Positions 1 through 64,000 are shown, counted from the first letter of the stretch. The stretch is 64,000 nt of DNA from Candidatus Poribacteria bacterium (GCA_965207855.1 OZ242310.1:1811600-1875599), one strand, 5' to 3'. Numbers and translations are program-made. Notes: a model not told the origin generated them from the letters alone.

Positions 1-354
1 GGGTGGATCGAACGTCGCTTCTGCGATACCTAACGCACCTTCGTCCGTGACACTCTGGTGTAGCAGAAGACTGCCATCGTTTTCAACGGTTATCAAATAT
101 GTGTCAGTGACGCTTACGTCTGTTCCGAGTGCCGCATTGGTGACTTTTAGTGCGCTAAGTCCTTCAACACCCGTCTGCTCAGGGACCTCAAGCGTATAGG
201 TCCGCTTCTCACTGCCATCGACACTCAAGAAGACCCAAGTATTACCGACTTCTGCCGGATAATAGTTTGCTGCTGCAACTGTGAATCCAAAACAACATAT
301 AAGGCTAAATATCGAAACTGCCTTCAAACAAGGCACACATTTGGTAAACTTCAT
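1..354 (-). CDS. Secreted hypothetical protein, N-terminal part (gene continues beyond window edge)
   Basis: ATG at 352-354 (complement) preceded by AAGGAG; hydrophobic signal peptide MKFTKCVPCLKAVSIFSLICCFGFTVAAA; open to position 1 in frame. Confidence 0.5.
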   Translation of the reverse strand, partial: MKFTKCVPCLKAVSIFSLICCFGFTVAAANYYPAEVGNTWVFLSVDGSEKRTYTLEVPEQTGVEGLSALKVTNAALGTDVSVTDTYLITVENDGSLLLHQSVTDEGALGIAEATFDPP

Positions 355-405
355 TTTCTAAATCTCCTTTTTTCAGAAAACAGAATGCTAAAACAACTCG
401 TATAC

Positions 406-3400
406 CTACTTCCGAATCAGCATCTTCCGCGTTGATGTGAAATCGTCTGCTTTTAAAGTATAGAAATAGATACCACTCGCAACAGGTTCACCGACGTTAT
501 TTCTGCCATCCCAGTATGCCGCACGGCTACGACTCTGATAGATACCCGCAGGCATCAGCCCTAACGCCAACGTCCGAATCTTGGTGCCATTGACAGCATA
601 AATCGTCAAGGTAACCTTCGCAGGTTCGGAGAGCTGATACGGTATCCACGTCTCCGGATTGAAGGGGTTCGGATAGTTTGGCAACAGTGCTGTCTCTTCT
701 GGGATTAACAATGCTAAGAGACTTTGCAGGTAAGCAATGCCCTGTCGGAAGATAACAGAACCGTCATCTTCAATCTGGGCAAGTTTTATCCATGCCTGTA
801 TCATCGCAGGATCCAACCCCTCTACACTGTTCATAACAAGCATCGAAGGCGACGCTGCTACCGTTGACTCACCGAGATGTTGAGCAACAACGACGAGATC
901 CAAGATACTGATACTCCCATCACCGTTGACATCTGTTCGGGTGCCAGAGGACACTGCCTTTCCAAGGTCTTGTGCGATGAGAATCAAATCTAAAATGTTC
1001 ACGTGCCCATCGGTATTGACATCCCAACGCAGTCGGTGCTGCACTGCCAAAGCAACTTCATGAGGGCCAGCAGGGATTGCGCGACCTGTGACATCACCGA
1101 ATCGAAAGTTATTGAGCGTTATTTGTGTTTCACCCCCGGCTTTTGCTGCAAAGGTTACCGAGAGCAGCAGCCCTGTGCCACTGACCCCGTTTTTATTCTC
1201 TTGTGTTTCACTGAGACCTATAATCCTGCCCGTCCGATTATTAATCCTTCCTTTCTGAAATCGGGTTGCTTCCCCTGCCGACCCGAGAAAATAGCCTTTT
1301 CGGACTTCAGTTGCTTCAAGGTGTGCGGGATCAAAGTCGATGTCAAACTTCCATCCTGTTAAATCGGTTGCATCCTCTGCGTAGATGTCAAGTGTGAACG
1401 TATCACCTGTAGAGATCTCAACATTGGGCAGGACGTATCCGATGCCAGCAAAAGGTCGCACGGTATATTCCGCATCCGCTTGGAATCCAAAAAAGCCACT
1501 CCATCCGCCAGTTCGGTTTTCAACAGCGACTAATAATGTATTTCTTCCCTGTTTTAGGGTGACTGGGAAAGAGCTCTGGTAATTAGAGGCACCCCGCCCA
1601 GCGATCTCCTCACGAACAAGTTCGCCGTTGAGCCAGACCTTGACGCTGTCATCGCTGCCAACAAACATCCTTGTGTTCTGTTCTTTCGGTGTATTTAAGG
1701 CGATGAAGCCGTAAATGACACGGTCGTTTCCGTTCCAACCGAGAGATCTCGTCATATCGGTGATATTATTTCCACCGCGCTCGGAAATTTTCAGAGGTGT
1801 CCAAATATAGTCACCAAAGGTGTCTCCCGGTGCTACACCGGTAGTTGCGATGCGTTGTTCTGTAACATTACCACCACTCGCTTTCGCCAGCAGGTCTGTG
1901 GTTTTGTCAAGACGTTCATCCGGCACCAGCACCCATAGCCACGGACCGACTATTTTCGGACCGCCGCTATTTGGATCAACAGAGCGTGTGTCGGTGGTCT
2001 CAGTCTTCGCTAAAGCAGGGAGCATGTGTTCAAAAAACGCGCTATGCTCGTCTTTGGCGGCATCTACCCATGTGGGGAGTACTCCCAATCGTCGCTGGAG
2101 TTGTGCCTCGTAAAGGGAATCAGGAGAGACGTGGGTTCCGAATCCCTCGATGTAGGCATTGCGGGGAATAGCCCCCCCGAGCGTTTTGTATCCGATCAGG
2201 TTGCCCTGCGTGACCGCAAAACTCCCTCCACTGGGGGTCCATAGGTTAAAGGTGCTGCTATCGGCAACGTTGTTGTTCCAGCGGGTGTATCCATCGAGAT
2301 GATGTGGCAAGTTCCCTGGTGCCCCGCCGCACGCCTGATGGTTGTTGCTATTGTAATTATCGAACAGCGTATGACGAGGCTGTGCACCGTGCGTATCAGG
2401 ACCGTTTGTGGCGGGACCCTCAACATGCCATACAACGCATCCTGCCGAGTAGTGCGACACAGCCGCACCATGCCACATACCTCTGTCCGAATAATCCTCT
2501 AAGAAAGCATTAAAGCAATATGTTGAATAAGTAATAGTACCTAAGTTATGTCCAAACCTACCATCAACTATATTGCTAAGTGCCGAGCTACTATAAGACG
2601 CATGAATGCTAAATGTATCAATAACATTTGAAAACCTGCAACGCCGAATCCATGAATGGGCAGTATGCCAGAGCATGATACCGCCCCGTCCCTCTTGAAC
2701 AAGATGCTCGTAAGTTTCCTGTAGGTTGCCGTCTATGTGCAAGTCTTCAAAACCAATGCCGATCGTCATATCTCGCCAGTTGACGTTGAAGTTTGAATTG
2801 AGATGGGTCAGCACTGGTGCTTTGACATAAACCCGGTCTCCGACGATACGGTCAATTTCATGAATTTCGTTTACGTCAATGCCGTCTCGGATGTTCGTGT
2901 ATGCCTCAGACATCTCTGTCGTTGGTCGGGAAGAATATTGATGCCAGTCGTCTCCGAGCAGTCCATTCGCTCGGATTTCGATGAACCTGCGGTTTCTAAG
3001 ATGGCTGACATTCTCTACATCAAAGTGTCGTGTTCCCCTTGGGAAGGAGCCTTTGACGCGGGTAGACGAACCTTGACCGTTTGACCGCCAACGGGTCTTA
3101 AACAAATGCAGACCGTTTGTCAAGTCGTTGTGCATCTTGATGGTAGTTCCACCAGAGGCGGCACCTTCTGCGCCGCTGCCTCGAACGATGACGTTGTCCC
3201 CTGATACGATGATCTGGTCCGTCGGTTCACCGTCAAGGAGGACATCATAGTGTCCAGGTGGGAAAAACACAATACCGCCTTGGTGACCGGTATAAGCAGC
3301 ATCAAGGGCAGCTTTGATGCCCTCAGTGTCTGATTTCTCGTCATCCGGGACGGCTCCGTAATCGGTCACATCGAAAACTGTCACGGCAGAGACTTCGGGT

Positions 3401-3639
3401 ATTGCCGCCTCGCCGTTTTTGTAGCCTGTGTAGGAGTAGTCGATCAGATCAGGTGTTCCCGCAGGGACGGGTTCACCGATGAATTTTTTCCAGATGTTCG
3501 GCGTGATTTGTGCTGAGGCAAGCGGCAACAAGAGCAGGAACAACGATGCGGCGACTGACCAATTTCTCACTTTGTTAATCATCATTTGTTTGTTCTCCTT
3601 TCTTGAGATAGGTAAGGTAAAAGCAGAAAGTACCAACAA
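406..3639 (-). CDS. Large secreted multidomain protein with a right-handed beta-helix (pectate-lyase-3/GH28-like) N-domain, PA14-like domain, cohesin-like domain, two dockerin-type repeats and a Por/T9SS-type C-terminal sorting domain
   Basis: 1077-aa ORF. Signal peptide LLLLPLASAQ. 'VTDYGAVPDD...GGIVFFPPGHY' beta-helix N-terminus. 'VKVWLNGELV...LKQGRNTLLVAVEN' PA14-like. 'DVNTDGHVNILDLILIAQ' and 'DVNGDGSISILDLVVVAQ' dockerin repeats. C-terminal 'LLPNYPNPFNPETWIPYQL...YWDGRN...SGIYFYTL'. Confidence 0.75.
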   Translation of the reverse strand: MLVLSAFTLPISRKENKQMMINKVRNWSVAASLFLLLLPLASAQITPNIWKKFIGEPVPAGTPDLIDYSYTGYKNGEAAIPEVSAVTVFDVTDYGAVPDDEKSDTEGIKAALDAAYTGHQGGIVFFPPGHYDVLLDGEPTDQIIVSGDNVIVRGSGAEGAASGGTTIKMHNDLTNGLHLFKTRWRSNGQGSSTRVKGSFPRGTRHFDVENVSHLRNRRFIEIRANGLLGDDWHQYSSRPTTEMSEAYTNIRDGIDVNEIHEIDRIVGDRVYVKAPVLTHLNSNFNVNWRDMTIGIGFEDLHIDGNLQETYEHLVQEGRGGIMLWHTAHSWIRRCRFSNVIDTFSIHASYSSSALSNIVDGRFGHNLGTITYSTYCFNAFLEDYSDRGMWHGAAVSHYSAGCVVWHVEGPATNGPDTHGAQPRHTLFDNYNSNNHQACGGAPGNLPHHLDGYTRWNNNVADSSTFNLWTPSGGSFAVTQGNLIGYKTLGGAIPRNAYIEGFGTHVSPDSLYEAQLQRRLGVLPTWVDAAKDEHSAFFEHMLPALAKTETTDTRSVDPNSGGPKIVGPWLWVLVPDERLDKTTDLLAKASGGNVTEQRIATTGVAPGDTFGDYIWTPLKISERGGNNITDMTRSLGWNGNDRVIYGFIALNTPKEQNTRMFVGSDDSVKVWLNGELVREEIAGRGASNYQSSFPVTLKQGRNTLLVAVENRTGGWSGFFGFQADAEYTVRPFAGIGYVLPNVEISTGDTFTLDIYAEDATDLTGWKFDIDFDPAHLEATEVRKGYFLGSAGEATRFQKGRINNRTGRIIGLSETQENKNGVSGTGLLLSVTFAAKAGGETQITLNNFRFGDVTGRAIPAGPHEVALAVQHRLRWDVNTDGHVNILDLILIAQDLGKAVSSGTRTDVNGDGSISILDLVVVAQHLGESTVAASPSMLVMNSVEGLDPAMIQAWIKLAQIEDDGSVIFRQGIAYLQSLLALLIPEETALLPNYPNPFNPETWIPYQLSEPAKVTLTIYAVNGTKIRTLALGLMPAGIYQSRSRAAYWDGRNNVGEPVASGIYFYTLKADDFTSTRKMLIRK

Positions 3640-4080
3640 TCTGGGGAAATTCCCAGAGAAAATGCGTAAGTCCGATTATTAACAAAACGGACGTAATCAT
3701 CATCCAAATCGAGAGAATCATCATCGAAACCAAGATAAACAGTATTAAGACATATTTTTTTTAAATAAATAATAAATTTAATATTGACTTAATACCTATA
3801 TAAAATATAATTATGCCACAATTTAATTTAATTCACAAGTTAAATTTTATGTGAATTCCGAGTGATCAGAAATCCAGATGATGTTTAATCTCAATGTCGG
3901 ATGTGCTTGTGATTGGAAGATTATTGTGCTGTCAACTATGGCGAAATTTTACAACTTTGACTCACGTCTAAACCTCTTATCAAGGGGGATCTGACATATT
4001 GTTTTTTATCTTAAAATAAACAGTTGAGGACCTCGTCTTTTTGGCAAACACGACACCTTATCATTTTATCATTTTAAAGT

Positions 4081-4223
4081 AGGACTTACGCATTTCGTCT
4101 TAAAGTCCCCCTACCCCCTGATAAGGGGGGATATGGGGGGTTGGGGATTTAGGGGGTTAAAATAGCGAATTCTCAGCCTATGTGCTAAATTTGCGTAAGT
4201 CCTGTTAATTTGCGTAAGTCCTG
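4081..4223. mobile_element. MITE-like nonautonomous element, copy 1: 12-bp terminal inverted repeats AGGACTTACGCA/TGCGTAAGTCCT, right terminus tandemly duplicated, flanked by TTAAAGT on both sides
   Basis: Terminal inverted repeats read directly. Body shares 'cttaaagtccccct...gataagggg...tagggggttaaaatag.ga.ttctca.cctatgtgctaaatttgcgtaagtcctg' with 24670-24803. Flanking TTAAAGT repeat. Confidence 0.6.
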
Positions 4224-4359
4224 TTAAAGTAGAAACGCAGCGGTGTTAGAGTTGTGCTATCCATGTGAAGGTGGCACTGTGTTTTAAAAGCTGAAATGCC
4301 TCGCAGCGAGCGCATTTCGTTTTATCTGTTTTATCTATTGAAACTAAAGGAGATTTCAA

Positions 4360-5520
4360 ATGAATTTAAGAAAAATGGCAACGTTGGCATTTGTGGGTCT
4401 GCTCAGTGCTTTAACGATTCTGTTTTCGGGTTGCCAGCGGATGGCACCGGTGGTGCGTGATACCCAAACCATGCCGGTAATGGCTGAAGACATTCCTATC
4501 GGTATAGCCATCTCACTGACGGGACCTTTCGCCGAACCGTATGGGTTACCGATGCAACGCGGTCTTGAGTTGGCGCGTCAAGAGATTAATATGCGCAGCG
4601 ATACGCACCTGACGTTTATCACTGTGGACGCAGAAAGCACCCCAGCAGGTTCTGTTGCAGCCGTTGATCACTTGGTCGATCAAGGTGTTCCCGCTATCGT
4701 CGGGATCGGTATTTCAACGCATCTTGAGCAAGCTTTTCCGATAGCTCAGCGCAATGGTGTTGTCGCTTTTAGTCCGATCTCCTCGGCGACGGGCCTCAGC
4801 GCACTTGGCGATTATATCTTCCGTGCCGGTCTCACTGTGGGTGTGCTGAACTCAGATTGTACGGTCGTGACACACCAGATACTCAAGTATAAAACAGCGG
4901 CGCTGATATATGATATCTCGGACACTTACTCGAGAAGTAGCAACGCGACGTTTGAGGAAACGCTTGAGATACTCGGTGTCGAGATCCTAACGGTGGAAAC
5001 CTTTCGTTCGGGTGAAACCAATTTTTCTGAGCAACTCAGCAATATCAAGCGTCTGGCACCTGAAGCCGTCTTTGTCTCTACGCTCGCACCAGAGATGCCG
5101 AAGATTATAGCGCAAGCGCGGGAAATCGGGATCCCTGATGATGTTCACATTATCGTTCCTGATTTGACCAGAGACGAAGTTCAGAAAGCGGGACTTGCCG
5201 CCGAAGGTGTGATCACTTTTAGTGGGTGGTATAGTATGGCGGAGACACCTGGGAACCAAGCCTTCGTTAGCAACTATAAAGCGACGTACGGTATTGCGCC
5301 TGAACGCTGGGCAGCAGAAGCGTATGCAACACTGTATATTCTCGCTAACGCCATCGACAACGCCGGCTCGATGGACGCTGCGGCGATTCGCGATGCCTTG
5401 GCAGAGACGTGGGAGTATCCGACGATTTTAGGCAATTTCTCTTTCGACCCCGATGGTGAGGCAATATATGATCCGAATGTATTTATCGTCGAAGACGGAG
5501 AACTTCAGCTTTTTCAGTAG
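4360..5520 (+). CDS. ABC-transporter substrate-binding lipoprotein, PBP type 1 (LivK/branched-chain amino acid-binding family)
   Basis: 386 aa; lipobox LTILFSGC; family-typical 'AIVGIG...NGVVAFSPISSATGLS...IFRAG' pattern; RBS AAAGGAGA. Confidence 0.8.
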   Translation: MNLRKMATLAFVGLLSALTILFSGCQRMAPVVRDTQTMPVMAEDIPIGIAISLTGPFAEPYGLPMQRGLELARQEINMRSDTHLTFITVDAESTPAGSVAAVDHLVDQGVPAIVGIGISTHLEQAFPIAQRNGVVAFSPISSATGLSALGDYIFRAGLTVGVLNSDCTVVTHQILKYKTAALIYDISDTYSRSSNATFEETLEILGVEILTVETFRSGETNFSEQLSNIKRLAPEAVFVSTLAPEMPKIIAQAREIGIPDDVHIIVPDLTRDEVQKAGLAAEGVITFSGWYSMAETPGNQAFVSNYKATYGIAPERWAAEAYATLYILANAIDNAGSMDAAAIRDALAETWEYPTILGNFSFDPDGEAIYDPNVFIVEDGELQLFQ

Positions 5521-5638
5521 CATTAGTATCCGATGAATATAGGCAGGGCCTTTGCGATCGTAATGGGTGTGGGACAACGCGATTAGGCGAAATTTCCGCG
5601 AGTCCCACCCCCTTATTATCACTAAGCCCATAACAACA

Positions 5639-5670
5639 AAGGGGTGCTTGCGAAATCGCAGCACCCCTTC
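5639..5670. other. Near-perfect 12-bp-arm palindrome/hairpin between the two PBP1 paralogs
   Basis: aaaggggtgcttgcgaaatcgcagcaccccttc read directly. Lies inside the ORF-finder's N-terminal extension of the second PBP gene, which argues for the ATG at 5678 as the real start. Confidence 0.5.
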
Positions 5671-5677
5671 TAAGAAC

Positions 5678-6871
5678 ATGGAGAAGATTTTGAACGCTAA
5701 ATTTTTCGCTTTTACATTCCTTTTTGCTATTGCTCTGTTTCTCGTGGCTATGATGGGTTGCGAACGCATGGCAAAGGTTACCCATCCTATGACGCAGCGA
5801 GAAAGTCTGAGCAAAGAGGTCAGTATTGGTATTGTCCTACCACAGACAGGATACTTGGGACCGACTGAATTCGGTCCGGGTGCTTTGGTAATGGAGAATG
5901 GTTTTAACTTGGCACTTGAAGAGATCTACGCATCAGAAATGCCCGGTGATATAAGGTTCAAATTCATCGTTGAAGACGATATGAGCACTGTGGAGGGGGC
6001 GATTGCGGCCTTCAATAAGTTGATTCATCAAGACAAAGTCCCTGTTATTCTCGGGGTCTGGACATCACACGTTGCGCGTCATGTTTTTCCAATAGCACAG
6101 GAGAACGGAGTAGTTGCTTTTTCCCCTGTCGTTATCGCCACTGGCTTGACGGAGATAGGTGATTTTATTTTCCGTGCGAGTCATACGGCAAACCAACTGC
6201 TGCCTGAAGGGGTCAAGGCAACACACGAGAGACTTGGATATCAGCGGGTGGCGATGATCGCGGATAGTGTTGATTTAGCCTCTCGCAATGCCGATGAAGT
6301 GTTTAAGAAAACACTCACTCAAAACGGTGTTCGAGTGCTGACTACGGAGACTTTTGAAACCGGTGATACCGACTTTTCTGCTCAATTAACTCGGATAAAA
6401 GCGTCGAATCCGGAAGCGATTTTCGTTTCAGCGCAACAGATAGAGACGATTCACATTCTTAGGCAAGCGCGAGAAATCGGCATACCTAAAGATAAGCCGT
6501 TTATTTGTTTTATCCTCTCTATAGACGAAATCCAAAAATTAGGAGATGCCGCCGAGGGAGCGATAACTTTTACGGATTGGGTCAGCACGCAGGATACACC
6601 GGGAAATCGGGCTTTCGTTGAGAATTATACGGCGAAATACGGTATGGAACCCAGTGTCTGGGCTGCACAGCCGTATGCGGCTGTCTATATCCTCGCCGAA
6701 GCCATCAAAAATGCAGCATCCACCGATTCAGTAGGCATTCGGGACGCGCTCACTGAGATTAAAGATTTCGACACCATCTTAGGGAAGTTTTCTTTTGATG
6801 CCACAGGAGACGCTATTTATGATCCGGTTATCCTGATTGTTAAAGATGGCAAACTTCAGCACCTTGAGTAG
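5678..6871 (+). CDS. ABC-transporter substrate-binding lipoprotein, PBP type 1, tandem paralog of 4360-5520
   Basis: Internal ATG with signal peptide MEKILNAKFFAFTFLFAIALFLVAMMGC; collinear similarity to upstream paralog (ILGVWTSHVA / NGVVAFSPVVIATGLT / IFRASHTANQ). Confidence 0.8.
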   Translation: MEKILNAKFFAFTFLFAIALFLVAMMGCERMAKVTHPMTQRESLSKEVSIGIVLPQTGYLGPTEFGPGALVMENGFNLALEEIYASEMPGDIRFKFIVEDDMSTVEGAIAAFNKLIHQDKVPVILGVWTSHVARHVFPIAQENGVVAFSPVVIATGLTEIGDFIFRASHTANQLLPEGVKATHERLGYQRVAMIADSVDLASRNADEVFKKTLTQNGVRVLTTETFETGDTDFSAQLTRIKASNPEAIFVSAQQIETIHILRQAREIGIPKDKPFICFILSIDEIQKLGDAAEGAITFTDWVSTQDTPGNRAFVENYTAKYGMEPSVWAAQPYAAVYILAEAIKNAASTDSVGIRDALTEIKDFDTILGKFSFDATGDAIYDPVILIVKDGKLQHLE

Positions 6872-6903
6872 TCTTTGACGGGATAGGAACGATCCTCCAA
6901 GCC

Positions 6904-9900
6904 TTAGTGTGGATTCGGCGGAGATGTTTTTGGGAGTCTATAAACGCCCCGTCTGACTTTTTCGATCTCGCCGAGTTTTGTAAGTCGTGTGAGTTCCTTA
7001 TGTATTGCTTGTGGGTGCCCATCAATAGACGTTCTCATTTCAACCATTTCTTTCTCACCATCAGCCAGCAAAGACAAAATTTGTTCTCTGAAGGTTACGC
7101 GTGGGATGTTGCCGCCTCTGAGTTTCTTCAGCGTGCGGTTGGCTTGCCGTGAAGAGCATCCGAGTACACGTTCAACTTCAATTCTGGGGGTCTCGGCTGT
7201 TAGATTTTCGCGTTCGGCTTCAAACTGCTGGCGAACCGCGATTGTCTCTGTGAGTTTGTCAAGGCTGCCGGCTAACTCAAAATCTTCCCAATCGAAAAGA
7301 AGTGTTTCGGGTCTATCAGTGATGTTGGGAATTTCAAGGCTATTAATCAAAACAACCTTCTTATTGCGCAAGCGGTTCAATCCTGCCCGTCCGATAATCT
7401 CTGTGATTACGTCTGCAACGGTCTGTGTATAAATTCTCTGAATGCGTTCATCTTTATAGTGTTGGAACTCTATGTCTGCTTCATAACAAAGCGGTTCCTC
7501 ATCGTTCCCAAGTAAGATTTGCGCCCACCTCCACATGGCACCCGGTTCCCAATACGGCGTGCCAACGATCCAAACGACTTCTGCTGCTTCAAAAGCAGTC
7601 TCTAAATTGTTCTGGGTTTTAAATTCTGTCAATAAACAGACATTTTCTTTTTCTCTGATATCTCTCAATTGTTCTATGATTGGATCATAGGTAATGATAG
7701 CATGCTTAACGCTCGGATCCCTTTCAATCTCCGCACAGATACCGAGGAGAAAACGTTCTCCCATCTTAGACAACCCAATCACATCCCAAGTGCTGTCATA
7801 GTCTAACAGCGTTTTTAGGGTATGGACCCCAGACCGAATCTGAAAAACTTGGTTTCCTGTTACCCAAGGTGTCGGGCTGATATGGATAGTCTTGATTTCT
7901 TCATCTGGAAACGCTTTATGGAAATCTTGCTTAGACAACGTTGCTGACATCAAAAGCAGCCGCTTTATACCTGGGTGCAACACCGGTGGAACCCAAAACC
8001 ATAAAACATTGTTATACCATATCATCGGCGCATCGGCATCCCGGGAATAATGTGAAAGGAAACGCTTAAGTTGATGCCAAAACGTCCAGTTCGGATTCCG
8101 ATAGACGCTCGGAAATTCCCGAATCTTCTCGACTGTCCGCATATCCAAAATACCTAATCGGATTGCTTGTTCAATCGACATCGGGATCCTTACATCCTCG
8201 TCAAGCACAAAGGATTCGGGTTCAAAAATTGATAGTCCCCTCGCCATGAGTTTATCCGCAGTACTGATACTGAGAGGAATATGAGCGGAAACACCTCCTT
8301 CAAACTCAATAGTAAAACGCGACAATTCCTCTTCGGTCCCCTCATCAACGGTACTTTGCTCGATAACTCTACATCTCACATTGACTTGGCACATCTGTCT
8401 AATGAGTTCTGCTTCATGCTGTTGAAATGCTTCCGCCACCGTCCGGATCCGTTTGACAACAAGATTATCAGAGGTGTTTTCAATCTCCAAGGCGTACAAT
8501 AAAGTCCGCGCGAAGTTCCCCAACGCGCTTGTCTGCCAGTTTACACTCCACGCCTCTAATCTGTTCTTGGATATGTCACATTTCAAAAACATTTTATCCA
8601 TCTTCATTCCATCGATAATGTAAAGACGTTCTGTGTCATCAATCGGCTCAGGCAGGTCTTCTATCACTGCCAATTCTTGGGGATCCAAAAACGCTTGGGG
8701 GTGCCCAAATATTTGCGTTTTGGCACGTTGTAATTTAGGAGTCTGTGATAAGTAACCGCGCTCCTGACACGCTATATAAACGGGACACCCTGGACAGAGG
8801 ATTTTAGTCGAATCTACTTCCTTTTCCAGAAGTGCTATGAATCGCTCTGGATCCTCACAAACATTCCCGCGTTCAAAAGGGGTCTCCATCCGCGCCTCAA
8901 CGGGTATCTCCTTGACCTGATCCCATAGGAAACTTACGCGTCTCCAGCGGGCAACCGATGGTAAGTTTCGTCTTTGGAAGTGTCCCATCGCTTTTTCCAC
9001 TATTGTGAAGTCCGCACTAAAACTTGCTGCGTCTTCCCTGAGAAGATGTGATTCCACTTCATAGTTATGTCTTGCTCCCGTTTCGGCGACAAGTCCAATA
9101 ACACGGGCATCCGTGTGAAAGGCACTCTGTATCTGAGCGATATTCTTCTCAAGTGCCTCGTAAACCTTCTCGGTACCTTCTGGCTTCTGCAGCACAGAAG
9201 CGGGGCGTTTTATCCCCAATGGGCTAAGTTTTCCATCCCGCACGGAACGCACTTTCTCAGATACGGGCAATCCAGTCGCTCGGATCAGTGGCAGAATACC
9301 CGTATCGTCCCAGACATCTGTGATTCGCGTGTCCTCTGTAGGCAATCCAACACCCGACGTAGATGCCCGCAGCCATATCTCGCCATTGCGTTCCCATAGC
9401 AACACGTCTGTGCTGTCATCCCCAACAGGCTCTTTACGCCAGCAATGAAAACCGTTCTCGTTTCTGAGATAAGAAAATCCGCGTTTCAAAAACGCCTCTT
9501 TTGCAAGATCCAATTTATGCGATCCGAGCGATGGCGGCGGCGTGACAAGAACTTCCGAAGTAGATCCCGGTTTCTCTGTTCCAAGCAAATCGGGTTCGTG
9601 AAGTCTCTCCCGGAGTGTATCAATAGTTGTAAAGAGAACCTCTTTCGCAATCATGGGCGGATTCAACAGATCGCCTTGTAGGACCTCGTAACGCGCATCC
9701 CAAGGACTGTGCCCGGCTTCTCCAAGAATTTCAAGATATACATCCCGTTGATGCAGATTTTCCGATGTCGGCATGTCCTTGTAGATGTAAAACCTGTCAT
9801 GCTCGGTACCTGGATGCAGATAATCCGGGACTCTGCAAGAGAACCGCAACCCACCAGACTTTGTTAGCGTCAACAGTGGGTTTTTTGTAACACTAATAAG

Positions 9901-10317
9901 TGCTTCAATACAAGTGAAAACAGTGTCAGGTGCCGCACAAATTGCTTCATATTTAAACTCCAGGTCGTGCCATCGGGCACCATTGTGTTCGGATGGGATT
10001 CCTGTATATATATGAATCCCCCATGATGTATGCCATTGTCTCATCTCCCAATTCTCGATCTTTTGACGTTTCAAAAATCGTTCACCGCCAAAAGATTGTG
10101 GAACTCGATCATACCCAGGCACCCCTCCGACTGGCATAACGGAGATATTCGCCTGCTCCAAGTCATAGAGTCGCACAGGATATCTGTGCGCGCAATAGGC
10201 TGTGAAGTGGTAAAGAAGTCCCTTATAGATCGCAGGTGTTACAACGGTTTTCCGTTGTTGAAGTGGATTCTTATGTCGCTGATGACAGCGTTGAATAATA
10301 TCTTTCAAGGAATTCAT
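6904..10317 (-). CDS. Large (1137 aa) cytosolic hypothetical protein: N-terminal segment weakly primase-polymerase-like, Cys cluster CPGCPVYIAC, C-terminal winged-helix-like DNA-binding segment
   Basis: Single uninterrupted ORF, no signal peptide. 'WHDLEFKYE' / 'TKSGGLRFSCRV' / 'LEILGEAGHSPWDARYEV' resemble PrimPol motifs I-III only loosely. C-terminal '...REQILSLLADGEKEMVEMRTSIDGHPQAIHKELTRLTKLGEIEKVRRGVYRL' is typical of a wHTH. Confidence 0.6.
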   Translation of the reverse strand: MNSLKDIIQRCHQRHKNPLQQRKTVVTPAIYKGLLYHFTAYCAHRYPVRLYDLEQANISVMPVGGVPGYDRVPQSFGGERFLKRQKIENWEMRQWHTSWGIHIYTGIPSEHNGARWHDLEFKYEAICAAPDTVFTCIEALISVTKNPLLTLTKSGGLRFSCRVPDYLHPGTEHDRFYIYKDMPTSENLHQRDVYLEILGEAGHSPWDARYEVLQGDLLNPPMIAKEVLFTTIDTLRERLHEPDLLGTEKPGSTSEVLVTPPPSLGSHKLDLAKEAFLKRGFSYLRNENGFHCWRKEPVGDDSTDVLLWERNGEIWLRASTSGVGLPTEDTRITDVWDDTGILPLIRATGLPVSEKVRSVRDGKLSPLGIKRPASVLQKPEGTEKVYEALEKNIAQIQSAFHTDARVIGLVAETGARHNYEVESHLLREDAASFSADFTIVEKAMGHFQRRNLPSVARWRRVSFLWDQVKEIPVEARMETPFERGNVCEDPERFIALLEKEVDSTKILCPGCPVYIACQERGYLSQTPKLQRAKTQIFGHPQAFLDPQELAVIEDLPEPIDDTERLYIIDGMKMDKMFLKCDISKNRLEAWSVNWQTSALGNFARTLLYALEIENTSDNLVVKRIRTVAEAFQQHEAELIRQMCQVNVRCRVIEQSTVDEGTEEELSRFTIEFEGGVSAHIPLSISTADKLMARGLSIFEPESFVLDEDVRIPMSIEQAIRLGILDMRTVEKIREFPSVYRNPNWTFWHQLKRFLSHYSRDADAPMIWYNNVLWFWVPPVLHPGIKRLLLMSATLSKQDFHKAFPDEEIKTIHISPTPWVTGNQVFQIRSGVHTLKTLLDYDSTWDVIGLSKMGERFLLGICAEIERDPSVKHAIITYDPIIEQLRDIREKENVCLLTEFKTQNNLETAFEAAEVVWIVGTPYWEPGAMWRWAQILLGNDEEPLCYEADIEFQHYKDERIQRIYTQTVADVITEIIGRAGLNRLRNKKVVLINSLEIPNITDRPETLLFDWEDFELAGSLDKLTETIAVRQQFEAERENLTAETPRIEVERVLGCSSRQANRTLKKLRGGNIPRVTFREQILSLLADGEKEMVEMRTSIDGHPQAIHKELTRLTKLGEIEKVRRGVYRLPKTSPPNPH

Positions 10318-10767
10318 CGGTCCGTCTCCATTATAATGCGTGGAATGAATTTAGGTGGTATTTGTATTTATCTGATACAGAAAATTATTTTACATTCAGT
10401 TTTTTAGGAGTGCTTTCAAGAACTGTATGATACATAATATCACAAATATTCCTCTTATTCAAGTTTTTCAGCGGTAGGTATCCACAGAAAAGGGAAGGAC
10501 AGAAGACATGAGCAATGAAGTGCCAGCACTTATTTACGCCAAAAATCAGTAAATTCAAAACAAGTTTTTGTGAAACTTCCATTTGACTTAATGCGTTAAT
10601 CAGTGTTAAGACATTTTATTTATATAGTTAATAGTATCTAATAATATGTCTTAATACTGATAATCTTGACGTGAAAATCGGGGAGAACGTAGCAGGTGGA
10701 AAAGTAAGTCCTGTTGCGATTGATATTCCTACCGCACAAAAATCTGAATCTGAATAGGAATTTAGCT

Positions 10768-12408
10768 ATGAAAACAGTATTGAGAAGAACAGGAAAAATC
10801 GCTTTGGTTATCTGTTTGCTGATGTTCAGCATACAAACTTTTACCTACTGCCAAGATGCGGATGAGATCAGACCCGTCACTATGCGCACAGACAGAGTCC
10901 GCGAGGCGATTGTCGCAGCCGTTCCAGGTATAAATGCCGCTGCCGATGTCACTGAAGAGCACCTCGCAGCAATTACAACCCTCGATCTCAGCGGACAGGG
11001 AATCCTATCGCTTGTCCTTGGCGATTTCGATGGGCTCACCGGACTGACAAAACTCGATCTCGGAAGGAATGATTTGCTGTTCCTGCAAAGCAATATGTTT
11101 GCGGGTCTTAGCGCACTTGAAGAACTCAATCTCGCATACAGTGATTTCGAGGCGTTGCCAGAAGGGATATTTGATGAACTCACAGCTCTGAGAAAAATCG
11201 ATCTCTCAGGCAATAAGTTCACGACCTTACGCAGCGACGTTTTTGAACACAATACCGATCTCACACACATTGATTTACGCGACTTGAACCAAAGCACGTT
11301 GACGACTTTACCCGACGGCATTTTCGATAACAATACCCGTCTCACACATCTTGATTGCTACTGGGGCGTGTTGATGACTTTACCCGACGGTATTTTCGAT
11401 AACAATATCAACCTACAGGAGGTCGCGTTCAACCACAACAAGCTGACTTCTTTACCCGACGGTATTTTTGATAACAATACCAGTTTACAGGTTATCAATT
11501 TTAGATACAACGCGTTGATGACTTTACCCGACGGTATTTTTGATAACAATACCAACCTACAGCGTATCTATTTCGACAGCAACAAGTTGACGACTTTACC
11601 TGACGATATTTTTGACAACAATACCAATCTACAGCGTATCTGGTTTGAAGACAACAAGTTGACGACTTTACCAGATGGGATCTTTGTAGGACTGACTCAG
11701 TTGAAAATTGTAAATCTCTGGCGTAACGACGGGGACGGTCCTATCGGTATTTTAACACTCCCTATCCTGTTAGAAGTGGTCGAAAACCAAGCGGGACAGT
11801 TCAAGGTGAAGATACCTTCTGGGACCCCTCTCAATTTAACCGTTTCGCTAACTGCTACCAACGGAACCATCGCTAATTCAGTGACGAGCGTCACAATTCC
11901 TGCTGGGGGGTCGGAAAGTGATGCACTTACGGTAACACGCACCGCCGGAACAATGGGTGCTGTCACTGTAGATGTCGGGACTTTGCGGTATGGACCTGGA
12001 TCACGTATTGTGGGCTTCTACTTCGTCAAGTCCGATAGCCTACCGTTGGAAATCTTTGAAGCCGCTGCGGGGGCGGCGGCACCCCCTCTCGTGAACGATA
12101 ATAACGCAGCACCTAATGCCACGCAACTCTTAGCGAACTTCCCAAACCCGTTCAATCCTGAAACATGGATACCCTATCATCTCGCTATGCCAAGCAACGT
12201 CAGCATTAGCATATACGACGCACACGGCAGAATCGTCCGAGACCTACACCTCGGGCATCAACAACAGGGATACTACACCACACAGAGCAAAGCAGCATAT
12301 TGGGACGGTAGAAACAACATCGTTGAACCCGTCGCAAGTGGTGTCTATTTCTACCAACTCCAAACCGATCATGCCTCAGTTATGCGAAAGATGCTCATCC
12401 TGAAATAG
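10768..12408 (+). CDS. Secreted leucine-rich-repeat (LRR) protein with Ig-like region and Por/T9SS-type C-terminal sorting domain
   Basis: Signal peptide MKTVLRRTGKIALVICLLMFSIQTFTYC. ~24-aa repeats 'L(T/M)TLPDGIFDNNTxLxxIxFxxNKL'. C-terminal 'LLANFPNPFNPETWIPYHL...YWDGRNN...SGVYFYQL...RKMLILK'. Confidence 0.85.
   Translation: MKTVLRRTGKIALVICLLMFSIQTFTYCQDADEIRPVTMRTDRVREAIVAAVPGINAAADVTEEHLAAITTLDLSGQGILSLVLGDFDGLTGLTKLDLGRNDLLFLQSNMFAGLSALEELNLAYSDFEALPEGIFDELTALRKIDLSGNKFTTLRSDVFEHNTDLTHIDLRDLNQSTLTTLPDGIFDNNTRLTHLDCYWGVLMTLPDGIFDNNINLQEVAFNHNKLTSLPDGIFDNNTSLQVINFRYNALMTLPDGIFDNNTNLQRIYFDSNKLTTLPDDIFDNNTNLQRIWFEDNKLTTLPDGIFVGLTQLKIVNLWRNDGDGPIGILTLPILLEVVENQAGQFKVKIPSGTPLNLTVSLTATNGTIANSVTSVTIPAGGSESDALTVTRTAGTMGAVTVDVGTLRYGPGSRIVGFYFVKSDSLPLEIFEAAAGAAAPPLVNDNNAAPNATQLLANFPNPFNPETWIPYHLAMPSNVSISIYDAHGRIVRDLHLGHQQQGYYTTQSKAAYWDGRNNIVEPVASGVYFYQLQTDHASVMRKMLILK
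11053..11743 (+). repeat. Tandem LRR-coding repeats (about 72-bp period) inside the LRR gene
   Basis: Near-identical DNA units, e.g. 'actttacccgacggtatttttgataacaataccaa' repeated at least 6 times between 11300 and 11690. Confidence 0.8.
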
Positions 12409-12569
12409 TATCAAATGATCTTATGATAGTTAGAATGCTGATGTTTATTAACTTCCCAACTATCATTTCTGAGGCCGTTTTTGAATAGTGCGATTGTGCC
12501 GCGTTCGGTTATTTGCTTTGGTATAGTTTGCTGGCATTTGAGAGGATTCCATCGTTTGGTGCCTGCATG

Positions 12570-13559
12570 TCAACGTAACCCTGCCGCCCGCAATACCGTC
12601 TCCTGAACTGCGAACTCGTGATCCAGTGAACGATCAGGAGATTTCTCACCTCGAATGTCAGCGACAAACGCTTGAAGGCTTTCGACGTAACGCGGACGAG
12701 GCTCCACAGGGACCGTCTGCCAGCCTTTCGCATACCCATCCCGTTCTTCATCAAGACACAACCGCAACGCTGGCGGTTCAAGCGGCTCAAGAATCGCGCT
12801 CCCGCGTGTCCCGTAGACTTCCAATCGTCTCGACTTACCCGAATCCACTTCCAACGCCGTAGACTCAAGAATCGCCAATGTCCTTGGATATTCAAACACA
12901 GCTGCTGTATTGTTCCGATACCACGGCACATCATGTCCATCGTGCCTTGAAAAGGGTGTCACCCGTGTCGGTCGTCCTAACAGGGCAACGATAATATCGG
13001 TAAGATGACAGGCGAGGATAAACATGATACCGCCGGAGTGTTCACCGAGTGAATCCCAGCGTTGCCAATGTGCCTCACTTGAAGGTCCTGATGAGATGCG
13101 TCCGCGAACAGAAAAAATTTCGCCGAGTTTGCCGGAATGCACCCAATCAAGAATAAACTGAAAGCCTGCGTTGTAGCGGAACATATAACCGAGTTGAACA
13201 AGCAGATTTCTGTCTCGTGCAATCTCTAAGACCTCTCGGAATTCATCAAGGTTATCGCCAGCCGGTTTATCGAACCAGACATGCTTGCCGTGTTCAAGAA
13301 TCTCCCGTGCAAAGGTGAGATTCTGCGACACACGTCCCTGCGCTGCAATCCCTATGATTGTTTCATCTTCGAGTATCTCTGCTTTGGACGTAAACCAGTG
13401 AATGCCTTCATAGACGGAACTTTGACCAAGGGTTTCTCGTACCTCTGATGAGGGTTCAAAGACACCAGCGAACTCAATTTCGTCACTTTCCTTCATCACA
13501 CGGGCTTTCCCCGAAGCGTGGTCGTGGGAGATGCCGTATTGTGCAAGTCTCAATTTCAC
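12570..13559 (-). CDS. Gfo/Idh/MocA family NAD(P)-dependent oxidoreductase
   Basis: 329 aa; N-terminal Rossmann 'MKLRLAQYGISHDHASG...FAGVFEP' and C-terminal alpha/beta domain typical of the family. Confidence 0.8.
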   Translation of the reverse strand: MKLRLAQYGISHDHASGKARVMKESDEIEFAGVFEPSSEVRETLGQSSVYEGIHWFTSKAEILEDETIIGIAAQGRVSQNLTFAREILEHGKHVWFDKPAGDNLDEFREVLEIARDRNLLVQLGYMFRYNAGFQFILDWVHSGKLGEIFSVRGRISSGPSSEAHWQRWDSLGEHSGGIMFILACHLTDIIVALLGRPTRVTPFSRHDGHDVPWYRNNTAAVFEYPRTLAILESTALEVDSGKSRRLEVYGTRGSAILEPLEPPALRLCLDEERDGYAKGWQTVPVEPRPRYVESLQAFVADIRGEKSPDRSLDHEFAVQETVLRAAGLR

Positions 13560-13707
13560 CTTTTTTCTCCTTAGATAATATCATGCTTGAAATTTAATGA
13601 TTACCAAAAACAGCGGGTAAAGTCTCATACAATTCTATCATAGAACCCCCATTGGTTCATAGAAAAAATGGGTGTGATTTTTCGCTGCTTGTGCTAAACT
13701 TTATCGT

Positions 13708-13992
13708 ATGAAAATCTCAATTCAACTCCAATTCTACACCAAACTGGATTGCCCGCTCTGTGACGAGGCAAAAGAGGTGTTGGAGAGTGTTAAAGCAAAA
13801 ATGTCGTTTATTGCCATAGAAGAAATCGACATCACTAAGGATCTGAGGTTATTCACGAAATATCAGCATCTGATTCCCGTACTCGAGTTGGATGGACAAC
13901 GACTTTTTGTGCATCGCATTGCCGAAAAAAAATTGATGTGGCGATTGCGGTGGTACCGGTTTTGGAGGATTTTGATCAAGTTGGCAAGTTAA
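13708..13992 (+). CDS. Glutaredoxin-like thioredoxin-fold protein (DUF836 type, CPLC motif)
   Basis: 'QFYTKLDCPLCDEAKEVL...IPVLELDGQRLFVHRI'; 3' end runs through an A8 homopolymer and overlaps next gene. Confidence 0.55.
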   Translation: MKISIQLQFYTKLDCPLCDEAKEVLESVKAKMSFIAIEEIDITKDLRLFTKYQHLIPVLELDGQRLFVHRIAEKKLMWRLRWYRFWRILIKLAS

Positions 13993-14024
13993 AACTTACT
14001 ATAGAAAATAACAAGGAGATACGC

Positions 14025-15644
14025 ATGGCTTTTCCATCTCATGGTACAACACACCGATCCACCGTAACGGGGACACGCGGCATGGCGACGAGTGCGCATC
14101 CGCTTGCGAGTCTTGCGGGGGCACGCATGTTGCTCGCTGGCGGTAATGCGTTTGATGCAGCAGTCGCAGTGGCTTCGACACTCAACGTCGTTGAACCTTA
14201 CATGTCCGGTATTGCTGGCAACGGGTATATGTTGCTCTATAGCGCGAAGGAAAAAACGCACCGCGTGATAGATTATCTCGGCACCGCGCCTTATGCGGCG
14301 ACGCTGGATGTCTACCCGACCCTCGAAAGCCAACAGATTGGTATTCGTGCCGGTATGGTCCCCGGTGGATGTGGGGGGTGGTTGGCTGCGCTGGACCGGT
14401 ATGGAAGTATGTCTCGCGCAGATGTTTTCGCGCCAGCGATTGAGTTGGCAGAAAATGGATACGCCGTTACCGTCAAGAATGCGGAATTTATGGAGGGTGC
14501 GTACCACTATTTTTCGGAAAGGGCTGCCGAGGTGATTGCCTCACGAGGTAGAACCCCACATCCCGGTGAGGTCTTGGTGCAGAAGGACCTTGCGCAGACG
14601 TTCCGAACGGTTGCCGAAGGGGGCGCAGAGGCATTCTATCGCGGCGATATTGCCAAAGAGATTGTCCGCTTTTCCGAAGAGACGGATGGGTTGATAACTG
14701 AAAGGGATTTGACTGATTTTGAGGTGTTGTGGCAGGAACCGATCTCCGTTACTTACAAAGATTACGAAGTTTATTGTCCACCGCCGCCATGTTCAGGCTT
14801 TCAGTATCTGGAGACGCTGAATATCTTGGAGAACGATGCACTCGGTGAACTCGGACACAATACCCCCGAATACCTCCATCTGTTGATTGAAGCCATTAAA
14901 CTGGCGAGTGCGGATAGGGCAGAACACGCACCACGTCCGAACCCACCGATTGAACGGTTGTTGTCTAAGGACTATGCCCGTTCACAACGCCAACGCATTG
15001 GCGAACAAGCGGCAGTCAGTGGGGGTGAACGCTGGTCGAAAGACAAACTACCCGGTGAAATTATCGCTAACGATTGGACGACCGAATGCACAACCCACTT
15101 TGATACCGCTGATGCCGAGGGCAATATCGTTGCAGTGACACAGAGCCTCGGTCAACCCTTCGGCTCAGGTGTAATTCTCGGTTCAACCGGAATGTTTCTT
15201 AACAATTTCATGAACTGGTTTGATAGGATCCCAGAGAGTCCGAATGCCGTTGGACCGCACAAACGGATAGAGATGTGCATGTCGCCGTGCCAAGTCTGGA
15301 AAGGCGGTAGTCCGTTTGCCGCAATCGGTACACCGGGAAGCCACGGCATCCTTCAGACAACGCTCCAGATGGTATTGAATCTAATTGAACACGGAATGAA
15401 TGTCCAAGCGGCGATTGAGGCACCGCGCGTTCGATTGATTAATCCTGGGACGCATGTGAGTATGGAGGGACGTATTCCTGTTGCAGTTCGTGCAGCGTTG
15501 GAAGCGCGTGGGCATGATGTAGAGGTGTTGCCCGATTGGACAGCAACCGTTGGAGGCGGTCACGGTATTGCCTTTGATACAGAAGAAGGCAGTTTCATGG
15601 GTGGTGCTGACCCGCGGCGCGATGGGTATGCCATAGGGGTCTGA
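14025..15644 (+). CDS. ggt: Gamma-glutamyltransferase family protein (paralog 1)
   Basis: 'GTRGMATSAHPLAS..GARMLLAGGNAFDAAVA...SGIAGNGYML' and catalytic-Thr region 'TTHFDTADAEGNIVAVTQSLGQPFGSGV'; ATG at 14025 preceded by AAGGAGA. Confidence 0.9.
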   Translation: MAFPSHGTTHRSTVTGTRGMATSAHPLASLAGARMLLAGGNAFDAAVAVASTLNVVEPYMSGIAGNGYMLLYSAKEKTHRVIDYLGTAPYAATLDVYPTLESQQIGIRAGMVPGGCGGWLAALDRYGSMSRADVFAPAIELAENGYAVTVKNAEFMEGAYHYFSERAAEVIASRGRTPHPGEVLVQKDLAQTFRTVAEGGAEAFYRGDIAKEIVRFSEETDGLITERDLTDFEVLWQEPISVTYKDYEVYCPPPPCSGFQYLETLNILENDALGELGHNTPEYLHLLIEAIKLASADRAEHAPRPNPPIERLLSKDYARSQRQRIGEQAAVSGGERWSKDKLPGEIIANDWTTECTTHFDTADAEGNIVAVTQSLGQPFGSGVILGSTGMFLNNFMNWFDRIPESPNAVGPHKRIEMCMSPCQVWKGGSPFAAIGTPGSHGILQTTLQMVLNLIEHGMNVQAAIEAPRVRLINPGTHVSMEGRIPVAVRAALEARGHDVEVLPDWTATVGGGHGIAFDTEEGSFMGGADPRRDGYAIGV

Positions 15645-15709
15645 AAATGGTTTATCCGAACCTAAGATATTTTTCAGATTTCATATCTATCATAAAGTGA
15701 ACTCTGTAT

Positions 15710-15733
15710 TTGTAGCACAAACTTTTAGTTTGG
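15710..15733 (+). repeat. REP-like GTAG-headed palindrome, core family copy (TTGTAGCACAAACTTTTAGTTTGG)
   Basis: Read directly; 66 bp downstream of ggt stop and 33 bp upstream of BMP gene start. Confidence 0.6.
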
Positions 15734-15765
15734 GACTTATCATAATGTTTTTTTAAGGAGCAGAC

Positions 15766-16815
15766 ATGAAAAATTTAAGTGTTTTGAGCAAATACCTTTT
15801 TTTAGCGTTCGGACTACTTTCAATCTGTGGTTGCGACGCGATTCAGGACGCAATCCTCACCGAACCACCGAGCGAGATGGACACTACATCACTTCACGTA
15901 ACGATGATATATCCCAGCGATTGCGTTGGTGCCGCGGCTTACTGTGATGCTTTCCATATCGGTGTAAGGGCTGCGGCGGCAGAGCTTGGAATTGTGCTGA
16001 CTGAAGTAAACGGTATAGAAAGCGATCCTGTAGCCACAGGGATGCTCCTGAGGGATGCAGCACAAAATTCAGAACTTGTTTTGACAGCAGGTTATCAGAT
16101 GGGAGACGTACTCGCTCGCGTGGCACCAGAATTTCCGGATGTCCAATTTGCAATTTTTGATGTTGTACTTGATATTCCAAATGTGGTTTCTGTGAACTAT
16201 AAGTCTAACGAAGGATCGTTTCTGGTCGGCGCAATTGCAGGTTTAAAATCGGAGAGTAACAAAGTCGGTTATATCGGAGGCGCGGATGTTCCCCTGTTAC
16301 ACGAGTTTGAAGCAGGCTATATTGCTGGAGTTCACGCAGTCAATCCAGATGCTGAAGTCACTGTGGAATATATTAGCAAAGATGCGGCAGGTTTTAATCA
16401 ACCTGAAAGGGCAAAAGAACTCGCTTTAGCACAATATGCAAACGGGGTTGATGTAATTTACACCGCTGCCGGTGGATCCGGTCAAGGCGTGCTTGAAGCA
16501 GCACAAGAACAACAAAAGTTCATCATTTGGGTTGACTCCAATGGTAACCATCTTGCACCGGGACTTGTCTTGACGAGTATGACAAAAGAGATTCCGACTT
16601 CTGTCCAACGCATCATCCGAGAAATCGCTGAAGGCAATTTTATGGCAGGTATTCGTCTCTTTGGTGTGGCAGAGGGGGATGTCAGTTATGCCGTTGACGA
16701 ACACAATCAATCGCTGCTCTCGGACGACATCATAGATACTGTCGAATCACTGAAGGCAAAAATCATTGCTGGCGAGATTGCTGTTCCGAACACAGTTTCG
16801 CTGCCTCGCGAATGA
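15766..16815 (+). CDS. BMP-family (Bmp/PnrA-like) ABC transporter substrate-binding lipoprotein
   Basis: Lipobox LLSICGC; 'VGYIGGADVPLLHEFEAGYIAGVHAVNPDAEV...IYTAAGGSGQGVLEAA' typical of the basic membrane protein family. Confidence 0.85.
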   Translation: MKNLSVLSKYLFLAFGLLSICGCDAIQDAILTEPPSEMDTTSLHVTMIYPSDCVGAAAYCDAFHIGVRAAAAELGIVLTEVNGIESDPVATGMLLRDAAQNSELVLTAGYQMGDVLARVAPEFPDVQFAIFDVVLDIPNVVSVNYKSNEGSFLVGAIAGLKSESNKVGYIGGADVPLLHEFEAGYIAGVHAVNPDAEVTVEYISKDAAGFNQPERAKELALAQYANGVDVIYTAAGGSGQGVLEAAQEQQKFIIWVDSNGNHLAPGLVLTSMTKEIPTSVQRIIREIAEGNFMAGIRLFGVAEGDVSYAVDEHNQSLLSDDIIDTVESLKAKIIAGEIAVPNTVSLPRE

Positions 16816-16993
16816 TGCTGATGATAACGTGAATTCGATAAAAAGGTCTTATATGGTCTAAAAACGCCTGGAGCCGTTGTTCATCGATCACTCGAAATTT
16901 AATTGCTGTTAGCGGAATTGTGCTATGCTTCTTTGTTTGGATTCAGAAATTGTGGACATGAAGCACGGCATCACTTTACTATCAACGCCGGTA

Positions 16994-17932
16994 TTAATAA
17001 CTTCGTAGGACGGTTCCCTTGGCACCGACGATCCAACCCGCATTTTTATTCAGATAAATATCCTGCAAGTTATGCTGTGCCGGTGAAGGATAACGGTGCC
17101 ATGTCCGTCCACTGTCTTCTGTCCGAAGGATCAGCCCTTTCTCGCCGATTGCCCATCCGCTTGTTGCGTCGTGAAATGCGACATCTCGTAGGTTTTCGTT
17201 GATTGGACTTCTCTGCCGAAGCCACGTTCTCCCACCATTCGCAGTGTGGAGGATCAGCCCATTTGTACCGACAATCCACCCGCGCGATACGTCTGTGAAA
17301 TAAACACTAAATAGGGGCTGCTCGGCATGGCTTGCCTGACGCACCCATCGTTTTCCGCCATCTTGGGTGTGAAGCACCTCGCCTTCTTCCCCGACAATCC
17401 ACCCGCGCTGTGGATCGACAAAATGGACACCCCAGAGGTGTTTATCTGAAAGGTCTTGTATGTTTTCCCAACGACCGCCGCCGTTTTCTGTCCAAAGAAC
17501 CGTCCCTTTTCCGCCAACTGCCCAACCTTCCGTTTTGCTAACGAAGTGGAGATCCAAGATACCCGGCGGTCTACTTTGACTCCGTATTTGGTGTTGGACA
17601 TTCCACGTAGCCCCGCCGCTCGCTGTGTAATGCACTTGCCCAATACTGGCGAGCCAACCGTTATTTGGTGTTGTGAAATTAACCTGCGTCAACGCGTCTT
17701 TGGAAATAGATGACGATTGCCAAGTCGTACCACCGTCGGTGGTAGATAGAACCGTCCCCGCAGTACCAACTGCCCAACCGCGCGTGGCATCCACAAAATG
17801 GACACCGTAGAGATGGGTGTCTGTACCGCTCTCAATCTGCCGCCACTCGAATTGTGCGCCATCTTCGGAGCAACCGAAGTACACGAGACTTCCACAAAGC
17901 ATAATCAGTATGAGGTAGTTCTTTTTCTGCAT
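16994..17932 (-). CDS. Ycf48-like / BNR (Asp-box) repeat beta-propeller lipoprotein
   Basis: Lipoprotein signal ILIMLCGSLVYFGCSE; repeated 'GWAVG.(A/G)GT(V/I)L.T.DGG.TW' Asp-box units; ATG at 17932 with AAGGA upstream (ORF-finder's TTG at 17956 is the alternative). Confidence 0.7.
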   Translation of the reverse strand: MQKKNYLILIMLCGSLVYFGCSEDGAQFEWRQIESGTDTHLYGVHFVDATRGWAVGTAGTVLSTTDGGTTWQSSSISKDALTQVNFTTPNNGWLASIGQVHYTASGGATWNVQHQIRSQSRPPGILDLHFVSKTEGWAVGGKGTVLWTENGGGRWENIQDLSDKHLWGVHFVDPQRGWIVGEEGEVLHTQDGGKRWVRQASHAEQPLFSVYFTDVSRGWIVGTNGLILHTANGGRTWLRQRSPINENLRDVAFHDATSGWAIGEKGLILRTEDSGRTWHRYPSPAQHNLQDIYLNKNAGWIVGAKGTVLRSY

Positions 17933-18059
17933 TTCAGGGTCCTTTTTTCTGAACAAAATTTTTATTGCATCTAATTGCTGGATCGTGATAAACTATAACT
18001 ATTATAAGGAATCTGTAGGTGAATTGTCAAGTGCTTTGGAGGTGGCACACTGGTGTATC

Positions 18060-18965
18060 ATGTACATCATCGGAATTGATGGCGGTGGAACAAAAACCGT
18101 TGGCATTCTGGCGACCGAAACAGGACAAGGTCTCGTAGAGGTTCAATCGGGACCCGCAAACTATCACGTGGTTGGTGAAACACAGACACAGGTGGTTTTG
18201 GAGAGCGTTGTTGAAGAACTATGTGAAAGGGTTGGCGTTTCAAGAACATGTCCGATTCGCTTCTGTTTGGGGATGGCAGGCTTGGGGCGCGCGGCAGATC
18301 AAGAAATCATTGGTCGGATTTGTGATGACCTCGGCATCCGAGGCAATCGGATACTCACTCATGATGCACATATTGCGCTGGTTGGCGGGATTGGTAAGCA
18401 GGAAGGCGTAATCGTCATCTCTGGGACGGGTGCTATTGTTTACGGTATCAATGCCGAAGGTAAAGAAGGGCGCGCAAGTGGTTGGGGATATCTCATCGGT
18501 GATGAAGGCAGCGGTTACGACATTGCTATAAAGGGGCTTCGGGCTGTTGCTCGCGCTGCTGATGGTAGAGATACGCCAACTGAACTCACAGACCGAATTC
18601 TCAATAGTCTTGAACTGAATGAACCGAGTGAGCTGATTCGTTGGGTGCACGCTGCAAGTCGAGATACTATAGCCCACTTGGCAGAAATTGTGTTTGACGC
18701 TGCCCGAGCAGAGGATGGCGTTGCAGGACGGATTATTGACGGTGCTGCAGATGAACTCGTTTGTGCTACACGACGTGTGATTGAACAATTAGGATTCGGA
18801 AAGTCGTTTGATATTGTTCTCAGTGGCGGCAATCTCGTTCATCAACCGATTTTGGTCGATAAGATCCGTCAACAGTTTGCGGAGATTCAACCAGAGGCGG
18901 TGGTGCGACTTCCAAAGCATGAACCTGCTTACGGTGCAGTGTTATTGGCACAAATGAAGTTGTAG
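18060..18965 (+). CDS. BadF/BadG/BcrA/BcrD-type ATPase family sugar kinase (N-acetylglucosamine/N-acetylmuramate kinase-like)
   Basis: 'YIIGIDGGGTKTVGILAT' phosphate-1 motif, 'ISGTGAIVYG', 'GWGYLIGDEGSGYDIA'; ATG at 18060 after GGAGG. Confidence 0.75.
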   Translation: MYIIGIDGGGTKTVGILATETGQGLVEVQSGPANYHVVGETQTQVVLESVVEELCERVGVSRTCPIRFCLGMAGLGRAADQEIIGRICDDLGIRGNRILTHDAHIALVGGIGKQEGVIVISGTGAIVYGINAEGKEGRASGWGYLIGDEGSGYDIAIKGLRAVARAADGRDTPTELTDRILNSLELNEPSELIRWVHAASRDTIAHLAEIVFDAARAEDGVAGRIIDGAADELVCATRRVIEQLGFGKSFDIVLSGGNLVHQPILVDKIRQQFAEIQPEAVVRLPKHEPAYGAVLLAQMKL

Positions 18966-18993
18966 TCAGAAGTTGTTTCTGGCGAAGGAATGC

Positions 18994-19878
18994 ATGCAAT
19001 CCACAACAGAGCAGCGAAACCTGAATTCTACCGAAATTGACCTGAAGTCGATTTCAGAAATCGTCCAAATCTTTCACGAAGAGGACCGAAAAGCGGTTGC
19101 AGCTGTTGAGGCAGAATCCGATGCAATCGTACACGCAATTGATTTGTGTGTTACTGCGTTTCGCACCGGTGGCAGGCTATTCTATATCGGCGCAGGCACG
19201 AGTGGTAGACTTGGGGTCTTGGATGCTTCCGAATGCCCACCGACCTTTAGCACGCCTCCTGAGATGGTCCAGGGGATTATTGCAGGTGGTGATGTCGCCC
19301 TGCGTCACGCTGTGGAAGGTGAAGAAGACAGACCTGAACGTGGTGCACAAGTTATCAGGGAACGTCAACTCACACCGCAAGATGTACTCGTCGGAATTGC
19401 GAGTAGTGGACGCACACCTTATGTCATCGGGGCTTTGAAGGAGGCTCACGCTATCGGCGCAACGACGATATTTTTGTGTTGTGTTCAACCGCCTGAGCAA
19501 CTTAAAGAGTGGGTGACGCATTTCGTTGCACCGATTGTCGGTCCCGAAATCATTACAGGTTCGACGCGTTTGAAGGCTGGGACAGCCACAAAACTCGTCT
19601 TGAACATGCTGACGACTGTTTCTATGATAAAATTGGGCAAAATCTACGACAATCTGATGGTAGATGTCCACGCTTCTAATACCAAGTTAGTTGAACGGAG
19701 TATACGGATTGTCCAAGCCGTCACTGGCGTTGATGCTGCGGTGGCTGAAGCGACGTTAGTACAGGCAGGCGGGCGGGCAAAATTGGCTATTGTAATGCTT
19801 GCAAAAGGATTGAACCCGACAGATGCAGACGCACTATTAGAAAGACATTCGGGTTTTCTAAGAAGCATTCTCGAATAA
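18994..19878 (+). CDS. murQ: N-acetylmuramic acid 6-phosphate etherase
   Basis: SIS domain 'GGRLFYIGAGTSGRLGVLDASECPPTFSTPPEMVQGIIAGG', collinear with E. coli MurQ from its Met1; ATG at 18994 after GAAGGA. Confidence 0.85.
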   Translation: MQSTTEQRNLNSTEIDLKSISEIVQIFHEEDRKAVAAVEAESDAIVHAIDLCVTAFRTGGRLFYIGAGTSGRLGVLDASECPPTFSTPPEMVQGIIAGGDVALRHAVEGEEDRPERGAQVIRERQLTPQDVLVGIASSGRTPYVIGALKEAHAIGATTIFLCCVQPPEQLKEWVTHFVAPIVGPEIITGSTRLKAGTATKLVLNMLTTVSMIKLGKIYDNLMVDVHASNTKLVERSIRIVQAVTGVDAAVAEATLVQAGGRAKLAIVMLAKGLNPTDADALLERHSGFLRSILE

Positions 19879-19970
19879 AAAACGCCAATCTATCCTTAGC
19901 AGACGCTGTGGCGCGCTGCTTGCAAGCGCATCTGAAGGCGATTAAACGCGCAATTTATAGGGGGAACTGT

Positions 19971-20930
19971 ATGGATACGAAGGATACAAAAGTTGGGCTT
20001 GCCAAAACCGGTAGGCGACGTTCTAATGTTTTTAAGGCACTCGACAATATACGTGATGTGCTTACACCGAAAGTCGATGAGCAGGTATTGTTGAAACCGA
20101 ATTTCCTCTCCAGTACGAACCAACTCGCTTCGTCGCATCCAGATGCGATGCGCGGGGCACTGGATTTTCTACTAAGTACACCGCACCCCCCGAAAGAGGT
20201 CATTATCGCTGAAGGTGCTAATGAGAAATTTTCGGGTGAGGCGTTCCAGATTTTCGGCTATGAAGCACTCCAAGCCGAGTACGATCTCCCCATTCGACTT
20301 GTGGATTTACATCAAGAGACCGAATGGGTAGAAACGAAGGTTTTTCTTGCTGAACGCAATGAAGATACCGTCCGGATGCCGAAAATCGTACTGGATTGCC
20401 CCTGCACAATCTCTGTCGCTATCGCTAAAACGCATGACGCGGGTGTTGTGACGCTTGCTATGAAGAATATGATTATGGGGACCTTGCATAAAGAAGATCG
20501 GATTAAAATGCACGGCTACCACAGTCATGCAGACCGTGTGCTTCCGCGCGAAGCACAGACGCTGAATATCAACCTCCTTCGACTCTCACGCTACCTTAAG
20601 CCTGATATTGCTATCGTTGATGGGACTGTCGGGTTACAGGGCAATGGACCCGGCGGTACTGATTCTGTTCCGCTTGGTGTCGCAATTGTGAGTGATGATG
20701 TGTTCGCAGCGGACGCTGTCACAACGAAGGCAATGGGCTTTGAACCGTTGGAGATTGGACTTTTTCATTACGCAAATGAGATGGGCCACGGCGTTGCGGA
20801 TTTGAGCGAAATTGATGTCGTTGGACCTGCAGTTGAAACAGTCGCGACATCTTTTAAGCCCCATGAAACCGCTGAACTTCAGTTTCAGTGGCAGGAAATG
20901 AATCCTACAGAATATCTGGCAGCTGACTAA
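19971..20930 (+). CDS. DUF362 domain protein
   Basis: 'VLLKPNFLSS...HPDAMRGALDFLL...VIIAEGA' pattern of DUF362; ATG at 19971 after AGGGGGAA. Confidence 0.55.
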   Translation: MDTKDTKVGLAKTGRRRSNVFKALDNIRDVLTPKVDEQVLLKPNFLSSTNQLASSHPDAMRGALDFLLSTPHPPKEVIIAEGANEKFSGEAFQIFGYEALQAEYDLPIRLVDLHQETEWVETKVFLAERNEDTVRMPKIVLDCPCTISVAIAKTHDAGVVTLAMKNMIMGTLHKEDRIKMHGYHSHADRVLPREAQTLNINLLRLSRYLKPDIAIVDGTVGLQGNGPGGTDSVPLGVAIVSDDVFAADAVTTKAMGFEPLEIGLFHYANEMGHGVADLSEIDVVGPAVETVATSFKPHETAELQFQWQEMNPTEYLAAD

Positions 20931-20943
20931 CAAAAGGAGAACT

Positions 20944-21813
20944 ATGAAACGCTTCTATAATGTACTTATTCTGTTTTCAATATTCCTTACCGCGCCAGCA
21001 TGGGCGTGGTGGGGCGGCGGACATGATATCATGACACAGGCATCCGTCAAGGTACTTCCCGAGGAGATGCCTGAATTCTTTCGAGCCTCCGGAAAAATGA
21101 TTGCTCACTGCGCCTACGACCCAGACCTATCCAAGGAGCGTAGCCTACCGCACGCACGGCAGGCTGAATACGGTGAACACTACATCGATGTGGAACTCTT
21201 CGGGGAGCATCCGATTCCAGAGGGGCGCGAAGCACACATTAAGTTGTGTGCAGAGTTGGGACTTGCTCCGCGGACGATTGGTACACTCCCCTATGCTTTG
21301 GCAGAATGGACAGAACGGCTCGCTCTTGCTTTCGCAGAGTACCGGAAGTGGCCCGACAATCCGATGATCCAATACAAATGTTTTCTCTATGCCGGATTCC
21401 TTTCACACTACGCACAGGATATGTGTCAACCCTTACACCTAACAATCCATTTTGATGGCATTGTTCAAGAGGATGGCTCAAAGCTGCATAGGGGCATCCA
21501 TGAGAAGGTCGATTCGGCAATTGAGATGTTGAAACTCGATCCCACAGAACTCGCGAAAGCACAACAGATTGAAGCCGTCGATGAGCTTATGCCAGCGATA
21601 ATAGAACAGATTAAAGCAGGACACGGTTTGGTTGATAGCGTTTATGCACTCGTAGAAGACTGGCAAAATCTGAAAGACCCGACCCCTGCCTTGGTTGATT
21701 TCACAAACGAGCAGGCGCGTGAAGGCGTACGTTGGACTGCTTCACTCTATCTAACTGCGTGGAAACTTTCTGAGAATATTAAACTGCCCGGTTGGCTTGA
21801 CCGCGCACAATAA
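20944..21813 (+). CDS. Secreted S1/P1 nuclease family (zinc-dependent phosphodiesterase) protein
   Basis: Mature N-terminus 'WGGGHDIMTQ' (WGxxGH), 'EHYIDVE' (compare P1 'LHFIDAE'), 'HYAQDMCQPLH' (compare P1 'HFIGDMTQPLH'). Confidence 0.7.
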   Translation: MKRFYNVLILFSIFLTAPAWAWWGGGHDIMTQASVKVLPEEMPEFFRASGKMIAHCAYDPDLSKERSLPHARQAEYGEHYIDVELFGEHPIPEGREAHIKLCAELGLAPRTIGTLPYALAEWTERLALAFAEYRKWPDNPMIQYKCFLYAGFLSHYAQDMCQPLHLTIHFDGIVQEDGSKLHRGIHEKVDSAIEMLKLDPTELAKAQQIEAVDELMPAIIEQIKAGHGLVDSVYALVEDWQNLKDPTPALVDFTNEQAREGVRWTASLYLTAWKLSENIKLPGWLDRAQ

Positions 21814-21846
21814 TGAAAATATATAACACTCAAAGGAGATATAACT

Positions 21847-23235
21847 TTGTTACAACAGTGGAAACCTGATCCGACTTTTTACCCTTCCCCCAAGATGGCG
21901 ATTGAGGCACCTACGGAAGAACTCGCTTACGTCGCTGCACCCCGGGATGACGGCAAACCTGATACGATGTGCGTTGTTGACCTCAACGAAGCGTCTGGCA
22001 CTTATGGTCAGATTATCAATAAGTTGGAGCTCGGTGTTCGGGACGAGATCCATCACTTCGGTTGGAACGCATGTAGTGCAGCACTCTGCCCGTACGCACC
22101 ACATCCTTACGTGGAACGCCGCTATCTCGTGGTGCCAGCACTACGGGGTTCTCATATCTATATCCTTGATGTTAAAGAGGATCCGAAGTCACCGAAACTC
22201 ATTAAGACTTTGACGGCTGACGAAGTTGAAGAACGATCCGGATATACGCGTCCACATACGGTACATTGTGGACCCGAAGGTATCTATATTAGTGCTCTCG
22301 CTTCGGCAGGCTCCGAAGAGGGCCCCGGCGGCATCTTCCTCATGGATCACTACAACTTCAATATCCTTGGACAATGGGAAGTTGAACGCGGTTCCCAATC
22401 CCTCTCTTACGATTTCTGGTGGCACTTGGGATATGACATCGCTGTTACCAGTGAGTGGGGATATCCGGCAATGATTGAAAATGGTGTGAGTCTTGAAGAT
22501 TTGGGCGCACGCAAGTTCGGACATAAAATCCATATCTGGGATATTCGACACCGTAAGAACATCCAGACCTTGGATTTAGGCGATGACTACCAGATGATCT
22601 TGGAACTGCGTCCTGCGCACGATCCAACTAAGGCTTATGGGTTTGTCAATGCCGTGTTGAATATGAATGACCTCTCCAGTTCGATCTGGACCTGGTATAA
22701 AGATGGCGACGATTGGGGCATTCAAAAGATTATTGATATTCCAGCACAGGCACCTGAAAATCCTGATGATTTACCACCGGCTTTAAAGGATATCGGAATG
22801 ATTCCGCCACTGGTTACGGATCATATCCTTTCGTTAGATGATCGGTTCCTGTATGTCTCTTGTTGGGGCACCGGGGAGTTATTGCAATACGATGTCTCCG
22901 ACCCGTTCAACCCGAAGCATACCGGCACCGTTGAAATAGGTGGTATTACAAAATCTCATCCGCATCCGGCAGCTGGACCCGTCAGCGGTGGTCCCCAGAT
23001 GGTTGAATTGAGTCGCGACGGCAAACGCCTCTACTTCACGAATTCGCTCTACGTCGCTTGGGACAATCAGTTCTACCCAGACGGCGCAAATGGATGGATG
23101 GTGAAGGCGGATATAAATCCCGATGGCGGACTCGAATTGGATCCTAACTTCTTTGTAGGTTTCGGCGACAGCCGCGCCCATCAGATTCGCTTACAAGGGG
23201 GCGATAGCTCATCGGATACCTTCTGTTATTCGTAG
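21847..23235 (+). CDS. Selenium-binding protein / SBP56 family (methanethiol oxidase-like)
   Basis: 462 aa; 'CGPEGIYISALASAGSEEGPGGIFLMDHYNFNILGQWE' and overall SBP56 collinearity; TTG start 8 nt after AAGGAGA (alternative ATG at 21895). Confidence 0.8.
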   Translation: MLQQWKPDPTFYPSPKMAIEAPTEELAYVAAPRDDGKPDTMCVVDLNEASGTYGQIINKLELGVRDEIHHFGWNACSAALCPYAPHPYVERRYLVVPALRGSHIYILDVKEDPKSPKLIKTLTADEVEERSGYTRPHTVHCGPEGIYISALASAGSEEGPGGIFLMDHYNFNILGQWEVERGSQSLSYDFWWHLGYDIAVTSEWGYPAMIENGVSLEDLGARKFGHKIHIWDIRHRKNIQTLDLGDDYQMILELRPAHDPTKAYGFVNAVLNMNDLSSSIWTWYKDGDDWGIQKIIDIPAQAPENPDDLPPALKDIGMIPPLVTDHILSLDDRFLYVSCWGTGELLQYDVSDPFNPKHTGTVEIGGITKSHPHPAAGPVSGGPQMVELSRDGKRLYFTNSLYVAWDNQFYPDGANGWMVKADINPDGGLELDPNFFVGFGDSRAHQIRLQGGDSSSDTFCYS

Positions 23236-23381
23236 GGATTGATGGTATTTCTTAATAGGCATGCCGCTGGCGTGGTTTTCGACTTTGCTTTCAAAGCGTG
23301 CATGCCATTACTATGCTGTTTTAAAAGAGGGTATGCAGGTTCTCTTGCAGCACCCTCATATTATCGGTAGAAAGATATTTT

Positions 23382-24035
23382 ATGGACGCTATTTCGTGGG
23401 TAGGTTACATTAGCCTCGGTGTATTTCACGGTATTAATCCGGGGATGGGCTGGCTTTTTGCGGTTGCGTTGGGTATGCAGGAAAAACGGAGAAGTGCGGT
23501 TATTGGCGCGCTCTTTCCAATGGCACTCGGACACGCGGTTTCGATCGGGGTCGTGGTACTGGTGATTGTTTTAGCGCAACAACAAATACCGGAGAAGGTG
23601 CTTGGTATCGCTTGTGCGGTTGTTCTGTTCGGTTTTGGGCTATATAAGTTGTTCCGGGCAAGGCATCCGAAGTGGGTCGGGATGCGTGTTAACTTCAAGG
23701 ATTTAACAATCTGGTCTTTTCTAATGGCTTCTGCGCACGGCGCGGGCTTGATGCTCGCACCGCTTTTGTTACGGATGCCGATGGCATCAGCGCATTCTGG
23801 ACATGCCCACCACGCATCGGCAACTATGACGGATAGTGCTACGCTGTTATTATCCGCTGTCGGCGTACATACCCTCAGTTTTTTCGTTGTGACGGGGATT
23901 GTGGCGGTTGTCGTTTATGAAGTGGTAGGATTGGCACTGCTCCGCAAAGCGTGGTTTAATTTGGATATGTTGTGGTCTATCGCTTTGATGATTGCGGGTG
24001 TTGTCACGGCTGGCATGCTTTACTGGGGGCATTAG
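23382..24035 (+). CDS. NicO/RcnA-like nickel/cobalt transporter family membrane protein
   Basis: 6 predicted TM helices; 'LGVFHGINPGMG' resembles RcnA 'LGALHGLEPGHS'; His-rich loop 'SAHSGHAHHAS'. Confidence 0.45.
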   Translation: MDAISWVGYISLGVFHGINPGMGWLFAVALGMQEKRRSAVIGALFPMALGHAVSIGVVVLVIVLAQQQIPEKVLGIACAVVLFGFGLYKLFRARHPKWVGMRVNFKDLTIWSFLMASAHGAGLMLAPLLLRMPMASAHSGHAHHASATMTDSATLLLSAVGVHTLSFFVVTGIVAVVVYEVVGLALLRKAWFNLDMLWSIALMIAGVVTAGMLYWGH

Positions 24036-24052
24036 GCAAGCGCGGCTTTGAA

Positions 24053-24598
24053 TTACGTCTTGATTTGCTCAGGGAGCAATGCAATACTGAATTTATCGTG
24101 TAATGCTTGCATATCGGCGAAGTCTGTGTCTTGTAATGGATATCCAGCGTGCGAACGGACTTGGTAATCCACTGAGAGGCATTGTACCTCCCGTCCTCCA
24201 ATGTAACCCGCAACATCTAACTCTGATTTAGAAATAATCCAATCAAGTTCTCCCGGTCCGTAGACTGCCCCGCCATCTTCGGTCCGTTCAACCACATGAA
24301 AGTCAATCATTCCGTGTGATGGATGCCCCATCACAAAGTTTCGGTCCGTGCGGTCATCGGTATGGATGTCAACAAAGCCGTGTGCGAAAAGTGCCTCGGT
24401 TAATATGCTTGAATCTTCCCATGAGATGATAATGTCCAAATCTTGGTGATTTCGAGTCTGTTCACCTAATAGCGCGTCAACACCCCATCCACCATCAATC
24501 CAGACGCTGATGCCGAGCTCGTCAAAAAGATCAAGAAACCAGTGGACCATGTCAATGGTCATAGTCAGATTTTCATCAAGCAACACGCGCATCAGCAA
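24053..24598 (-). CDS. Aminoglycoside 2''-nucleotidyltransferase (ANT(2'')/AadB)-family nucleotidyltransferase
   Basis: 'LGISVWIDGGWGVDALLGEQTRNHQDLDIIISWED' closely parallels AadB 'LPLWIGGGWAIDARLGRVTRKHDDIDLTFPGE'. Confidence 0.6.
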   Translation of the reverse strand: MLMRVLLDENLTMTIDMVHWFLDLFDELGISVWIDGGWGVDALLGEQTRNHQDLDIIISWEDSSILTEALFAHGFVDIHTDDRTDRNFVMGHPSHGMIDFHVVERTEDGGAVYGPGELDWIISKSELDVAGYIGGREVQCLSVDYQVRSHAGYPLQDTDFADMQALHDKFSIALLPEQIKT

Positions 24599-24669
24599 CC
24601 TCTAACGTCATTTTTAGGTACGCGACGGCTTGCTCTTGGGAGACCGTCGGAAAGTCATTAAGAAACTTT

Positions 24670-24803
24670 AGGACTTACGCATTTTCTCTTAAAGTCCCCC
24701 TGATAAGGGGCGGGGAATGCCTTTAAGGCATTCATACCGTTGATTCTTTAGGGGGTTAAAAATAGTGAGTTCTCAACCTATGTGCTAAATTTGCGTAAGT
24801 CCT
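24670..24803. mobile_element. MITE-like element, copy 2 (terminal inverted repeats AGGACTTACGCA/TGCGTAAGTCCT), inserted into the 3' end of a DUF433 gene
   Basis: Same inverted repeats and body as 4081-4223; internal palindrome ggaatgcctttaaggcattc is unique to this copy; flanks AACTT/AACTT. Confidence 0.6.
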
Positions 24804-24933
24804 GAACTTATTAAGTGAATCGCCGGCCGTTAGATGTTGAATCAAAATCTCGACTGGCACCCGTGGGCCTGCGAAAACTAATGCGCCATTCATCACTTTT
24901 GGATTGCGCGAAACAATCTGTTCTTTTTTCATG
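24766..24933 (-). pseudogene. DUF433 (antitoxin-like) gene truncated by MITE insertion; last 12 codons plus the stop (24766-24803) are MITE sequence
   Basis: 'IVSRNPKVMNGALVFAGPRVPVEILIQHLTAGDS' matches DUF433 core. Reading frame then runs into the MITE inverted repeat (…LNKFRTYANLAHRLRTHYF*). Expected C-terminal 'YPxLTxEDIxAAL' absent. Confidence 0.5.
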
Positions 24934-24970
24934 AGTGAACCTCCTTGAAAAGGGTTACATGAAATCTATG

Positions 24971-25561
24971 TCAAAGCACTTCCAGCGCAGCTTCATATTT
25001 GTCTCTGACCAACTCTTGAACATCCGCTCGTAGTTTCTGCCAACTTCGTTGCAGTTTTGCCTTGACCCACGCGCTACCTTCATCAATTCCCATTCCGTGA
25101 TGAACATAAGCCAAGTATAACAGCGAAGGAATCCCCTCAATATGGGACATCGCATCGGCATTCGCCAGACATGCTCCCTCCGCACTCCTATGTTCTGCTA
25201 TGACACTCCCCCGGTGTGTCGCGATAGCTTCTTTTACGGATTCTATTTTTTCTGTAGGATAGCCGAAACGTTTCAAGAGTTTTTCGGCTTCAATTGGACT
25301 ATGGATATGGTGATCGGCGTAGAGTGCTTCGTCCTTTATGCTGGCGTAATCGTGGAGTAACGCCGCAAATTCCACAATTTCAGGGTCGGCATCAAAACGT
25401 GGGGCGAGTTGTTTCGCGTTTTCAATGACTTGTAGGATATGGTGGGTCCAAATGTCATAACCGAAGATATTCGTATCAGCAGCACACGCCTGTTCGACAA
25501 TTCGCTCAATTTCGTTTTTCACGGTTTCAATCATGTCAATAGTCTCTGTCTTCCTTTTCAC
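24971..25561 (-). CDS. HD-domain phosphohydrolase superfamily protein
   Basis: 'FAALLHDYASI' H..HD motif, later His/Asp; starts 6 bp after the ParE/RelE stop. Confidence 0.7.
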   Translation of the reverse strand: MKRKTETIDMIETVKNEIERIVEQACAADTNIFGYDIWTHHILQVIENAKQLAPRFDADPEIVEFAALLHDYASIKDEALYADHHIHSPIEAEKLLKRFGYPTEKIESVKEAIATHRGSVIAEHRSAEGACLANADAMSHIEGIPSLLYLAYVHHGMGIDEGSAWVKAKLQRSWQKLRADVQELVRDKYEAALEVL

Positions 25562-25567
25562 CTATAT

Positions 25568-25831
25568 CTAATAGACCTTGCTACGGTGTCCAATTTGGTG
25601 AACAGTTACCTCTCTGATACTTTTATTAAACGAATAGATGATCCGATAATGTTTAGCAATTTTTAAACTGAACTTTCCTTTATACTTACCTTTCAGTGCT
25701 TTGTGGCGTTCATTGTCAGGATTTTGGCATAACTTTTCCAATCTTTTACGAATCCGCTGGGCTATAGGCAGAGACAAACGCTCCAAATCTGATTCAGCCC
25801 GCAAGTCCATTACCAATGTATACATTATCAA
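25568..25831 (-). CDS. Type II toxin, ParE/RelE superfamily
   Basis: 'YRIIYSFNKSIREVTVHQIGHRSKVY' C-terminal signature; 4-bp overlap with upstream antitoxin-like gene. Confidence 0.65.
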   Translation of the reverse strand: MIMYTLVMDLRAESDLERLSLPIAQRIRKRLEKLCQNPDNERHKALKGKYKGKFSLKIAKHYRIIYSFNKSIREVTVHQIGHRSKVY

Positions 25832-26508
25832 TCTATTCCTAACTTTTTGAAAACCTTTTCCATTGGGATCAATTTAGCCGTTCCATCTTCGTAATCGGCT
25901 ACGCGCCGATCCAGCTCTTCTGCGAATTCAGATCGTATCTCTAACCCTTCGTCTGGATCATAGTGATAATCTTCCAAGGCGAGCTCCAAGAGTTCATAAG
26001 CAACGAAAAACTCTCGAAATGCAGCATCCAGTTGTGCTGTTGAAGTGTCCTTTTCAAGCAACGCTGCAAGTCGACCCCGCGAGGCGAAAATATCTTGGGT
26101 GACAAGTAGGTGTAACAGTTCGTGAAATTCAGAGAGAGGCAACTCGACAATTTTCTTCTTCGGCATGGGATCGCTATCTAAGTAGATTCCCATCCGTCTG
26201 AAGATGCGCTGTTCAAGCGTCGTTTTACGATTAGCAAGGATATATTCGCGTTGTCGCTTTAGTTTTTTGGCGAGTAGCGTGTGTGGGTCTAATCCGTTGA
26301 GGGGGTCTTCTTCGTATTCTTCAAACCAAAATCCCAAATCTTCAGTATCACCGTGGAAATGAAAGAATTCTGCTTCCAGTGCCTCCTGAGAACTATTCTT
26401 CACCAATAGCGCAGCGAGCCGTTCTCGTGATTTGAAGAGTTCCTCGTTGACGAGTATGTGCAGAAACTCGCGAAACTCAGTAGAGTTCATCTCTGTAATT
26501 TTTTTCAT
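25828..26508 (-). CDS. Antitoxin-like protein: two tandem ~90-aa helical repeats plus C-terminal 'putative addiction module component' segment
   Basis: Internal duplication 'EFREFLHILVNEELFKSRERLAALLVKNSS' / 'EFHELLHLLVTQDIFASRGRLAALLEKDTS'; C-terminal 'EFAEELDRRVADYEDGTAKLIPMEKVFKKL' resembles the TIGR02574-type tail. Confidence 0.5.
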   Translation of the reverse strand: MKKITEMNSTEFREFLHILVNEELFKSRERLAALLVKNSSQEALEAEFFHFHGDTEDLGFWFEEYEEDPLNGLDPHTLLAKKLKRQREYILANRKTTLEQRIFRRMGIYLDSDPMPKKKIVELPLSEFHELLHLLVTQDIFASRGRLAALLEKDTSTAQLDAAFREFFVAYELLELALEDYHYDPDEGLEIRSEFAEELDRRVADYEDGTAKLIPMEKVFKKLGID

Positions 26509-27162
26509 GGTAATTCTTTCCTATATTAATGTGGAATGGCATAATGAATTCAACTCGTTTCCAATAGTATTAAGAATACCACGTAACTGGAGTCGCAACA
26601 ACCAGAAAATTAGATTGTGTAGCGATATGAGATGTTTTTGATATCCCAGAACTCAAAACGAAAAGTTTGTCTTTTTTCTCTACCTATGCTATAATTTCTG
26701 TTCAGTATACAGAAAATTTTGATTAGGTCTCTCAATATGGGCTAAGAATAATAAGGAGAACCTTAACTTGGTGATAGACCCCGCCCTAAAGGGCGAGGCT
26801 TCTGCAAAAGTAGTCTTTGCAAAAGCATTCGTGCGATCAACAACTCCTGCTTCCAGTCAAAGTCTTACGAAGCCTACTGCAACAGACGCTACCCCGACTG
26901 CGACAAAAACGTGTCCTTACGAAAAATTTGATACACATTTTCAAATGGGATTCAGCATGACCTGTCTTTCCCGACTGTGTATGTCAAGCAGATTTTCAAC
27001 AAGTATAGAGTCGTATGGCTTTTACGTAGTCGTCTCACTTGTTTAGCACATCTACCACAGCATCGACTACAACCTATGCCGATTACAGATATATTATAGC
27101 AAATTTGACCATGGATTTCAAGGAGAAATAGCGTCTACATCCCCAACCTAACGGATGGGGTT

Positions 27163-28266
27163 TTGACGCAGAAGATTATGATAAATTTATATGGAGCAAC
27201 GTATGACAGAATACAACTACTGCGCCACGTCGGAGATGTGTCGCAAATCGCCCACGCCAAAATGTATCAATTGACGGATGGCAATGAAAAGGGTGTAGAG
27301 GCGATTGACTTCCGAACCGGAAGCGGTCTCAATTTTACTGTGCTGCCGAGCCGCGGGTTAGACATCTCTTACGCCGACTATCAAGGCGTTCCACTCTGTT
27401 GGCGTTCAAGTACGGGTGATGTCAATCCTGCATATTACGAACCCGAAGGCCTCGGTTGGCTACGCAGTTTCTACGGCGGCTTACTGACAACCTGCGGTAT
27501 GCGGCAAGTCGGCGTGCCGGGTGAGGATGACGATGAAGCATTAGGACTTCACGGGAGAGTTTCCAATATCCCTGCGAAAAACGTTTGGGTTGACAGCCGA
27601 TGGGAAGGGCACCGTTATATGTTATGGGCGCAAGGCAAGGTTAAAGAGACCGCTGCTTTGGGCGAACATCTCTCCCGCACACGTAGAATCTGGACAGAAC
27701 TCGGCTCCCGTACGTTGCATATTGAGGATATCGTTGAAAACTTGGGATACCAAGATTCACCACACATGTACCTCTTCCATATTAACGTTGGGTTTCCGAT
27801 CCTCACCGAGGACAGCGAACTAATTGCCCCCTCTTTGCACGTCACACCGCGGGATGAAACGGCCGCAGCAGGCTTGAATAACCATAACCTCTGTGAATCC
27901 CCAACTGTGGATTTTCAGGAACAGGCGTTCTATCACGAAATGGAACCCGACGTTGATAATCACATCCGTGTTGCGCTCGTAAATCGCAATTTTAACAATG
28001 GACAAGGTATCGGTGTGTCAGTACGCTACCATAAAACACAATTTCCAAACTTCGTTCAGTGGAAGATGTGCGGTGAAGGCACCTATGTTATGGGCTTAGA
28101 ACCCTCAAACTGTGGGGTAGAAGGTCGAGCAAAGGAGCGCGAACGCGGGACCCTACAGTATATTGAACCGGGTGGACGGAGACACTATGAAGTCGAAATC
28201 GGTGTGCTAACCTCCAACGAAGAAATTGATGAGTTCCAAGAAAGAATCGCAAAAACTCAAAATTAA
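27163..28266 (+). CDS. Hypothetical protein, possibly aldose-1-epimerase-like fold (DUF4432-like)
   Basis: 367-aa ORF; weak family resemblance only; start uncertain (TTG 27163, ATG 27178 or 27190); a hairpin plus T-run overlaps the start. Confidence 0.4.
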   Translation: MTQKIMINLYGATYDRIQLLRHVGDVSQIAHAKMYQLTDGNEKGVEAIDFRTGSGLNFTVLPSRGLDISYADYQGVPLCWRSSTGDVNPAYYEPEGLGWLRSFYGGLLTTCGMRQVGVPGEDDDEALGLHGRVSNIPAKNVWVDSRWEGHRYMLWAQGKVKETAALGEHLSRTRRIWTELGSRTLHIEDIVENLGYQDSPHMYLFHINVGFPILTEDSELIAPSLHVTPRDETAAAGLNNHNLCESPTVDFQEQAFYHEMEPDVDNHIRVALVNRNFNNGQGIGVSVRYHKTQFPNFVQWKMCGEGTYVMGLEPSNCGVEGRAKERERGTLQYIEPGGRRHYEVEIGVLTSNEEIDEFQERIAKTQN

Positions 28267-28308
28267 CACCCCATTTTCAATGGAAACGCAAATAAAAAGG
28301 AAAAACCA

Positions 28309-30351
28309 ATGAAAAGCTATTTGCCCTTACACATAATAGCGTTGCTACTGCTGACAACGTTCGTGTTCATCGGTTGTGGCGCGAAAGAGATAGCACCCCC
28401 AGACACCGCGGAAATACCTGCGACCCAAGAACCAGAGAAGACAGAGGAACCACACTCTCCTGAGGCGGAAATGACGGAGAAACCGCAAGCCCCCGAAACT
28501 GATGCGGATGACGAACCACATTCATCTGAAGCAGAGATGGCGGAGAAACCGCAGGCACCGGAACAAGAAACACTTCAAGAAACCGAACCTGAAGCGGCAA
28601 TGCCAACGGTGGAGATTCCGAGTGGTAGTGTCTTGCATTTAATCCCTGAGTCCACTTTAGGAGTCATTTATTGCCCCAGTTTGGCTGAATTGGATAATCG
28701 GATTAACATGTTAGCAGCCGACTTGCTACCCACGGCGGAGCCACCAGAGGTACTCGCCGGAATTTTGGCGGACGCTTTTGGTGCTGGGTTTGAAAGTCTT
28801 GACGAATTGGAGCAAATTGGGTTGGATATGAACCAAGACTTCGCAATCTTTATGACTTCCTTGAAGCCACCCGATCTCTCCGCAACCGTACATCTCACGA
28901 ACCCCGATGCTATGAAACAGGTGATTGATGCAGAGAGCGAAGGAACCGCACCCATAGAATATAAGGGTGTAACCTATTGGAATGCAGCCGGTGGCGGCGG
29001 GAGTTTCGCGATTATAGATAATGTTCTCGTTTTTACCCGATCCCCTGAGGTCTGTGAAAGCGTGATTGACACTTATAACAAAACGCAACTCTCCATCACA
29101 ACCAACCTAAACTATAATTCGTTCCTCACTGATGTTTCTGAAGGCTCCTCGCAACTCGCAGTCCACTTTGATTTTGAACCGATTGTATCTATCTTAAATC
29201 CTCGCCTTGAGAGTGGATTGGAAGGGTTAAAAGACAACCTTGAAAGCGATCCTACTACTATGGCAGCGGGCCCCTTCCTTGAAGGAATAATCAAAACATC
29301 TATAGGAATACTAAGTCAGGTGGAGTCTCTAAACGCGACCCTTGAAATTGAGGGAACCGATGTGCAACTTACTCAATTCTTTGAAATCAAAGATGGTGGC
29401 AAACTTCAGGATATATTGAAGCGGATGAAACCTCACACCTTGGCCCTTCTCAATGCGCTTCCCGATCCAGTGTTTATGAAAGGCAGTTTCCAAGCTGAAT
29501 CAGAGTTGCTGATTAAAATGAATATGTTTTGGCTAGAAATGTTTGCTCAAAACGCTACACCCGAGCAAAAAGTGGCACTTGAAACACTCGCTAAGCAGAT
29601 GGAGGCCCTTTATAAGTCTGTCGGTGATGAATGGGCGTTCACTGCAAATTACACTGAGAGTCTGCTTCCCGATTATTTATTCGTCTGTGAAGTTAAGAAT
29701 GAACAACAAGTGAAAACTTATTTGGAAGAGACTTTCCTGGAGCAGCTCCGTAACTCCGTGCAGATTATGCAAGACTTAACCAACAACATGCCACAGTTGA
29801 ATATGTATGATGGGGCACACATGGGTCACCCGATTATTCATAACGGCGTTGAGATTAAAAGTCTCGTCTTCCCGAATTTCGGTGCAGCTTTCGGAGAGAT
29901 GCCAGCACTAACTTCTGATCTGATGCCTAAGGAATGGAGTTGGTACTACGCTCTCTATGAAAGCCAACTCCTACTCGCTATAGGGAGTCCTGAACCTGTT
30001 AAGAAGGTGTTGGATCAGAAAACACAAACTGCCGCGTCCACACTTGAAAATCCGAGTTATCAAAAACTCGTTGGAATGTTGGGAACCGACAACAATCTGC
30101 TTTTGGCAGTTTCTCCAATGACTGCAGCTAAAAGTTTCTTGCCTATTATAGCGAAAGCAGATCCAGATGCTGCTGCCCCTATACAAATGTTGTCAGGAAT
30201 GCTCATGAATATGCCAGAGACGTATAGCATCGGATTTTCTGCCAAAGCCCGGGAGCGCAGCATTGGCACTAAATTGCTGTTTACCCTTGGTGATTTCAAA
30301 CAACTTATCCAGATGGTTGCGATGATGCAGAACATGGGACAGATGCAGTAA
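28309..30351 (+). CDS. Hypothetical lipoprotein with acidic Pro/Glu-rich N-terminal tandem repeats
   Basis: Lipobox FVFIGCG; repeats 'EEPHSPEAEMTEKPQAPETD' / 'DEPHSSEAEMAEKPQAPEQE'; 680 aa. Confidence 0.7.
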   Translation: MKSYLPLHIIALLLLTTFVFIGCGAKEIAPPDTAEIPATQEPEKTEEPHSPEAEMTEKPQAPETDADDEPHSSEAEMAEKPQAPEQETLQETEPEAAMPTVEIPSGSVLHLIPESTLGVIYCPSLAELDNRINMLAADLLPTAEPPEVLAGILADAFGAGFESLDELEQIGLDMNQDFAIFMTSLKPPDLSATVHLTNPDAMKQVIDAESEGTAPIEYKGVTYWNAAGGGGSFAIIDNVLVFTRSPEVCESVIDTYNKTQLSITTNLNYNSFLTDVSEGSSQLAVHFDFEPIVSILNPRLESGLEGLKDNLESDPTTMAAGPFLEGIIKTSIGILSQVESLNATLEIEGTDVQLTQFFEIKDGGKLQDILKRMKPHTLALLNALPDPVFMKGSFQAESELLIKMNMFWLEMFAQNATPEQKVALETLAKQMEALYKSVGDEWAFTANYTESLLPDYLFVCEVKNEQQVKTYLEETFLEQLRNSVQIMQDLTNNMPQLNMYDGAHMGHPIIHNGVEIKSLVFPNFGAAFGEMPALTSDLMPKEWSWYYALYESQLLLAIGSPEPVKKVLDQKTQTAASTLENPSYQKLVGMLGTDNNLLLAVSPMTAAKSFLPIIAKADPDAAAPIQMLSGMLMNMPETYSIGFSAKARERSIGTKLLFTLGDFKQLIQMVAMMQNMGQMQ

Positions 30352-30363
30352 GTTCGCTCCTAA

Positions 30364-30400
30364 CTCGCCTACAAAATCTGTGGGCGAGTTTTTATTTTTA
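30364..30400 (+). terminator. Rho-independent terminator
   Basis: ctcgcctacaaaatctgtgggcgag followed by tttttattttt. Confidence 0.7.
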
Positions 30401-30762
30401 ATCATAACCCGAATTGCCACTTCACAATTCAATAGTTCTTCTGTAGGAGAGATTTGCGAATCTCGACTTCTGCTTACCGATGTACACCGATGTACAATGT
30501 ATAAGTAATTCTAAAATCTACCATAAATGACAATATTATCTTGCTTTCTTTTTTTCGTTATGCTATTATCGGCATATCATGAAGTATAGTTTTTTAAATT
30601 TAAGATATAGATATATTTAGTTTAATATAATTTTATCGGTTAAATTTGTGTTGTTTTACCAAAGTGGCAACTGAGGTTGTCATCGTTACGATAGATTATG
30701 TTAGAGGTCAACTGAACAGAAAAATTGACTGCTTTTAGGTATAGGAGGCTCGTGAATTATTT

Positions 30763-32043
30763 ATGAATAATCGAAAGTATCAACACCTATTCGGTTTCAG
30801 CGTCATGTTTTTACTAATTTTCTCTTTATTCGCTAATGCTGATACAACCGAAGAAACGACAGAAGCTGTTGAGACACCAGCACCTAAGAAAAGTCCTATA
30901 AAAATCGGCGGGGCGATGCGCGTGAACTACGCCTACGGTGCCTACGGAGATGCCGACAACCCACATCCGCGCGGCGAAAAAATCGGCGACGTGGACCTTG
31001 AGATTTTCCGGCTCAATGCCGACTTTGACTACAACAATATCATCAGCCGGCTTGAATACCGATGGTATGATGGCTACAGCATGGTACACACCGCATGGTT
31101 AGGGTATAAGCTTGGTGATTCCAGCACAATTAAAGCAGGTATTGTACGGGTACCCTTCGGTCCGACCGCCTACGGCGTTTCTACGAGTTGGTTTTTTGAC
31201 CAGCATTTTTATGTCGGACTCGCCGACGACATGGACTTAGGGGTCACATGGAATGATACCCTTGATAAGTTAACGTTTGACGTAGGCTACTATCTTACGA
31301 GTGAACCTCAGTTGGTAACGTATGGCAGTCTGGCGAGTTCGCGATATAGTTATGATGTCGTCAAGTGGGAGGAACACGCCGATGCCAAGGGAAAAGTCGA
31401 ATGGGGTGCGGGTGAAAATGGATATGATGAGCAACATCAATTTAACGCCCGTGCAATCTACGCCCTTGAAAACATCGGAGATATTGGCGTATCGCTTCAA
31501 TACGGATTGCTAAAGGGAACAAACGTGGGAGAGGATGATAGTGGTAACCACTATGCTGTCTCTGCTCATGCGAAGAATACTGTTGCGGATTTCACGCTTT
31601 TCTCGCAATTCTCCTATTACGCGCATAATATCACTGACGAAACTCCTTGGGGCACCGGGGACTTGATTCCGATGGGTGCTTATGACTTCGCCTGGCCTAT
31701 CGCCTCAACGGGGTTAATACCTGCACTCTCACTGCGTTATGGTGGGATAGATACTGCAGGCATCTCATGGATTGACAGCGTTACGCCTTATGCAGAATGG
31801 AGTACTATCCTTAAAACCGTAGATAACTACAACGCCAGTACCCTCGTGACAGTGGGTGCGAGCTGGACGGTCTTGGGTGCCCTGTATGTGTATAGTGATT
31901 TCGCACTGTCTAATGGCAACTTTTTTGTGGGTAACACTGAAGACGACTACGGGAATATCCTTACAGGGGTTAATCACGTTGGTGCCAACGGAAATAACAG
32001 GTGGCATTGGCGACTTAATTTCAACTTCGGTTATTATTTCTAA
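30763..32043 (+). CDS. Outer-membrane beta-barrel (porin-like) protein
   Basis: Signal peptide; alternating amphipathic beta pattern; C-terminal 'WRLNFNFGYYF' ending in aromatic residue. Confidence 0.5.
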   Translation: MNNRKYQHLFGFSVMFLLIFSLFANADTTEETTEAVETPAPKKSPIKIGGAMRVNYAYGAYGDADNPHPRGEKIGDVDLEIFRLNADFDYNNIISRLEYRWYDGYSMVHTAWLGYKLGDSSTIKAGIVRVPFGPTAYGVSTSWFFDQHFYVGLADDMDLGVTWNDTLDKLTFDVGYYLTSEPQLVTYGSLASSRYSYDVVKWEEHADAKGKVEWGAGENGYDEQHQFNARAIYALENIGDIGVSLQYGLLKGTNVGEDDSGNHYAVSAHAKNTVADFTLFSQFSYYAHNITDETPWGTGDLIPMGAYDFAWPIASTGLIPALSLRYGGIDTAGISWIDSVTPYAEWSTILKTVDNYNASTLVTVGASWTVLGALYVYSDFALSNGNFFVGNTEDDYGNILTGVNHVGANGNNRWHWRLNFNFGYYF

Positions 32044-32148
32044 GCGGCTATACGACCTTTCATCGTAAACGCGTTTTTGTAAGCGCGCTTTACACCGTGC
32101 GCGGTTGAGAACCGCCAAATCAACTCTAATAATAAGGAGAATTTTGAA

Positions 32149-33768
32149 ATGCACGAAGAAGGAAAACAACCACAGTATATGCAGGACAGGGAATATAAGA
32201 AGTTATTCGGTTTAGAGATTTACCTCACTCCAGTGTTCGTTATTTCCAGTATCGCAATTGTCGTTTTTATTATAGGTTCTCTCATTTTTCAAGAAGGAGC
32301 GACGAAACTCTTCGGAGATATTCGCGTCTGGCTCACCACCAACCTTGATTGGTTGTTCATGATCACTACCAATCTTCTTTTTCTTTTTTGTCTGGTCGTC
32401 GCGTTTTCTCCAATCGGTAAAGTGCGTCTTGGCGGGGCAGATGCGAAGCCTGAGTATTCCTACTTAACATGGCTTGCCATGCTTTTTGCTGCAGGTGTCG
32501 GTATTGGGCTTCTCTTCTTTGGCGTGTCGGAGCCGATTACCTATTTTCAGGGGGGCAGTTATTCGCCGCTGGGGATAGAAACGATTTACAACCCAGAGAC
32601 GGTCTACAACGCTGAAAATGTCCCCGACGCTGGGGAGCCCAAGGTTCAAGCGGCGGCTTCCTTGGGTATAGCGACGACGGTCTTCCACTGGGGACTACAG
32701 GGGTGGGCGATCTACGGTGTTGTTGGACTTGCGCTGGCGTTTTTCGCGTATAACCGAGGGTTACCGCTCCTCATTCGCTCCGCTTTTTATCCGGTATTCG
32801 GGGACCGGATCTGGGGCTGGCCTGGACACATCATTGATACCTTTGCCATATTCGCTGGCATCTTTGGGCTGGCAACCTCGCTCGGCTTAGGTGTGCAACA
32901 GATAACAGCCGGGCTTGACGACCTGTTTGGGATACCCGCGAACAATCTCACCATGGTCATACTAATCGTTGTGATTACAGCCATCGCCCTCGGATCGGTG
33001 ATCACAGGCATTAATGTCGGTATCAAACGGCTCAGCCAGTTCAACATCATTCTCGCCTTTTTGTTGTTGTTGGCTGTTATCGTTCTGGGACCGACGCTCT
33101 ATATTTTCCGCAGTTTCTTCACCGGGGTTGGCACGTATATCATGAAGATTGTGCCGCTCAGCAACTGGATCGGGCGCGAGGATACCGCCTTCTTTCACGA
33201 TTGGACGACCTTCTATTGGGCATGGTGGATCGCTTGGGCACCGTTTATCGGGACCTTCATTGCTCGGATTTCAAAAGGCCGCACGGTTCGTGAGTTTGTC
33301 CTCTTCGTCCTGCTTCTACCGACCTTACTGTGTCTAATTTGGTTTAGTGCCTTTGGTGGCACTGCGATCCACCAGTTCCTCACGGAGGGTTACACGGGCG
33401 TCACCGAAAAAGTTGAGATCTATAATTACGAACTTGCACTCTTCAAAATGTTTGAAGGTCTCCCGTTGACAACGCTGCTCTCGTGTATCGGTATGACGTT
33501 GACAATCATCTTTTTCGTTACTTCATCGGATTCTGGCTCTTTGATTATTGACATCATCGCAGCAGGCGGTAAGGTTGATGCTCCAGTGCCGCAACGGGTT
33601 TTCTGGTGTACTGCAGAGGGTTTGGTCGCCATTGCGCTTTTACTCGGTGGCGGTCTTAAGTCATTACAAGCGGCTTCCCTCGCGACGGGTTTTCCTTTCG
33701 CGATTGTGTTGTTGGGCATGGGAGTTTGTGTCTGGATCGGGCTTCGTAAGGAAGCACGTCAATCTTAA
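32149..33768 (+). CDS. BCCT family (betaine/carnitine/choline) transporter
   Basis: 'YWAWWIAWAPFIGTFIARISKGRTVREF' BCCT signature; 12 predicted TM helices. Confidence 0.9.
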   Translation: MHEEGKQPQYMQDREYKKLFGLEIYLTPVFVISSIAIVVFIIGSLIFQEGATKLFGDIRVWLTTNLDWLFMITTNLLFLFCLVVAFSPIGKVRLGGADAKPEYSYLTWLAMLFAAGVGIGLLFFGVSEPITYFQGGSYSPLGIETIYNPETVYNAENVPDAGEPKVQAAASLGIATTVFHWGLQGWAIYGVVGLALAFFAYNRGLPLLIRSAFYPVFGDRIWGWPGHIIDTFAIFAGIFGLATSLGLGVQQITAGLDDLFGIPANNLTMVILIVVITAIALGSVITGINVGIKRLSQFNIILAFLLLLAVIVLGPTLYIFRSFFTGVGTYIMKIVPLSNWIGREDTAFFHDWTTFYWAWWIAWAPFIGTFIARISKGRTVREFVLFVLLLPTLLCLIWFSAFGGTAIHQFLTEGYTGVTEKVEIYNYELALFKMFEGLPLTTLLSCIGMTLTIIFFVTSSDSGSLIIDIIAAGGKVDAPVPQRVFWCTAEGLVAIALLLGGGLKSLQAASLATGFPFAIVLLGMGVCVWIGLRKEARQS

Positions 33769-33884
33769 TAACAATTGGCTGTCAGCAGTGGACAGTCGGA
33801 AGAACGGTTGTCGGCAGTCGGTTAAGAGGTTTTGATTAAGTCAGCATCTCTTAGCCAACCGCCGAGATCCGAAAGCCAATAAAT

Positions 33885-34856
33885 ATGAACACAACAGAAC
33901 TTGAATTTGAGAGACCGTTCATTGAATTGGAACGTCATCTTGCACAATTGGAAGGCTTCGCGGAAACACATCCTGAGTTAGACCTGAAAGAGGGGATGGA
34001 TGCGCTAAAGCAGAATGCGGATACGCTTACAAAGCAGACGTTCCGAAATCTGAGTCGCTGGGATAAAGTACGCTTAGCGCGCCACGCGCAACGCCCGCAA
34101 GCCCCCTTCTATATCAACACGCTTCTTGAGGAACCTACCGAAATTCACAGCGATAAGTTATACGGCGACGATCGCGCCCTTATCGGCGGATTGGCATGGT
34201 TTGATGGGCAACCACTCGTTTATCTCGCACAGCAGAAAGGGACAAACCTTGAAGAGCGGCAGGAGATGAATTTCGGTTACACACACCCGGAAGGCTATCG
34301 CAAAGCGAGACGGTTAATGCAGCTGGCGAATAAGTTTAATCGTCCGTTACTCTGTTTTGTGGATACACCGGGAGCACACTTTGATCTTCGTTCCGAGGAA
34401 TACGGTCAAGCGATGGCGATCGCTGAGAACCTCGCTGAGATGATGGCACTGCGCGTCCCGATGCTCGTTGTGATTATCGGTGAAGGGGGCAGTGGTGGTG
34501 CGCTGGCAATTGCGGTCGGCAATCGCGTATTGATGATGGAGTACGCCGTCTACTGCGTCGCGCCACCTGAAGCCTGTAGCGGTATTGTGTGGAAGGACAA
34601 AGGCGAACATGCGCCAGAGGCGACCGAAGGTTATAAACCGACTGCCCCGGATCTACTCAAGTTAGGTATCATCGACCAGGTTATTCGTGAACCGCTCGGG
34701 GGCGCGCACAGAGATCCAGAAGCCGCAGCGCGCAGCGTCAGGCGTGCTATACGTAAACATCTTACCGAATTGATGCAGATGACACCGCAACAACTCATCC
34801 AACAGAGACATGAACGGTATCGCCACATCGGGCTTTACGGCGAAGATTCTGATTGA
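33885..34856 (+). CDS. accA: Acetyl-CoA carboxylase carboxyltransferase alpha subunit
   Basis: 'LEFERPFIELERHLAQLEG', 'LCFVDTPGAHFDLRSEEYGQAMAIAENL', 'GEGGSGGALAI'. Confidence 0.9.
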   Translation: MNTTELEFERPFIELERHLAQLEGFAETHPELDLKEGMDALKQNADTLTKQTFRNLSRWDKVRLARHAQRPQAPFYINTLLEEPTEIHSDKLYGDDRALIGGLAWFDGQPLVYLAQQKGTNLEERQEMNFGYTHPEGYRKARRLMQLANKFNRPLLCFVDTPGAHFDLRSEEYGQAMAIAENLAEMMALRVPMLVVIIGEGGSGGALAIAVGNRVLMMEYAVYCVAPPEACSGIVWKDKGEHAPEATEGYKPTAPDLLKLGIIDQVIREPLGGAHRDPEAAARSVRRAIRKHLTELMQMTPQQLIQQRHERYRHIGLYGEDSD

Positions 34857-34859
34857 GGA

Positions 34860-36005
34860 ATGAATGCAAGCGACATGAAGATCCGAACAATTACGACAGG
34901 CATTCCGCTCCCTTTTGCGCCGTATCAACTCGAACGCGCTGCGACGTTTAACGCCGCCTCTCAAACCTATTTTGAATCGAACGGCTATGAGGTTCAAACA
35001 ACACGGGTCAGCTGCCAAATCTGGGATGAAGCACGCGATATAGAAGCAATTCTTGGATTAGAATCCCGCGCGCAAGCATTGGGGATTGACTTCCTTAACT
35101 TAGGGACAATCTTACCAGGAAAACGATCCACGAAAATGCATCTCGCGCATGTCGCCGATGTGATTATCCAAAGTGAGGTGCTCTTTGCTACTGTCACCCT
35201 TACAACGCAATCTGGGCATGTGGCATCCGAGATTACTGAAAGCACAGCAGACATCATTCAACAGATAGCACATCGAACCGATGCTGGCTACGGAAATCTC
35301 CGCTTTGCAGCATTGATGAACTGCCCACCGAATACCCCCTTCTTTCCAGCAGCGTATTGGCAAGACACCCGGACAAACTTCGGTATCGGATGGCAGGCGA
35401 CGGATTTAGTGAATCAGGCGTTCACGGGTGCACAAAATTTAGAGACCGCCCTACAAAACCTGAAAATCCTAATGGAAACGGAAGGGCAAAAGATTGTCGA
35501 ACTCGCAGAGACGCTTGCACAGGAATGGGGTATAAAGTTTGTAGGCATAGATGTGTCACCCGCCCCAATGGGTGATGAAAGCATCGCTTATGCCATGGAG
35601 CAACAACTCCCCGGGTATTTTGGCGAACGCGGCACCTTAGCCGTCGCTGCAGGGTTGACACGCACACTCCAAACGCTCGACCTACCGCTCTGTGGTTACT
35701 CCGGATTAATGCTACCTGTCCTTGAAGATGTCGGATTGGGGGCGCGGAGTGAAGCTGGCTACTTTAACCTCGACAGTCTCCTCCTCTATTCTGCAGTTTG
35801 TGGTACCGGCTTGGATACGATTCCTATCCCCGGTGATGCTTCCACATCTCAGATCGCCGCTATTCTGACGGATGTCGCCTCGCTCTCTATACGGCTAAAC
35901 AAACCGCTATCGGTCCGCCTTTTTCCGGTTCCAGGATGTAACGCAGACTGCCTGACAGAATTTGATTCCCCCTATCTAACAAATACCACAGTGATGCAAA
36001 TATAG
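34860..36005 (+). CDS. UPF0210 / DUF711 family protein
   Basis: 'MKIRTITTGIPL' start; 'CGTGLDTIPIPGDASTSQIAAIL...RLFPVPG' parallels UPF0210 'CSVGLDMIAIPGDTPATTISAII...RVIPVPG'. Confidence 0.7.
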   Translation: MNASDMKIRTITTGIPLPFAPYQLERAATFNAASQTYFESNGYEVQTTRVSCQIWDEARDIEAILGLESRAQALGIDFLNLGTILPGKRSTKMHLAHVADVIIQSEVLFATVTLTTQSGHVASEITESTADIIQQIAHRTDAGYGNLRFAALMNCPPNTPFFPAAYWQDTRTNFGIGWQATDLVNQAFTGAQNLETALQNLKILMETEGQKIVELAETLAQEWGIKFVGIDVSPAPMGDESIAYAMEQQLPGYFGERGTLAVAAGLTRTLQTLDLPLCGYSGLMLPVLEDVGLGARSEAGYFNLDSLLLYSAVCGTGLDTIPIPGDASTSQIAAILTDVASLSIRLNKPLSVRLFPVPGCNADCLTEFDSPYLTNTTVMQI

Positions 36006-36150
36006 TCGATAATCCTCGGTTATAAATAGTACTATTTGGTTCTCCCATAGCGAATTGTGCTATCTCCTGATTGTTGATAACTGAACTAATTACCAACTTT
36101 TCTCTTGCCAATTGTCACGGCTTCTGATAAGATGATATGGATGGAATTGG

Positions 36151-36924
36151 ATGTCCGTTATCCACGCAATTGATACACATTGGAGGTACTTGACAATGTA
36201 TATGCGGCATTGGTTACAGAGCCCTTCAAGCCTAACGCACGGCAATATCATTAAACGCGAGATCTTTAGTAAGCGCAATGGAGACACTCCCGATAAAGAG
36301 GGCGCAATCCTAAACTATGTTGATAGTTTTTCGCGATGTTATCTGGAATCGAGAATCGCTTCAGTACCAACAGCATTGGAGGACCGGCAGCTAATCTTTT
36401 ATGTTGTTGATGGCACCGGAACGTTTGAGGCAGGAAACTTGAAACAGCCGGTCAGCGAAGGCGACGCAATCTTAGTTCCACCTGGACTTATACACGTCTT
36501 AAATAACCCAGAAAACGCACCGCTGGAATTCTTGATGTTGGAAGAGGTCGTCCCGGAGGGCGTAGAAGCACCCCTTAAAGACGCACTCATCCGAAATTAC
36601 CGGGAACGTCCTTTAGGACAGGGACATTGGACGCATCTCGTACACCCAATTTTCGGTCAAGATGACGGTTTGGTCGTTCTACATTCGATATTGGTGGTTC
36701 GGATTGAAGCGATGCAAACACCCGACACACACGGACACGGTCCGAATATGGACGAGGTCTGGTATATGCTGGAAGGCAACGGCATCCACGTCGTCAGCAG
36801 AAACGTTTATCGGCAAATGCCGGGCGATGCTGTCTCTGTGGCACCCTCAAACCCAGGACATACCCTCATCAACGATACAAACGAACCGCTCAAGACTTTT
36901 TACTTTGCACGGTATGATCGGTAA
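36151..36924 (+). CDS. Bicupin (two cupin_2 domains) protein
   Basis: 'VDGTGTFEAGNLKQPVSEGDAILVPPGLIHVLNN' and second 'EGNGIHVVSRNVYRQMPGDAVSVAPSNPGHTLIN'; start may be a downstream Met. Confidence 0.6.
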   Translation: MSVIHAIDTHWRYLTMYMRHWLQSPSSLTHGNIIKREIFSKRNGDTPDKEGAILNYVDSFSRCYLESRIASVPTALEDRQLIFYVVDGTGTFEAGNLKQPVSEGDAILVPPGLIHVLNNPENAPLEFLMLEEVVPEGVEAPLKDALIRNYRERPLGQGHWTHLVHPIFGQDDGLVVLHSILVVRIEAMQTPDTHGHGPNMDEVWYMLEGNGIHVVSRNVYRQMPGDAVSVAPSNPGHTLINDTNEPLKTFYFARYDR

Positions 36925-36935
36925 AAGGAACAACT

Positions 36936-38393
36936 ATGTCTGACAAACCTCATGTGCTTCTAATTTCAACAGACCATTGGCCCAACTCGTTGTTGGGTGT
37001 CAGTGGACACCCCGCTATCCAAACACCTACTTTAGATACCCTCGCTCGTGCTGGCACGCGTTTTACGCGCGGCTACAGCGAATGTCCCGTCTGCGTTCCC
37101 GCTCGAAAAACGTTGATGACTGGGACAACAACACGGACCCATAAAGACCGGGTTTTTAATGATCGTCAAGGACTCAATGGACTCCCAACGATCGCACAAA
37201 CCTTTCGAGATGCAGGGTATCAGGCTTACGCTGTTGGCAAACTGCATGTCTATCCCCAACGCGATCGCATCGGATTCGACGATGTGATATTGGGTGAGGA
37301 GGGTAGACTCCAATACGGTGCGATTGACGATTATGAGTTGTTCCTTGGCGATAGGGGTTATGCCGGTCAGCAATTCGCACACGGTATGTGTAACAACGAT
37401 TATCTCAACCGACCTTGGCACTTGCCTGAGGATTGCCACGTCACGAACTGGAGCACACAGCAGATGGTCCGGATGATTAAACGCCGCGACCCAACCCGTC
37501 CGGGATTTTGGTATCTCTCCTATTGCCATCCACATCCGCCTCTGGCACCGCTCCAATGCTATATGGACATGTATCGCGATATTGACGTAGACATGCCCTA
37601 TTACGGCGAGTGGGCGAAGCAAACAGAGCAGTTGCCTTTACCGCTAAAAGGACGGCAGAAGCAGGACGAACACTTTACAGAGGATCAGATTCGTTCGGCA
37701 CGCCAAGCGTTTTATGCCCTCTGTACCCACATTGACCATCAACTCCGTGTTGTTATTGGGACTTTGCGGGAAGAAGGCCTGTTGAACAACACGATTTTGC
37801 TCTTCACATCCGATCACGGCGATATGCTCGGAAATCATGGGATGTGGGCAAAACGCCTCTACTATGAAGATTCCACAAACGTTCCTATGATTCTCGTCGG
37901 CACTGCAGGCGACGAACGCGTCGGACATCACAGAGTGGACGATCGCCTCGTCGGATGGCAGGATGTAATGCCAACCCTACTCCACTTAGCAGGCATTGAT
38001 ATTCCCGATACGGTCGAAGGTATACCGATGGTAGGCGAGCAAAAACGCGAGTGGTTGTATGGTGAGATTGGTGTCGGTGGGAGTGCGACCCGAATGGTTC
38101 ATGAGGGGCGTTTCAAACTTATCTATTATGCCACCGGAAATTACCGACAACTTTTCGATTTGGAAGAGGACCCAAGGGAATTAAACGACCTCGCCAATTC
38201 ACCGGCACACGCTGAAGTCCTTGACCGATTGACAAATCTTATGATTGGCGAACTCTATGGAGACGATGAGAAATGGTTGCAAGATGGCAAACTCCTCGGT
38301 TTACCTGATCGGGAGTATCGTCCATCTCCCAACCGCGCCTTATCCGGTCAACGTGGACTTCACTGGCCACCACAGCCATCCACGGGACGTTAG
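36936..38393 (+). CDS. Formylglycine-dependent sulfatase (arylsulfatase family)
   Basis: 'LLISTDHW' and 'CPVCVPARKTLMTG' (C-x-P-x-R...TG) signature; 'FTSDHGDMLGNHG'. Confidence 0.85.
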   Translation: MSDKPHVLLISTDHWPNSLLGVSGHPAIQTPTLDTLARAGTRFTRGYSECPVCVPARKTLMTGTTTRTHKDRVFNDRQGLNGLPTIAQTFRDAGYQAYAVGKLHVYPQRDRIGFDDVILGEEGRLQYGAIDDYELFLGDRGYAGQQFAHGMCNNDYLNRPWHLPEDCHVTNWSTQQMVRMIKRRDPTRPGFWYLSYCHPHPPLAPLQCYMDMYRDIDVDMPYYGEWAKQTEQLPLPLKGRQKQDEHFTEDQIRSARQAFYALCTHIDHQLRVVIGTLREEGLLNNTILLFTSDHGDMLGNHGMWAKRLYYEDSTNVPMILVGTAGDERVGHHRVDDRLVGWQDVMPTLLHLAGIDIPDTVEGIPMVGEQKREWLYGEIGVGGSATRMVHEGRFKLIYYATGNYRQLFDLEEDPRELNDLANSPAHAEVLDRLTNLMIGELYGDDEKWLQDGKLLGLPDREYRPSPNRALSGQRGLHWPPQPSTGR

Positions 38394-38411
38394 AGAAAAT
38401 TTCTAAAAATC

Positions 38412-38440
38412 TTGACAAAGTTTTTCAAATTAACTATATT
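38412..38440 (+). promoter_or_regulatory. Sigma70-type promoter TTGACA-N17-TATATT upstream of STAS gene
   Basis: cttgacaaagtttttcaaattaactatatt read directly. Confidence 0.45.
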
Positions 38441-38522
38441 AACCTATTGACATTTTTTGTTAGGTCATAGACCGAAATTCCACAATGGTGTAATAACACA
38501 AACAACTAAGAGAGGAGAATAG

Positions 38523-38876
38523 ATGTTAGCAGAAATACGTCAAAGAGAAGGTGTTATCGTTATTCGACCCACCGGCCGTATGATTGGTGCGGCAAACGCT
38601 GAAATTAGAGAGCAAATTAATGAGGAACTTGAAGAGTATTTCGACTCTCCAAAGGTAATCTTTAATCTTGAGAATGTCACTCGAATGGATAGTAGTGGGC
38701 TCGGTACACTCGTTTCTGTAAATGTGACTGTCTCTCGAAAAGGGGGGCGGACCGCACTCGTTAATGCAGGTGCGCACATCCGAAACCTTCTTATCCTCGG
38801 TCGATTAATGAGCGTTTTCGAGACTTACAATAGCGAAGAAGAGGGAATCCTCGCGCTCACTTCTGATGAAACCTAA
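38523..38876 (+). CDS. STAS-domain anti-sigma-factor antagonist (SpoIIAA-like)
   Basis: 'VIVIRPTGRMIGAANAEIREQI...NLENVTRMDSSGLGTLVSVNVTVSRKGGRTALVNA'. Confidence 0.8.
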   Translation: MLAEIRQREGVIVIRPTGRMIGAANAEIREQINEELEEYFDSPKVIFNLENVTRMDSSGLGTLVSVNVTVSRKGGRTALVNAGAHIRNLLILGRLMSVFETYNSEEEGILALTSDET

Positions 38877-38984
38877 TAAATCGGGTAGAGCCGTTTAGTT
38901 CAACCTCTGCCCGGCTTTCGCCTGAATCGAAAACTAAATGGCTCCAACACAATAGAGGAAACCCAGATACGAAAAAGGGAATTT

Positions 38985-40139
38985 ATGGCAAATCAGAATC
39001 TTCCAACGTTTACCGTTAGTGCCGGTTTCCACGATCGAAGTGGATGTCCGGTTAGTGTTAACGTTGATCACCCGGGTGTGAGCCAACTTCATGATTGTCC
39101 CGTCACCTTAACGGATGTGGCATCGGGTAGCGTCATCTCGGCGCAATGTTATGCCAATGAGGACGGTTCTACTACCTTAAATTGGATACTTGACGGACTC
39201 GCTGCCGACGAATCGCGCACTTATACCCTCTCGGAAGGAAGTGTCACTGGCGAATCAGGCGTTCAGTTCAAAGAGGAAGCCGAAACTATCGCCATCACAC
39301 TCAATGACCGATCTTTTACAACGTTCCGCTATGCTAAAACGCAGTTCCGACCTTACTTCTTTCCCGTCCTCGGTCCGAATGGACGCGAAGTAACACGGGG
39401 TGAGACGAGCGACATCTCGAAAGATCACGTGCATCACCGTTCGCTCTACGTCGCGTACGGCGAAGTTAATGATGTAGATCTCTGGGGAGAAGGGAGTAAT
39501 TCTGGAAGAGTCGTGCATCAGGGCTTTACACAAAAACAGGGTGGTGCCGTCGTCGGTAGGATTTATACCGAAAATAATTGGGAAACCCGCGAAGGCAACG
39601 TTCTGATGACCGACAAACAGAACTTCCGTATCTATAACCTACCTGAAGATGCTGCGCTTCTTGACCTTGATCTAACATTTATCGCTTCTGCTGGGGATGT
39701 CTACTTCGGAGATACCAAGGAGGGCGGTATTATGTCGATTCGTGTCCATCCATCAATGAATGCTTCGGACGGTGGAAAAATAGAGAACGCTTTCGGTGGT
39801 ATCAATGAGGATGAGACGTGGGGCAAACGTGCAAACTGGTGTGATTATTCCGGCGTTGTTAATGGAACACCTGTCGGACTTGCGGTGTTTGATCATCTCA
39901 TCAACCCACGCTATCCAACATACTGGCACGTGCGGAATTACGGACTGATGGGAACGAATATCTTCGGGGGCGGTACCTTTGAAGGGGACCCCGCTAAAGA
40001 CGGTTCGTACACGCTCAAAGAAGGCGATCAGATGCACTTCCGATTCCGTGTCCTTATTCATGCAGGCGATGCAACCACCGGTAGGGTCGCGCAAAAATAT
40101 CACGATTTCATCAACCCACCAGTCGTTGAGGTGTCCTAA
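38985..40139 (+). CDS. Hypothetical protein (possibly DUF6807/PmoA-like) upstream of a Gfo/Idh/MocA gene
   Basis: 384-aa ORF with strong coding character; family call weak. Confidence 0.5.
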   Translation: MANQNLPTFTVSAGFHDRSGCPVSVNVDHPGVSQLHDCPVTLTDVASGSVISAQCYANEDGSTTLNWILDGLAADESRTYTLSEGSVTGESGVQFKEEAETIAITLNDRSFTTFRYAKTQFRPYFFPVLGPNGREVTRGETSDISKDHVHHRSLYVAYGEVNDVDLWGEGSNSGRVVHQGFTQKQGGAVVGRIYTENNWETREGNVLMTDKQNFRIYNLPEDAALLDLDLTFIASAGDVYFGDTKEGGIMSIRVHPSMNASDGGKIENAFGGINEDETWGKRANWCDYSGVVNGTPVGLAVFDHLINPRYPTYWHVRNYGLMGTNIFGGGTFEGDPAKDGSYTLKEGDQMHFRFRVLIHAGDATTGRVAQKYHDFINPPVVEVS

Positions 40140-40242
40140 CCTACTTGTCCGATTTAGGGGGTTGGATATCCAAATATATGGACAAACCGAAACCCTCTTT
40201 CTGACAACTGATAACTGACAGCCAGTATAAGGAGTTTCAGGA

Positions 40243-41310
40243 ATGCCAATCCCGACTATCCACGTCGGATGCACCCATTTCGCACATGGTCGTCTACAAG
40301 CACAAGTCAATTCGCACGGGTTAGAACCAATTGCGTGTGTGGACATCAACCTTGAAGCCGCACGAGACGGTGTGTCGTCAATAAACGGCGCACCTGAAGG
40401 CTTAACAGAACGTATCTACACGACAATAACCGAGGCAAAAGAGAAGCACGATGCACAGGCGTGCCTTATTTATGCCTCAACGACCGTTCACGCCAAGTTA
40501 ATTGTTGAGAGCCTGAATCTCGGTATGCATACCCTCTGTGTTAAACCTATTGCAACAACACAGTCAGAATTTCATGAAATTATCCAAGCACACAAGGCAA
40601 ATTCTGGCTTGATGCTGGTTCAAGGACAAAACAAACGTTGGAATCCTGCCGCATCGAAAATGCGAGAGTGGCTACGGGAAGACGGTGGTATCGGTGAAAT
40701 GTTAGCCGGTGAGTGCCGCTTCTGGATTCGACAGAACCTCTACACTGGACCCGATTCCAGACAACCTGACGCTTATGTAGACGGGCTGTTCTTTCACGCG
40801 GGGACGAGTCATCAACTCGACCAACTCGTTGCAGCCAAAGGACTTCCGAAATATGTCACAGCGCATATCCATAACCGTCGGGATCCTGCATTGGGACAAA
40901 TCCATGCGTGGGGCACTGCGGGTGGCAACGCACTTATGGAATATGCAAACGGCGCGCCTTTCTCTTATGCGGGGACCCGAGCAGGACACGCATCGCCCTT
41001 CGGTTGGAGTGGGCATTGGAGTTTCCACGGAGAAGACGGAGATATCCGCCGCGATGCAGGACATTTGCAGCTGTTCCGACTCGGTGAAACTCTTGAAGAT
41101 TTAACACTCCAGGATCTACATGCAGGGCTTATAGAGGACGATAGACTCCAATTTGATGCGTTCGCTCAGGCGATTACAGCAGGCACAGATCGGGAGTGGA
41201 TGCAGGAGACGACCCTCGGTACATGGGTGCTGGTGGAAGCCTGCAATGAATCGGCACGAACGCACGAACGCGTTGATGTCGAAGCGTTCGCGAAGAAAAT
41301 GCTTGGTTGA
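40243..41310 (+). CDS. Gfo/Idh/MocA-like oxidoreductase
   Basis: N-terminal dinucleotide-binding pattern 'IHVGCTHFAHGRL...PIACVDIN', family-like length and C-domain. Confidence 0.55.
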   Translation: MPIPTIHVGCTHFAHGRLQAQVNSHGLEPIACVDINLEAARDGVSSINGAPEGLTERIYTTITEAKEKHDAQACLIYASTTVHAKLIVESLNLGMHTLCVKPIATTQSEFHEIIQAHKANSGLMLVQGQNKRWNPAASKMREWLREDGGIGEMLAGECRFWIRQNLYTGPDSRQPDAYVDGLFFHAGTSHQLDQLVAAKGLPKYVTAHIHNRRDPALGQIHAWGTAGGNALMEYANGAPFSYAGTRAGHASPFGWSGHWSFHGEDGDIRRDAGHLQLFRLGETLEDLTLQDLHAGLIEDDRLQFDAFAQAITAGTDREWMQETTLGTWVLVEACNESARTHERVDVEAFAKKMLG

Positions 41311-41459
41311 TTAGTTATCAGTTGTCGGCGGCTATCTGAAACCGTTAGTTGATCACTGTTCAAAATGATCAAAACTCGTCGGTAAAGGGGCCGAACTTAC
41401 TCAGCCACCTCTTAACCGACTGCCGATAGCCAACAACTACAAAAAATGGAGGCTTCATA

Positions 41460-43088
41460 ATGCAATCTCCACACGGCTCAGCATTTCGTCCTTCTGTCAT
41501 GGGCAGAAATGGCATGGTTACATCCGGACACGTACTCGCGTCGCAGGCAGGTATTCAGACAATGATGGCAGGCGGCAATGCCGTTGATGCAGCCATCGCA
41601 ACTGCTGTCGCGCTTGGTATGGTTGAACCTGCGGGTTCCGGACTCGGTGGCGACGGTTTTATTCTCATCTATTGGGCGGAAACCGGGAAGGTTGAAGCGG
41701 TAAATGGGACGGGCCCCGCACCGCGTGCCGCGACTCGCGAAACCTACCTCAAAGACGGTGGAATTCCGATGAAAGGCATACGCAGTGTTTCGGTGCCGGG
41801 AATCGTTGACGCATGGCTCCTCGCACACGAACGCTACGGTGCTCTCAAATTAGAGGATGTTTTCGCTCCCGCAATCGCCCTCTGTGAAGAAGGGTTTCCT
41901 GTGAGCCATAGACTCGCTGGTGGTCTTAAGGGCGAGAACCCGCGTTTCGCCGCTGAACCAGACAGCCGGGCGATCTTTACAAACGAGGGTGAATCCATCC
42001 CTGCTGGTCAATTCATTGCGAATCCCAATCTCGGTAAAACCCTCCGAAAGATTGCTGAACACGGAAGAGACATATTCTATAAAGGTGAAATTGCGCAGGC
42101 TATCGGTGAGTTCAGTCGTGCTCATGACGGACTCTTGACGGCAGAGGATCTCGCTGACTATCACGCGCATTGGGATGAGCCGATACACGTCAACTACCGC
42201 GGGTACGAGGTTTATGAGATGCCCCCGAATTCGAGTGGGCATATCTTACTTCAAGAGCTGAATATGGTTGAACGCTTTGACTTGCAGACCTTGGGGTGTA
42301 ATACGCCTGAAAGTGTACATCTGATGGTTGAAGCGAAGAAACTCGCCTTCGCGGATCGCGAGAAATATATGGCGGATCCGAATTGGGTTGACATTCCTTT
42401 GGACGGAATGTTGTCGAAATCCTATGCTGCTGAACGCGCTGAACAGATTGATTTAGAGAGGGCAGCTGTTGATGTTCCTGCTGGTGGTCCAGAGGCACAC
42501 GAAGATACAACCTGTTTCTGCACCGCAGACCGTGCAGGCAATCTCGTCTGTATATTACAGAGCATCCAATCAGGGTTCGGTTCCGCACTGGTTGCAGGGG
42601 ACACTGGAGTCCTCTTGAACAATCGGATGACCTATTGGCACTTAGAGGAAGGACATCCAAACTGTCTGATGCCGGGCAAACGCGTCCGCCACACAATGAA
42701 CCCTGTCATCGTCACAAAGGAGGGACAGCCCTTCATCGCGTGTGGTACACCCGGTGCGGATACACAGGTTCAGACGAACCTTCAGCTCGTTACCCACATG
42801 ATAGATTTCGGAATGACACCACAGGAAGCCGTTTCTGCTCCGCGCTGGCGCAGCCTTCAAAATCCGATGGAATCCACTATTCCGCACACTTGCTCTAATG
42901 ATCTCCAGTTAGAAAATCGATTCCAGACGGATACGAAGGACGGTTTGGCGAAGCGAGGGCATGAACTCCAGATTCTCGGCGATTGGGGCGGTCCAGGAAG
43001 CGCACAGGCAATCATGGTTCATCCTGAATCTGGGGCACTTATTGGCGGCTCTGATCCGAGAACGGATGGGTATGCAGTCACTTTTTAG
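41460..43088 (+). CDS. ggt: Gamma-glutamyltransferase family protein (paralog 2)
   Basis: 'GRNGMVTSGHVLASQAGIQTMMAGGNAVDAAIA...AGSGLGGDGFIL' and 'TTCFCTADRAGNLVCILQSIQSGFGS'. Confidence 0.9.
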   Translation: MQSPHGSAFRPSVMGRNGMVTSGHVLASQAGIQTMMAGGNAVDAAIATAVALGMVEPAGSGLGGDGFILIYWAETGKVEAVNGTGPAPRAATRETYLKDGGIPMKGIRSVSVPGIVDAWLLAHERYGALKLEDVFAPAIALCEEGFPVSHRLAGGLKGENPRFAAEPDSRAIFTNEGESIPAGQFIANPNLGKTLRKIAEHGRDIFYKGEIAQAIGEFSRAHDGLLTAEDLADYHAHWDEPIHVNYRGYEVYEMPPNSSGHILLQELNMVERFDLQTLGCNTPESVHLMVEAKKLAFADREKYMADPNWVDIPLDGMLSKSYAAERAEQIDLERAAVDVPAGGPEAHEDTTCFCTADRAGNLVCILQSIQSGFGSALVAGDTGVLLNNRMTYWHLEEGHPNCLMPGKRVRHTMNPVIVTKEGQPFIACGTPGADTQVQTNLQLVTHMIDFGMTPQEAVSAPRWRSLQNPMESTIPHTCSNDLQLENRFQTDTKDGLAKRGHELQILGDWGGPGSAQAIMVHPESGALIGGSDPRTDGYAVTF

Positions 43089-43098
43089 GAGGATTATC

Positions 43099-43953
43099 AT
43101 GAATAGCAGCATTATGGATAGGGTCGTGCATGCGATCCTCATAACAATCTTTTGTTTTTCAACAGCAGCGGTGTGGGCAGCGGATACTGTTCTTTTTGAA
43201 GAAGACTTTGAGGATGTACCACTCGAAGCAAGTATAATGGAACAGATTAAAGATAAAGATGTTTGGTCAGGCACGCCACCTGAGGGTTGGGAAATTACAA
43301 ACGAAAATCCGGATGACCTCGGCATGCCCGAGTGGAGAACTTGGGCAATCGTCGATCTTGAGTGGTGGACGCGAACAGCGGAAGACCAGAGGCGTAGTGA
43401 GTTCACAGGCGTACACAATGATGGCAAGGGCGTAGGGAAAGGCGCGGTCTCTGACCCTGATGAGTGGGACGATTGGGAGGGGAATGGCAACCCTGATGCT
43501 ATCAGTCGTTGGAATGGCCACTTAATTACCCCGCCCATTAAAATCAAGGGCGCGGCAGAGGGATCGCTCGTCTTAACGTTGGATTCGAGTTGGCGGCCCG
43601 AAGATACGCAGAACGCAGAGATAACAGTCAGCTTTGATGGCGACGCCGAAGAACGTATCTTATTCTTTCAGAGCGTCGGTATTGATGCAGGGGCGCACAC
43701 CCTCGTTACGATTCCTACTCTTAAACTAAAGGAAGATAAAATAAACGACGGAGAGCAGATAAACGAAACGTTAGAAATCCCGATTGACAACCCCGCCGGT
43801 GCCGCTGAGATGGTCATTAGTTTCGGGGTCATTGATGCACAGAATGATTGGTGGTGGGCGATAGATAATATAGAACTCATCAGCACTGCTTATGATGTAG
43901 AGCCGAAAAATAAATTAGCGGTGAGATGGGCAGAAATAAAACGCTCGCAATAG
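43099..43953 (+). CDS. Secreted hypothetical protein
   Basis: ATG at 43099 after AGGAGG; signal peptide HAILITIFCFSTAAVWAAD; no recognisable family. Confidence 0.6.
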   Translation: MNSSIMDRVVHAILITIFCFSTAAVWAADTVLFEEDFEDVPLEASIMEQIKDKDVWSGTPPEGWEITNENPDDLGMPEWRTWAIVDLEWWTRTAEDQRRSEFTGVHNDGKGVGKGAVSDPDEWDDWEGNGNPDAISRWNGHLITPPIKIKGAAEGSLVLTLDSSWRPEDTQNAEITVSFDGDAEERILFFQSVGIDAGAHTLVTIPTLKLKEDKINDGEQINETLEIPIDNPAGAAEMVISFGVIDAQNDWWWAIDNIELISTAYDVEPKNKLAVRWAEIKRSQ

Positions 43954-43990
43954 CCTTCTTTGCTATATTGTTAGCGACAAAGCAGTTCCC

Positions 43991-44015
43991 TTGTAGCACA
44001 AACTGTTAGTTTGTG
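43991..44015 (+). repeat. REP-like GTAG-headed palindrome, core family copy (TTGTAGCACAAACTGTTAGTTTGTG)
   Basis: Perfect 8-bp arms CACAAACT/AGTTTGTG; 38 bp after stop of 43099-43953. Confidence 0.6.
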
Positions 44016-44136
44016 GAATTTCGGGATGAACTGCCCAAAGGTTTCAATCTTTAAATTGAACGCACGTTAAAAAGAGTAATGCGCTTCCCGCAAGTGCATT
44101 GCTCTTTTATGCCTTACTGACTTTTAGGAGAAAGTC

Positions 44137-45189
44137 ATGAAAATTTTAGTCACAGGTGGCACAGGTCGCATTGGATCCAATCTCGTTAAAAAATTATTGG
44201 AAAAAGGACACACTGTCCGCAGCTTCGTTTATCTGGGTGATGTCAATCGTGTCGGAAAATGGGACGGGACGGAAAACGTTGAGACCGTTCTCGGCGATTT
44301 GCGTGAATATGAAGATGTTAAAAAAGCCGTTGAAGGGGTTGATGCCATCTATCATATTGCCGCCGCCTTTGGTGGGCCTTTTGATAACCGCCAGTACTTA
44401 GCAATCAACGGTATGGGGACCCTCAACATTTTGGAATGTGTTCGGGAATTCAATCCCAACATCCACCGTTTTGTTTATGCCTGTACAGAGGCAATTTATT
44501 GGGAACTCACCCAGAGAGGACGACTTTTCGATCAACACATCACCGAGGACATGGTCGCCAAATACCATCACATGCCCTATTTCCTTACCAAATGGATTGG
44601 TGAAGAACTCTGCATGACCTATCACCACCAGTATGGCGTTCCTTCAACGGTCTTCAGGTTCACAACCGTGATTGAGCCGAGCGAATATCTCAACGAGGAC
44701 GGTTTGCCGAGGCAATTTATTTTCAGTCCGATCTACAATCGGTACAAGAATTATACAGGGAACGATCCCGCTGAATTGGAGGCTGCAAATACGGTTAAAG
44801 GTCTTTGGGATGGACAAGAGAAATTCATACTCAAACGCAACCTTGACGGACGACCTTACAAGGAACATTTCACCGATGTACGGGATATTGTGCAAGGATT
44901 GGTTTTAGGGATTGAGAAGGATGCCGCTGTTGGCGAAGAATTCACGCTCGGTGGGAATGGCGTTTTCAAACATGAAGAGGTTATCCCTTACCTATGTGAA
45001 CGCTACCAGATGGGCTCCGTTGATGTCCAGCTCCCGCAACCCCTCTATTTTGAATTTGATTTGAGCAAAATCAAAACGCTGTTGGACTATAAACCGCAAC
45101 ACGATTTAGCGAGTATTCTTGACGCTGCTGAAGCGATGCGACGTGGTGAAGATGTCGGTATCATTCCGACGGGTGTTCGATGGAGTTAA
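44137..45189 (+). CDS. NAD-dependent epimerase/dehydratase (extended SDR) family protein
   Basis: 'MKILVTGGTGRIGSNLVKKLLEKGHTV' Rossmann; 'YACTEAIY' catalytic YxxxK region. Confidence 0.85.
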   Translation: MKILVTGGTGRIGSNLVKKLLEKGHTVRSFVYLGDVNRVGKWDGTENVETVLGDLREYEDVKKAVEGVDAIYHIAAAFGGPFDNRQYLAINGMGTLNILECVREFNPNIHRFVYACTEAIYWELTQRGRLFDQHITEDMVAKYHHMPYFLTKWIGEELCMTYHHQYGVPSTVFRFTTVIEPSEYLNEDGLPRQFIFSPIYNRYKNYTGNDPAELEAANTVKGLWDGQEKFILKRNLDGRPYKEHFTDVRDIVQGLVLGIEKDAAVGEEFTLGGNGVFKHEEVIPYLCERYQMGSVDVQLPQPLYFEFDLSKIKTLLDYKPQHDLASILDAAEAMRRGEDVGIIPTGVRWS

Positions 45190-45245
45190 GGCTTTTCCAG
45201 TAATTCCGCTTGATATTTTGTAGGTAATTGGGTTAAACTTATTGC

Positions 45246-46898
45246 ATGAAAGTGATTTTTCAAACCCTCTTTCTTTATGCCTTTGCTTTCCTCGTCTTCG
45301 CCTTTTCGACCCTGAATTGCACTAAAGGCACGCCGACAACGACTCGGTATGTCCCAGCAAGTACGAAGCACCTTGATCGGCATATTAGCGCTGTGCTAAA
45401 AAGAGAAGGGCTCCAACCCTCTAAGATGTCTGAAGATGCAGAATTTCTCCGTCGTATTCATCTCGATATGACCGGAAAAATCCCAACCCCCGAAGAAGTT
45501 CTCGACTTTCTCAAAGACGGCTCTTCAAACAAGCATCAGAGAAAAATTGACGACCTGCTCCAAAGCGAAGCATCTATCGACTATTGGACAGGAGTGTGGG
45601 TGAACTGGCTAATTGGTAGGCGGCGTGATAACGATGAGCAGCGCATTGGATTAGCATCTTGGGTGCGGGATGCCTTGACGAAAAATATGCCGTACAATCA
45701 GTTCGTCCAAGAGCTCATCGCAGCGGATGGTGAACTTCGTGACAACGGTGCTGGCAATTATATCCTCCGCTATGAACGTTCCCCAGTTGTCCTAACCTCA
45801 CAGAGCTCACGACTTTTCTTAGGTCTCCCGATGCAATGTGCAGAGTGCCACGATCATAAGACAGAAGCGTGGCTACAAGAAGATTTCTACGGTGTTGCTG
45901 CCTTTTTTACGGGGATTGAGAGTGAGCAGAAAGGGAACATCTGGGCGGTGAATTCGATAGGCGATGAGAGGCGAATACGGAATTATCTGATTACCAACAG
46001 ACCTCGAGGATCTATTTGGGTAAGCAGACTTAATACAGAAGTCTTTCCACGTTTCCTTGATGGAACTGAATACAATGGGGCTGCTATCGAAAAACGCAAA
46101 GCACTCGCCCAGTGGATAACGGACAAATCAAACCCATATTTTAGCCGCGCACTCGTGAACCGGATATGGAAACACTTTATGGGACGCGCATTCGTCGAAC
46201 CGCTTGATGGCTTCGGGGAGGAGAATCTGCCCACCAATCCTGCGCTATTGGACTGGCTTGCAAAAGATTTCATCATTCACGGATATAACTTGCAGCACCT
46301 CATGCGAACCATCTTGAATTCTGAGGCTTACCAGCGCACTTCAGAAACAAATGAAAGCAACAAAGACGATGAACTTTACTATTCACACGCGTACGTCAAA
46401 CCGCTCAGTGCCGAGCAGTTCTTCTATTCTATGCTCCAAGCCACCGGTTTTGAAAGACTCCAACAGGGCAAGTTGGACGGTCTCACAAAACGAGGCGGCG
46501 AAGACCGCAGAGGCGTGCTACGGACGCTTGAGCAGAGAAAGCGCGATCACCTCAGAAAGTTTCTGTTTCTCCTTGATAACGGCGAGATGGAAGAAATCGA
46601 AGCCTTCAACGGTACTGTTCCACAGGCACTTATGATGATTAATGGGAACATGGTGAATGATAGCGCGAACCACGAAGATCGCGGTAGTTTTATAAATTAT
46701 GTCCTTGAAAAATGGCGCGACCCGATTGAACGGATGGAGTATATCTACCTCAGTGTTCTTTCTCGCCTGCCGACTTCTCAAGAGAAAACCTATTTCCAAC
46801 GGTATTTAGAACGGAGTCTGTATCGGAACAAAGACTTGGCTTACGAGGATCTCTACTGGGTGTTGCTAAATTCTGCTGAGTTTTCGCTGAATCATTAG
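45246..46898 (+). CDS. DUF1549 (PSD1-type, Planctomycete-style) domain protein
   Basis: 'CAECHDHKTEAW' matches the C-x-x-C-H-D-H-K motif of DUF1549; signal peptide. Confidence 0.6.
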   Translation: MKVIFQTLFLYAFAFLVFAFSTLNCTKGTPTTTRYVPASTKHLDRHISAVLKREGLQPSKMSEDAEFLRRIHLDMTGKIPTPEEVLDFLKDGSSNKHQRKIDDLLQSEASIDYWTGVWVNWLIGRRRDNDEQRIGLASWVRDALTKNMPYNQFVQELIAADGELRDNGAGNYILRYERSPVVLTSQSSRLFLGLPMQCAECHDHKTEAWLQEDFYGVAAFFTGIESEQKGNIWAVNSIGDERRIRNYLITNRPRGSIWVSRLNTEVFPRFLDGTEYNGAAIEKRKALAQWITDKSNPYFSRALVNRIWKHFMGRAFVEPLDGFGEENLPTNPALLDWLAKDFIIHGYNLQHLMRTILNSEAYQRTSETNESNKDDELYYSHAYVKPLSAEQFFYSMLQATGFERLQQGKLDGLTKRGGEDRRGVLRTLEQRKRDHLRKFLFLLDNGEMEEIEAFNGTVPQALMMINGNMVNDSANHEDRGSFINYVLEKWRDPIERMEYIYLSVLSRLPTSQEKTYFQRYLERSLYRNKDLAYEDLYWVLLNSAEFSLNH

Positions 46899-46901
46899 TT
46901 T

Positions 46902-46973
46902 GCACAGCCTAACAGGTTATGCTACAAAAGAAAAAGACATAGGGATGCACAGCCTAACAGGCTATGCTACAAC
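46902..46973 (-). repeat. Tandem pair of REP-like GTAG-headed palindromes (inverted orientation relative to the other copies)
   Basis: tgcacagcctaacaggttatgctacaa at 46902-46928 and tgcacagcctaacaggctatgctacaa at 46947-46973. Reverse complement is TTGTAGCATAACCTGTTAGGCTGTGCA. Confidence 0.6.
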
Positions 46974-46999
46974 GGATACAAGTAAAGGAGAACCTTATT

Positions 47000-47722
47000 A
47001 TGAAAAAATGTATCTTGTTCATCACTATCTGTGCAATCGCCTTCGGAATCGCGACACTCGCGACCGCGCAGACCTATTTTGAGGATAATTTCGATGACGC
47101 AAAAGCATCTGAGGATAAATGGGTGCCACTCTTCGGAGAATGGGAATTCGCAGATGATCAATACCATCAGCTCCAGAATTCCGTTAACTGCATGAGCGTC
47201 GTTGCAGATGATTTTTGGGATGACACTTGGAGCGAATATACATACGAAGTCCGAGGCAGCAAAGTCAGTGGTGCCGAAGGGTTCCTGATTATGTTCCGCT
47301 GTCAAGGTTTGATGCAACCGCGTGGACAGGCACTCGAAGATCATCCACCGCGTATGGAAAACCTCAAACCCTCATTGGAATACTGGTGGAACCTCGGCGG
47401 TTGGGGCAATACGCGCTCACAGGTTGAATCATGGGGCGGCAAAGCCGGTGCCAATAGCAACCACACCATCAAAGATAAAGATTGGTATCACATCAAGATC
47501 GTCAACACACCTGATAGTTACACTGTCATTCTTGACGATGAAGAAGTCGCACAGGTGGACGATGATACCGAAGGCGGCGTTGGACGTATCGGGCTCGCAA
47601 CATGGGCAACGGTCGCGAAATATGACGATGTCATCGTCTATGGACCTGATGGACCCTCGTTGCCAGTTGACGCGAAAAGTAAACTCGCGACCACTTGGGC
47701 ACACCTCAAATCTACGAGATAG
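47000..47722 (+). CDS. Secreted DUF1080-like (3-keto-disaccharide hydrolase / concanavalin-like) protein
   Basis: ATG 47000 after AAAGGAGA; signal peptide; 'WYHIKIVNTPDSYTVILDDEEVAQVDD...GRIGLATWATVAKYDDVIV' beta-jellyroll pattern. Confidence 0.5.
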   Translation: MKKCILFITICAIAFGIATLATAQTYFEDNFDDAKASEDKWVPLFGEWEFADDQYHQLQNSVNCMSVVADDFWDDTWSEYTYEVRGSKVSGAEGFLIMFRCQGLMQPRGQALEDHPPRMENLKPSLEYWWNLGGWGNTRSQVESWGGKAGANSNHTIKDKDWYHIKIVNTPDSYTVILDDEEVAQVDDDTEGGVGRIGLATWATVAKYDDVIVYGPDGPSLPVDAKSKLATTWAHLKSTR

Positions 47723-47735
47723 GAATGGACAAAAA

Positions 47736-48905
47736 ATGTTGAGTTATTTCTTACCGCCACGCATTGAATTTGGAGATGGCACCATCCAAAATTTGGGCGA
47801 ACATGTCAAAGCGTTTGATGGCAAAAAGCCGCTTTTAGTGAGCGATGCGGGTGTTATTGATGCCGGTATTCTCGCCAAGGCGATAGAGGCATTGGACGCA
47901 GTCGGTTTAGCGCATGCCATCTATTCAGACATCGAACCGAATCCGACAGACATCAGCATCACAGACGGTGTGGAAGTTTACAAAACAGAAGCGTGTGATG
48001 TCGTTATTGCTGTCGGTGGCGGAAGCGTGATGGACGCCGCGAAAGCCGTTCGCCTCCTAACGACACATGAACCGCCGTTGGAGCCTTACTACGCTGATGT
48101 TGGTGGACTTGAGCGGATCCGTGGCGATATGCCGCCTTTAATATGCGTTCCAACGACTGCTGGTACGGGTAGTGAAGTCTCACAAGGCGCGATTATTACA
48201 GATACATCGCTACAGACGACCGACCGTTGGCGAAAGCGCGCCATCGTTACGCCGTTCAACATGGCGAACATCGCACTCCTTGACCCAGGTATAACGCTCG
48301 GCATGCCACCGGCACTCACTGCTGCGACAGGTATGGATGCGATCACCCATGGGATTGAGGCATACACAGCGACGAAATATCACCCGATTGCTGAGGGGGT
48401 CGCATTGCAGGCACTCAAAATATTGAGTGCGAATATCCAGCAGGTCTATCACAACGGTGAAGATGGAACCGCACGCGGGGAAATGCTCCTCGGATCGTGC
48501 ATGGCGGCGTTTTCCTTCCAGAAAGGTCTCGGTGCCGTCCACTCGTTAGCGCATCAGCTCTCGACAGATGCCCCCATCCCGCACGGTATAGCGAACGCCA
48601 TCCTTCTGCCTCCCGTTATGGCGTTTAACTTTGCTCACGCGACCGAGAAATACGCCGAAGTCGCACGTGCCTTAGGCATAGACACCACTGACATGGATAC
48701 CGACGAAGCCGGGAATGCTGCTATTGATAAGATTAGGGAGTTTAATGTTGAACTGAGTATGCCCACAGGACTTGGGGCTGCTGGTTTAGATCGAAAAAAG
48801 ATTCCGAAACTCGGCGCGGATGCAATGCTTGATCATTGTCACAAATTCAATCCGAGGGAGTGTACGGAAGCCGATATGGTTGCGTTGTTTGAGGCGGCAT
48901 ATTAG
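47736..48905 (+). CDS. Iron-containing alcohol dehydrogenase
   Basis: 'LVSDAGVIDAGI', 'VIAVGGGSVMDAAKAV', 'ICVPTTAGTGSEV', 'HSLAHQL' motifs. Confidence 0.85.
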   Translation: MLSYFLPPRIEFGDGTIQNLGEHVKAFDGKKPLLVSDAGVIDAGILAKAIEALDAVGLAHAIYSDIEPNPTDISITDGVEVYKTEACDVVIAVGGGSVMDAAKAVRLLTTHEPPLEPYYADVGGLERIRGDMPPLICVPTTAGTGSEVSQGAIITDTSLQTTDRWRKRAIVTPFNMANIALLDPGITLGMPPALTAATGMDAITHGIEAYTATKYHPIAEGVALQALKILSANIQQVYHNGEDGTARGEMLLGSCMAAFSFQKGLGAVHSLAHQLSTDAPIPHGIANAILLPPVMAFNFAHATEKYAEVARALGIDTTDMDTDEAGNAAIDKIREFNVELSMPTGLGAAGLDRKKIPKLGADAMLDHCHKFNPRECTEADMVALFEAAY

Positions 48906-48984
48906 GGGAATTCACTTTCTCTGTAGGATCAAACTCCCGCTCGTGACTTCTTACTAAAAAGTCATAATGGAACTTTGGAGAAAT

Positions 48985-49013
48985 TTGACAAAAATTACAC
49001 TCTCTTGTATACT
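48985..49013 (+). promoter_or_regulatory. Near-consensus sigma70 promoter TTGACA-N17-TATACT upstream of small paralog A
   Basis: tttgacaaaaattacactctcttgtatact; about 58 bp upstream of ATG 49072. Confidence 0.5.
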
Positions 49014-49071
49014 TCCTGATAATTGGCTACATAGGCTGACACTTTAGCGGACATCTCTGGGAGGAAAACAG

Positions 49072-49512
49072 ATGAATATGACTGAACAGGAACTCAGAGC
49101 AGCAATGGAACGTGCTGACGCAATTGTGGAGAAAGTTAGGAATCTGGTTGCTTTGGAAGATAAGGTGATGGATGCGCGGGAGGCTGCGCGCCAACTTTCT
49201 ATTAATGGCAACGCTGCTGATGGTCAAAATGAATTGGTGGGACTGGAGACACAATTAAAAGAAAGCGTTGAAGAGTTGGGTGGGATTACAGATGAGCTCA
49301 AATTCGCAACGCCCTGTTTCAGAGCTTATGTCTTACCACAGATGAGTGAAATTGTAGGGACACTTAAAGCTTGCGACGCAGCAGAACGCAGTGAACTCGC
49401 GCAACTCATAACTACACTAACGGACGAGAACTCTCAACCGCCTGAGGAATTGGAAGAGGCGATCATAACCCGACTTAAAGCGAATCTTGAACGCACATTT
49501 GGTGTTGGATAG
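49072..49512 (+). CDS. Small helical hypothetical protein, paralog A (homolog of 51119-51598)
   Basis: 'ADAIVEKVRNLVALEDKVMD...ATPCFRAYVLPQMSEIVGTLKACDAAERSELAQLI' versus B 'ADIIVEKFRTLVNLESKILD...ATPSFRTYILPQITEIVRTFKSCETTEQVELSQLV'. Confidence 0.6.
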   Translation: MNMTEQELRAAMERADAIVEKVRNLVALEDKVMDAREAARQLSINGNAADGQNELVGLETQLKESVEELGGITDELKFATPCFRAYVLPQMSEIVGTLKACDAAERSELAQLITTLTDENSQPPEELEEAIITRLKANLERTFGVG

Positions 49513-49585
49513 TATGCCCATCCTTCCTTATGTGAGTTGATACCTGTCTGTGCCTCTTGCTATACATTTAACCTACGAACCCAGT

Positions 49586-49618
49586 GGCGAGGTTTCCTAA
49601 CCTCGCCTTTTTTCTTTT
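49586..49618. terminator. Rho-independent terminator between convergent genes
   Basis: ggcgaggtttcctaacctcgcc followed by ttttttctttt. Confidence 0.6.
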
Positions 49619-49641
49619 CATCCTTAACCGTCTTACCCCAT

Positions 49642-50814
49642 TTATTGCGTGTATGTCTTAAGTGTTCGGCGGTCTATACCTAACGACTTTGCGGCTTGAG
49701 ACAAAGATCCATGTTCTTTTATGCGTTGTTGGGCAACTTTTCCTAAGATTTGGTTCCGATCCATACCACTTATCCGAATCGTATCCTGATCTCCTCCCAA
49801 AAGCGTTGTTAAATGAAACGATGCCTCACGAATAACTGACTGCTGCGTTTTCTCTGGAAGCATTCGCCAGATAGCATTCGGTATGCCACCGAAAATCAGG
49901 ATAAATTCTATCACTGAAATCTGACGCAGAATTTGATGAATTTCCCTTGGAATCAAGGCGGGTGTACGGGTCTCCGAAGAACGGGGCGTTGCTGCCATCT
50001 GAGACGCGACTGCAATATCCGCAGGCAAATCACTAAATGTTAATTCGTCAGACCCACTTAGAATAATTGCCCTCTCAATAGCATTTCTGAGTTGGCGGAT
50101 ATTGCCGGGCCAGGCAGCATATTTGAGAAAATTGTGTACTTCAGGCGAGATCTTTGTAACGCTTTTTTTATGTTTGATATTAAATTCGGCTATAAATGCC
50201 TCCACTAAGAGTGGGATATCTTCACGCCGCTCTCGTAGAGGCGGTATGTGGAGCGGGAACTGTTTGAGACGGTAGTAAAGATCTTCTCTGAACTTTTTAT
50301 TTTTTATTGCTGTTTCAAGGCACGTGTTTGTCGCAGCAATAACGCGAACATCCGTTTTGACGGTCCTATTTCCACCGAGCCTTGTAAATTCTTGGGTTTC
50401 TAACACGCGAAGAAACATCGCCTGCACTTCAAGGCTCATTTCACCGACTTCATCAAGAAAGAGGGTGCCAGTATCTGTCTGTTCAAACACGCCTTTCCGC
50501 TGGTGCGTTGCGCCGGTAAATGTCCCCTTCTCGTGCCCAAAGAGTTCACTCTGCAAAAGCCCATTCTCTGGAAACGCACTACAGTTGATAACTCTCAGCA
50601 GTTTATCTTTTCGCAAACTGGCGTTATGGATTCGATGTGCTATGATTTCTTTGCCGACACCGGTATCGCCGGTAATGAGAACTGTTGTTGTACTCGGGGC
50701 GACCTGCTCTATCTGTTGATAAATCTCCTGCATCGGTGCTGAGGTCAGCACAATGGGTGTGGTCTTATTTTTAATGTTTTTCATAAGGTCATAACGAGGG
50801 TTTGACTTAAACAT
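49642..50814 (-). CDS. Sigma54-dependent transcriptional activator (bEBP) lacking an N-terminal sensory/receiver domain (PspF/HrpS-like)
   Basis: AAA+ sigma54-interaction domain begins ~25 aa from Met: 'VLITGDTGVGKEIIAHRIH', 'GHEKGTFTGA' (GAFTGA variant), 'GTLFLDEVGEMS'; C-terminal Fis-type HTH 'SLSQAAKSLGIDRRTLKTY'. Confidence 0.85.
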   Translation of the reverse strand: MFKSNPRYDLMKNIKNKTTPIVLTSAPMQEIYQQIEQVAPSTTTVLITGDTGVGKEIIAHRIHNASLRKDKLLRVINCSAFPENGLLQSELFGHEKGTFTGATHQRKGVFEQTDTGTLFLDEVGEMSLEVQAMFLRVLETQEFTRLGGNRTVKTDVRVIAATNTCLETAIKNKKFREDLYYRLKQFPLHIPPLRERREDIPLLVEAFIAEFNIKHKKSVTKISPEVHNFLKYAAWPGNIRQLRNAIERAIILSGSDELTFSDLPADIAVASQMAATPRSSETRTPALIPREIHQILRQISVIEFILIFGGIPNAIWRMLPEKTQQSVIREASFHLTTLLGGDQDTIRISGMDRNQILGKVAQQRIKEHGSLSQAAKSLGIDRRTLKTYTQ

Positions 50815-51008
50815 TTAGCCACTGAAAACCGTGTTAGAATGGCTGTGCGTTTAATCTAATTCGTTACAGCTGTGATGTCCCAATATGGTTAACATAGCAG
50901 CGAAGAAAAAATGAGTCAAGGAAAAGTTAAGGCTATTCTGTTTAACATACCCACTTTTTGAGGCATTTTTTTTACTATCATCCCACCCCCGCTTTTTGAA
51001 TCGGCATC

Positions 51009-51023
51009 TGGCATGTTTTTTGC
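51009..51023 (+). promoter_or_regulatory. Sigma54 (-24/-12) promoter TGGCAT-N5-TTGC upstream of paralog B
   Basis: ctggcatgttttttgctc; GG-N10-GC spacing exact. Confidence 0.55.
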
Positions 51024-51118
51024 TCAGTTATATACAGCCAAGAGTCTTTTATGGAAGAGATTTAAAGATCCATAGAATCGCCGATAGCGCGTGAATCGTG
51101 CCACAGTAAAGAGAACAA

Positions 51119-51598
51119 ATGTCTGAGAAAGGAACTGGACAAACAAAAGAACTCGCGGACATAATTGTGGAGAAGTTCAGAACCTTAGTTAATTTAGAAA
51201 GTAAGATTCTGGACACAACGGAAGAGATTGATCGAATCGCTGCCGACCGCGACAACACGGAACTGTCCAATTTACAACAAAATTCCATTGCTGAGCAGGA
51301 GAACATCCTGACCCAATTGGTGTCAGAATTAAAAGTGTGCCTCGAAGAGATGGACACAATTATGGAGGAACTCCAATTGGCCACGCCGTCCTTCAGGACT
51401 TACATCTTACCGCAGATAACCGAAATAGTCAGAACCTTCAAATCATGTGAGACAACAGAGCAGGTAGAACTCTCACAACTCGTGGCTGCACTAATAGATG
51501 CTAAGAGTTCCCAAGCTCTTGAACAGTTAGAAACAATAATTGTAACTCGACTCAGAGACAATCTGGAAAAAACTTTGATATTTAGACAGCAACTCTGA
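51119..51598 (+). CDS. Small helical hypothetical protein, paralog B
   Basis: 159 aa; collinear similarity with 49072-49512. Confidence 0.6.
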   Translation: MSEKGTGQTKELADIIVEKFRTLVNLESKILDTTEEIDRIAADRDNTELSNLQQNSIAEQENILTQLVSELKVCLEEMDTIMEELQLATPSFRTYILPQITEIVRTFKSCETTEQVELSQLVAALIDAKSSQALEQLETIIVTRLRDNLEKTLIFRQQL

Positions 51599-51758
51599 AC
51601 CTTCCGCTGAAGTTCACTAAACCCCATAAGCCAGAATTTTCCTGCACGATTTGTAATTCAAACTCCACTCCCTCAGTTTTCCTAACTCTTATTTATTCTT
51701 AATCTTACGTATTATGCATTAAATTGCGATTGATACAAAGGCAACTTGTATTGTTGTT

Positions 51759-51815
51759 CAATTTTTGTCCTATACAATTTTTGTCCTATACAATTTTTGT
51801 CCTATACAATTCTAT
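51759..51815. repeat. Tandem direct repeat, 16-bp unit CAATTTTTGTCCTATA x3.5
   Basis: Read directly; 55 bp left of IS3 boundary. Confidence 0.8.
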
Positions 51816-51908
51816 TCTTGAAAAATACGTATTTTTCAGGGCTACTACGGGAAATCTTTGATAAATGTTTGAAGTGCCACCGTTTATTTAGACCGAAATT
51901 TCGCAAAG

Positions 51909-52748
51909 TTAAGAGAAGGTTTGTCTTTGAAATTCTACAGGTGTCAGATACCCTAACGCCGAATGCGGGCGTTTCTCGTTATACACCTGTTGTAAAAAAT
52001 AACCGATACGCGTTTGAACATCCGAGAGATTCTCATAGTCATTGAGGTAGACTTCTTCTTCCTTGAGGGTTCGGATCAACCTTTCGGCGTATCCGTTCTC
52101 CCAAGGACATCCTCTGCGAGCGACTGAAATCTGAATACCATGTTCTTTGAGCGTCGAGATATAAGCTGTTGAAAGATACTGCGCGCCTTGATCGGAGTGA
52201 TGAATCTCTGGAACCCTGTCGTCTAAAGCTTGCTCTAAGGGTTCCAAGGTCAGAGATTGCGTCAAGTGTTGACTGAGTTTCCACCCTCTTATCATGCGGG
52301 TGAAGACATCCATGAGCAGAGCGACATAGATGAAGCGGTGCTTGAGGCGGACGTAGGTGATATCGCCCACCCACACCTGATCGCATCGACAAACATCAAG
52401 CGTCTTGAGGTGATTCCGCCAGGGCTGCGGACCGTCAGTAGAGTGGGTCGTTTGACACGCACGTTTGACGGCAACCGACAAGTTCGCTTCTTTCATCAAG
52501 CGGGCGACGCGTTTATACCCAACGGTGTGTCCTTCGGACACCAACACCTTCGTGATACGTCTATACCCGTAGGTCGGGTGTGCCGCCGCTAACCGCTGTA
52601 TTTCGGCGCGCAGAACTTCTTGAGAAGCGTCGATTCTCGGTTGATAATAGAAGGTGCTCTTGTTGAAACCTAGCACCTCGCAAATCTGCCGCATGGAATA
52701 CTCCTTGCGCAACGTCTCAACGAGACAGCGCTGTTCAGATGGACTCAA
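51909..52748 (-). CDS. IS3-family transposase OrfB (DDE integrase core)
   Basis: 'YGYRRITKVL', 'WVGDITYV', 'HSDQGAQYLS', 'YNEKRPHSALGYLTPVEF' rve-domain motifs. Confidence 0.9.
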   Translation of the reverse strand: MSPSEQRCLVETLRKEYSMRQICEVLGFNKSTFYYQPRIDASQEVLRAEIQRLAAAHPTYGYRRITKVLVSEGHTVGYKRVARLMKEANLSVAVKRACQTTHSTDGPQPWRNHLKTLDVCRCDQVWVGDITYVRLKHRFIYVALLMDVFTRMIRGWKLSQHLTQSLTLEPLEQALDDRVPEIHHSDQGAQYLSTAYISTLKEHGIQISVARRGCPWENGYAERLIRTLKEEEVYLNDYENLSDVQTRIGYFLQQVYNEKRPHSALGYLTPVEFQRQTFS

Positions 52749-53032
52749 TCCAAGAAAGTCAATGCTTTTTTTTGGATTTCCAGTGCCAGCGTCAACCGGC
52801 CAACGAGCTGCTCAAGTTGAGCGATCCGCGCCGCTGACTCGCTTGATGACTTATCGGTCTCTGACTCAAAGAAGGTTTCGGCATTTTCAAGAAGTTGGCG
52901 TTTCCATGTGGAGACTTGGTTTTCGCTGAGGTTATGTCGTCGACACAGTTCTGCTTGTGAACTTTCACCGCGGAGGGCCTCAAGCACAACTGCTGCTTTA
53001 AACTTAGCAGTGAATTTTCTGCGTTTCGCCAT
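52745..53032 (-). CDS. IS3-family transposase OrfA (HTH); -1 frameshift partner of OrfB
   Basis: 'MAKRRKFTAKFKAAVVLEAL...ELCRRHNLSENQVSTWKRQ'; on coding strand ccAAAAAAAGc slippery heptamer at ~52757-52765. Confidence 0.85.
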   Translation of the reverse strand: MAKRRKFTAKFKAAVVLEALRGESSQAELCRRHNLSENQVSTWKRQLLENAETFFESETDKSSSESAARIAQLEQLVGRLTLALEIQKKALTFLD

Positions 53033-53212
53033 CGGAAGGCTCCTTTCAAATATAGATTATCATTGTAGCACAATCTTATATTAGAGAGTGGTCTAAATTT
53101 CCGGTGGCAGTACAGTTCTTTATTCTCCGCTTCCTTCGCACTTTCTAAGACCATTTTGTTTTCAATGAGTGCCTTTCACCTCTCAATGTTCTTTATTTTT
53201 CAGATTTGCAAC

Positions 53213-53227
53213 TGGCACGCTTTTTGC
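53213..53227 (+). promoter_or_regulatory. Consensus sigma54 promoter TGGCACG-N4-TTGCT upstream of WD40 gene
   Basis: actggcacgctttttgctc; GG-N10-GC; 18/20 identical to the promoter at 51009. Confidence 0.5.
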
Positions 53228-53369
53228 TCTCATTATCTTTGATGGCTAAGTGAAGGAGATTTGTAAATTCACATCTGTCTATGCTGTATCTGAACGACCC
53301 CCACAACCTTTATGAGCGTGCGGGGTCCATTTTCAGTTGCAACGCATAGCGTTCTAAAGTAGACTGTAG

Positions 53370-53424
53370 TTCCATCCTTATGTTTCCTTTTGTTAGTTGA
53401 ACTTATAGGATAACATAAGGATGG
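53370..53424. other. Perfect 14-bp inverted repeat (TCCATCCTTATGTT ... AACATAAGGATGGA) with 27-bp spacer
   Basis: Read directly; between the sigma54 promoter and the WD40 gene start. Confidence 0.75.
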
Positions 53425-53492
53425 ACATATTCAACCTAAATTCTATTTAGCACAAGGCGTAAATTACCAGTGAAACCCAACAAAACTGATAC

Positions 53493-53518
53493 TTGTAGCA
53501 TAGACTGTTAGTCTGTGC
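53493..53518 (+). repeat. REP-like GTAG-headed palindrome, core family copy (TTGTAGCATAGACTGTTAGTCTGTGC)
   Basis: Arms CATAGACT/AGTCTGTG with compensatory change relative to copies at 15710 and 43991. Confidence 0.6.
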
Positions 53519-53593
53519 AGTCGTGTAAGGGAAGTGTTATTAGGTATCGACTCAAGCAGAAATGGAACCGCTATCGCTAATAAGGAAAATCTT

Positions 53594-55162
53594 ATGAAAA
53601 CCAAGTTGTTTTCTATGTTTCTCATGCTTTCTCTTTTGTTCCTGGCGATCTATCTACCGAAAGCGTTTGCCCAAAATTACACGTCATGGAGTTTGCCTGA
53701 TAGTGCCAAAGTACGTCTAGGCAATGCTAATGTCAATAGTATGCAGTTTTCTCCAAATGGTAAACTTCTGGCGGTTGCGAGTTCCACCAGTATTTGGGTA
53801 TACGATGTTAAAAACAGCGAAGTCCTCTTTCGACTCGTCGGACATGTGCAGACTGTTTCAAGCGTGGCGTTCAGTCCGAATAGTAAAACGTTAGCAAGCG
53901 CGAGTTGGGACGGAACCGTTCGCTTATGGGACACAAAGACGGGGGCACATCTACAGACGCTCACTGGACATACAGGTCGGGTCCATAGCGTCGCCTTCAG
54001 TCCAAATGGTCGAACATTAGCAAGTAGCGGTGCCGACAAAGTCGTCCGTTTGTGGGACCCGAGAAAAAGCATACATAAGCAGGACCTCGTTGGGCACACT
54101 GCTGAAGTCTATAGTGTCGCGTTCAGTCCGGATGGTCGAACACTGGCAAGTGGTGCATGGGATGCCACGATCCGCTTGTGGAATCCCGCAAAAGGCACAC
54201 TCAAACAGACGCTCAGACGGCGTACAGATAGGTTCAGTAGTGTCGCGTTCAGTCCGGATAGTCAGATATTGGTAAGTGTGAGCGGCAGAGAGGTCCGCTT
54301 GTGGAATCCTGTAAAAGGTAGACACGAGCGAGACCTCACAGGACGACATACAGATAGCGTCAATAGCGTCGCCTTTAGTCCTAATGGTCAGGCACTCGTA
54401 AGTGGGAGCAGGGATACTACGATTCGGGTGTGGGAGATCCCAAGTGGCAAGTACAAACGTTCACTCATGGGACATACAGGAAATATCAGTAGTGTCTCTT
54501 TCAGCCCGAATGGCAAAATACTGGCGAGTCAAGACGGCAGAGAAATCCGTCTGTGGGATCTCTCTGCGGGTATATTCGACCGAAAAATAAACGCATTTAG
54601 TAACAGAGGCAAACGTACAGGTTTTATCTGGGGAATCGGTGTCGGTACGGGAACGTCAAGTTATACACAAACGCTTGTTGAATATTGGGGAGATGCATAC
54701 GAAGGACCAACGGTAACAGAACGCGGGCGCGAATCGGCTTTTGTAACCAATTTCAGGATGGGACACGGGTTTTCAGAGCAGTTCCTACTCTACTACACAA
54801 GTCGAATCGCGTGGTTACCCTTACGCAATCTCTACAAGGACACTATGATTGCCAATGGTACAGCTGGCGTTGGTGTGACAATCTACCCGTTCTCCAGATT
54901 AAACCTTTATCTTACCGGTTCTGCAGGGTTAGCTACCTTAGCAACATGGTTTCCACCGTTTGAATTGGACCAGGCACGCGCAACAGGCGTGGCAGTTTCG
55001 GCAGGGATCGGTTATGAGGTCTTCCGCCATTGCTCTATTGACCTTACGGTAAATTTCGGGAACGCCTCCGCAAAGCAAATTGAGCAACTCAGACTGAATG
55101 AGGCTGAGTTAACAAATGAGGTCGTCACTGTTACATTGATGCTTAACGGACTCGCCTACTAA
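53594..55162 (+). CDS. Secreted WD40-repeat beta-propeller protein with C-terminal beta-barrel-like domain
   Basis: ATG 53594, signal peptide MFLMLSLLFLAIYLPKAFAQ; about 8 'VxSVAFSPNG..LAS.S.D.TVRLWD' repeats; C-terminal region with alternating hydrophobic beta pattern ending '...LMLNGLAY'. Confidence 0.8.
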   Translation: MKTKLFSMFLMLSLLFLAIYLPKAFAQNYTSWSLPDSAKVRLGNANVNSMQFSPNGKLLAVASSTSIWVYDVKNSEVLFRLVGHVQTVSSVAFSPNSKTLASASWDGTVRLWDTKTGAHLQTLTGHTGRVHSVAFSPNGRTLASSGADKVVRLWDPRKSIHKQDLVGHTAEVYSVAFSPDGRTLASGAWDATIRLWNPAKGTLKQTLRRRTDRFSSVAFSPDSQILVSVSGREVRLWNPVKGRHERDLTGRHTDSVNSVAFSPNGQALVSGSRDTTIRVWEIPSGKYKRSLMGHTGNISSVSFSPNGKILASQDGREIRLWDLSAGIFDRKINAFSNRGKRTGFIWGIGVGTGTSSYTQTLVEYWGDAYEGPTVTERGRESAFVTNFRMGHGFSEQFLLYYTSRIAWLPLRNLYKDTMIANGTAGVGVTIYPFSRLNLYLTGSAGLATLATWFPPFELDQARATGVAVSAGIGYEVFRHCSIDLTVNFGNASAKQIEQLRLNEAELTNEVVTVTLMLNGLAY

Positions 55163-55182
55163 GTGTTATGCCCATTTTAACT

Positions 55183-55207
55183 TTGTAGGTGCGGTTTGGA
55201 ACCGCAT
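55183..55207 (+). repeat. REP-like GTAG-headed palindrome with variant stem (TTGTAG GTGCGGTT TGG AACCGCAT)
   Basis: Read directly; 21 bp after WD40 gene stop. Confidence 0.5.
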
Positions 55208-55268
55208 CGGACAAGACATTCAGAAACATTACATTTATCCACAATTTGAAATTGGATGTGGATTATGG

Positions 55269-56015
55269 GTGAGTAAAAAAATGCCACACTTTTTTAGGGC
55301 AGTGATATCGATAGTAGCTTTATTGGCGTTCATCTTCATCAATTTAAATCTGATCGGTTGTGGGGCAGATGAAGCAGAAACCGAGGCCGAAGTAGGGCAA
55401 CTCACAGATGAAGAACAGAAAAATCTGCTCCGATTTGTTGAATACGTGCTTTTTCCAACAACTCCTTACATAGATAAATCTTGGGTAGAGATAGTTCCAG
55501 AAGAAGAGGTGGCGGAAGCGGAACCGATTGACTTCGCAACAGAAACCGCGGCGATTCAACAGACCTTCACCGAATTTTATAATGCCTATAATGCCAATAG
55601 TACACGCACTGTTTTAGGGATTTTGTGGTCTCGTGGCATCATATTTCAGGGAAAGTTGAGTGCATCTACAACGAGGTCCTACATTGAGAATGCATTTATT
55701 GAAGCGAAGCGTCAGGGGGGGACAGCCGCCTGGGGTCCAACACCTACGTTGGCAGCATTTTATATCCGTCATGCGCATGTCCAAGCTCCTTATCCTGAAG
55801 CGAGCGCGTACGGGTTTAATGGTCCAGGCATCATATTTGATAGTGGACGTGCCAGTTATCCATCTACTATCACCTATCTGTATCTGGTAAAACAAGGGGG
55901 TAGATGGTTAATTAATCAGCTTTCTACCGGTAGTCCACCTCAGAAATACTTCAATGATCCAAAATATAAAGCCCCTGCAACCACTATAGACTGGACTCCG
56001 CTTCCCAAACGCTAA
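55269..56015 (+). CDS. Hypothetical lipoprotein (possibly NTF2/SnoaL-like fold)
   Basis: Lipobox NLIGCGAD; 248 aa; no firm family. Confidence 0.55.
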   Translation: MSKKMPHFFRAVISIVALLAFIFINLNLIGCGADEAETEAEVGQLTDEEQKNLLRFVEYVLFPTTPYIDKSWVEIVPEEEVAEAEPIDFATETAAIQQTFTEFYNAYNANSTRTVLGILWSRGIIFQGKLSASTTRSYIENAFIEAKRQGGTAAWGPTPTLAAFYIRHAHVQAPYPEASAYGFNGPGIIFDSGRASYPSTITYLYLVKQGGRWLINQLSTGSPPQKYFNDPKYKAPATTIDWTPLPKR

Positions 56016-56135
56016 CCCTCTGTTAGGTGAGATTTCTTATTCCGAAAGCCAAAACCTTCCCACTTGTTACTGGGAAAGAGACAGGTTTACAGTATAAAAG
56101 AAAGGCATCAGTTAAGAAGAACTCATGTTAGACAA

Positions 56136-58604
56136 ATGAAAAAACTTCATCCGCTTTTTACTCTTACGCTAATATGCCTCAGTTGCATAGCACAAGCACA
56201 CGCGCAAAACGCCCCAGATTATTTCGATCAGGTCACACTGTTTTCGGATGGCAGAATTACGCGCTTTACACAGATGCCAATTCAAGTGCATATCTCTCCA
56301 ACTCTCAAAGCACTCCCTTATTTAGCGGAGATCCGTTACGCTATGAACGCTTGGGAAACCGTATCCAGTGGGAAAATCCGCTTTCAAGAGACCCAAGTGT
56401 TAGAGCAGGCGAATATCCGTGTCACCGCGACCACCAGCAGTCGCTTAAGGTTTTTAGACACACACTTCGGTAGTGCGGAACTCACGCGCCTTGGGCAAAG
56501 AACATATACCGTCTCCAGCAATGATCTCCAGATACAAAGCCACAAGTCGGACAACCCTTCAAACACAAAGGTTGATTTTACAGTAGAGGTTATTCTTGTA
56601 TTAGCAGGGGATGGCACGACTGGCGAACTCACAAAAGAAGAGATGCGCACGGTCTGCCTGCATGAGTTTGGACACGCTATCGGGTTATGGGGACACAGCC
56701 CGGATCCGCTTGATGTTTGTCACGCCGCTGCAACCACTCAATACCCGACAGCCCGCGATAGCAACACATTGCGAAAACTCTACGACACCCCACTTCATGC
56801 ACCACAGCACGATATTGCTATTAACCTACTAAAGAAAGAAATCCAACCCAACACGAGACGAGCACGTCCGCACTATCTACTCGGTGCCGTCTACTTTGAC
56901 AAAGGCGACATGACACTCGCGATTGCCAGTTTTCAGAACTGCATCGGGATTGATCCCAATTTTGAACCAGCGCTCGAAAAACTGATTCAGGCTTATGAAA
57001 GAACAGGACAGTCACACCAAGCAATCCGTCTCGTCGAGCAGCGCGTGCAGAACCAGCGAGGACACCGTGGCTTCCGTGAAAGTGCTGATAGTTATAATGT
57101 TCTCGGCACGCTCTATTACCGCAAGGGTGATATAAACAAGGCGATGCAAGCATTTGAAGACGCACTTGAACGTTCACCACATCACAAAGTCGCAAAACGA
57201 AACCTACACCAACTTTTTCGCGAAAAAGCATTTAATGCTTTGAAGATAAACGCTTTTGACGAAGCAACCACATACTTCCAGAGAGCCATCTATCTCGACC
57301 CAATGAATCCTGAGACCTATCGACACATGGCAGATGGTTATGCCCACGTCTCTCAGTTTGCCAAAGCGATTGAATACTACCAAAGGACCTTGGAAATCGC
57401 ACCTGACGATCAGGCAGCGCAGCTGAACCTCGCGCAATCCTATAATAACCATGGTGTAACACTCAGGAATAACGGCAAATGGGATGAAGCGATTCGCGCC
57501 TACCGAAACGCTTTGAAATTGCAACCCACTTATCAACTCGCCCAAACAAACCTCAGCGATGTCCTTTGGCAGAAAGCGAACGCCTATCGGCAATCCGGAC
57601 GCTCCGCGGACGCAATCGCTACGTATCTTGAATTGCAGAGACTACATCCGGACGATATAACTGTCCTGAGTCTACTGGGTGAGTTGTATCTTAAAACGCG
57701 AGACTATCCGACGGCGGTTTCTGCATTTCATAAGGTATATACCGCACTGCCTACCGACAAACAGGCACGGCATAACCTTATCGCTGCATATCAGCAATAC
57801 GCACAGGCTTTGAGAAACCAAAGGAATTATAGTGCTGCAATGACGCAACTTCAGAAGGCAGTAGACCTCTTTCCAACCGATGTTAATCTCCGGATCAGTC
57901 TATCACAGGCATACCAACATGTCGGGAGATATGAACAGGCACGTGATGAACTGGAACAAGTTTTGGTCCAGGCTCCCGACAATACAAACGCGAAGACAGA
58001 GTTCGTGAATCTTCAAGTTCGCCGTGGAAACACCCTCATGAATCAAAAGAGATACACTGAAGCCATTGCTGTCTTTGAAGGGATTCCTGCCTCTGAAAAA
58101 ACTGTTGATATGCACAATGTGATTGGCTATCTCTATCTCGTTCAGGACGAACACCTCAAAGCGTTGGCGACTTTTGAAACGGTTCTGCTTAAGCACCCAA
58201 GGAATACCATCGCTTATCAAAACTTACTCTCCCTTGAATCGCAACTTGAAGTGGCTATTGACAAGGCGAAAACCGATGCACAGGCAACCGCAAGTACGGA
58301 TGAAGTTCCGCCTCTCGTTGAGAGTACTCCTGATCCCGATGCAGAAAAGTTGTCCCGTGTGCAGTGTACCCTTGTCCAGTGTTTAATGAACCGCAAACAG
58401 TCTAAAAACGCGATTGAGAAATACCGACAGGCGTTAGCACTGAAACCCTACACATCCGAATTGCGAGCTGTACTTATCCACACCGGCAAGCATCTCGCCA
58501 ACCGACTTCGGAAGCAGAATGACCCCGATAATTATGAAACAATTGTCCGTTGGGCAACAGCGTTAGATGCCAATTTTGAAACATCCCTTGGTTCCGATGA
58601 ATAG
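56136..58604 (+). CDS. Secreted zinc metalloprotease (HEFGHAIGLWGH, matrixin/M10-like) fused to multiple TPR repeats
   Basis: Signal peptide LICLSCIAQAHAQ; 'CLHEFGHAIGLWGHSPD'; long array of 34-aa TPR-like units (AxxYxxAL...). Confidence 0.75.
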   Translation: MKKLHPLFTLTLICLSCIAQAHAQNAPDYFDQVTLFSDGRITRFTQMPIQVHISPTLKALPYLAEIRYAMNAWETVSSGKIRFQETQVLEQANIRVTATTSSRLRFLDTHFGSAELTRLGQRTYTVSSNDLQIQSHKSDNPSNTKVDFTVEVILVLAGDGTTGELTKEEMRTVCLHEFGHAIGLWGHSPDPLDVCHAAATTQYPTARDSNTLRKLYDTPLHAPQHDIAINLLKKEIQPNTRRARPHYLLGAVYFDKGDMTLAIASFQNCIGIDPNFEPALEKLIQAYERTGQSHQAIRLVEQRVQNQRGHRGFRESADSYNVLGTLYYRKGDINKAMQAFEDALERSPHHKVAKRNLHQLFREKAFNALKINAFDEATTYFQRAIYLDPMNPETYRHMADGYAHVSQFAKAIEYYQRTLEIAPDDQAAQLNLAQSYNNHGVTLRNNGKWDEAIRAYRNALKLQPTYQLAQTNLSDVLWQKANAYRQSGRSADAIATYLELQRLHPDDITVLSLLGELYLKTRDYPTAVSAFHKVYTALPTDKQARHNLIAAYQQYAQALRNQRNYSAAMTQLQKAVDLFPTDVNLRISLSQAYQHVGRYEQARDELEQVLVQAPDNTNAKTEFVNLQVRRGNTLMNQKRYTEAIAVFEGIPASEKTVDMHNVIGYLYLVQDEHLKALATFETVLLKHPRNTIAYQNLLSLESQLEVAIDKAKTDAQATASTDEVPPLVESTPDPDAEKLSRVQCTLVQCLMNRKQSKNAIEKYRQALALKPYTSELRAVLIHTGKHLANRLRKQNDPDNYETIVRWATALDANFETSLGSDE

Positions 58605-58629
58605 AAGGATAGGTATGTATGAAATCTTC

Positions 58630-58652
58630 TTGTAGGAGCGAGCTGCACTCGC
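58630..58652 (+). repeat. REP-like GTAG-headed palindrome with variant stem (TTGTAG GAGCGAG CTGCA CTCGC)
   Basis: Read directly; 26 bp after metalloprotease-TPR gene stop. Confidence 0.45.
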
Positions 58653-58717
58653 GATGTGTACAATGAACAATTCAGTCGATTGGGTTGAATAGACTATAAT
58701 CCAAAAGGAGAAAACCT

Positions 58718-59887
58718 GTGAATAATTTTAAACTCACTCAGATAGGTTGCGTCATTGCGTTGATTCTCTACATCGGTTTAGGGATAGGCTGCGAACAGTA
58801 TAAAGAACTCACCAATGACCCACCTAAAGTAACCAATTTCACGGTGCCAGCAGAGGTTGCGTATGGCGAGACCGTTGTGTTCAGAATTAGAGTCTTTGAT
58901 CCCGAAGAAGACCCTCTGACGTATTCATGGGAGGTCTCACACGGGAGTTTCGTTGGTGCAGCAGGGGTTGCTGAGGTTCAATGGAAAGCACCTGAATTGC
59001 CAGATGAAGAGGTAGCACCACCGATAGCTGTGACTGTTAATATCGCCGTGAGCGATGGTGGCGATGAGGAGATCTACCGAACAGCTGAAGTTATCGTCTT
59101 CTCCAAACCTTACAAAGTCGCACGATCCCTGAGTGGCACGTATACGTTTGTTTCCAAGGAGGTTCACGGAGAACCTGTTGCGGAGGCGGGAAACATGCGC
59201 CTGACCCCGACAACCTTTACGAGAGAATTTCAACAGGCACAAGATGGCGAAGCCCAGGGATTGTCTCGATTTCTTTCGGGTTCCTATAAACTTATTGAAC
59301 CTTTTGACGAAAGAAAGGGAACGATCCATTGGTATGCGGACGCAGATCCGGTGCCTTCTGAAAGCACCTATACGTGGGATGGAACACTCTTGGTTCTCTT
59401 TTGGTCAAATGTTTCGACTCGCTATGTTTATAAGATGATAAGTCGGGGTTCCGAGGAGTTGCCGATTCAGGATGCCGGTACAAATCCAGAGCCGATTAAC
59501 ACCAACCGTGAACCGGGAAATGTCGTTGGAGGCGATGTTAATCCAGAACCGGTTAATGCCGATGGAAAACCTCTTGAGGTAACCGATGCAACGTTCCAAG
59601 CCATGGTCTTGGATGCTCCGCTACCCATTGTCGTCGAGTTTAGAGCCGACTGGTGCCCCTTCTGCCGGCAAATGAAACCCATCGTTGAGACGGTTGCCTC
59701 AGAAAACCGTAATAAGTTTGTTATTGCTCTACTGGATATTGATAACAACAAGCGGATACCTGAAGAATATAAAGTTGAGGGTATTCCAACATATATTATC
59801 TTCCAAGACGGTTCGGTCGCCGCCAGATTCGCAGGTGCTATGCCTAAAGCTGCCTTTCTGGAGAAAATCTTGAACGCACTACAGTAG
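58718..59887 (+). CDS. Lipoprotein with N-terminal Ig-like domain and C-terminal thioredoxin domain (WCPFC)
   Basis: GTG start after AAAGGAGA; lipobox LGIGCEQ; 'RADWCPFCRQMKPIVE...VEGIPTYIIFQDG'. Confidence 0.75.
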   Translation: MNNFKLTQIGCVIALILYIGLGIGCEQYKELTNDPPKVTNFTVPAEVAYGETVVFRIRVFDPEEDPLTYSWEVSHGSFVGAAGVAEVQWKAPELPDEEVAPPIAVTVNIAVSDGGDEEIYRTAEVIVFSKPYKVARSLSGTYTFVSKEVHGEPVAEAGNMRLTPTTFTREFQQAQDGEAQGLSRFLSGSYKLIEPFDERKGTIHWYADADPVPSESTYTWDGTLLVLFWSNVSTRYVYKMISRGSEELPIQDAGTNPEPINTNREPGNVVGGDVNPEPVNADGKPLEVTDATFQAMVLDAPLPIVVEFRADWCPFCRQMKPIVETVASENRNKFVIALLDIDNNKRIPEEYKVEGIPTYIIFQDGSVAARFAGAMPKAAFLEKILNALQ

Positions 59888-59948
59888 ATTTCCATGCCGG
59901 ATTCTGTTCTGAGTGAAGTTTAAGAAATTTAATAAGGAGGGGTTCCCA

Positions 59949-62900
59949 ATGAAAACTACACTTGTACTAATCCTGACTGTCATGTTTATGGTGTCTAATT
60001 TGCTACTAAGCAGTTTCGCAGTAGACCATCCGCAGTGGAATTTACCCGAAGGTGCCATCGCTCGCATCGGAAAAGGCTACATGAATGATATAAAATTTTC
60101 TCCGGATGGCTCCCGGATTGCAGCGGCAACTTCTAACGGGATTTGGATACACGATCCAAATACAGGTGAGGAGCTGGACCTGATTCCGGCAAAAGATGCT
60201 TATACAATCTCGTATTCCCCCGATGGTCGGCTGCTTGCAAGTGCAGGCTGGATAACGGAGAGAGTACAGTTGTGGGATACTATGAGCGGTCAACTTAAAG
60301 CCACATTTATAGGCGGCGGCTCTGGTGTCGCGTTCAGCCCCGATGGGCGTACCCTTGCCAGTGGTGACGGTTGGCATAGCAATAGGGTTCGTTTATGGGA
60401 TATTGACACCGGGCAACTCAAAACCACGCTCCATGGCGGCGGTTACGCGGTCGCCTTCAGTCCCGATGGGAAAAGACTTGCAAGTACAGGGGAATGGAAC
60501 AGTAGGATATTTATATGGGATATTGATAGTGAAGAACTCAAGGCGACCTCAGTTGGGCATAACTGTCTGGCAGGAAGCGTATCGTTCAGTCCCGATGGGC
60601 GAACTCTTGCTACCGCGGGGGGTGACCATAAGGTGCGATTGTGGGACGCTGCAACAGCTGAAAGCATCGGGATACTGGACGGTTATGCAGATGTTGTTGC
60701 GTACTCTCCGGATAGTAAAATGATTGCGAGTAATACAATGGTCTGGGATGCGCACACAAGAGCCAAAAAAATTAGACTCACTAATTATGCTATGCAAGCT
60801 GTATCGTTCAGCCCAGATAGTCAATTGCTCGCAGGCGGAAATGTGATTTGGGACATCAATACTGGACAGTCTAAAGCCACGCTGTCTGGTTATGTATTTT
60901 TCGGTGGAAGTGTTGTGTTTAGCCCAGATAGTCAAACGTTCGCAAACGATACTGATGGCGTGCGCTTGTTCGACGCTATAACCGGGCAGCATAAATCTAC
61001 CTTTACGAGGGGGGGCGGCATAGCGTTCAGCCCGGATGGGCGAACACTCGCAAGCGGCGGCAGATTTGAAAAGAGCGGTATGATTGAGTTATGGGATGTT
61101 GCGACTGGAGAAAACATAGCCAACCTCAAAGGACATACAGACCCTGTGAGGAGCGTAGCGTTTAGTCCCGATGGGCGAACACTCGCAAGTGGCAGTATGG
61201 ATAAAACGGTGCGGTTGTGGGATGTGAACACCGGACACCTCAAAGCAGTGCTTATTGGACATGAGGATGATGTGATACGTGTCGTATTCAGTCCGGATGG
61301 TCGGATGCTCGCAAGCAATGGTAGCTACGATAGGACGGTGCGGTTGTGGGATGTGAACACCGGACACCTCAAAGCGACCTTTGAAGATCATACTAATTCA
61401 GCCACAGATATAGTCTTCAGTCCAGACGGTCAGCTCCTCGCTAGTGCTGGGGGGTGGCACAATCCGCTGCGATTACGATATGTGAATACAGGTGAATTCA
61501 AAAACATACCAGGGTTAGATGTTGGCATTCATAGTGTTGCCTTCAGTCCCGATGGCACCTTACTCGCCTGTGGAGATTCCGAATTTAAAATTCAGTTAGT
61601 AGATGTCGCAACAGGAGCCGTCTTGGAAACCATCAATGGGCATGGGAGTCCAGCTGTGAGTATAGCGTTTAGTCCGAATGGTCAAAGACTCGCAAGCGTC
61701 GGGTTCAGTGGTGCCTTATTCCTGTGGGATCTGACGGACCTCCTCCAATATACGCTGCTTGATAATACAGACGACCCACAGAGCCAAGGTAATACACTTA
61801 TAAAACAATATGAACGAGAGTTAGTCCGGTTAATTTATTTTTGTCCTAATGACCGATTACCCCAACAAAGTATTGACACACAGTTGGACACTTTGATACG
61901 GGATACACAGTACTTCTACACGCAACGGATGCACGAACACGGAGGAAAGACTTTTGCTTTTGAAACAGACCCTGTGGGGAATGCGCGCGTGCATCATATT
62001 ACTGGCAAGTTTGACGATGCCTATTATCATGAGGACACCTACCACAAGGTGATAGAAGAAGTTACGGAGCAGTTTGATACCTCAACAAATGCCTACCTTA
62101 TTGCCGTGGATATAAGTACTGAGTTCATAAATGACGCAGGGACGTGTGGCATCGGAGGTGGAGGGTGGCGTGCGCACGACAACGAAGCGTGGCTACGAAC
62201 TTTTGGAGGTACAGCGGTGATACCAGCTTCCGGTGTCTGTTTTGGTGTGGAGATCGCCGCCCATGAACTCGGACACGTATTCGGTTTACAACATGACTTT
62301 CGGGATGATACGTATCTGATGGCTTACGGCACCCAAGAACGCCTGTCTCGTTGTGCCGCTGAATGGTTAGCGGTCCACCGTTTCTTCAATAATGATCCAA
62401 CCTTTTTTGATGATGCAGCAACGCTTGAGATGCGATCTTCCCGCGTCTCAGACGCGAATACACGTCAGCTCCAGTTTGAATTGACGGATCCAGACGGCTT
62501 GCATCAAGTACAGCTCCTGATTCCAGCGACTGCCACCGATCCCGCTCCCGGTGAGAAACTACAGAGTTGCCGGTCCCTGAACGGTACAAGTCAGAGCGTC
62601 GGGTTTACCGTCACTGGGTTAGCCGCTGCCCCCGGCACTCAAGTAACCCTTCAAATTATTGATACGCGTGGCAACATTACAAAGGAGCAGTTTCCAATTA
62701 TATTGGAGGAAGGTGTCGTCAACGCTTCACCGGTTGCTGTCGACACGATACCTGATCCTACGCTAACACCCGGTGCTACTACGATGCTAAATGCTTCAAT
62801 AGTGCCAACACAGACGCACCTGTTACCAAACTACCCGAATCCGTTCAATCCAGAGACATGGATACCGTATCACTTGTCGGAGTCTACGAATGTCCTTGTA

Positions 62901-63101
62901 TCTATTTATGCTGTGGATGGGAAGTTAGTGCGTAGTTTGGAAATTGGGGATATATCCGCGGGTATATATCAAAGCAAATCTCGTGCGATATATTGGGATG
63001 GCAGAAACGAAGTCGGTGACCCCGTCGCAAGCGGTGTGTATTTCTACACCCTCACCGCAGGCGATTTCACCGCTACCCGAAAAATGCTGATAAAAAAGTA
63101 G
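59949..63101 (+). CDS. Secreted WD40-repeat / metzincin zinc protease (HELGHVFGLQHD) protein with Por/T9SS-type C-terminal sorting domain
   Basis: ATG 59949 after AAGGAGG; >10 'VAFSPDGRTLASG..D..VRLWD' WD40 units; 'AAHELGHVFGLQHDF'; C-terminal 'LLPNYPNPFNPETWIPYHL...YWDGRNE...SGVYFYTL...RKMLIKK'. Confidence 0.85.
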   Translation: MKTTLVLILTVMFMVSNLLLSSFAVDHPQWNLPEGAIARIGKGYMNDIKFSPDGSRIAAATSNGIWIHDPNTGEELDLIPAKDAYTISYSPDGRLLASAGWITERVQLWDTMSGQLKATFIGGGSGVAFSPDGRTLASGDGWHSNRVRLWDIDTGQLKTTLHGGGYAVAFSPDGKRLASTGEWNSRIFIWDIDSEELKATSVGHNCLAGSVSFSPDGRTLATAGGDHKVRLWDAATAESIGILDGYADVVAYSPDSKMIASNTMVWDAHTRAKKIRLTNYAMQAVSFSPDSQLLAGGNVIWDINTGQSKATLSGYVFFGGSVVFSPDSQTFANDTDGVRLFDAITGQHKSTFTRGGGIAFSPDGRTLASGGRFEKSGMIELWDVATGENIANLKGHTDPVRSVAFSPDGRTLASGSMDKTVRLWDVNTGHLKAVLIGHEDDVIRVVFSPDGRMLASNGSYDRTVRLWDVNTGHLKATFEDHTNSATDIVFSPDGQLLASAGGWHNPLRLRYVNTGEFKNIPGLDVGIHSVAFSPDGTLLACGDSEFKIQLVDVATGAVLETINGHGSPAVSIAFSPNGQRLASVGFSGALFLWDLTDLLQYTLLDNTDDPQSQGNTLIKQYERELVRLIYFCPNDRLPQQSIDTQLDTLIRDTQYFYTQRMHEHGGKTFAFETDPVGNARVHHITGKFDDAYYHEDTYHKVIEEVTEQFDTSTNAYLIAVDISTEFINDAGTCGIGGGGWRAHDNEAWLRTFGGTAVIPASGVCFGVEIAAHELGHVFGLQHDFRDDTYLMAYGTQERLSRCAAEWLAVHRFFNNDPTFFDDAATLEMRSSRVSDANTRQLQFELTDPDGLHQVQLLIPATATDPAPGEKLQSCRSLNGTSQSVGFTVTGLAAAPGTQVTLQIIDTRGNITKEQFPIILEEGVVNASPVAVDTIPDPTLTPGATTMLNASIVPTQTHLLPNYPNPFNPETWIPYHLSESTNVLVSIYAVDGKLVRSLEIGDISAGIYQSKSRAIYWDGRNEVGDPVASGVYFYTLTAGDFTATRKMLIKK

Positions 63102-63208
63102 TCTTTGTAGGAGGAGTTTTCAACCACGACTGTTTTCTACCAACTATCTATTCTTCGCTCGTTCCACGCAGTTGATAACTTTAGCACAATCTAAAAAAGG
63201 GTGTTATT

Positions 63209-63913
63209 ATGAGATATTACTTGCCTGCATGTCAATGTCCGCTGATTAGTAGTAAAACCGCTCTTATGCTAATCAGCATCGTTCTATCTATAGTTTTAAT
63301 GCACAGCGCATCCGCTATGACTGCCCAGGAGGTGATGGATAACGTCCGAGAGCGCTACCAAGATGTTGAAAACTACGCTGCTGTTGTTTATACCTATAAG
63401 GCAGATTCAATGGATGTCTCGGAAAGCCTTTTTGAGACGCAGCAGCCCAGGGTTGTCTTCAACTTGTTTTTTCGGAAACCCGATGAGCATGTTGTCAAGG
63501 AAATCGGTAATTCCCCTCACGGCATATTCCGAATCGAGTTGCTAAGTGCCATTGGTAAGTTCGAGAATCGTGATTTGAACTTGCAAGCCAGAGATTTTCT
63601 ACTCGGACAGGAGTGTTACGTGTTAGAAATCCCGGACCCTGATAAACCTGGGGATAGCGTGAGGCTCTGGATTTCGCCCCAGGATTGGACAGTGCTGCAA
63701 CTGACTATTTTTATCAAAAATATGGAACTGGTACAGACACAATTTAAACACGCGCCTATTAGCAGACGCTATCTTCTTCCAGTGGAAACCAGAAGTTTCT
63801 TTCCCAGTTCCAAACAGGTGCTTATCAATCGTATTACGAACTATGAAATTAACACCAACCTCCCAGAGACGCTGTTTGAAGAACGGCTATTGGACCTAGA
63901 CACCAAGGAATAG
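63209..63913 (+). CDS. Hypothetical secreted protein, possibly LolA-like (outer-membrane lipoprotein-sorting fold)
   Basis: Signal peptide; 'TAQEVMDNVRERYQDVENYAAVV' N-terminal pattern common in LolA/RseB-like proteins; weak. Confidence 0.45.
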   Translation: MRYYLPACQCPLISSKTALMLISIVLSIVLMHSASAMTAQEVMDNVRERYQDVENYAAVVYTYKADSMDVSESLFETQQPRVVFNLFFRKPDEHVVKEIGNSPHGIFRIELLSAIGKFENRDLNLQARDFLLGQECYVLEIPDPDKPGDSVRLWISPQDWTVLQLTIFIKNMELVQTQFKHAPISRRYLLPVETRSFFPSSKQVLINRITNYEINTNLPETLFEERLLDLDTKE

Positions 63914-63925
63914 AGGAGATGCATA

Positions 63926-64000
63926 ATGCACAATCTCAAGAAGATTCCCTACATGGCTTGCCTCCTATTGCTGTTGCTTATATGTCATCGGACCAGCCAT
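63926..64000 (+). CDS. Start of a secreted hypothetical protein (runs off window)
   Basis: ATG 63926 7 nt after GAGGAGA; MHNLKKIPYMACLLLLLLICHRTSH signal-like. Confidence 0.35.
   Translation, partial: MHNLKKIPYMACLLLLLLICHRTSH

Follow-up and report, generated by a model that had tools for sequence, protein, structure and literature searches.

A probably domesticated primase-helicase-like protein of Poribacteria that has lost its helicase ATPase motifs

The largest open reading frame of the window, the 64,000-nucleotide stretch of Candidatus Poribacteria DNA analysed here, encodes a protein of 1137 residues, the runners-up encoding 1077 and 1062 aa. A GGAG sequence lies 8 nt 5' of its ATG, the N-terminus of the protein is conserved among homologs, of which more than 1300 exist, and a 100% identical protein (P0001) is encoded on a 5.2 Mb contig. 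The ORF is real and under purifying selection, with a dN/dS of 0.14-0.19 for the whole gene against paralogs and orthologs (dS about 1) and of 0.09-0.38 throughout its regions, the lowest values being found in the AEP domain, HD2 and the C-terminal wHTH region. Its features are collected in Table 1. Neighbouring ORFs encode periplasmic binding proteins, a cohesin/dockerin protein and an LRR/T9SS-tail protein, and no mobile-element domains were detected in the nine of them that were scanned. An earlier, sequence-only reading had singled out this ORF as the largest non-secreted one and had seen no flanking mobile-element genes, both of which are borne out, and every string that it quoted is present in the translation (D118-L-E120, S154-G-G-L-R-F159, L195-E-I-L-G-E-A-G202, C508-P-G-C511-P-V-Y-I-A-C517 and G1124-V-Y-R-L1128). 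It had also placed the gene between AT-rich intergenic regions, which is true of the upstream side (10318-10713, GC 0.33) but not of the downstream gap of 32 bp (GC 0.53). The GC content of the gene is 0.467, that of the window 0.476. Promoter-like sites occur in the region as often as expected from shuffling, and a sequence similar to the one listed in Table 1 also lies 5' of some paralogs. No conserved partner gene or regulatory signal indicating a pathway was found for the 1137-aa protein.

Table 1. Features of the gene and its product, with coordinates in the window
Feature	Coordinates	Strand	Basis
Promoter-like site, TTGAAT-17-TATTAT, extended -10 TG	10434..10462	-	consensus match only
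Complete ORF, 1137 aa + stop	6904..10317	-	ATG start; homologs, dN/dS
AEP (primase-polymerase)-like domain, residues about 40-240	9598..10200	-	model, BFVD Foldseek, conservation
AEP motif I, D118-L-E120 (DhD/E)	9958..9966	-	end of strand 114-121 in model
AEP motif II equivalent, S154-G-G-L-R158, BT4734-like 'GLK' type with Arg	9844..9858	-	alignment
AEP motif III, L195-E196 (hD/E)	9730..9735	-	on strand 190-198 in model
Alpha/beta middle domain, residues 266-335, at site of relatives' CHC2-type zinc finger	9313..9522	-	alignment
XPD/DinG-like SF2 helicase core, residues 400-1015 (HD1 with FeS and Arch-like insertions, then HD2)	7273..9120	-	Foldseek, model
Degenerate Walker A (motif I), A411-ETGARH-N418; relatives aDTGxGK[NTD]	9064..9087	-	alignment
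Four-Cys cluster, C487-x20-C508-x2-C511-x5-C517, putative 4Fe-4S, between motifs I and II	8767..8859	-	alignment, position
Degenerate Walker B (motif II), Y566-IIDG-M571; relatives hhDE/DD	8605..8622	-	alignment
Arch-like insertion, residues 584-760, between motifs II and III	8038..8568	-	model secondary structure and position
Helicase motif III, L789-MSAT793, retained	7939..7953	-	alignment
Degenerate motif VI, E973-IIGRAG-L980; relatives QAhGRARL	7378..7401	-	alignment
First C-terminal HTH, residues 1041-1070, 'GCSSRQANR' (family-wide GxSxRxAxR)	7108..7197	-	conservation, relatives' Pfam matches
Winged HTH, residues 1071-1130, AbiEi_4/MarR/ArsR-like, ends GVYRL	6928..7107	-	profiles, model

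The protein comprises four modules, an AEP-like domain, a small α/β domain, an XPD/DinG-like SF2 core and an HTH followed by a winged HTH. The AF2 model (m3f620cb30032), built from a 64-sequence alignment, displays a pLDDT of 85.8 and a pTM of 0.78, with pLDDT values mostly of 82-96 in the AEP-like domain and mostly above 85 in the helicase core. Motif conservation was counted over 120 Poribacteria sequences and set against distant relatives, whose number differs per site; the relatives with intact motifs share 25-35% identity with the Poribacteria protein. By column entropy, the least conserved domains in Poribacteria are the HD1 segments that formerly held Walker A and B, and the AEP-like domain is among the most conserved regions.

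Motif positions of the AEP-like domain are strongly retained. In motif I, D118 is found in 119/120 Poribacteria sequences and position 120 is acidic in 103/120 (E in 62, D in 41) and His in 15; distant relatives have D/E there. Motif II R158 (120/120; R in 27 and K in 8 of the distant relatives) and the downstream H168 (120/120) are invariant, and 116/120 sequences have the motif III E196. This Glu has been lost from several deep members of the motif-dead clade (K in P0128 and P0134, N in P0135). Replacement of the motif-II His by Lys is a hallmark of the BT4734-like AEP family (PMC11724360), so that the earlier remark that this histidine is replaced fits a published pattern, here with Arg. 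Foldseek searches of BFVD with the whole chain, which do not localise the match to residues, returned several PrimPol-annotated proteins (E 7e-9 to 1e-4), among them entries named bifunctional DNA primase/polymerase (E 7e-9 to 3e-7) and the 331-aa R9ZWI1 (E 2.8e-7, TMt 0.45), as well as helicase-size matches without names. Pfam gave no match to this N-terminus even at E ≤ 10, hhalign of the domain against BT4734-like gave a non-significant probability below 4%, no sequence-profile method connects it to any AEP family (including PF08800 / NF040562), and none of the Pfam, NCBIfam and PHROG models matches this N-terminal type. Relatives that bear a different N-terminus at the same position match BT4734-like_N (Pfam, E 1e-21), PriCT_2 (E 2e-12) and PrimPol_Db (NCBIfam, E 1e-25). 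Together, the predicted structure, the motif conservation and these relatives support the previously suggested PrimPol-like character of the N-terminus, with a BT4734-like motif pattern.

Like the BT4734-like (VirE-N) AEPs, which include AgaPP and CRISPR-associated PrimPol type B, the domain displays DhD/E and hD/E motifs, a G-L-[K/R] that replaces the usual sxH and a conserved His about 10-15 residues past motif II, and homologous helicases carry a bona fide BT4734-like_N and PriCT_2 in the equivalent place. It differs from them by Arg instead of Lys and by the missing profile and hhalign matches; whereas PriCT-2 and a VirE/DUF3987 ATPase come next in that family, a ligand-less domain follows here and a zinc finger in the relatives. 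At this site active relatives display C-x4-H ... C-H-N-C, and other relatives combine the N-terminal type of the Poribacteria protein with a CHC2-like zinc finger, whereas the Poribacteria clade is devoid of Zn ligands, with Cys at position 292 (or possibly 294) in only 12/120 sequences. The middle domain may be homologous to the zinc finger, given its location and the 'NG[EQ]I' stretch that the two have in common.

The best nine Foldseek matches in the PDB are all XPD/Rad3 proteins (E 3.6e-10 to 5.7e-8, probability 1.0, about 660-760 columns), including XPD (9p55, E 3.6e-10; 3crv, E 1.1e-9) and Rad3 (5fmf_Y, E 2.9e-9), and CasDinG (7xex) is matched at 2.2e-5. The model shares with these proteins a pair of RecA-like lobes and, between motifs I/Ia and II, an inserted four-cysteine domain. 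A further large insertion, of 177 residues and α+β in the model, separates motifs II and III at the place of the XPD Arch domain and may correspond to it, the whole-chain Foldseek alignments of about 700 columns suggesting an XPD topology. The protein differs from XPD, Rad3 and DinG in that sequence-level membership is absent, in the loss of the ATPase motifs (GK[ST], DE, QxxGRxxR) in the Poribacteria clade and in the fusion of its core to an AEP domain and HTHs, a combination that none of the ten DinG-like subgroups in a 2025 review displays (PMC11981726). Neither the query nor 16 relatives scanned singly, motif-intact ones included, matched Pfam DEAD_2 / Helicase_C_2, and for the helicase region PDB profile searches returned marginal motif-I matches only (DEAH Prp43, UvrB, reverse gyrase).

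The motor motifs have been lost in the Poribacteria clade. At position 416, 54/58 distant relatives have G and 110/120 Poribacteria sequences have R, and position 417 is K in 55/58 and 0/120, respectively, leaving the Walker A Gly-Lys in 0/120 Poribacteria sequences; residues 415-417 have a pLDDT below 50. At Walker B, distant relatives have D at position 569 (62) and E (48) or D (14) at position 570, and Poribacteria sequences have S at 569 in 72 and at 570 in 70. Motif VI Q973 is found in 63/68 distant relatives vs 0/120 Poribacteria sequences, and position 979 is R in 60/68 relatives and G in 117/120 Poribacteria sequences (R in 2/120). Since distant relatives retain TGxGK, DE/DD, MSAT and QxxGRxR, the absence of Walker motifs here represents a secondary loss and is not evidence of a non-ATPase fold. 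The sequence-only reading was correct in that GxxxxGK[ST] is absent from the 1137-aa protein, but it overlooked the helicase core (residues about 400-1015) with its decayed Walker A, Walker B and motif VI.

In contrast to the motor motifs, the four cysteines are kept in 120/120 Poribacteria sequences and in 61-62 of 62 distant representatives per site. C487, 20 residues upstream of C508 and equally invariant, is the fourth member of the cluster, which occupies the position of the FeS domain in XPD (PMC11981726). The cysteines noted earlier are thus present, but the zinc ribbon once suggested for them fits less well, as they lie at the XPD 4Fe-4S position and the zinc finger of the family is located elsewhere, between the AEP and helicase modules; the putative ligand of the four residues is more likely an Fe-S cluster than zinc. 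Their spacing, C-x20-C-x2-C-x5-C, is not XPD-like and resembles that of WhiB-like Fe-S proteins (C-x(n)-C-x2-C-x5-C), although the match at residues 488-520 is marginal and not significant (profile E 0.2; PDB WhiB E 0.8) and the cluster belongs to a helicase insertion rather than to a small transcription factor.

At the C-terminus, no other part of the protein has as large a share of invariant positions in Poribacteria as the first HTH, and distant relatives match HTH_23, HTH_38 and Sigma70_r4 at this site. The wHTH predicted earlier finds support in Pfam (AbiEi_4, E 2.8e-4, below cutoff), PADLOC (AbiEi, 4.8e-5), PDB profiles (MarR/ArsR, about 1e-3) and Foldseek matches to small ArsR/MarR HTH proteins, and displays an H-H-H-β-β arrangement in the model. 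The likeness to the AbiEi antitoxin covers these last 60 residues, which also match MarR/ArsR folds; the AbiEi C-terminal domain is absent and no AbiEii nucleotidyltransferase toxin gene lies nearby.

Several hundred clusters join an AEP to an XPD/DinG-like core with the Cys cluster. In a simple neighbour-joining tree of the helicase core, without support values, the motif-dead clade is monophyletic and sister to the active P0145/P0147 lineage, with basal members partly intact (for example P0123, with GAGKS and DE). The four motif-intact relatives whose neighbourhoods were read all reside on phage-, plasmid- or integrative-element-like contigs, and active members adjoin integrases, ParA, TrwB/DUF87 and phage genes. 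Poribacteria copies, by contrast, sit in ordinary chromosomal surroundings. The one in L017 adjoins asd, dnaJ, lepA, lepB, selB and lipA, no recurrent mobile-element family was found in 68 ORFs flanking Poribacteria copies, flanks of the same paralog are common to related genomes, and at least three copies reside in one 5.0 Mb contig. What is observed is how the domains are arranged, which motifs are gone, that the clade is monophyletic in this rough tree, that the gene is chromosomal and multi-copy, and that selection on it is purifying. Tree and gene context favour the earlier suggestion of a domesticated replication-initiator-like protein, and we consider it probable (about 60%) that the gene is an exapted, or domesticated, primase-helicase of mobile-element origin.

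The ancestor would have combined an AEP, a zinc finger (or PriCT-2), an XPD/DinG-like SF2 helicase with the four-Cys cluster, and HTHs, and by analogy with other mobile-element primase-helicases it would have recognised an origin, unwound DNA and primed. In the lineage leading to Poribacteria the motor would have been disabled when Walker A lost its Gly-Lys, Walker B its Asp-Glu and motif VI its Gln and second Arg, the zinc-finger ligands would likewise have gone, and the gene would have been duplicated within the chromosome. Strong purifying selection continued to act on the AEP motifs, the cysteine cluster, the HTHs and the second RecA-like lobe. As the primase-like domain, the Cys cluster and the putative DNA-binding helices are kept and the helicase ATP motifs are lost, a replication protein has apparently been re-used for another DNA-related job. 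Most likely it would act as an ATP-independent DNA-binding protein, like a non-translocating XPD, holding DNA via the FeS/Arch/HD2 surface and the two HTHs. The BT4734-like AEP domain may still be active and may retain template-dependent nucleotidyl transfer, which would suit a role in repair, damage tolerance or priming.

Residual AEP activity is made doubtful by the missing zinc-finger ligands, by the His at position 120 in 15/120 sequences and by the loss of the motif III Glu in deep members. The same points would suit a complete pseudoenzyme, dead as helicase and as primase-polymerase and serving only as a scaffold that binds DNA of a given sequence or structure, or as a transcriptional regulator, through its HTH/wHTH and FeS domains; the many invariant positions of the first HTH and the likeness of the wHTH to AbiEi, MarR and ArsR regulators point the same way. 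D118, R158, H168 and E196 are nevertheless conserved at 97-100% in the main Poribacteria group, the constraint on the AEP core exceeds the usual need of a mere scaffold and 1137 aa is big for a simple regulator, so that this reading, the best placed of the alternatives, is unlikely.

Immunity against mobile elements would offer another use for motor-dead copies, which might bind origins or partners of related phage-plasmids and block their replication in a dominant-negative manner, several paralogs covering several elements. The nearest active relative examined lies on an 89.7 kb phage/plasmid-like contig, the HTH common to mobile-element proteins is retained, the gene is multi-copy, the wHTH is of the AbiEi type and BT4734-like AEPs have been tied to defence systems (PMC11724360). 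Defence genes are usually patchy and variable, whereas the orthologs here occupy loci common to genomes, beside housekeeping genes in at least one case; purifying selection acts on all regions with no fast-evolving specificity region, and there are no adjacent defence genes, PADLOC matching the wHTH only. Such a decoy function is improbable.

Far less credible is a protein that still replicates an integrated element, as primase-helicase or as initiator. Replication proteins of mobile elements do have this overall architecture of primase, helicase and wHTH (PMC5862659), but Walker A, Walker B and motif VI are ruined here, the scanned neighbourhoods revealed no genes for integrase, partition or transfer, the gene matches the window in GC content and the paralogs lie at loci common to genomes. 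A decaying relic without function, suggested by the loss of several catalytic motifs, is very unlikely, since many of the best 120 homologs are full-length ORFs (about 1130 aa, 63-74% identity), the family exceeds 1300 homologs, the cysteines and many other residues are invariant and the selection analysis (dN/dS 0.1-0.3 at dS about 1) already contradicts it.

AEP primase-helicase fusions are well known on mobile elements, with motors of the SF3, SF4, RepA or MCM type. The mobile-element fusions (pRN1 ORF904; PrimPol with a D5/SF3 or RepA-like helicase and a WH) share with the present family the order of AEP, Zn-binding/PriCT module, helicase and winged helix, the latter being thought to recognise the origin (PMC5862659), and the active relatives of the Poribacteria protein share their mobile-element context. 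They differ in the motor, SF3, SF4 or MCM as against the XPD-like, Cys cluster-bearing SF2 core of the present family, and in that the Poribacteria copy is chromosomal, multi-copy and motor-dead. A tentative and doubtful extension is that the Poribacteria proteins might be cellular DNA-transaction factors of a new kind, in which a redox-active Fe-S, 'frozen' XPD-like module might sense a DNA lesion or structure without ATP and recruit an active BT4734-like primase-polymerase, forming a lineage-specific repriming, repair or immune system derived from a captured mobile-element replicase. The motif-intact relatives would then form a class of AEP-XPD-like primase-helicases, carried by phage-plasmids and integrative elements, that had so far gone unrecognised.

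The helicase core of the AEP-XPD/DinG-like family is not captured by Pfam, NCBIfam or PHROGs. With several chromosomal copies, a dead motor and conserved primase motifs and cysteines, the Poribacteria proteins would provide a clear case of host takeover of a mobile-element replication protein, and they offer a natural 'ATPase-null' XPD-like scaffold on which the roles of the Fe-S and Arch modules could be studied without translocation. All close homologs with an identifiable source are from Poribacteria (sponge symbionts and possibly free-living relatives), and the gene family could serve as a marker for this group.

The protein encoded by ORF 6904..10317 (-) spans 1137 codons plus a stop, starting with an ATG preceded 8 nt 5' by a GGAG, and this start is sound because the N-terminal residues are conserved among homologs. 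A first model, predicted from 36 close homologs, had a pLDDT of just 57 and an unfolded N-terminus, and a control fold search with it returned small HTH matches only; AlphaFold2 with a 64-sequence family-wide alignment gave a model with a pLDDT of 85.8 and a pTM of 0.78. Foldseek comparison of this second model with the PDB placed XPD first (9p55, 3.6e-10; also 3crv, 4a15 and 2vsf), along with yeast Rad3, while UvrB and CasDinG ranked below them. The modelled architecture displays an N-terminal primase-polymerase (AEP)-like domain, an XPD/DinG-like core of two RecA-like lobes (HD1 and HD2), an HTH and a C-terminal wHTH. No match to DEAD_2 or Helicase_C_2 was found for the helicase core, the cores of its relatives gave only weak DEAD, ResIII or PriA motif-I matches, and PDB profile searches with the core returned marginal matches only; by sequence, the core therefore lies outside every described family. 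Searches with the query in Pfam, NCBIfam, PHROGs, PADLOC and, by phmmer, the PDB revealed nothing beyond a weak wHTH match (AbiEi-type winged helix, sub-threshold, residues 1100-1132) and a marginal WhiB-like match over the cysteines.

Features of the helicase core and loci of four motif-intact relatives
Feature or locus	Position or contig	Order or gene content
Motif I	residues 411-418	first in core order
Cys cluster	residues 487-517	between motif I and motif II
Motif II	residues 566-571	after Cys cluster
177-residue insertion	residues 584-760	between motif II and motif III
Motif III	residues 789-793	after 584-760 insertion
L003		integrase, ParA, TrwB/DUF87-like and AAA_25 genes
L004		two integrases, BrnT, Type ISP restriction enzyme
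L005		integrase, many small ORFs
L016	ctg464598_17x_c, 89,705 bp	Sipho_Gp157, DUF5131, methylases, ParA, exonuclease-like gene

When 1.84 billion cluster representatives were searched exhaustively with phmmer, 432 scored E<=1e-3. At 25-35% identity the SF2 motifs of the family are clean, comprising Walker A aDTGxGK[NTD], Walker B hhDE/DD, motif III MSAT and motif VI QAhGRARL. In the Poribacteria clade Walker B is gone, as are the Gly-Lys of Walker A and, in motif VI, the Gln and the second Arg. Of the distant representatives, 54/58 have G at position 416 and 55/58 have K at position 417; of the Poribacteria sequences, 110/120 have R at the first of these and 0/120 have K at the second; D569/E570 are replaced mostly by S/S, residue 973 is never Q, and R979 is G in 117/120. 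The sequence-only reading had seen no Walker motif, and a canonical P-loop is indeed absent from the 1137-aa protein. A rough neighbour-joining tree of the helicase core, without support values, puts all motif-dead sequences into a single clade whose sister is the motif-intact P0145/P0147 lineage, and partial motifs persist in basal members (GAGKS and DE in the homolog P0123). Domain conservation within Poribacteria is lowest in the HD1 segments that formerly held Walker A and B and highest in the AEP core, Cys domain, HD2 and first HTH. Essentially all aligned family sequences retain C487, C508, C511 and C517; the zinc-ribbon reading of CPGCPVYIAC was dropped and replaced by a putative four-Cys Fe-S site. 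Directly N-terminal to the core, a linker motif, R-x-G-x-[LA]-SPL-x3-R-x4-L (query residues 360-378, RDGKLSPLGIKRPASVLQK), is kept in dead and many, though not all, active members whatever their type of N-terminal domain, and may serve as a docking peptide or belong to HD1.

Whole-chain Foldseek comparison with BFVD returned helicase-size matches and many "bifunctional DNA primase/polymerase N-terminal" proteins (E of 7e-9 to 1e-4), including a 331-aa phage PrimPol (E of 2.8e-7, TMt of 0.45). These matches, reported without aligned query residues, are good but not conclusive evidence for an AEP fold in the model, and agree with the AEP N-termini of relatives, their zinc finger and the conserved motif residues. 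Some distant relatives carry a different N-terminus on the same helicase core, which in several is a Pfam BT4734-like_N AEP plus PriCT_2 (E of 1.4e-21 and 1.8e-12, respectively, in P0184); it matches the NCBIfam "CRISPR-associated primase-polymerase type B" (E of 1e-25) and PHROG DNA primase families. In relatives sharing the N-terminal type of the query, a CHC2-like zinc finger (C-x4-H...C-H-N-C) comes next, and an AEP survey describes the zinc finger as the usual companion of primase domains (PMC5862659). The zinc-finger-like motif, YPC-x-hT-x-H-[KR]...Q[FY]Y...G-x-I-x-a-[FY]-C-H-N-C, is conserved in the motif-intact relatives of this N-terminal type (P0145-P0266) at about query residues 290-330, and its P0145 version shows weak similarity to the N-terminus of the PHROG DNA-primase family phrog_47 (E of 0.008).

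All strings quoted in the sequence-only reading were recovered (DLE 118-120, SGGLRF 154-159, LEILGEAG 195-202, CPGCPVYIAC 508-517 and GVYRL 1124-1128), and the query residues DhD/E (D118, E120), G-L-R158 and h-E196 are conserved and located on consecutive predicted strands. That reading had also pointed out the replaced motif-II His, correctly. A basic residue at this position is the hallmark of BT4734-like AEPs, such as the biochemically active AgaPP with DFD / GLK / VD (PMC11724360), and is shared by the query in G-L-R158; the replacement is thus a family trait and not a defect. An hhalign comparison of the query-type N-terminal profile with BT4734-like profiles was not significant (probability <4%), and Pfam searches with ten N-terminal domains gave nothing at E<=10. 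Since no link between the two N-terminal types emerges from profile methods, the domain is treated here as resembling a BT4734-like AEP in probable workings and in appearance, and not as a proven member.

The four active-relative neighbourhoods examined (L003, L004, L005 and L016) all have a mobile-element look. In L016, which harbours the closest motif-intact relative, the phage genes Sipho_Gp157 and DUF5131 stand alongside ParA, an RHH antitoxin and several methyltransferases, and the contig name ("_c") is circular-looking; this contig is a candidate phage-plasmid of an uncultured host. Contigs of 86.2 and 86.4 kb carry sister clusters. tblastn with the closest active relative against sequenced plasmid and phage collections gave no match.

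The preferred reading, with a probability of about 0.6, is a descendant of a mobile-element primase-helicase, captured by the host and disabled in its motor. The analysis shows the architecture, the motif loss and the status of a chromosomal gene under selection; cofactor binding, DNA binding, catalysis and cellular role of the Poribacteria protein are inferred. It would most likely act as an ATP-independent DNA-binding protein using the XPD-like FeS/Arch/HD2 surface and two HTHs, and the AEP domain of the window copy perhaps retains nucleotidyl-transferase activity. The AEP residues are kept in the Poribacteria clade (D118 in 119/120, R158 and H168 each in 120/120, E196 in 116/120), as are all four cysteines, HD2, HTH and wHTH. 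Against a still-active AEP count the His at position 120 in 15/120 Poribacteria sequences and the loss of the motif III acid in deeper dead-clade members, and in the model and alignment residues 266-335 form an alpha/beta domain that has lost the Cys/His zinc-finger ligands. A full pseudoenzyme or regulator is the foremost alternative, if an unlikely one. That the protein serves as an anti-element decoy appears doubtful at best. A working replicase is highly improbable with the motor motifs lost, and was rejected.

The gene captured in the preferred reading is widespread in its lineage. A word-indexed search gave >1300 homologs; the best 120 share 63-74% identity, are mostly full length (~1130 aa), and the few named sequences among them are all Candidatus Poribacteria, as are 9/9 loci recovered from GTDB species genomes. 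These nine loci come from a scan with exact peptide patterns, and copy number per genome is thus a lower bound: a single 5.02 Mb contig carries P0039, P0072 and one further copy, contig OX638316.1 has two, and the window holds one. In L002, the P0072 locus, a third paralog (19379-19417 onward past the locus end; 1127 aa, faint AbiEi_4) lies ~8 kb from P0072, so some copies are locally clustered; the two are oppositely oriented, with a 1280-aa WD40 protein, an LRR/dockerin protein and small ORFs between them. For a given paralog, related genomes have flanks in common (L001~L013; L002~L011~L009); different paralogs do not. No synteny of the window with other loci was found, matches being sorting or dockerin domains only; nor were terminal repeats or flanking elements common to all paralogs, or a recurrent mobile-element family among 68 flanking ORFs of ten loci. 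A 45%-identical member (L017) sits amid asd, dnaJ, lepA, lepB, selB, lipA and dapB. Pairwise comparisons at a dS of about 1 give a dN/dS of 0.14-0.19 for the whole gene and 0.09-0.38 for each of its regions. With the same-paralog flanks kept between genomes, this identifies a functional, vertically inherited, duplicated chromosomal gene under selection, and a functionless relic, despite the dead motor, is scarcely credible.

Neither AEP-helicase fusions nor pseudo-helicases are new in themselves. The combination of an AEP with an XPD-like helicase bearing a Cys cluster is absent from the ten DinG-like subgroups of a 2025 review (PMC11981726) and was not found in the sections covered of the AEP survey (PMC5862659), and a literature search on primases in Poribacteria found nothing relevant. 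As far as could be found, a lineage-wide, multi-copy, motor-dead AEP-XPD-like protein is new.

The ORF is the largest in the window; it has no mobile-element genes among its neighbours, as the sequence-only reading had stated; of the AT-rich intergenic regions also described there, the upstream one holds (GC 0.33), while the downstream gap is just 32 bp and not AT-rich. Neighbouring genes encode a cohesin/dockerin protein, two periplasmic binding proteins, an LRR protein with a T9SS sorting tail, an oxidoreductase and a gamma-glutamyltranspeptidase. The tandem Peripla_BP_6 (branched-chain amino-acid type) substrate-binding genes at 4360-5520 and 5567-6871 (+) are convergent with the ORF and end 32 bp from its 3' end, with no terminator-like hairpin found in that gap; the window contains no tRNA or Rfam elements. 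Next to several paralogs (window 406-3639 (-) and 10714-12408 (+); flanks of L002, L007, L009 and L011) lie genes for proteins of the cohesin/dockerin, LRR, WD40 or Laminin_G kind whose C-termini bear T9SS-type sorting domains, probably just because such "eukaryote-like" proteins are abundant in Poribacteria. A promoter-like block, CTTGA-N17-TG(T)GATATTATGTA, recurs among several paralogs well 5' of the start codon, at a distance of about 115 nt in the window (10434-10470 (-)) and of about 60-110 nt in L001, L002, L009 and L011. Absent upstream in L007, L012, L015 and L017, the block may have been passed on as a conserved promoter when the gene was duplicated, or may simply represent the strong-promoter consensus of the region.

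Follow-up and report, generated by a model that had tools for sequence, protein, structure and literature searches.

The closest described systems are the GTAG-tagged repetitive extragenic palindromes (REPs), a superfamily of 24 families known from more than 80 species in eight phyla that include the Proteobacteria, Cyanobacteria, Chloroflexi and PVC (Di Nocera, De Gregorio and Rocco, 2013, PMC3733652). Their units have stems of 6–9 bp and loops of 2–3 nt, contain G.T pairs, form subfamilies with complementary stems, and lie between genes as singletons, dimers or clusters; the dimers can be of the HH, TT or HT kind and can be heterodimers, and one genome may hold several families, each with its own REPtron (the gene of a REP-associated tyrosine transposase, or RAYT, between its cognate REPs), and some REPtrons have been lost by deletion (PMC3733652). 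The enzymes of these REPtrons, the RAYTs, are classified as TnpA-Y1, class 2 of which carries the signature of a HuH motif together with Y---NP (Quentin et al., 2018, PMC6006769). In the co-crystal of the Escherichia coli enzyme the residues that contact GTAG are W94, Q95, E100 (D in some subclasses, as in 2.5 and 2.7), H101 and R104, and the enzymes of subclasses 2.4 and 2.7, which span Cyanobacteria, Bacteroidetes and various phyla, are flanked by canonical GT[AG]G REPs (PMC6006769).

Poribacteria are absent from the host list of the first of these studies and are not mentioned in the second, and when we searched the literature for papers linking Poribacteria with palindromic or extragenic repeats, we found only CRISPR or unrelated papers. 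The first-pass annotation of the DNA analyzed here had expected such repeats to be new in this lineage. The REP/RAYT pairing is a known kind of bacterial repeat system, with GTAG REPs and REPtrons already recorded over the range of species and phyla given above (PMC3733652; PMC6006769), and only the Poribacteria instance was previously undescribed.

Five GTAG-headed hairpins in a Poribacteria chromosome

We examined a 64-kb stretch of Candidatus Poribacteria DNA, referred to below as the window. It is chromosomal and bacterial, and among its ordinary genes are those for PSCyt2/PSD1 proteins, a gamma-glutamyltranspeptidase and a PnrA-like binding protein. Five short repeats in it are very probably REPs of the GTAG superfamily, the cognate DNA of a class-2 HuH/Tyr (Y1) RAYT, or TnpA-REP. 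All five exist within 1 nt of where the first-pass annotation had placed them and display the anatomy it had described, in which TTGTAG leads into an 8-bp arm that is joined to its complement by a loop of GTT or TTT, and the chance expectation for the five-copy motif in the window was zero (0 of 100 dinucleotide-preserving shuffles gave a match). Against R1, a covariance model that we built from 82 non-redundant Poribacteria copies, the five scored 41.7–46.9 bits, while the next match in the window reached 12 bits.

The focal copy, a singleton at 43991–44015 (+), reads TTGTAG-CACAAACT-GTT-AGTTTGTG and has a perfect 8-bp stem (46.9 bits; −6.7 kcal/mol, z −4.65). Two further singletons lie on the same strand. 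The copy at 15710–15734 (+) (TTGTAG-CACAAACT-TTT-AGTTTGGG, with one A.G mismatch; 41.7 bits; −4.1 kcal/mol, z −3.5) follows the gamma-glutamyltranspeptidase stop codon by 65 bp and precedes the start of a Bmp/PnrA-like gene by 31 bp, and the copy at 53493–53517 (+) (TTGTAG-CATAGACT-GTT-AGTCTGTG, with a T.G wobble; 45.1 bits; −6.1 kcal/mol) has an IS3-family element on one side and a WD40-repeat gene on the other. The remaining two make up a head-to-tail pair with a 45-bp period on the reverse strand. Its first unit, 46903–46927 (−), whose stem contains an A.C mismatch (45.5 bits), begins 4 bp past the stop codon of a PSCyt2/PSD1 gene, a position conserved in two related loci (L087 and L071), and its second unit, 46948–46972 (−; 46.4 bits), lies 27 bp upstream of the start of a DUF1080-type gene at 47000. 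An ORF-list gene start at 46964 overlaps this second unit; the start that is conserved among orthologues and has a ribosome-binding site is the one at 47000, and with that start all five copies are intergenic, as had been claimed.

Folded as single-stranded DNA, the GTAG strand gave a predicted hairpin of −4.1 to −7.5 kcal/mol (z −3.3 to −4.7), with the exception of the mismatched copy at 46903 (−2.5 kcal/mol, z about 0). The hairpins are not followed by a T-run, which agrees with the earlier view that they are not intrinsic terminators.

A scan for GTAG followed by any hairpin returned a sixth TTGTAG hairpin in the window, at 55183–55209 (+), 20 bp past the stop codon of the WD40 gene. This unit, TTGTAG-GTGCGGTT-TGG-AACCGCAT (−7.5 kcal/mol), is perfect and has the same geometry, with a stem sequence unrelated to that of the first family, and we calculated that about 0.01 chance matches of its kind would be expected over the 33 TTGTAG sites of the window. 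It is the one window copy of a second GTAG REP family, (C)CGGTAGGTGCGGTTTGSAACCGCACCGG.

Several other features of the window were recorded alongside the repeats. The IS3-family insertion sequence (51909–53154, −) has an orfB with rve/HTH_21 domains and an upstream orfA-like ORF and is unrelated to the REPs; a model match inside it, at 53058–53097, scored only 10 bits and was taken as chance. Between this element and the REP at 53493 there is a sigma-54 promoter-like site of textbook form, TGGCACG-N4-TTGCT (53213–53227, +). An intrinsic terminator at about 30355–30395 (+), CTCGCCTAC...GTGGGCGAG and then a T-run, follows a gene that ends at 30351 and is conserved in a syntenic locus (L001). Lastly, a hairpin-like stretch at 32070–32125, CCGTGCGCGGTTGAGAACCGCC, which is conserved on the reverse strand of L001, resembles a degenerate unit of the second family and lies just upstream of the site at which an extra REP block is present in L001.

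Stem covariation, spread and arrangement of the unit

We scanned public genomes, one genome per species, with the pattern TTGTAGCAYANNCTNTTAGNNTGKG and found the 25-nt unit in at least 119 stretches; among the matches listed, nearly all came from Candidatus Poribacteria, in MAGs or complete chromosomes that represent many species, and the over-representation for which a test had been proposed was thereby found outside the window as well. The loci are scattered along complete Poribacteria chromosomes of 5–6 Mb. The density was 78 copies per Mb in the window and 20 extra clusters per Mb, beyond the seed, in the fetched loci, which together suggest a copy number on the order of 100–450 per genome. 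The best identity between window DNA and any fetched locus was about 77–88%.

In the window, the arms had been reported to change together (AAACT/AGTTT, AGACT/AGTCT and AGCCT/AGGCT), and examination of more copies yielded more covariation of this kind. Over 82 unique copies, 97% of cells were paired in the true register, compared with 21–42% in slid registers, and none of 500 shuffles reached the observed covariation score. Pair 17-25 occurred as all four Watson–Crick types (AU32/CG18/UA18/GC11) and pair 16-26 as AU49/GC18/CG2/UA1, and in 148 exact-pattern copies we saw nine or more different complementary combinations of dinucleotides at the two free stem positions; the remaining six stem pairs were fixed by the search pattern and hence uninformative on covariation. 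GTAG was likewise invariant by construction in pattern matches, but it also turned up in partner units that were identified independently and beside the genes of RAYT relatives. The conserved stretch is bounded at about −3 and +26.

The five window copies comprise four different stem variants, and the unit at 46948–46972 differs from its orthologue in L087 and L071 by a compensatory change (AGCCT/AGGCT against AGGCT/AGCCT). We attribute such compensatory variants to selection that acts on the shape of the hairpin and on the guide, not on the sequence of the stem, and in this the earlier preference for a hairpin over a dimeric operator was borne out. T.G pairs are tolerated, as had been noted, and roughly half the copies have such a wobble at stem pair 3. 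Owing to these wobbles, pairing was 96.6% on the GTAG strand and 90.3% on its complement, an asymmetry of the sort expected for an element that is read on one strand.

The unit shares with the described GTAG REPs an unpaired terminal GTAG at the foot of the stem, an 8-bp stem, a 3-nt loop and G.T pairs (PMC3733652). Unlike E. coli REPs, which are bulged, it is a simple 8-bp stem without a bulge. We compared its sequence type, GTAGCAYANNCTGTTAGNNTGTG, with the text and text supplements of the superfamily study and did not find it in these (PMC3733652).

As for location, 147 of 153 copies (about 96%) were intergenic, and of 122 clusters 89 had co-directional neighboring genes, 16 convergent and 14 divergent ones, while 3 were intragenic. 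Under a tolerant definition we counted 214 units in the fetched loci, nearly half of them (98) singletons. Adjacent units formed approximately 27 dimers with GTAG outside, 37 head-to-tail neighbor pairs and a single pair with GTAG inside. The inverted pairs that the first-pass annotation had proposed to look for thus exist, with GTAG termini outside and spacers of 9–12 bp. They are laid out as TTGTAG-hairpin, a 9–12 nt spacer and hairpin-CTACAA, and most combine a type A unit (GTAGCAY...) and a type B unit (GTAGCGC...) in a heterodimer, the partner usually being a distinct subtype, GTAGCGCAAACT...GCG. The exact pattern detects only direct neighbor pairs, and the covariance model was needed for the divergent, weaker-scoring type-B partners on the opposite strand. 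The longest array, at 1418–1727 (+) of L064, consists of ten head-to-tail units (TTGTAGCACATTCTGTTAGATTGTG) at an exact 31-bp period with an 8-bp spacer, GCYTCTTT, and has a T.T mismatch at stem pair 5 in every unit.

This arrangement matches the described families in part. The inverted dimers correspond to their HH form (GTAG outside) and, as there, are often heterodimers; the spacers are unusually short and uniform in comparison, and head-to-tail neighbors, which are absent or rare in most of the genomes described, are common in Poribacteria, where they outnumber inverted pairs and form arrays of up to ten units (PMC3733652). The pairing of two REP subtypes in dimers recalls the Y and Z REPs of E. 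coli BIMEs. As in the REPINs of Pseudomonas fluorescens, two inverted REPs could fold into one long hairpin, and units persist across related species (Bertels and Rainey, 2011, PMC3116915). Unlike those REPINs, the Poribacteria units are so often singletons (98 of 214), with many others in direct arrays, that the doublet is not obviously the replicating unit, and no dominant master sequence is evident, as the number of stem variants in the window illustrates (PMC3116915).

The same 25-nt REP type, inverted dimers included, was also seen in Cytophagales/Cytophagia MAGs (L058, L080 and L082; 30–34% GC) and in an Anaerolineae MAG (L012 and L117; 61% GC). Because the loci have a median GC content of 46%, we regard these hosts as genuinely different genomes, not mis-binned contigs, and the copies in other phyla suggest either that the REPtron has spread horizontally or that the recognition code is very conserved. 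Three IMG/VR contigs classified as viral (L201, L202 and L203) contain a single exact copy of the motif each; these could be prophage regions or misclassified Poribacteria DNA.

RAYT genes of relatives and the empty locus of the window

A tblastn search of the fetched loci with E. coli RayT matched ORFs in four of them (L087, L071, L030 and L112). On the complete Poribacteria chromosome of L087, the gene for the protein that we call RAYT1 (5005–5757; 250 aa) forms a REPtron with (−) units at 4931–4955 and 4966–4990, the nearer of which ends 14 bp before the ATG, and a (+) unit at 5777–5801, 19 bp past the stop codon; farther on past the gene there is a (−) array of four units. L071, from another species, has the same syntenic layout and a RAYT1 protein that is 90% identical. 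In two Poribacteria species, then, a Y1 (HuH/Tyr) transposase gene of the kind that the first-pass annotation had proposed to look for is flanked by inverted copies of the exact motif.

RAYT1, which is named "hypothetical protein" at NCBI, matched the NCBIfam model REP_Tyr_transpos (NF047646, "REP-associated tyrosine transposase") with E = 4e-18 and 65.7 bits, below the curated cutoff of 80, and scored 20.3 on Pfam Y1_Tnp, below the cutoff of 23; E. coli RayT itself gave no Pfam Y1_Tnp match at E ≤ 0.001. Judged by its sequence, RAYT1 is a divergent member of the family. Its sole significant match among solved structures in the PDB was E. coli TnpA-REP (4ER8), at E = 0.002 with the single sequence and E = 1.8e-9 with a profile of the clade (27 members). 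Over these 27 members the motifs NHVH, FWQRESYDH..R and Y...NPV (Y218-x3-NPV) are invariant or near-invariant. NHVH and Y218 align to H59/H61 and Y115 of the E. coli enzyme, and FWQRESYDHVIRD of RAYT1 aligns to IWQPRFWEHAIRN, with W, Q, D, H and R all conserved at the GTAG-contact positions.

RAYT1 therefore resembles E. coli TnpA-REP in keeping the HuH motif, the catalytic tyrosine in Y---NP and the W-Q...[ED]-H..R segment, and in having a gene bracketed by inverted cognate REPs. It differs from that protein of 165 aa in its length, in an N-terminal insertion of approximately 65 aa after the first beta-strand region and in a longer linker between HuH and Tyr. The combination of NHVH, WQ and YVLNNP would fit subclass 2.4 or 2.7, and not the enterobacterial subclass 2.2. 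The RAYT gene of P. fluorescens is single-copy, syntenic and apparently vertically inherited (PMC3116915), and in Poribacteria we observed such synteny in two species.

A metagenome scan returned 379 relatives of RAYT1 at 33–82% identity. For 63 of them 200 bp or more was available on each flank; a GTAG-hairpin lay within 200 bp in 41 of these, compared with 10 of 644 control windows (1.6%), and in 21 such hairpins bracketed the gene in inverted orientation. Seven family-1 units lie upstream of the closest relative (82% identical). The flanking hairpins of many relatives are of a related type, GTAGCGCAG.CT-loop-AG.CTGC, and distant relatives have, for example, GTAG-CGCAGGCT-GTT-AGCCTGC; that such hairpins stand beside RAYT relatives only 35–45% identical suggests a deeply conserved recognition code between enzyme and hairpin. 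In L123, family-1 units at 3459 and 3546 (−) fall within the coding region of a RAYT relative (56% identical; match 3001–3812), an arrangement reminiscent of the "REP inserted in tnpAREP" feature of subclass 2.4 (PMC6006769).

The second REP family has an enzyme of its own. RAYT2 (L030, region 6874–7723; 181 aa) is bracketed by CCGGTAGGTGCGGTTTGSAACCGCACCGG units, the family to which the window hairpin at 55183 belongs, and it scored 126.6 bits on REP_Tyr_transpos, above the cutoff, and passed the Pfam threshold too.

Neither RAYT1 nor RAYT2 has a homolog encoded anywhere in the 64-kb window. Positions 43741–48905 are syntenic with L087 and L071 (82% identity in the product of the DUF1080-type gene), and the gap between the PSD1 and DUF1080-type genes (46899–46999), which is the empty home locus of the RAYT, contains only two REPs in the window. 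At this point L087 (3258–6066) and L071 (567–3273) have approximately 2.7 kb that is absent from the window and holds a MutH-like gene (PF02976), a gene for an Mrr-like restriction endonuclease (Mrr_cat, PF04471), RAYT1 and clusters of REPs; the first two of these genes place the REPtron beside genes of the nuclease/defence type. The home locus of the window either lost its RAYT or never had one, and the window copies are either non-autonomous, dependent on a RAYT elsewhere in the genome, or relics.

Comparison of orthologous sites revealed both constancy and difference. The REP pair 46903/46948 is held in position in the window, L087 and L071, and this positional conservation across three species amounts to persistence rather than to recent movement. 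L087 lacks the focal copy (43991) at its orthologous intergenic site, and L001 has REP blocks between conserved flanks at sites that have no REP in the window. These presence/absence differences, seen between species approximately 80% identical in DNA, could also come from deletion.

By analogy with the biochemistry of E. coli TnpA-REP, we infer that the RAYT would bind, cleave and mobilize REP DNA in single-stranded form. A unit of approximately 27 nt, made up of the 5′ (TT)GTAG guide and, directly after it, the 8-bp hairpin with its 3-nt loop, would fold when the GTAG strand is single-stranded, for example in the lagging-strand template at a replication fork. The enzyme may then bind the hairpin and read GTAG through the conserved W-Q...D-H..R segment, and its catalytic tyrosine would cut and rejoin the DNA. 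The expected outcome would be that units are spread through intergenic DNA, or kept there, whether singly, in inverted dimers or in tandem arrays. Against the REP/RAYT explanation as a whole we counted the lack of a RAYT gene in the window, the scores of RAYT1 below curated cutoffs and its N-terminal insertion, the common head-to-tail arrays, the bias toward the sense strand described below, and the positional conservation in three species.

Competing readings and what the repeats mean

An orientation bias, for which a test had been proposed, is present: in singletons between co-directional genes the GTAG strand was the sense strand in 42 cases and antisense in 15 (p < 0.001), and with arrays counted in, which dilute the bias, 56 units had the same orientation and 42 the opposite. 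Such a bias is what would be seen if the hairpins were mainly RNA elements, that is, stabilizers of mRNA 3′ ends, processing sites or sites for RNA-binding proteins, that are selected by the host and whose link with RAYT is historical or incidental. In RNA the many T.G pairs would become G.U wobbles, some copies keep their position in three species and show a compensatory change of the stem there, and many GTAG REPs have been argued to be transcribed and to act as RNA (PMC3733652). We nevertheless consider this quite unlikely. Antisense copies make up 26% of the singletons, to which the window pair 46903/46948 is added; 3′ ends of genes are not preferred, the median distances to the preceding stop codon and the following start being 116 and 118 bp; and no Rfam family was found anywhere in the window at gathering thresholds. 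An RNA role also leaves unexplained the conserved unpaired GTAG, the inverted dimers, the ten-unit arrays and the REPtron layout found across the clade.

The sense bias itself can be read in two ways. Y1 transposases have a lagging-strand-template bias. Gene orientation correlates with local GC skew (rho 0.59, in complete assemblies that are not rotated to a common origin), and the bias is for this reason as much expected from a preference for the lagging-strand template as from selection on transcripts; it fits either equally. A secondary, exapted role in RNA is possible and would be compatible with the main explanation, in which the repeats are REPs served by a RAYT.

We judged it highly improbable that the copies are ends or miniature derivatives of IS200/IS605 elements, or a degenerate CRISPR-like array. 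The ends of IS200/IS605 elements are likewise sub-terminal hairpins read by a Y1 transposase, but the protein associated with our repeats has the class-2 Y---NP and not the Y---Q of IS200 transposases (PMC6006769), its flanking hairpins are inverted whereas IS200/IS605 ends share one orientation, there is no adjacent tnpB, and the insertion sequence in the window belongs to the unrelated IS3 family. The regular arrays at some loci do resemble CRISPR arrays, except that their spacers are a constant 8 bp (GCYTCTTT) and CRISPR spacers are variable and 30–40 bp long.

That the palindrome is the operator of a dimeric transcription factor, or TTGTAG a −35-like promoter element, is scarcely credible: three window copies do lie 31–122 bp upstream of co-oriented genes, and TTG is common to TTGTAG and the sigma-70 −35 hexamer, but the arms covary through all four Watson–Crick pairs with the stem sequence free, where a base-reading protein would conserve sequence, the element is asymmetric, with only one side bearing GTAG and T.G pairs confined to a single strand, a conserved −10-like hexamer is lacking at +17, and copies occur antisense to both neighbors, between convergent genes, in back-to-back dimers and in arrays of 31-bp period. 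Operators of the CRP/FNR or LacI type, a sigma-70 promoter and an intrinsic terminator were considered and rejected, as were phage N4-type hairpin promoters and nut sites, given the chromosomal nature of the window and the many genomes that share the family.

The REP/RAYT explanation can be carried further, into a version that we regard as speculative and rather unlikely in its full extent. The Poribacteria system would then be a long-lived, largely vertical and phylum-wide one, sharing one REP type with the Cytophagales and Anaerolineae MAGs; its units would multiply chiefly as head-to-tail arrays whose spacers are fixed at 8 bp, a route that has not been described for REPINs; the sense bias would reflect exaptation of the units as transcript hairpins; and the repeats would persist where the RAYT locus has been emptied.

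The finding opens no new category of biology, and its peculiarities are modest: the head-to-tail arrays, the short and uniform dimer spacers, the breadth across a phylum together with a few distant MAGs, the sense bias and the RAYT-less home locus in the window. What it does is extend the REP/RAYT partnership to Candidatus Poribacteria, an uncultivated phylum of sponge symbionts, and supply a covariance model and a clear reference REPtron locus for the annotation of Poribacteria genomes. It also accounts for a class of hairpins, conserved and intergenic, that might have been taken for regulatory sites or CRISPR-like arrays, and REP units of this kind may break short-read MAG assemblies. The syntenic loci with and without a RAYT offer a natural comparison for the persistence of REPs.

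Follow-up and report, generated by a model that had tools for sequence, protein, structure and literature searches.

Type III secretion in Pseudomonas syringae is controlled by HrpR and HrpS, a co-dependent pair of sensor-less sigma-54 activators (bEBPs), and HrpG relieves the inhibition of HrpS by sequestering its small inhibitor, HrpV. In the phage-shock response of Enterobacteria, PspF also has no N-terminal regulatory domain; the gene for its small helical trans regulator, pspA, lies behind a sigma-54 promoter of that activator, as in a feedback loop, and the activator gene is divergent from this promoter. Control of bEBPs without a cis-regulatory domain is exerted in trans, by PspA and by HrpV (PMC7057263).

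We analysed a locus of Candidatus Poribacteria in a 64-kb stretch of DNA (the window) that has one sensor-less bEBP, two paralogous genes that we call parA and parB, and two predicted sigma-54 promoters, and that by analogy may be a further form of the control known from PspF/PspA and HrpS/HrpV. It resembles PspF–PspA in its activator, in a small helical protein that is here only a candidate regulator, in the position of parB (in the place of pspA) behind a sigma-54 promoter, and in the divergence of the bEBP gene from that promoter. It differs in having a second paralogue, parA, whose constitutive expression is predicted from its promoter, in an extra conserved helical module before the helix–turn–helix (HTH) of the bEBP, and in an output of exported repeat proteins rather than membrane-stress effectors. 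With the Hrp system it shares the absence of a sensor, an output aimed at a eukaryotic host and, potentially, inhibition in trans by one small protein with relief by a second. However, it has a single bEBP, parA and parB are paralogous to each other, unlike HrpV and HrpG, the surroundings contain no type III secretion genes and no sequence relation to the Hrp proteins was detected.

A sensor-less sigma-54 activator

The ORFs, promoters and insertion sequence of the first-pass annotation were all recovered in the window at the places given there. The bEBP and the genes and signals around it are as follows.

48985-49013, + strand: sigma-70-type parA promoter, TTGACA-17-TATACT, 11/12 consensus match
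49072-49512, + strand: parA, 146-aa ORF; acidic, all-helical; candidate trans regulator of the bEBP
49586-49607, + strand: intrinsic-terminator-like hairpin and T-run; 9-bp stem with 6 GC pairs, TTTTTTCTTT tail
49642-50814, - strand: bEBP, 390-aa ORF; AAA+, lid, conserved helical module of about 50 residues, Fis-type HTH
50891-50919, - strand: sigma-70-like bEBP promoter, TTGACT-17-TATGTT with TG, by consensus match
51119-51598, + strand: parB, 159-aa ORF; paralogue of parA, acidic, all-helical; downstream of promoter P1

Pfam assigns to the bEBP a Sigma54_activat domain (residues 22-188, E 1.1e-65) and an AAA_lid_14 domain (194-276, E 1.8e-26), and its C terminus has a weak Fis-type HTH (368-385), a class feature of sigma-54 activators. 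Walker A (GDTGVGKE), Walker B (LFLDE) and arginine-finger (FREDLYYRL) regions are present in the translation, and matches in the PDB are to ZraR, NtrC1 and NifA (E 1e-64 to 1e-70). The extra C-terminal helical module matched no known sensor fold. The sigma-54 contact loop reads GHEKGTFTGA (residues 93-102), in which GTFTGA replaces GAFTGA and the essential F and T are retained; the variant is also found in four sister strains, with GAFTGA in other species and GSFTGA in L018. This loop is non-canonical, which counts against the explanation that we favour below.

Pfam finds no domain N-terminal of the AAA+ domain, with receiver, GAF, PAS and V4R modules all absent, and N termini are equally short among orthologues, which bears out the earlier description of the protein as sensor-less. 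In the 22 aligned orthologues (20 from species-level loci plus the remote loci L024 and L025), 6-12 residues precede the AAA+ domain, except in L010, where a contig end cuts the N terminus. The short N termini throughout complete orthologues, together with a TAA stop directly upstream of the bEBP ATG, rule out an N-terminally truncated pseudogene. Orthologues begin at the equivalent of Met11, and this residue (50784) is, from the alignment, likely to be the true start. The AAA+ domain had been placed about 25 residues from Met1; it begins at residue 22 of the ORF, but only about 12 residues from the likely start. The promoter block of the bEBP is retained in L002, L011 and L018 (matches to query positions 61-113 of the P1 region). 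Equivalence to PspF was considered and rejected, as the protein scores 244.5 bits against a cut-off of 443.55 for TIGR02974 and 199 against 529 for PRK11608 (NCBIfam).

An orphan family beside the activator

ParA and parB are 43% identical (E 5e-36), in keeping with the roughly 40% reported at first for two all-helical proteins of no known family, and neither has a match in Pfam, NCBIfam or, at the sequence level, the PDB. No similarity to PspA or to known anti-activators emerged from the same comparisons; PspA/IM30 was rejected as an identity because there is neither a PF04012 match nor a predicted long, ESCRT-III-like coiled-coil hairpin. The AF2 model of parA is helical throughout (pLDDT 72.8, moderate confidence), and a fold search with it returned generic helical matches and nothing specific. 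With a pI of 4.4 and helices throughout, parA looks more like a protein that binds other proteins than one that binds DNA.

A search for the parA family among 1.84 billion representatives gave 27 clusters at 50% identity; the family has 264 homologues, and all of those with a named source are from Poribacteria. A neighbour-joining tree places the B-type proteins in a clade that is sister to the core A-type one. An ATPCFRAY motif has Cys in 83 A-type members, including all core parA orthologues, and Ser in 24 B-type members, including parB; the remote homologues P0129 and P0146 do not have this Cys. The last residues of parB differ from those of sister strains through a 1-nt change in an A-run. 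The near-consensus sigma-70 promoter of parA, noted earlier, was confirmed, and in the closer loci (L001-L004, L008 and L011) parA likewise follows a TTGACA...TATAAT promoter.

All 23 species loci are from Poribacteria. The bEBP gene adjoins parA in 21 of 21 parA-anchored species-level loci, whatever the gene orientation, and a parA-family protein again lies beside a sensor-less bEBP in L024 and L025, so that the co-occurrence sought for the small proteins extends across the sampled species. Even the most remote homologues, P0146 (E 1.7e-4) and P0129, each adjoin a sensor-less bEBP of 376-390 aa. Gene order and orientation of the pair are altered in L024 and L012, and the flanking genes vary from clade to clade. 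By sequence comparison, the parA/parB proteins are an orphan family restricted to Poribacteria and always linked to a sensor-less bEBP.

The core of the module is parA with the bEBP gene. Of the three genes first proposed to form it, parB is not a constant part, as only about one-third of species have it. Because parA and the bEBP gene are convergent at most loci, with the terminator-like hairpin 3' of parA between them in the window, they are not co-transcribed, which speaks against the circuit proposed below. Two loci depart from the pattern. L011 has a parA pseudogene and retains parB and the promoters; L019 has an intact parA but lacks three things at once, namely the AAA+ half of its bEBP, the repeat array described below and promoter P2, so parA may have another role, or the loss may be recent.

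Sigma-54 promoters and a probable enhancer

The promoters and repeats assigned to the activator are the following.

51009-51024, + strand: P1, sigma-54 promoter TGGCAT-N5-TTGCT, TGGCATGTTTTTTGCT, 95 bp upstream of parB
51759-51811, + strand: probable enhancer (UAS), 3.3 tandem copies of the 16-bp unit CAATTTTTGTCCTATA; TRF, 100% matches, score 106
53213-53228, + strand: P2, cargo sigma-54 promoter TGGCAC-N5-TTGCT, TGGCACGCTTTTTGCT, an extended-consensus match

P1 and P2 each carry the GG (-24) and GC (-12) elements, exactly spaced, that are predicted for sigma-54 promoters, and lie within the extended consensus TGGCAC-N5-TTGCW. They are the sole matches to TGGCAYN5TTGCW on both strands of the 64 kb (expected, 0.20), and one of 100 shuffles of the window reached two matches. 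The exact match ahead of parB, reported in the first pass, holds up in other genomes: an equivalent of P1 precedes parB in six of the seven parB-bearing species loci (L002, L003, L004, L008, L018 and L020) and in four sister strains. P2 had been described as nearly identical to P1. The second match is indeed present at 53213, but the likeness is that of a shared sigma-54 consensus and does not necessarily reflect duplication. All 18 species loci whose sequence reaches far enough past the array have a P2 orthologue, and so do L024 and L025. We found no literature on sigma-54 in Poribacteria. As no ORF with an RpoN box was found in the window or in any fetched locus, sigma-54 itself is presumed for this organism, a point against the mechanism proposed below.

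A conserved repeat array, absent from the first-pass annotation, lies between the bEBP gene and the cargo promoter. Its core, CAATTTTTG, usually in three copies, precedes the cargo promoter in all informative loci; arrays of 2-5 core copies, 15-17 bp apart and 130-310 bp upstream of the promoter, were found in 20 of 23 species loci. In these 20 and in both remote loci the array is always between the bEBP gene and the sigma-54 promoter, with a variant core (CACTTTTTG) in L024 and a wider spacing of the core in L025. Copy number varies among strains (three in the window, four in L026). The core ACAATTTTTGT is a palindrome (ACA-N5-TGT), which would suit an HTH that binds as a dimer, and three copies, the usual number, would match a hexamer.

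NtrC/NifA enhancers likewise place several activator sites 100-300 bp ahead of a GG-N10-GC promoter, and the ACA-N5-TGT core recalls the NifA site, TGT-N10-ACA. The poribacterial sites differ in being regular direct repeats with a 15-17-bp period and a strain-variable copy number. We consider the array a probable enhancer on these sequence features. As no array lies upstream of P1, activation there would have to come either from the array, which is about 750 bp further downstream, or from bEBP in solution.

A possible circuit and its alternatives

We propose that bEBP dimers bind the array through the C-terminal HTH and assemble a hexamer there (three sites, each with a dimer), which would remodel sigma-54 RNA polymerase at P2 by DNA looping, and probably at P1 too. 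As the bEBP lacks an input domain, control in trans would fall to parA, which is expressed from a strong sigma-70 promoter and most likely acts as an anti-activator by binding the AAA+ domain, as PspA does with PspF and HrpV with HrpS. ParB would be an old paralogue, itself under a sigma-54 promoter, that adds a feedback loop: negative if parB also inhibits, positive if it titrates parA. From gene neighbourhood alone, both proteins are candidates for regulation of the bEBP in trans, whether by inhibition or by activation.

That the sensor-less bEBP, the parA-family protein, the repeat array, the sigma-54 promoter and the exported-protein cargo form a regulatory module common to Candidatus Poribacteria, with control in trans, has in our judgement an about even chance of being correct. 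More tentatively, parA and parB could represent an undescribed class of trans bEBP regulators, a constitutive anti-activator and its sigma-54-induced paralogue in feedback or a partner switch; on a host cue they would act as a master switch for exported eukaryote-like repeat proteins (WD40, TPR, LDL-receptor class B, LamG and PA14), with the three-repeat array as a hexamer-templating enhancer. If so, they would be a third, unrelated family of trans regulators of sensor-less bEBPs, beside PspA and HrpV, and would add an unusually regular direct-repeat enhancer to sigma-54 biology. The module offers a defined activator, an enhancer motif, promoters and two candidate modulators; its parts are short enough to be rebuilt in Escherichia coli, and complete genomes and metatranscriptomes can be screened for them.

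Linkage to the bEBP is silent on the sign of regulation, and it would be the same if parA were instead required by the bEBP, as a positive co-factor or detached sensor, for assembling the hexamer, binding DNA or receiving a signal. Input might then come through the ATPCFRAY Cys, for instance, with parB modulating or competing; the Cys of A-type and the Ser of B-type members agree with this, as does L011, in which one paralogue may stand in for the other. Known trans regulators that bind sensor-less bEBPs (PspA and HrpV) nevertheless inhibit (PMC7057263), the most remote homologues do without the Cys, and a promoter that looks strong and constitutive is what one would expect for an inhibitor made in stoichiometric amounts; we think a co-factor role unlikely but not negligible. 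Quite unlikely, in our view, is that parA and parB are no regulators of the bEBP but conserved neighbours with another cytoplasmic role, perhaps linked to the cargo, the bEBP being constitutive or controlled by its level. The convergent orientation, the generic helical-bundle fold, the lack of a recognisable interaction motif and the survival of parA beside the truncated bEBP of L019 would all accord with this. Against it, adjacency outlasts changes of orientation, order and flanks across the phylum, down to homologues at the limit of detection, the pair is constant though the cargo varies, and parB has its own sigma-54 promoter within the module.

A partner switch would keep parA as the anti-activator but have P1-induced parB heterodimerise with it and free the bEBP, giving positive feedback or bistability by the logic of HrpG and HrpV. 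Sigma-54 control of parB but not of parA, the HrpS–HrpV–HrpG precedent and the frequency of heterodimers among helical-bundle paralogues speak for such a switch; we nevertheless find it improbable, as about two-thirds of species keep the remaining module without parB, so that a switch is not essential, and the persistence of parB in L011 without a functional parA argues against its acting solely through parA. It is less probable still that the 16-bp repeats are not bEBP sites but those of another factor, or overlapping sigma-70 promoters, with the bEBP acting from solution or elsewhere. The repeats do resemble weak sigma-70 promoters (each pair, TTGTCC-18-TACAAT, matches at 9/12), P1 has no array, and the HTH recognition helix shows no clear co-variation with the L024 variant. 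However, the array keeps a classical enhancer distance in the 20 species loci and both remote loci, was lost with the AAA+ half and P2 in L019, and has the palindrome and copy number that suit a dimeric HTH and a hexamer.

Variable cargo and a recent insertion

Poribacteria are dominant, uncultivated sponge symbionts that export many eukaryote-like repeat proteins, a presumed means of contact with the host. These proteins have been catalogued (Kamke et al. 2014, PMC3909097); we found nothing in the literature on their control. The cargo side of the window contains the following.

51870-53114, - strand: IS3-family insertion sequence, 1245 bp, from Pfam HTH_Tnp_1 and rve, its ends and target duplication
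51909-52748, - strand: IS3 orfB (rve, Pfam)
52745-53032, - strand: IS3 orfA (HTH_Tnp_1, Pfam)
53229-53593, + strand: long cargo 5' leader, with a large hairpin (53371-53425) and a REP-like palindrome (53493-53519)
53594-55162, + strand: first cargo gene, 522-aa WD40 beta-propeller (Pfam WD40, 7 repeats)
55269-63101, + strand: further same-strand genes, possibly of the cargo unit: 248-aa familyless, 846-aa TPR, 389-aa thioredoxin-domain and 1062-aa WD40 proteins

The WD40 protein has a signal-peptide-like N terminus (MKTKLFSMFLMLSLLFLAIYLPKAFAQ) and a non-WD40 C-terminal region of about 190 aa, and is also called as 522 aa in sister strains; its start is the ATG at 53594, which corrects the earlier reading. 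The genes at 55269-63101 may belong to the P2 unit, and TPR and WD40 homologues follow P2 in L004 and L018. Across loci the cargo consists of variable exported proteins (WD40, TPR, LDL-receptor-B, LamG, PA14 and proteases) and changes while the parA–bEBP pair stays constant. The proposal that the module drives secreted WD40 proteins is too narrow as to WD40.

The IS3 element shows the features of its family: overlapping HTH (orfA) and DDE (rve; orfB) ORFs, an A8G slippery run (52765-52773), imperfect terminal inverted repeats (TGAAGTGCCACCG / TGTACTGCCACCG) with TG...CA ends, and a 3-bp target duplication (GTT, 51867-51869 and 53115-53117). Only its landing site is notable. It had been placed between parB and P2, which is correct; more exactly, it separates the repeat array from P2. 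With the element and one GTT taken out, the window sequence at this point is identical to the unoccupied site in the sister strains L026 and L027. The enhancer, which would have lain about 174 bp ahead of P2 before the recent insertion, is now 1422 bp away from it. Activation of the WD40/TPR cargo is probably weakened or uncoupled by this, with P1–parB left intact. Between them, this strain and its sisters without the element amount to a natural experiment on enhancer–promoter distance. The cargo leader, which has no match in Rfam, contains a second difference between strains, an insertion of about 154 nt that is absent from L026.

A sensor-less σ54 activator between two paralogous genes

The gene for a σ54 activator (the enhancer-binding protein bEBP) lies between parA and parB, which encode paralogous, small, acidic, all-helical proteins. 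The ORF calls reproduce the layout proposed in the first-pass annotation.

Features of the module (window coordinates)
49072–49512, + strand: parA, ORF of 146 aa
49642–50814, − strand: bEBP gene, ORF of 390 aa
51119–51598, + strand: parB, ORF of 159 aa
51759–51811: repeat array (TRF: period 16, 3.3 copies, 100% matches)
51870–53114: IS3 element, inverted repeats beginning TG...CA at 51870 and 53114, GTT duplicated on both sides

The bEBP comprises a σ54-interaction domain (residues 22–188), an AAA+ lid (194–276) and a weak Fis-type HTH (368–385); Pfam shows nothing N-terminal, in line with the earlier claim that a sensory module is missing. Its ATG is directly preceded by a TAA stop, and on the basis of this stop codon and comparison with orthologues we rejected a truncated pseudogene. 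The small proteins, first put at about 40% identity, are 43% identical (E 5e-36). The annotated promoters also stand: the near-consensus σ70 promoter at 48985–49013 scores 11/12, and TGGCAYN5TTGCW is matched just twice in the window (0.20 expected), at the σ54 promoters 5′ of parB (P1; TGGCATGTTTTTTGCT, 51009) and of the cargo genes, the first of which encodes a WD40 protein (P2; TGGCACGCTTTTTGCT, 53213). A search for other regulon members across the window revealed no additional array and no additional exact promoter.

A protein family confined to Poribacteria loci

As first proposed, parA and parB have no known family in Pfam (E<=0.01 and E<=5), NCBIfam or a profile comparison with PDB sequences; parA is already annotated, as a hypothetical protein. 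These searches gave nothing but coiled-coil noise below threshold (DUF2203, Cob_adeno_trans). A parA+parB profile retrieved 264 proteins among 5.8 billion searched, and all matches given a name by their source are ‘Candidatus Poribacteria’. An exhaustive HMMER profile pass over 1.84 billion cluster representatives returned 27 clusters in total and no clear relatives beyond the family, and scanning GTDB at one genome per species yielded 23 loci, every one in Poribacteria. The bEBP C-terminal region as a query is uninformative on occurrence outside Poribacteria, because its nine matches are short fragments only.

A bEBP homologue adjoins the parA-type gene in all 21 loci anchored on such a gene; the two genes converge in 20 loci and run in the same direction in L012, and the genes around the pair vary from clade to clade. 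Even the family's most distant members, P0129 and P0146 (E 1.7e-4 for the latter), each adjoin a σ54 activator of 376–390 aa. The co-occurrence analysis proposed in the first-pass annotation gives a positive result. In the remote locus L024, parA is followed by bEBP on one strand.

A repeat array upstream of the cargo promoter

In other species, a σ54 promoter is directed away from the bEBP gene, and parB-bearing loci have two, one 5′ and one 3′ of parB. Each of the 18 species loci long enough to show it has the cargo promoter. The array, a tandem 15–17-bp unit with core CAATTTTTG in usually three copies (range 2–5), lies 131–310 bp upstream of this promoter, as computed from locus positions, and was found in 20 of the 23 species loci; the others are L005 and L010, in which the contig stops at bEBP, and L019, in which the region is deleted. 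The core ACAATTTTTGT is a palindrome (ACA-N5-TGT). Locus L024 has a variant core (4x GCACTTTTTGCACCTGA), and L025, also remote, has the same core as the other loci at a spacing of 42 bp. Copy number differs among near-identical strains (four in sister strain L026; three in the window and L027). This probable direct-repeat enhancer is unusually regular. No second array occurs 5′ of P1 in any locus; the window and L003 have one degenerate CACTTTTTG-like site there and nothing more.

The −35 region of the parA σ70 promoter (48985–48998; TTGACAAAAATTA) carries the enhancer core in reverse orientation, and CAAAAATTG occurs exactly in the parA promoter region of L004 and L011, at 7919 (−). Perhaps bEBP binds this site too, modulating parA.

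The first-pass annotation placed an IS3 element between parB and the second σ54 promoter, and the IS3 ORFs (HTH_Tnp_1 and rve; Pfam) are located there. What it missed is that the element parts the enhancer from its promoter, lengthening the array–P2 distance from ~174 bp to 1422 bp. The insertion is recent, because excision in silico of 51870–53114 and one GTT restores the sequence of the sister strains L026 and L027, both free of the element.

Proposed mechanism and alternatives

We propose that bEBP would bind the array and activate P2, and probably also P1; three dimer sites in the array could template a hexamer. A σ54 circuit is the reading with the best support, and we are confident that bEBP, array and promoters form one. 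Alternatively, the repeats may serve some other factor: the HTH recognition helix does not evidently co-vary with the L024 repeat variant; on the other side, array, promoter and the AAA+ half of bEBP are jointly absent from L019.

Because bEBP lacks any input domain, its control would come in trans, from the parA family, and parA and parB are probably coupled to it functionally. The favoured role is that of an anti-activator, by analogy with PspA and HrpV, documented regulators of bEBPs without a cis-regulatory domain (PMC7057263), and because the parA promoter is strong and of constitutive type and parB lies inside the regulon, like pspA. Against this reading, parA is intact in L019, where bEBP is truncated; L011 keeps parB although its parA is a pseudogene; and rpoN was not found in the window or the retrieved related loci. 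The small proteins might instead form a partner switch, parA might be a co-activator or detached sensor, or both might be conserved neighbours unrelated to bEBP control, a reading against which the linkage in 21 of 21 loci counts. We give the full statement, a σ54 circuit under trans control by the parA family, most likely as an anti-activator, an even chance; direct inhibition of bEBP, argued by analogy, is tentative and falls somewhat short of that.

PspF–PspA, in which pspA likewise lies inside the regulon, and HrpRS–HrpV/HrpG work in a similar mode, but the Poribacteria module belongs to neither: its bEBP falls outside the PspF equivalog, and parA and parB belong neither to PspA/IM30 nor to another recognised family. 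A familiar control logic is combined here with a new partner family. A literature search found no published link between Poribacteria and σ54 or enhancer-binding proteins. The module is also linked to symbiosis-associated surface proteins.

Decay of the module and a variant parB C terminus

The module has decayed in some species. In L011 (8001–8470; 10095–11276), parA contains a stop and has lost ~20 aa, parB persists and a transposase lies between bEBP and parB. In L019 (8540–10865), the N-terminal half of bEBP, the array and P2 are deleted beside a gene of 572 aa, members of whose family also flank bEBP in L016, L017 and L022. The L014 bEBP (8483–9625) has a single in-frame stop. The parB C terminus (51565–51598) reads EKTLIFRQQL* in the window and EKNFDI* in four sister strains because an A-run differs in length by 1 nt; this is a genuine frameshift or else an assembly error at the homopolymer.

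Cargo genes and leaders

Genes 3′ of the cargo promoter vary by species and encode WD40 propellers, a TPR protein, LamG, PA14, LDL-receptor class B (YWTD) propellers, FGE-sulfatase domains, a papain-like protease and several family-less proteins, with a caspase-like protease farther downstream in L001. Most of the proteins begin with a signal peptide or with an N terminus of lipoprotein type. The cargo consists of the ‘eukaryote-like repeat proteins’ to which Kamke et al. 2014 (PMC3909097) drew attention in Poribacteria. In eight loci (L002, L003, L006, L009, L011, L012, L013 and L018), the first cargo protein has a near-identical lipoprotein-type N terminus (MRKYAYIILLALIASTVYFTSCERIP) and a Pro/Glu/Met-rich linker, combined with differing passenger domains (LamG, PA14, YWTD or an unassigned ~250-aa domain), a pattern suggesting that domains are shuffled behind a constant cassette of promoter, leader and signal. 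After seven WD40 repeats, the C-terminal ~190 aa of the window's WD40 protein (54650–55162) are Gly/Thr/Tyr-rich, end in ...LNGLAY, match none of the Pfam families listed and could be an outer-membrane anchor.

Cargo leaders are 130–430 nt long and conserved inside species groups, with no Rfam match to riboswitches or other known RNAs in the window region and 11 related loci. The leaders of L002, L006, L008, L009 (10252–10400), L011, L012, L013, L018 and L020 have in common a conserved block, CCGTTGAAATCTAAGCATTGTTCCTGACTCTTATTTGAAGGAGG, and after it a hairpin (CGCGGTTG...CAACCGCG) with two compensatory pairs and no Rfam match; this candidate cis-regulatory RNA is absent from the window leader. 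A stretch of ~154 nt of the P2 leader (~53372–53535), missing in L026 and present in L027, starts with a hairpin at 53371–53425, includes a REP-like element and may be a small inserted element. A 24–27-nt palindrome (TTGTAGCATAGACTGTTAGTCTGTGC) occurs in the window at 53493–53519, 46946–46972, 46901–46927 and 43990–44015, and in L002 (7789), L004 (3927), L006 (2291/2328), L010 (7835) and L016 (7871/2250); it looks like an intergenic, REP-type interspersed repeat of the window and other Poribacteria.
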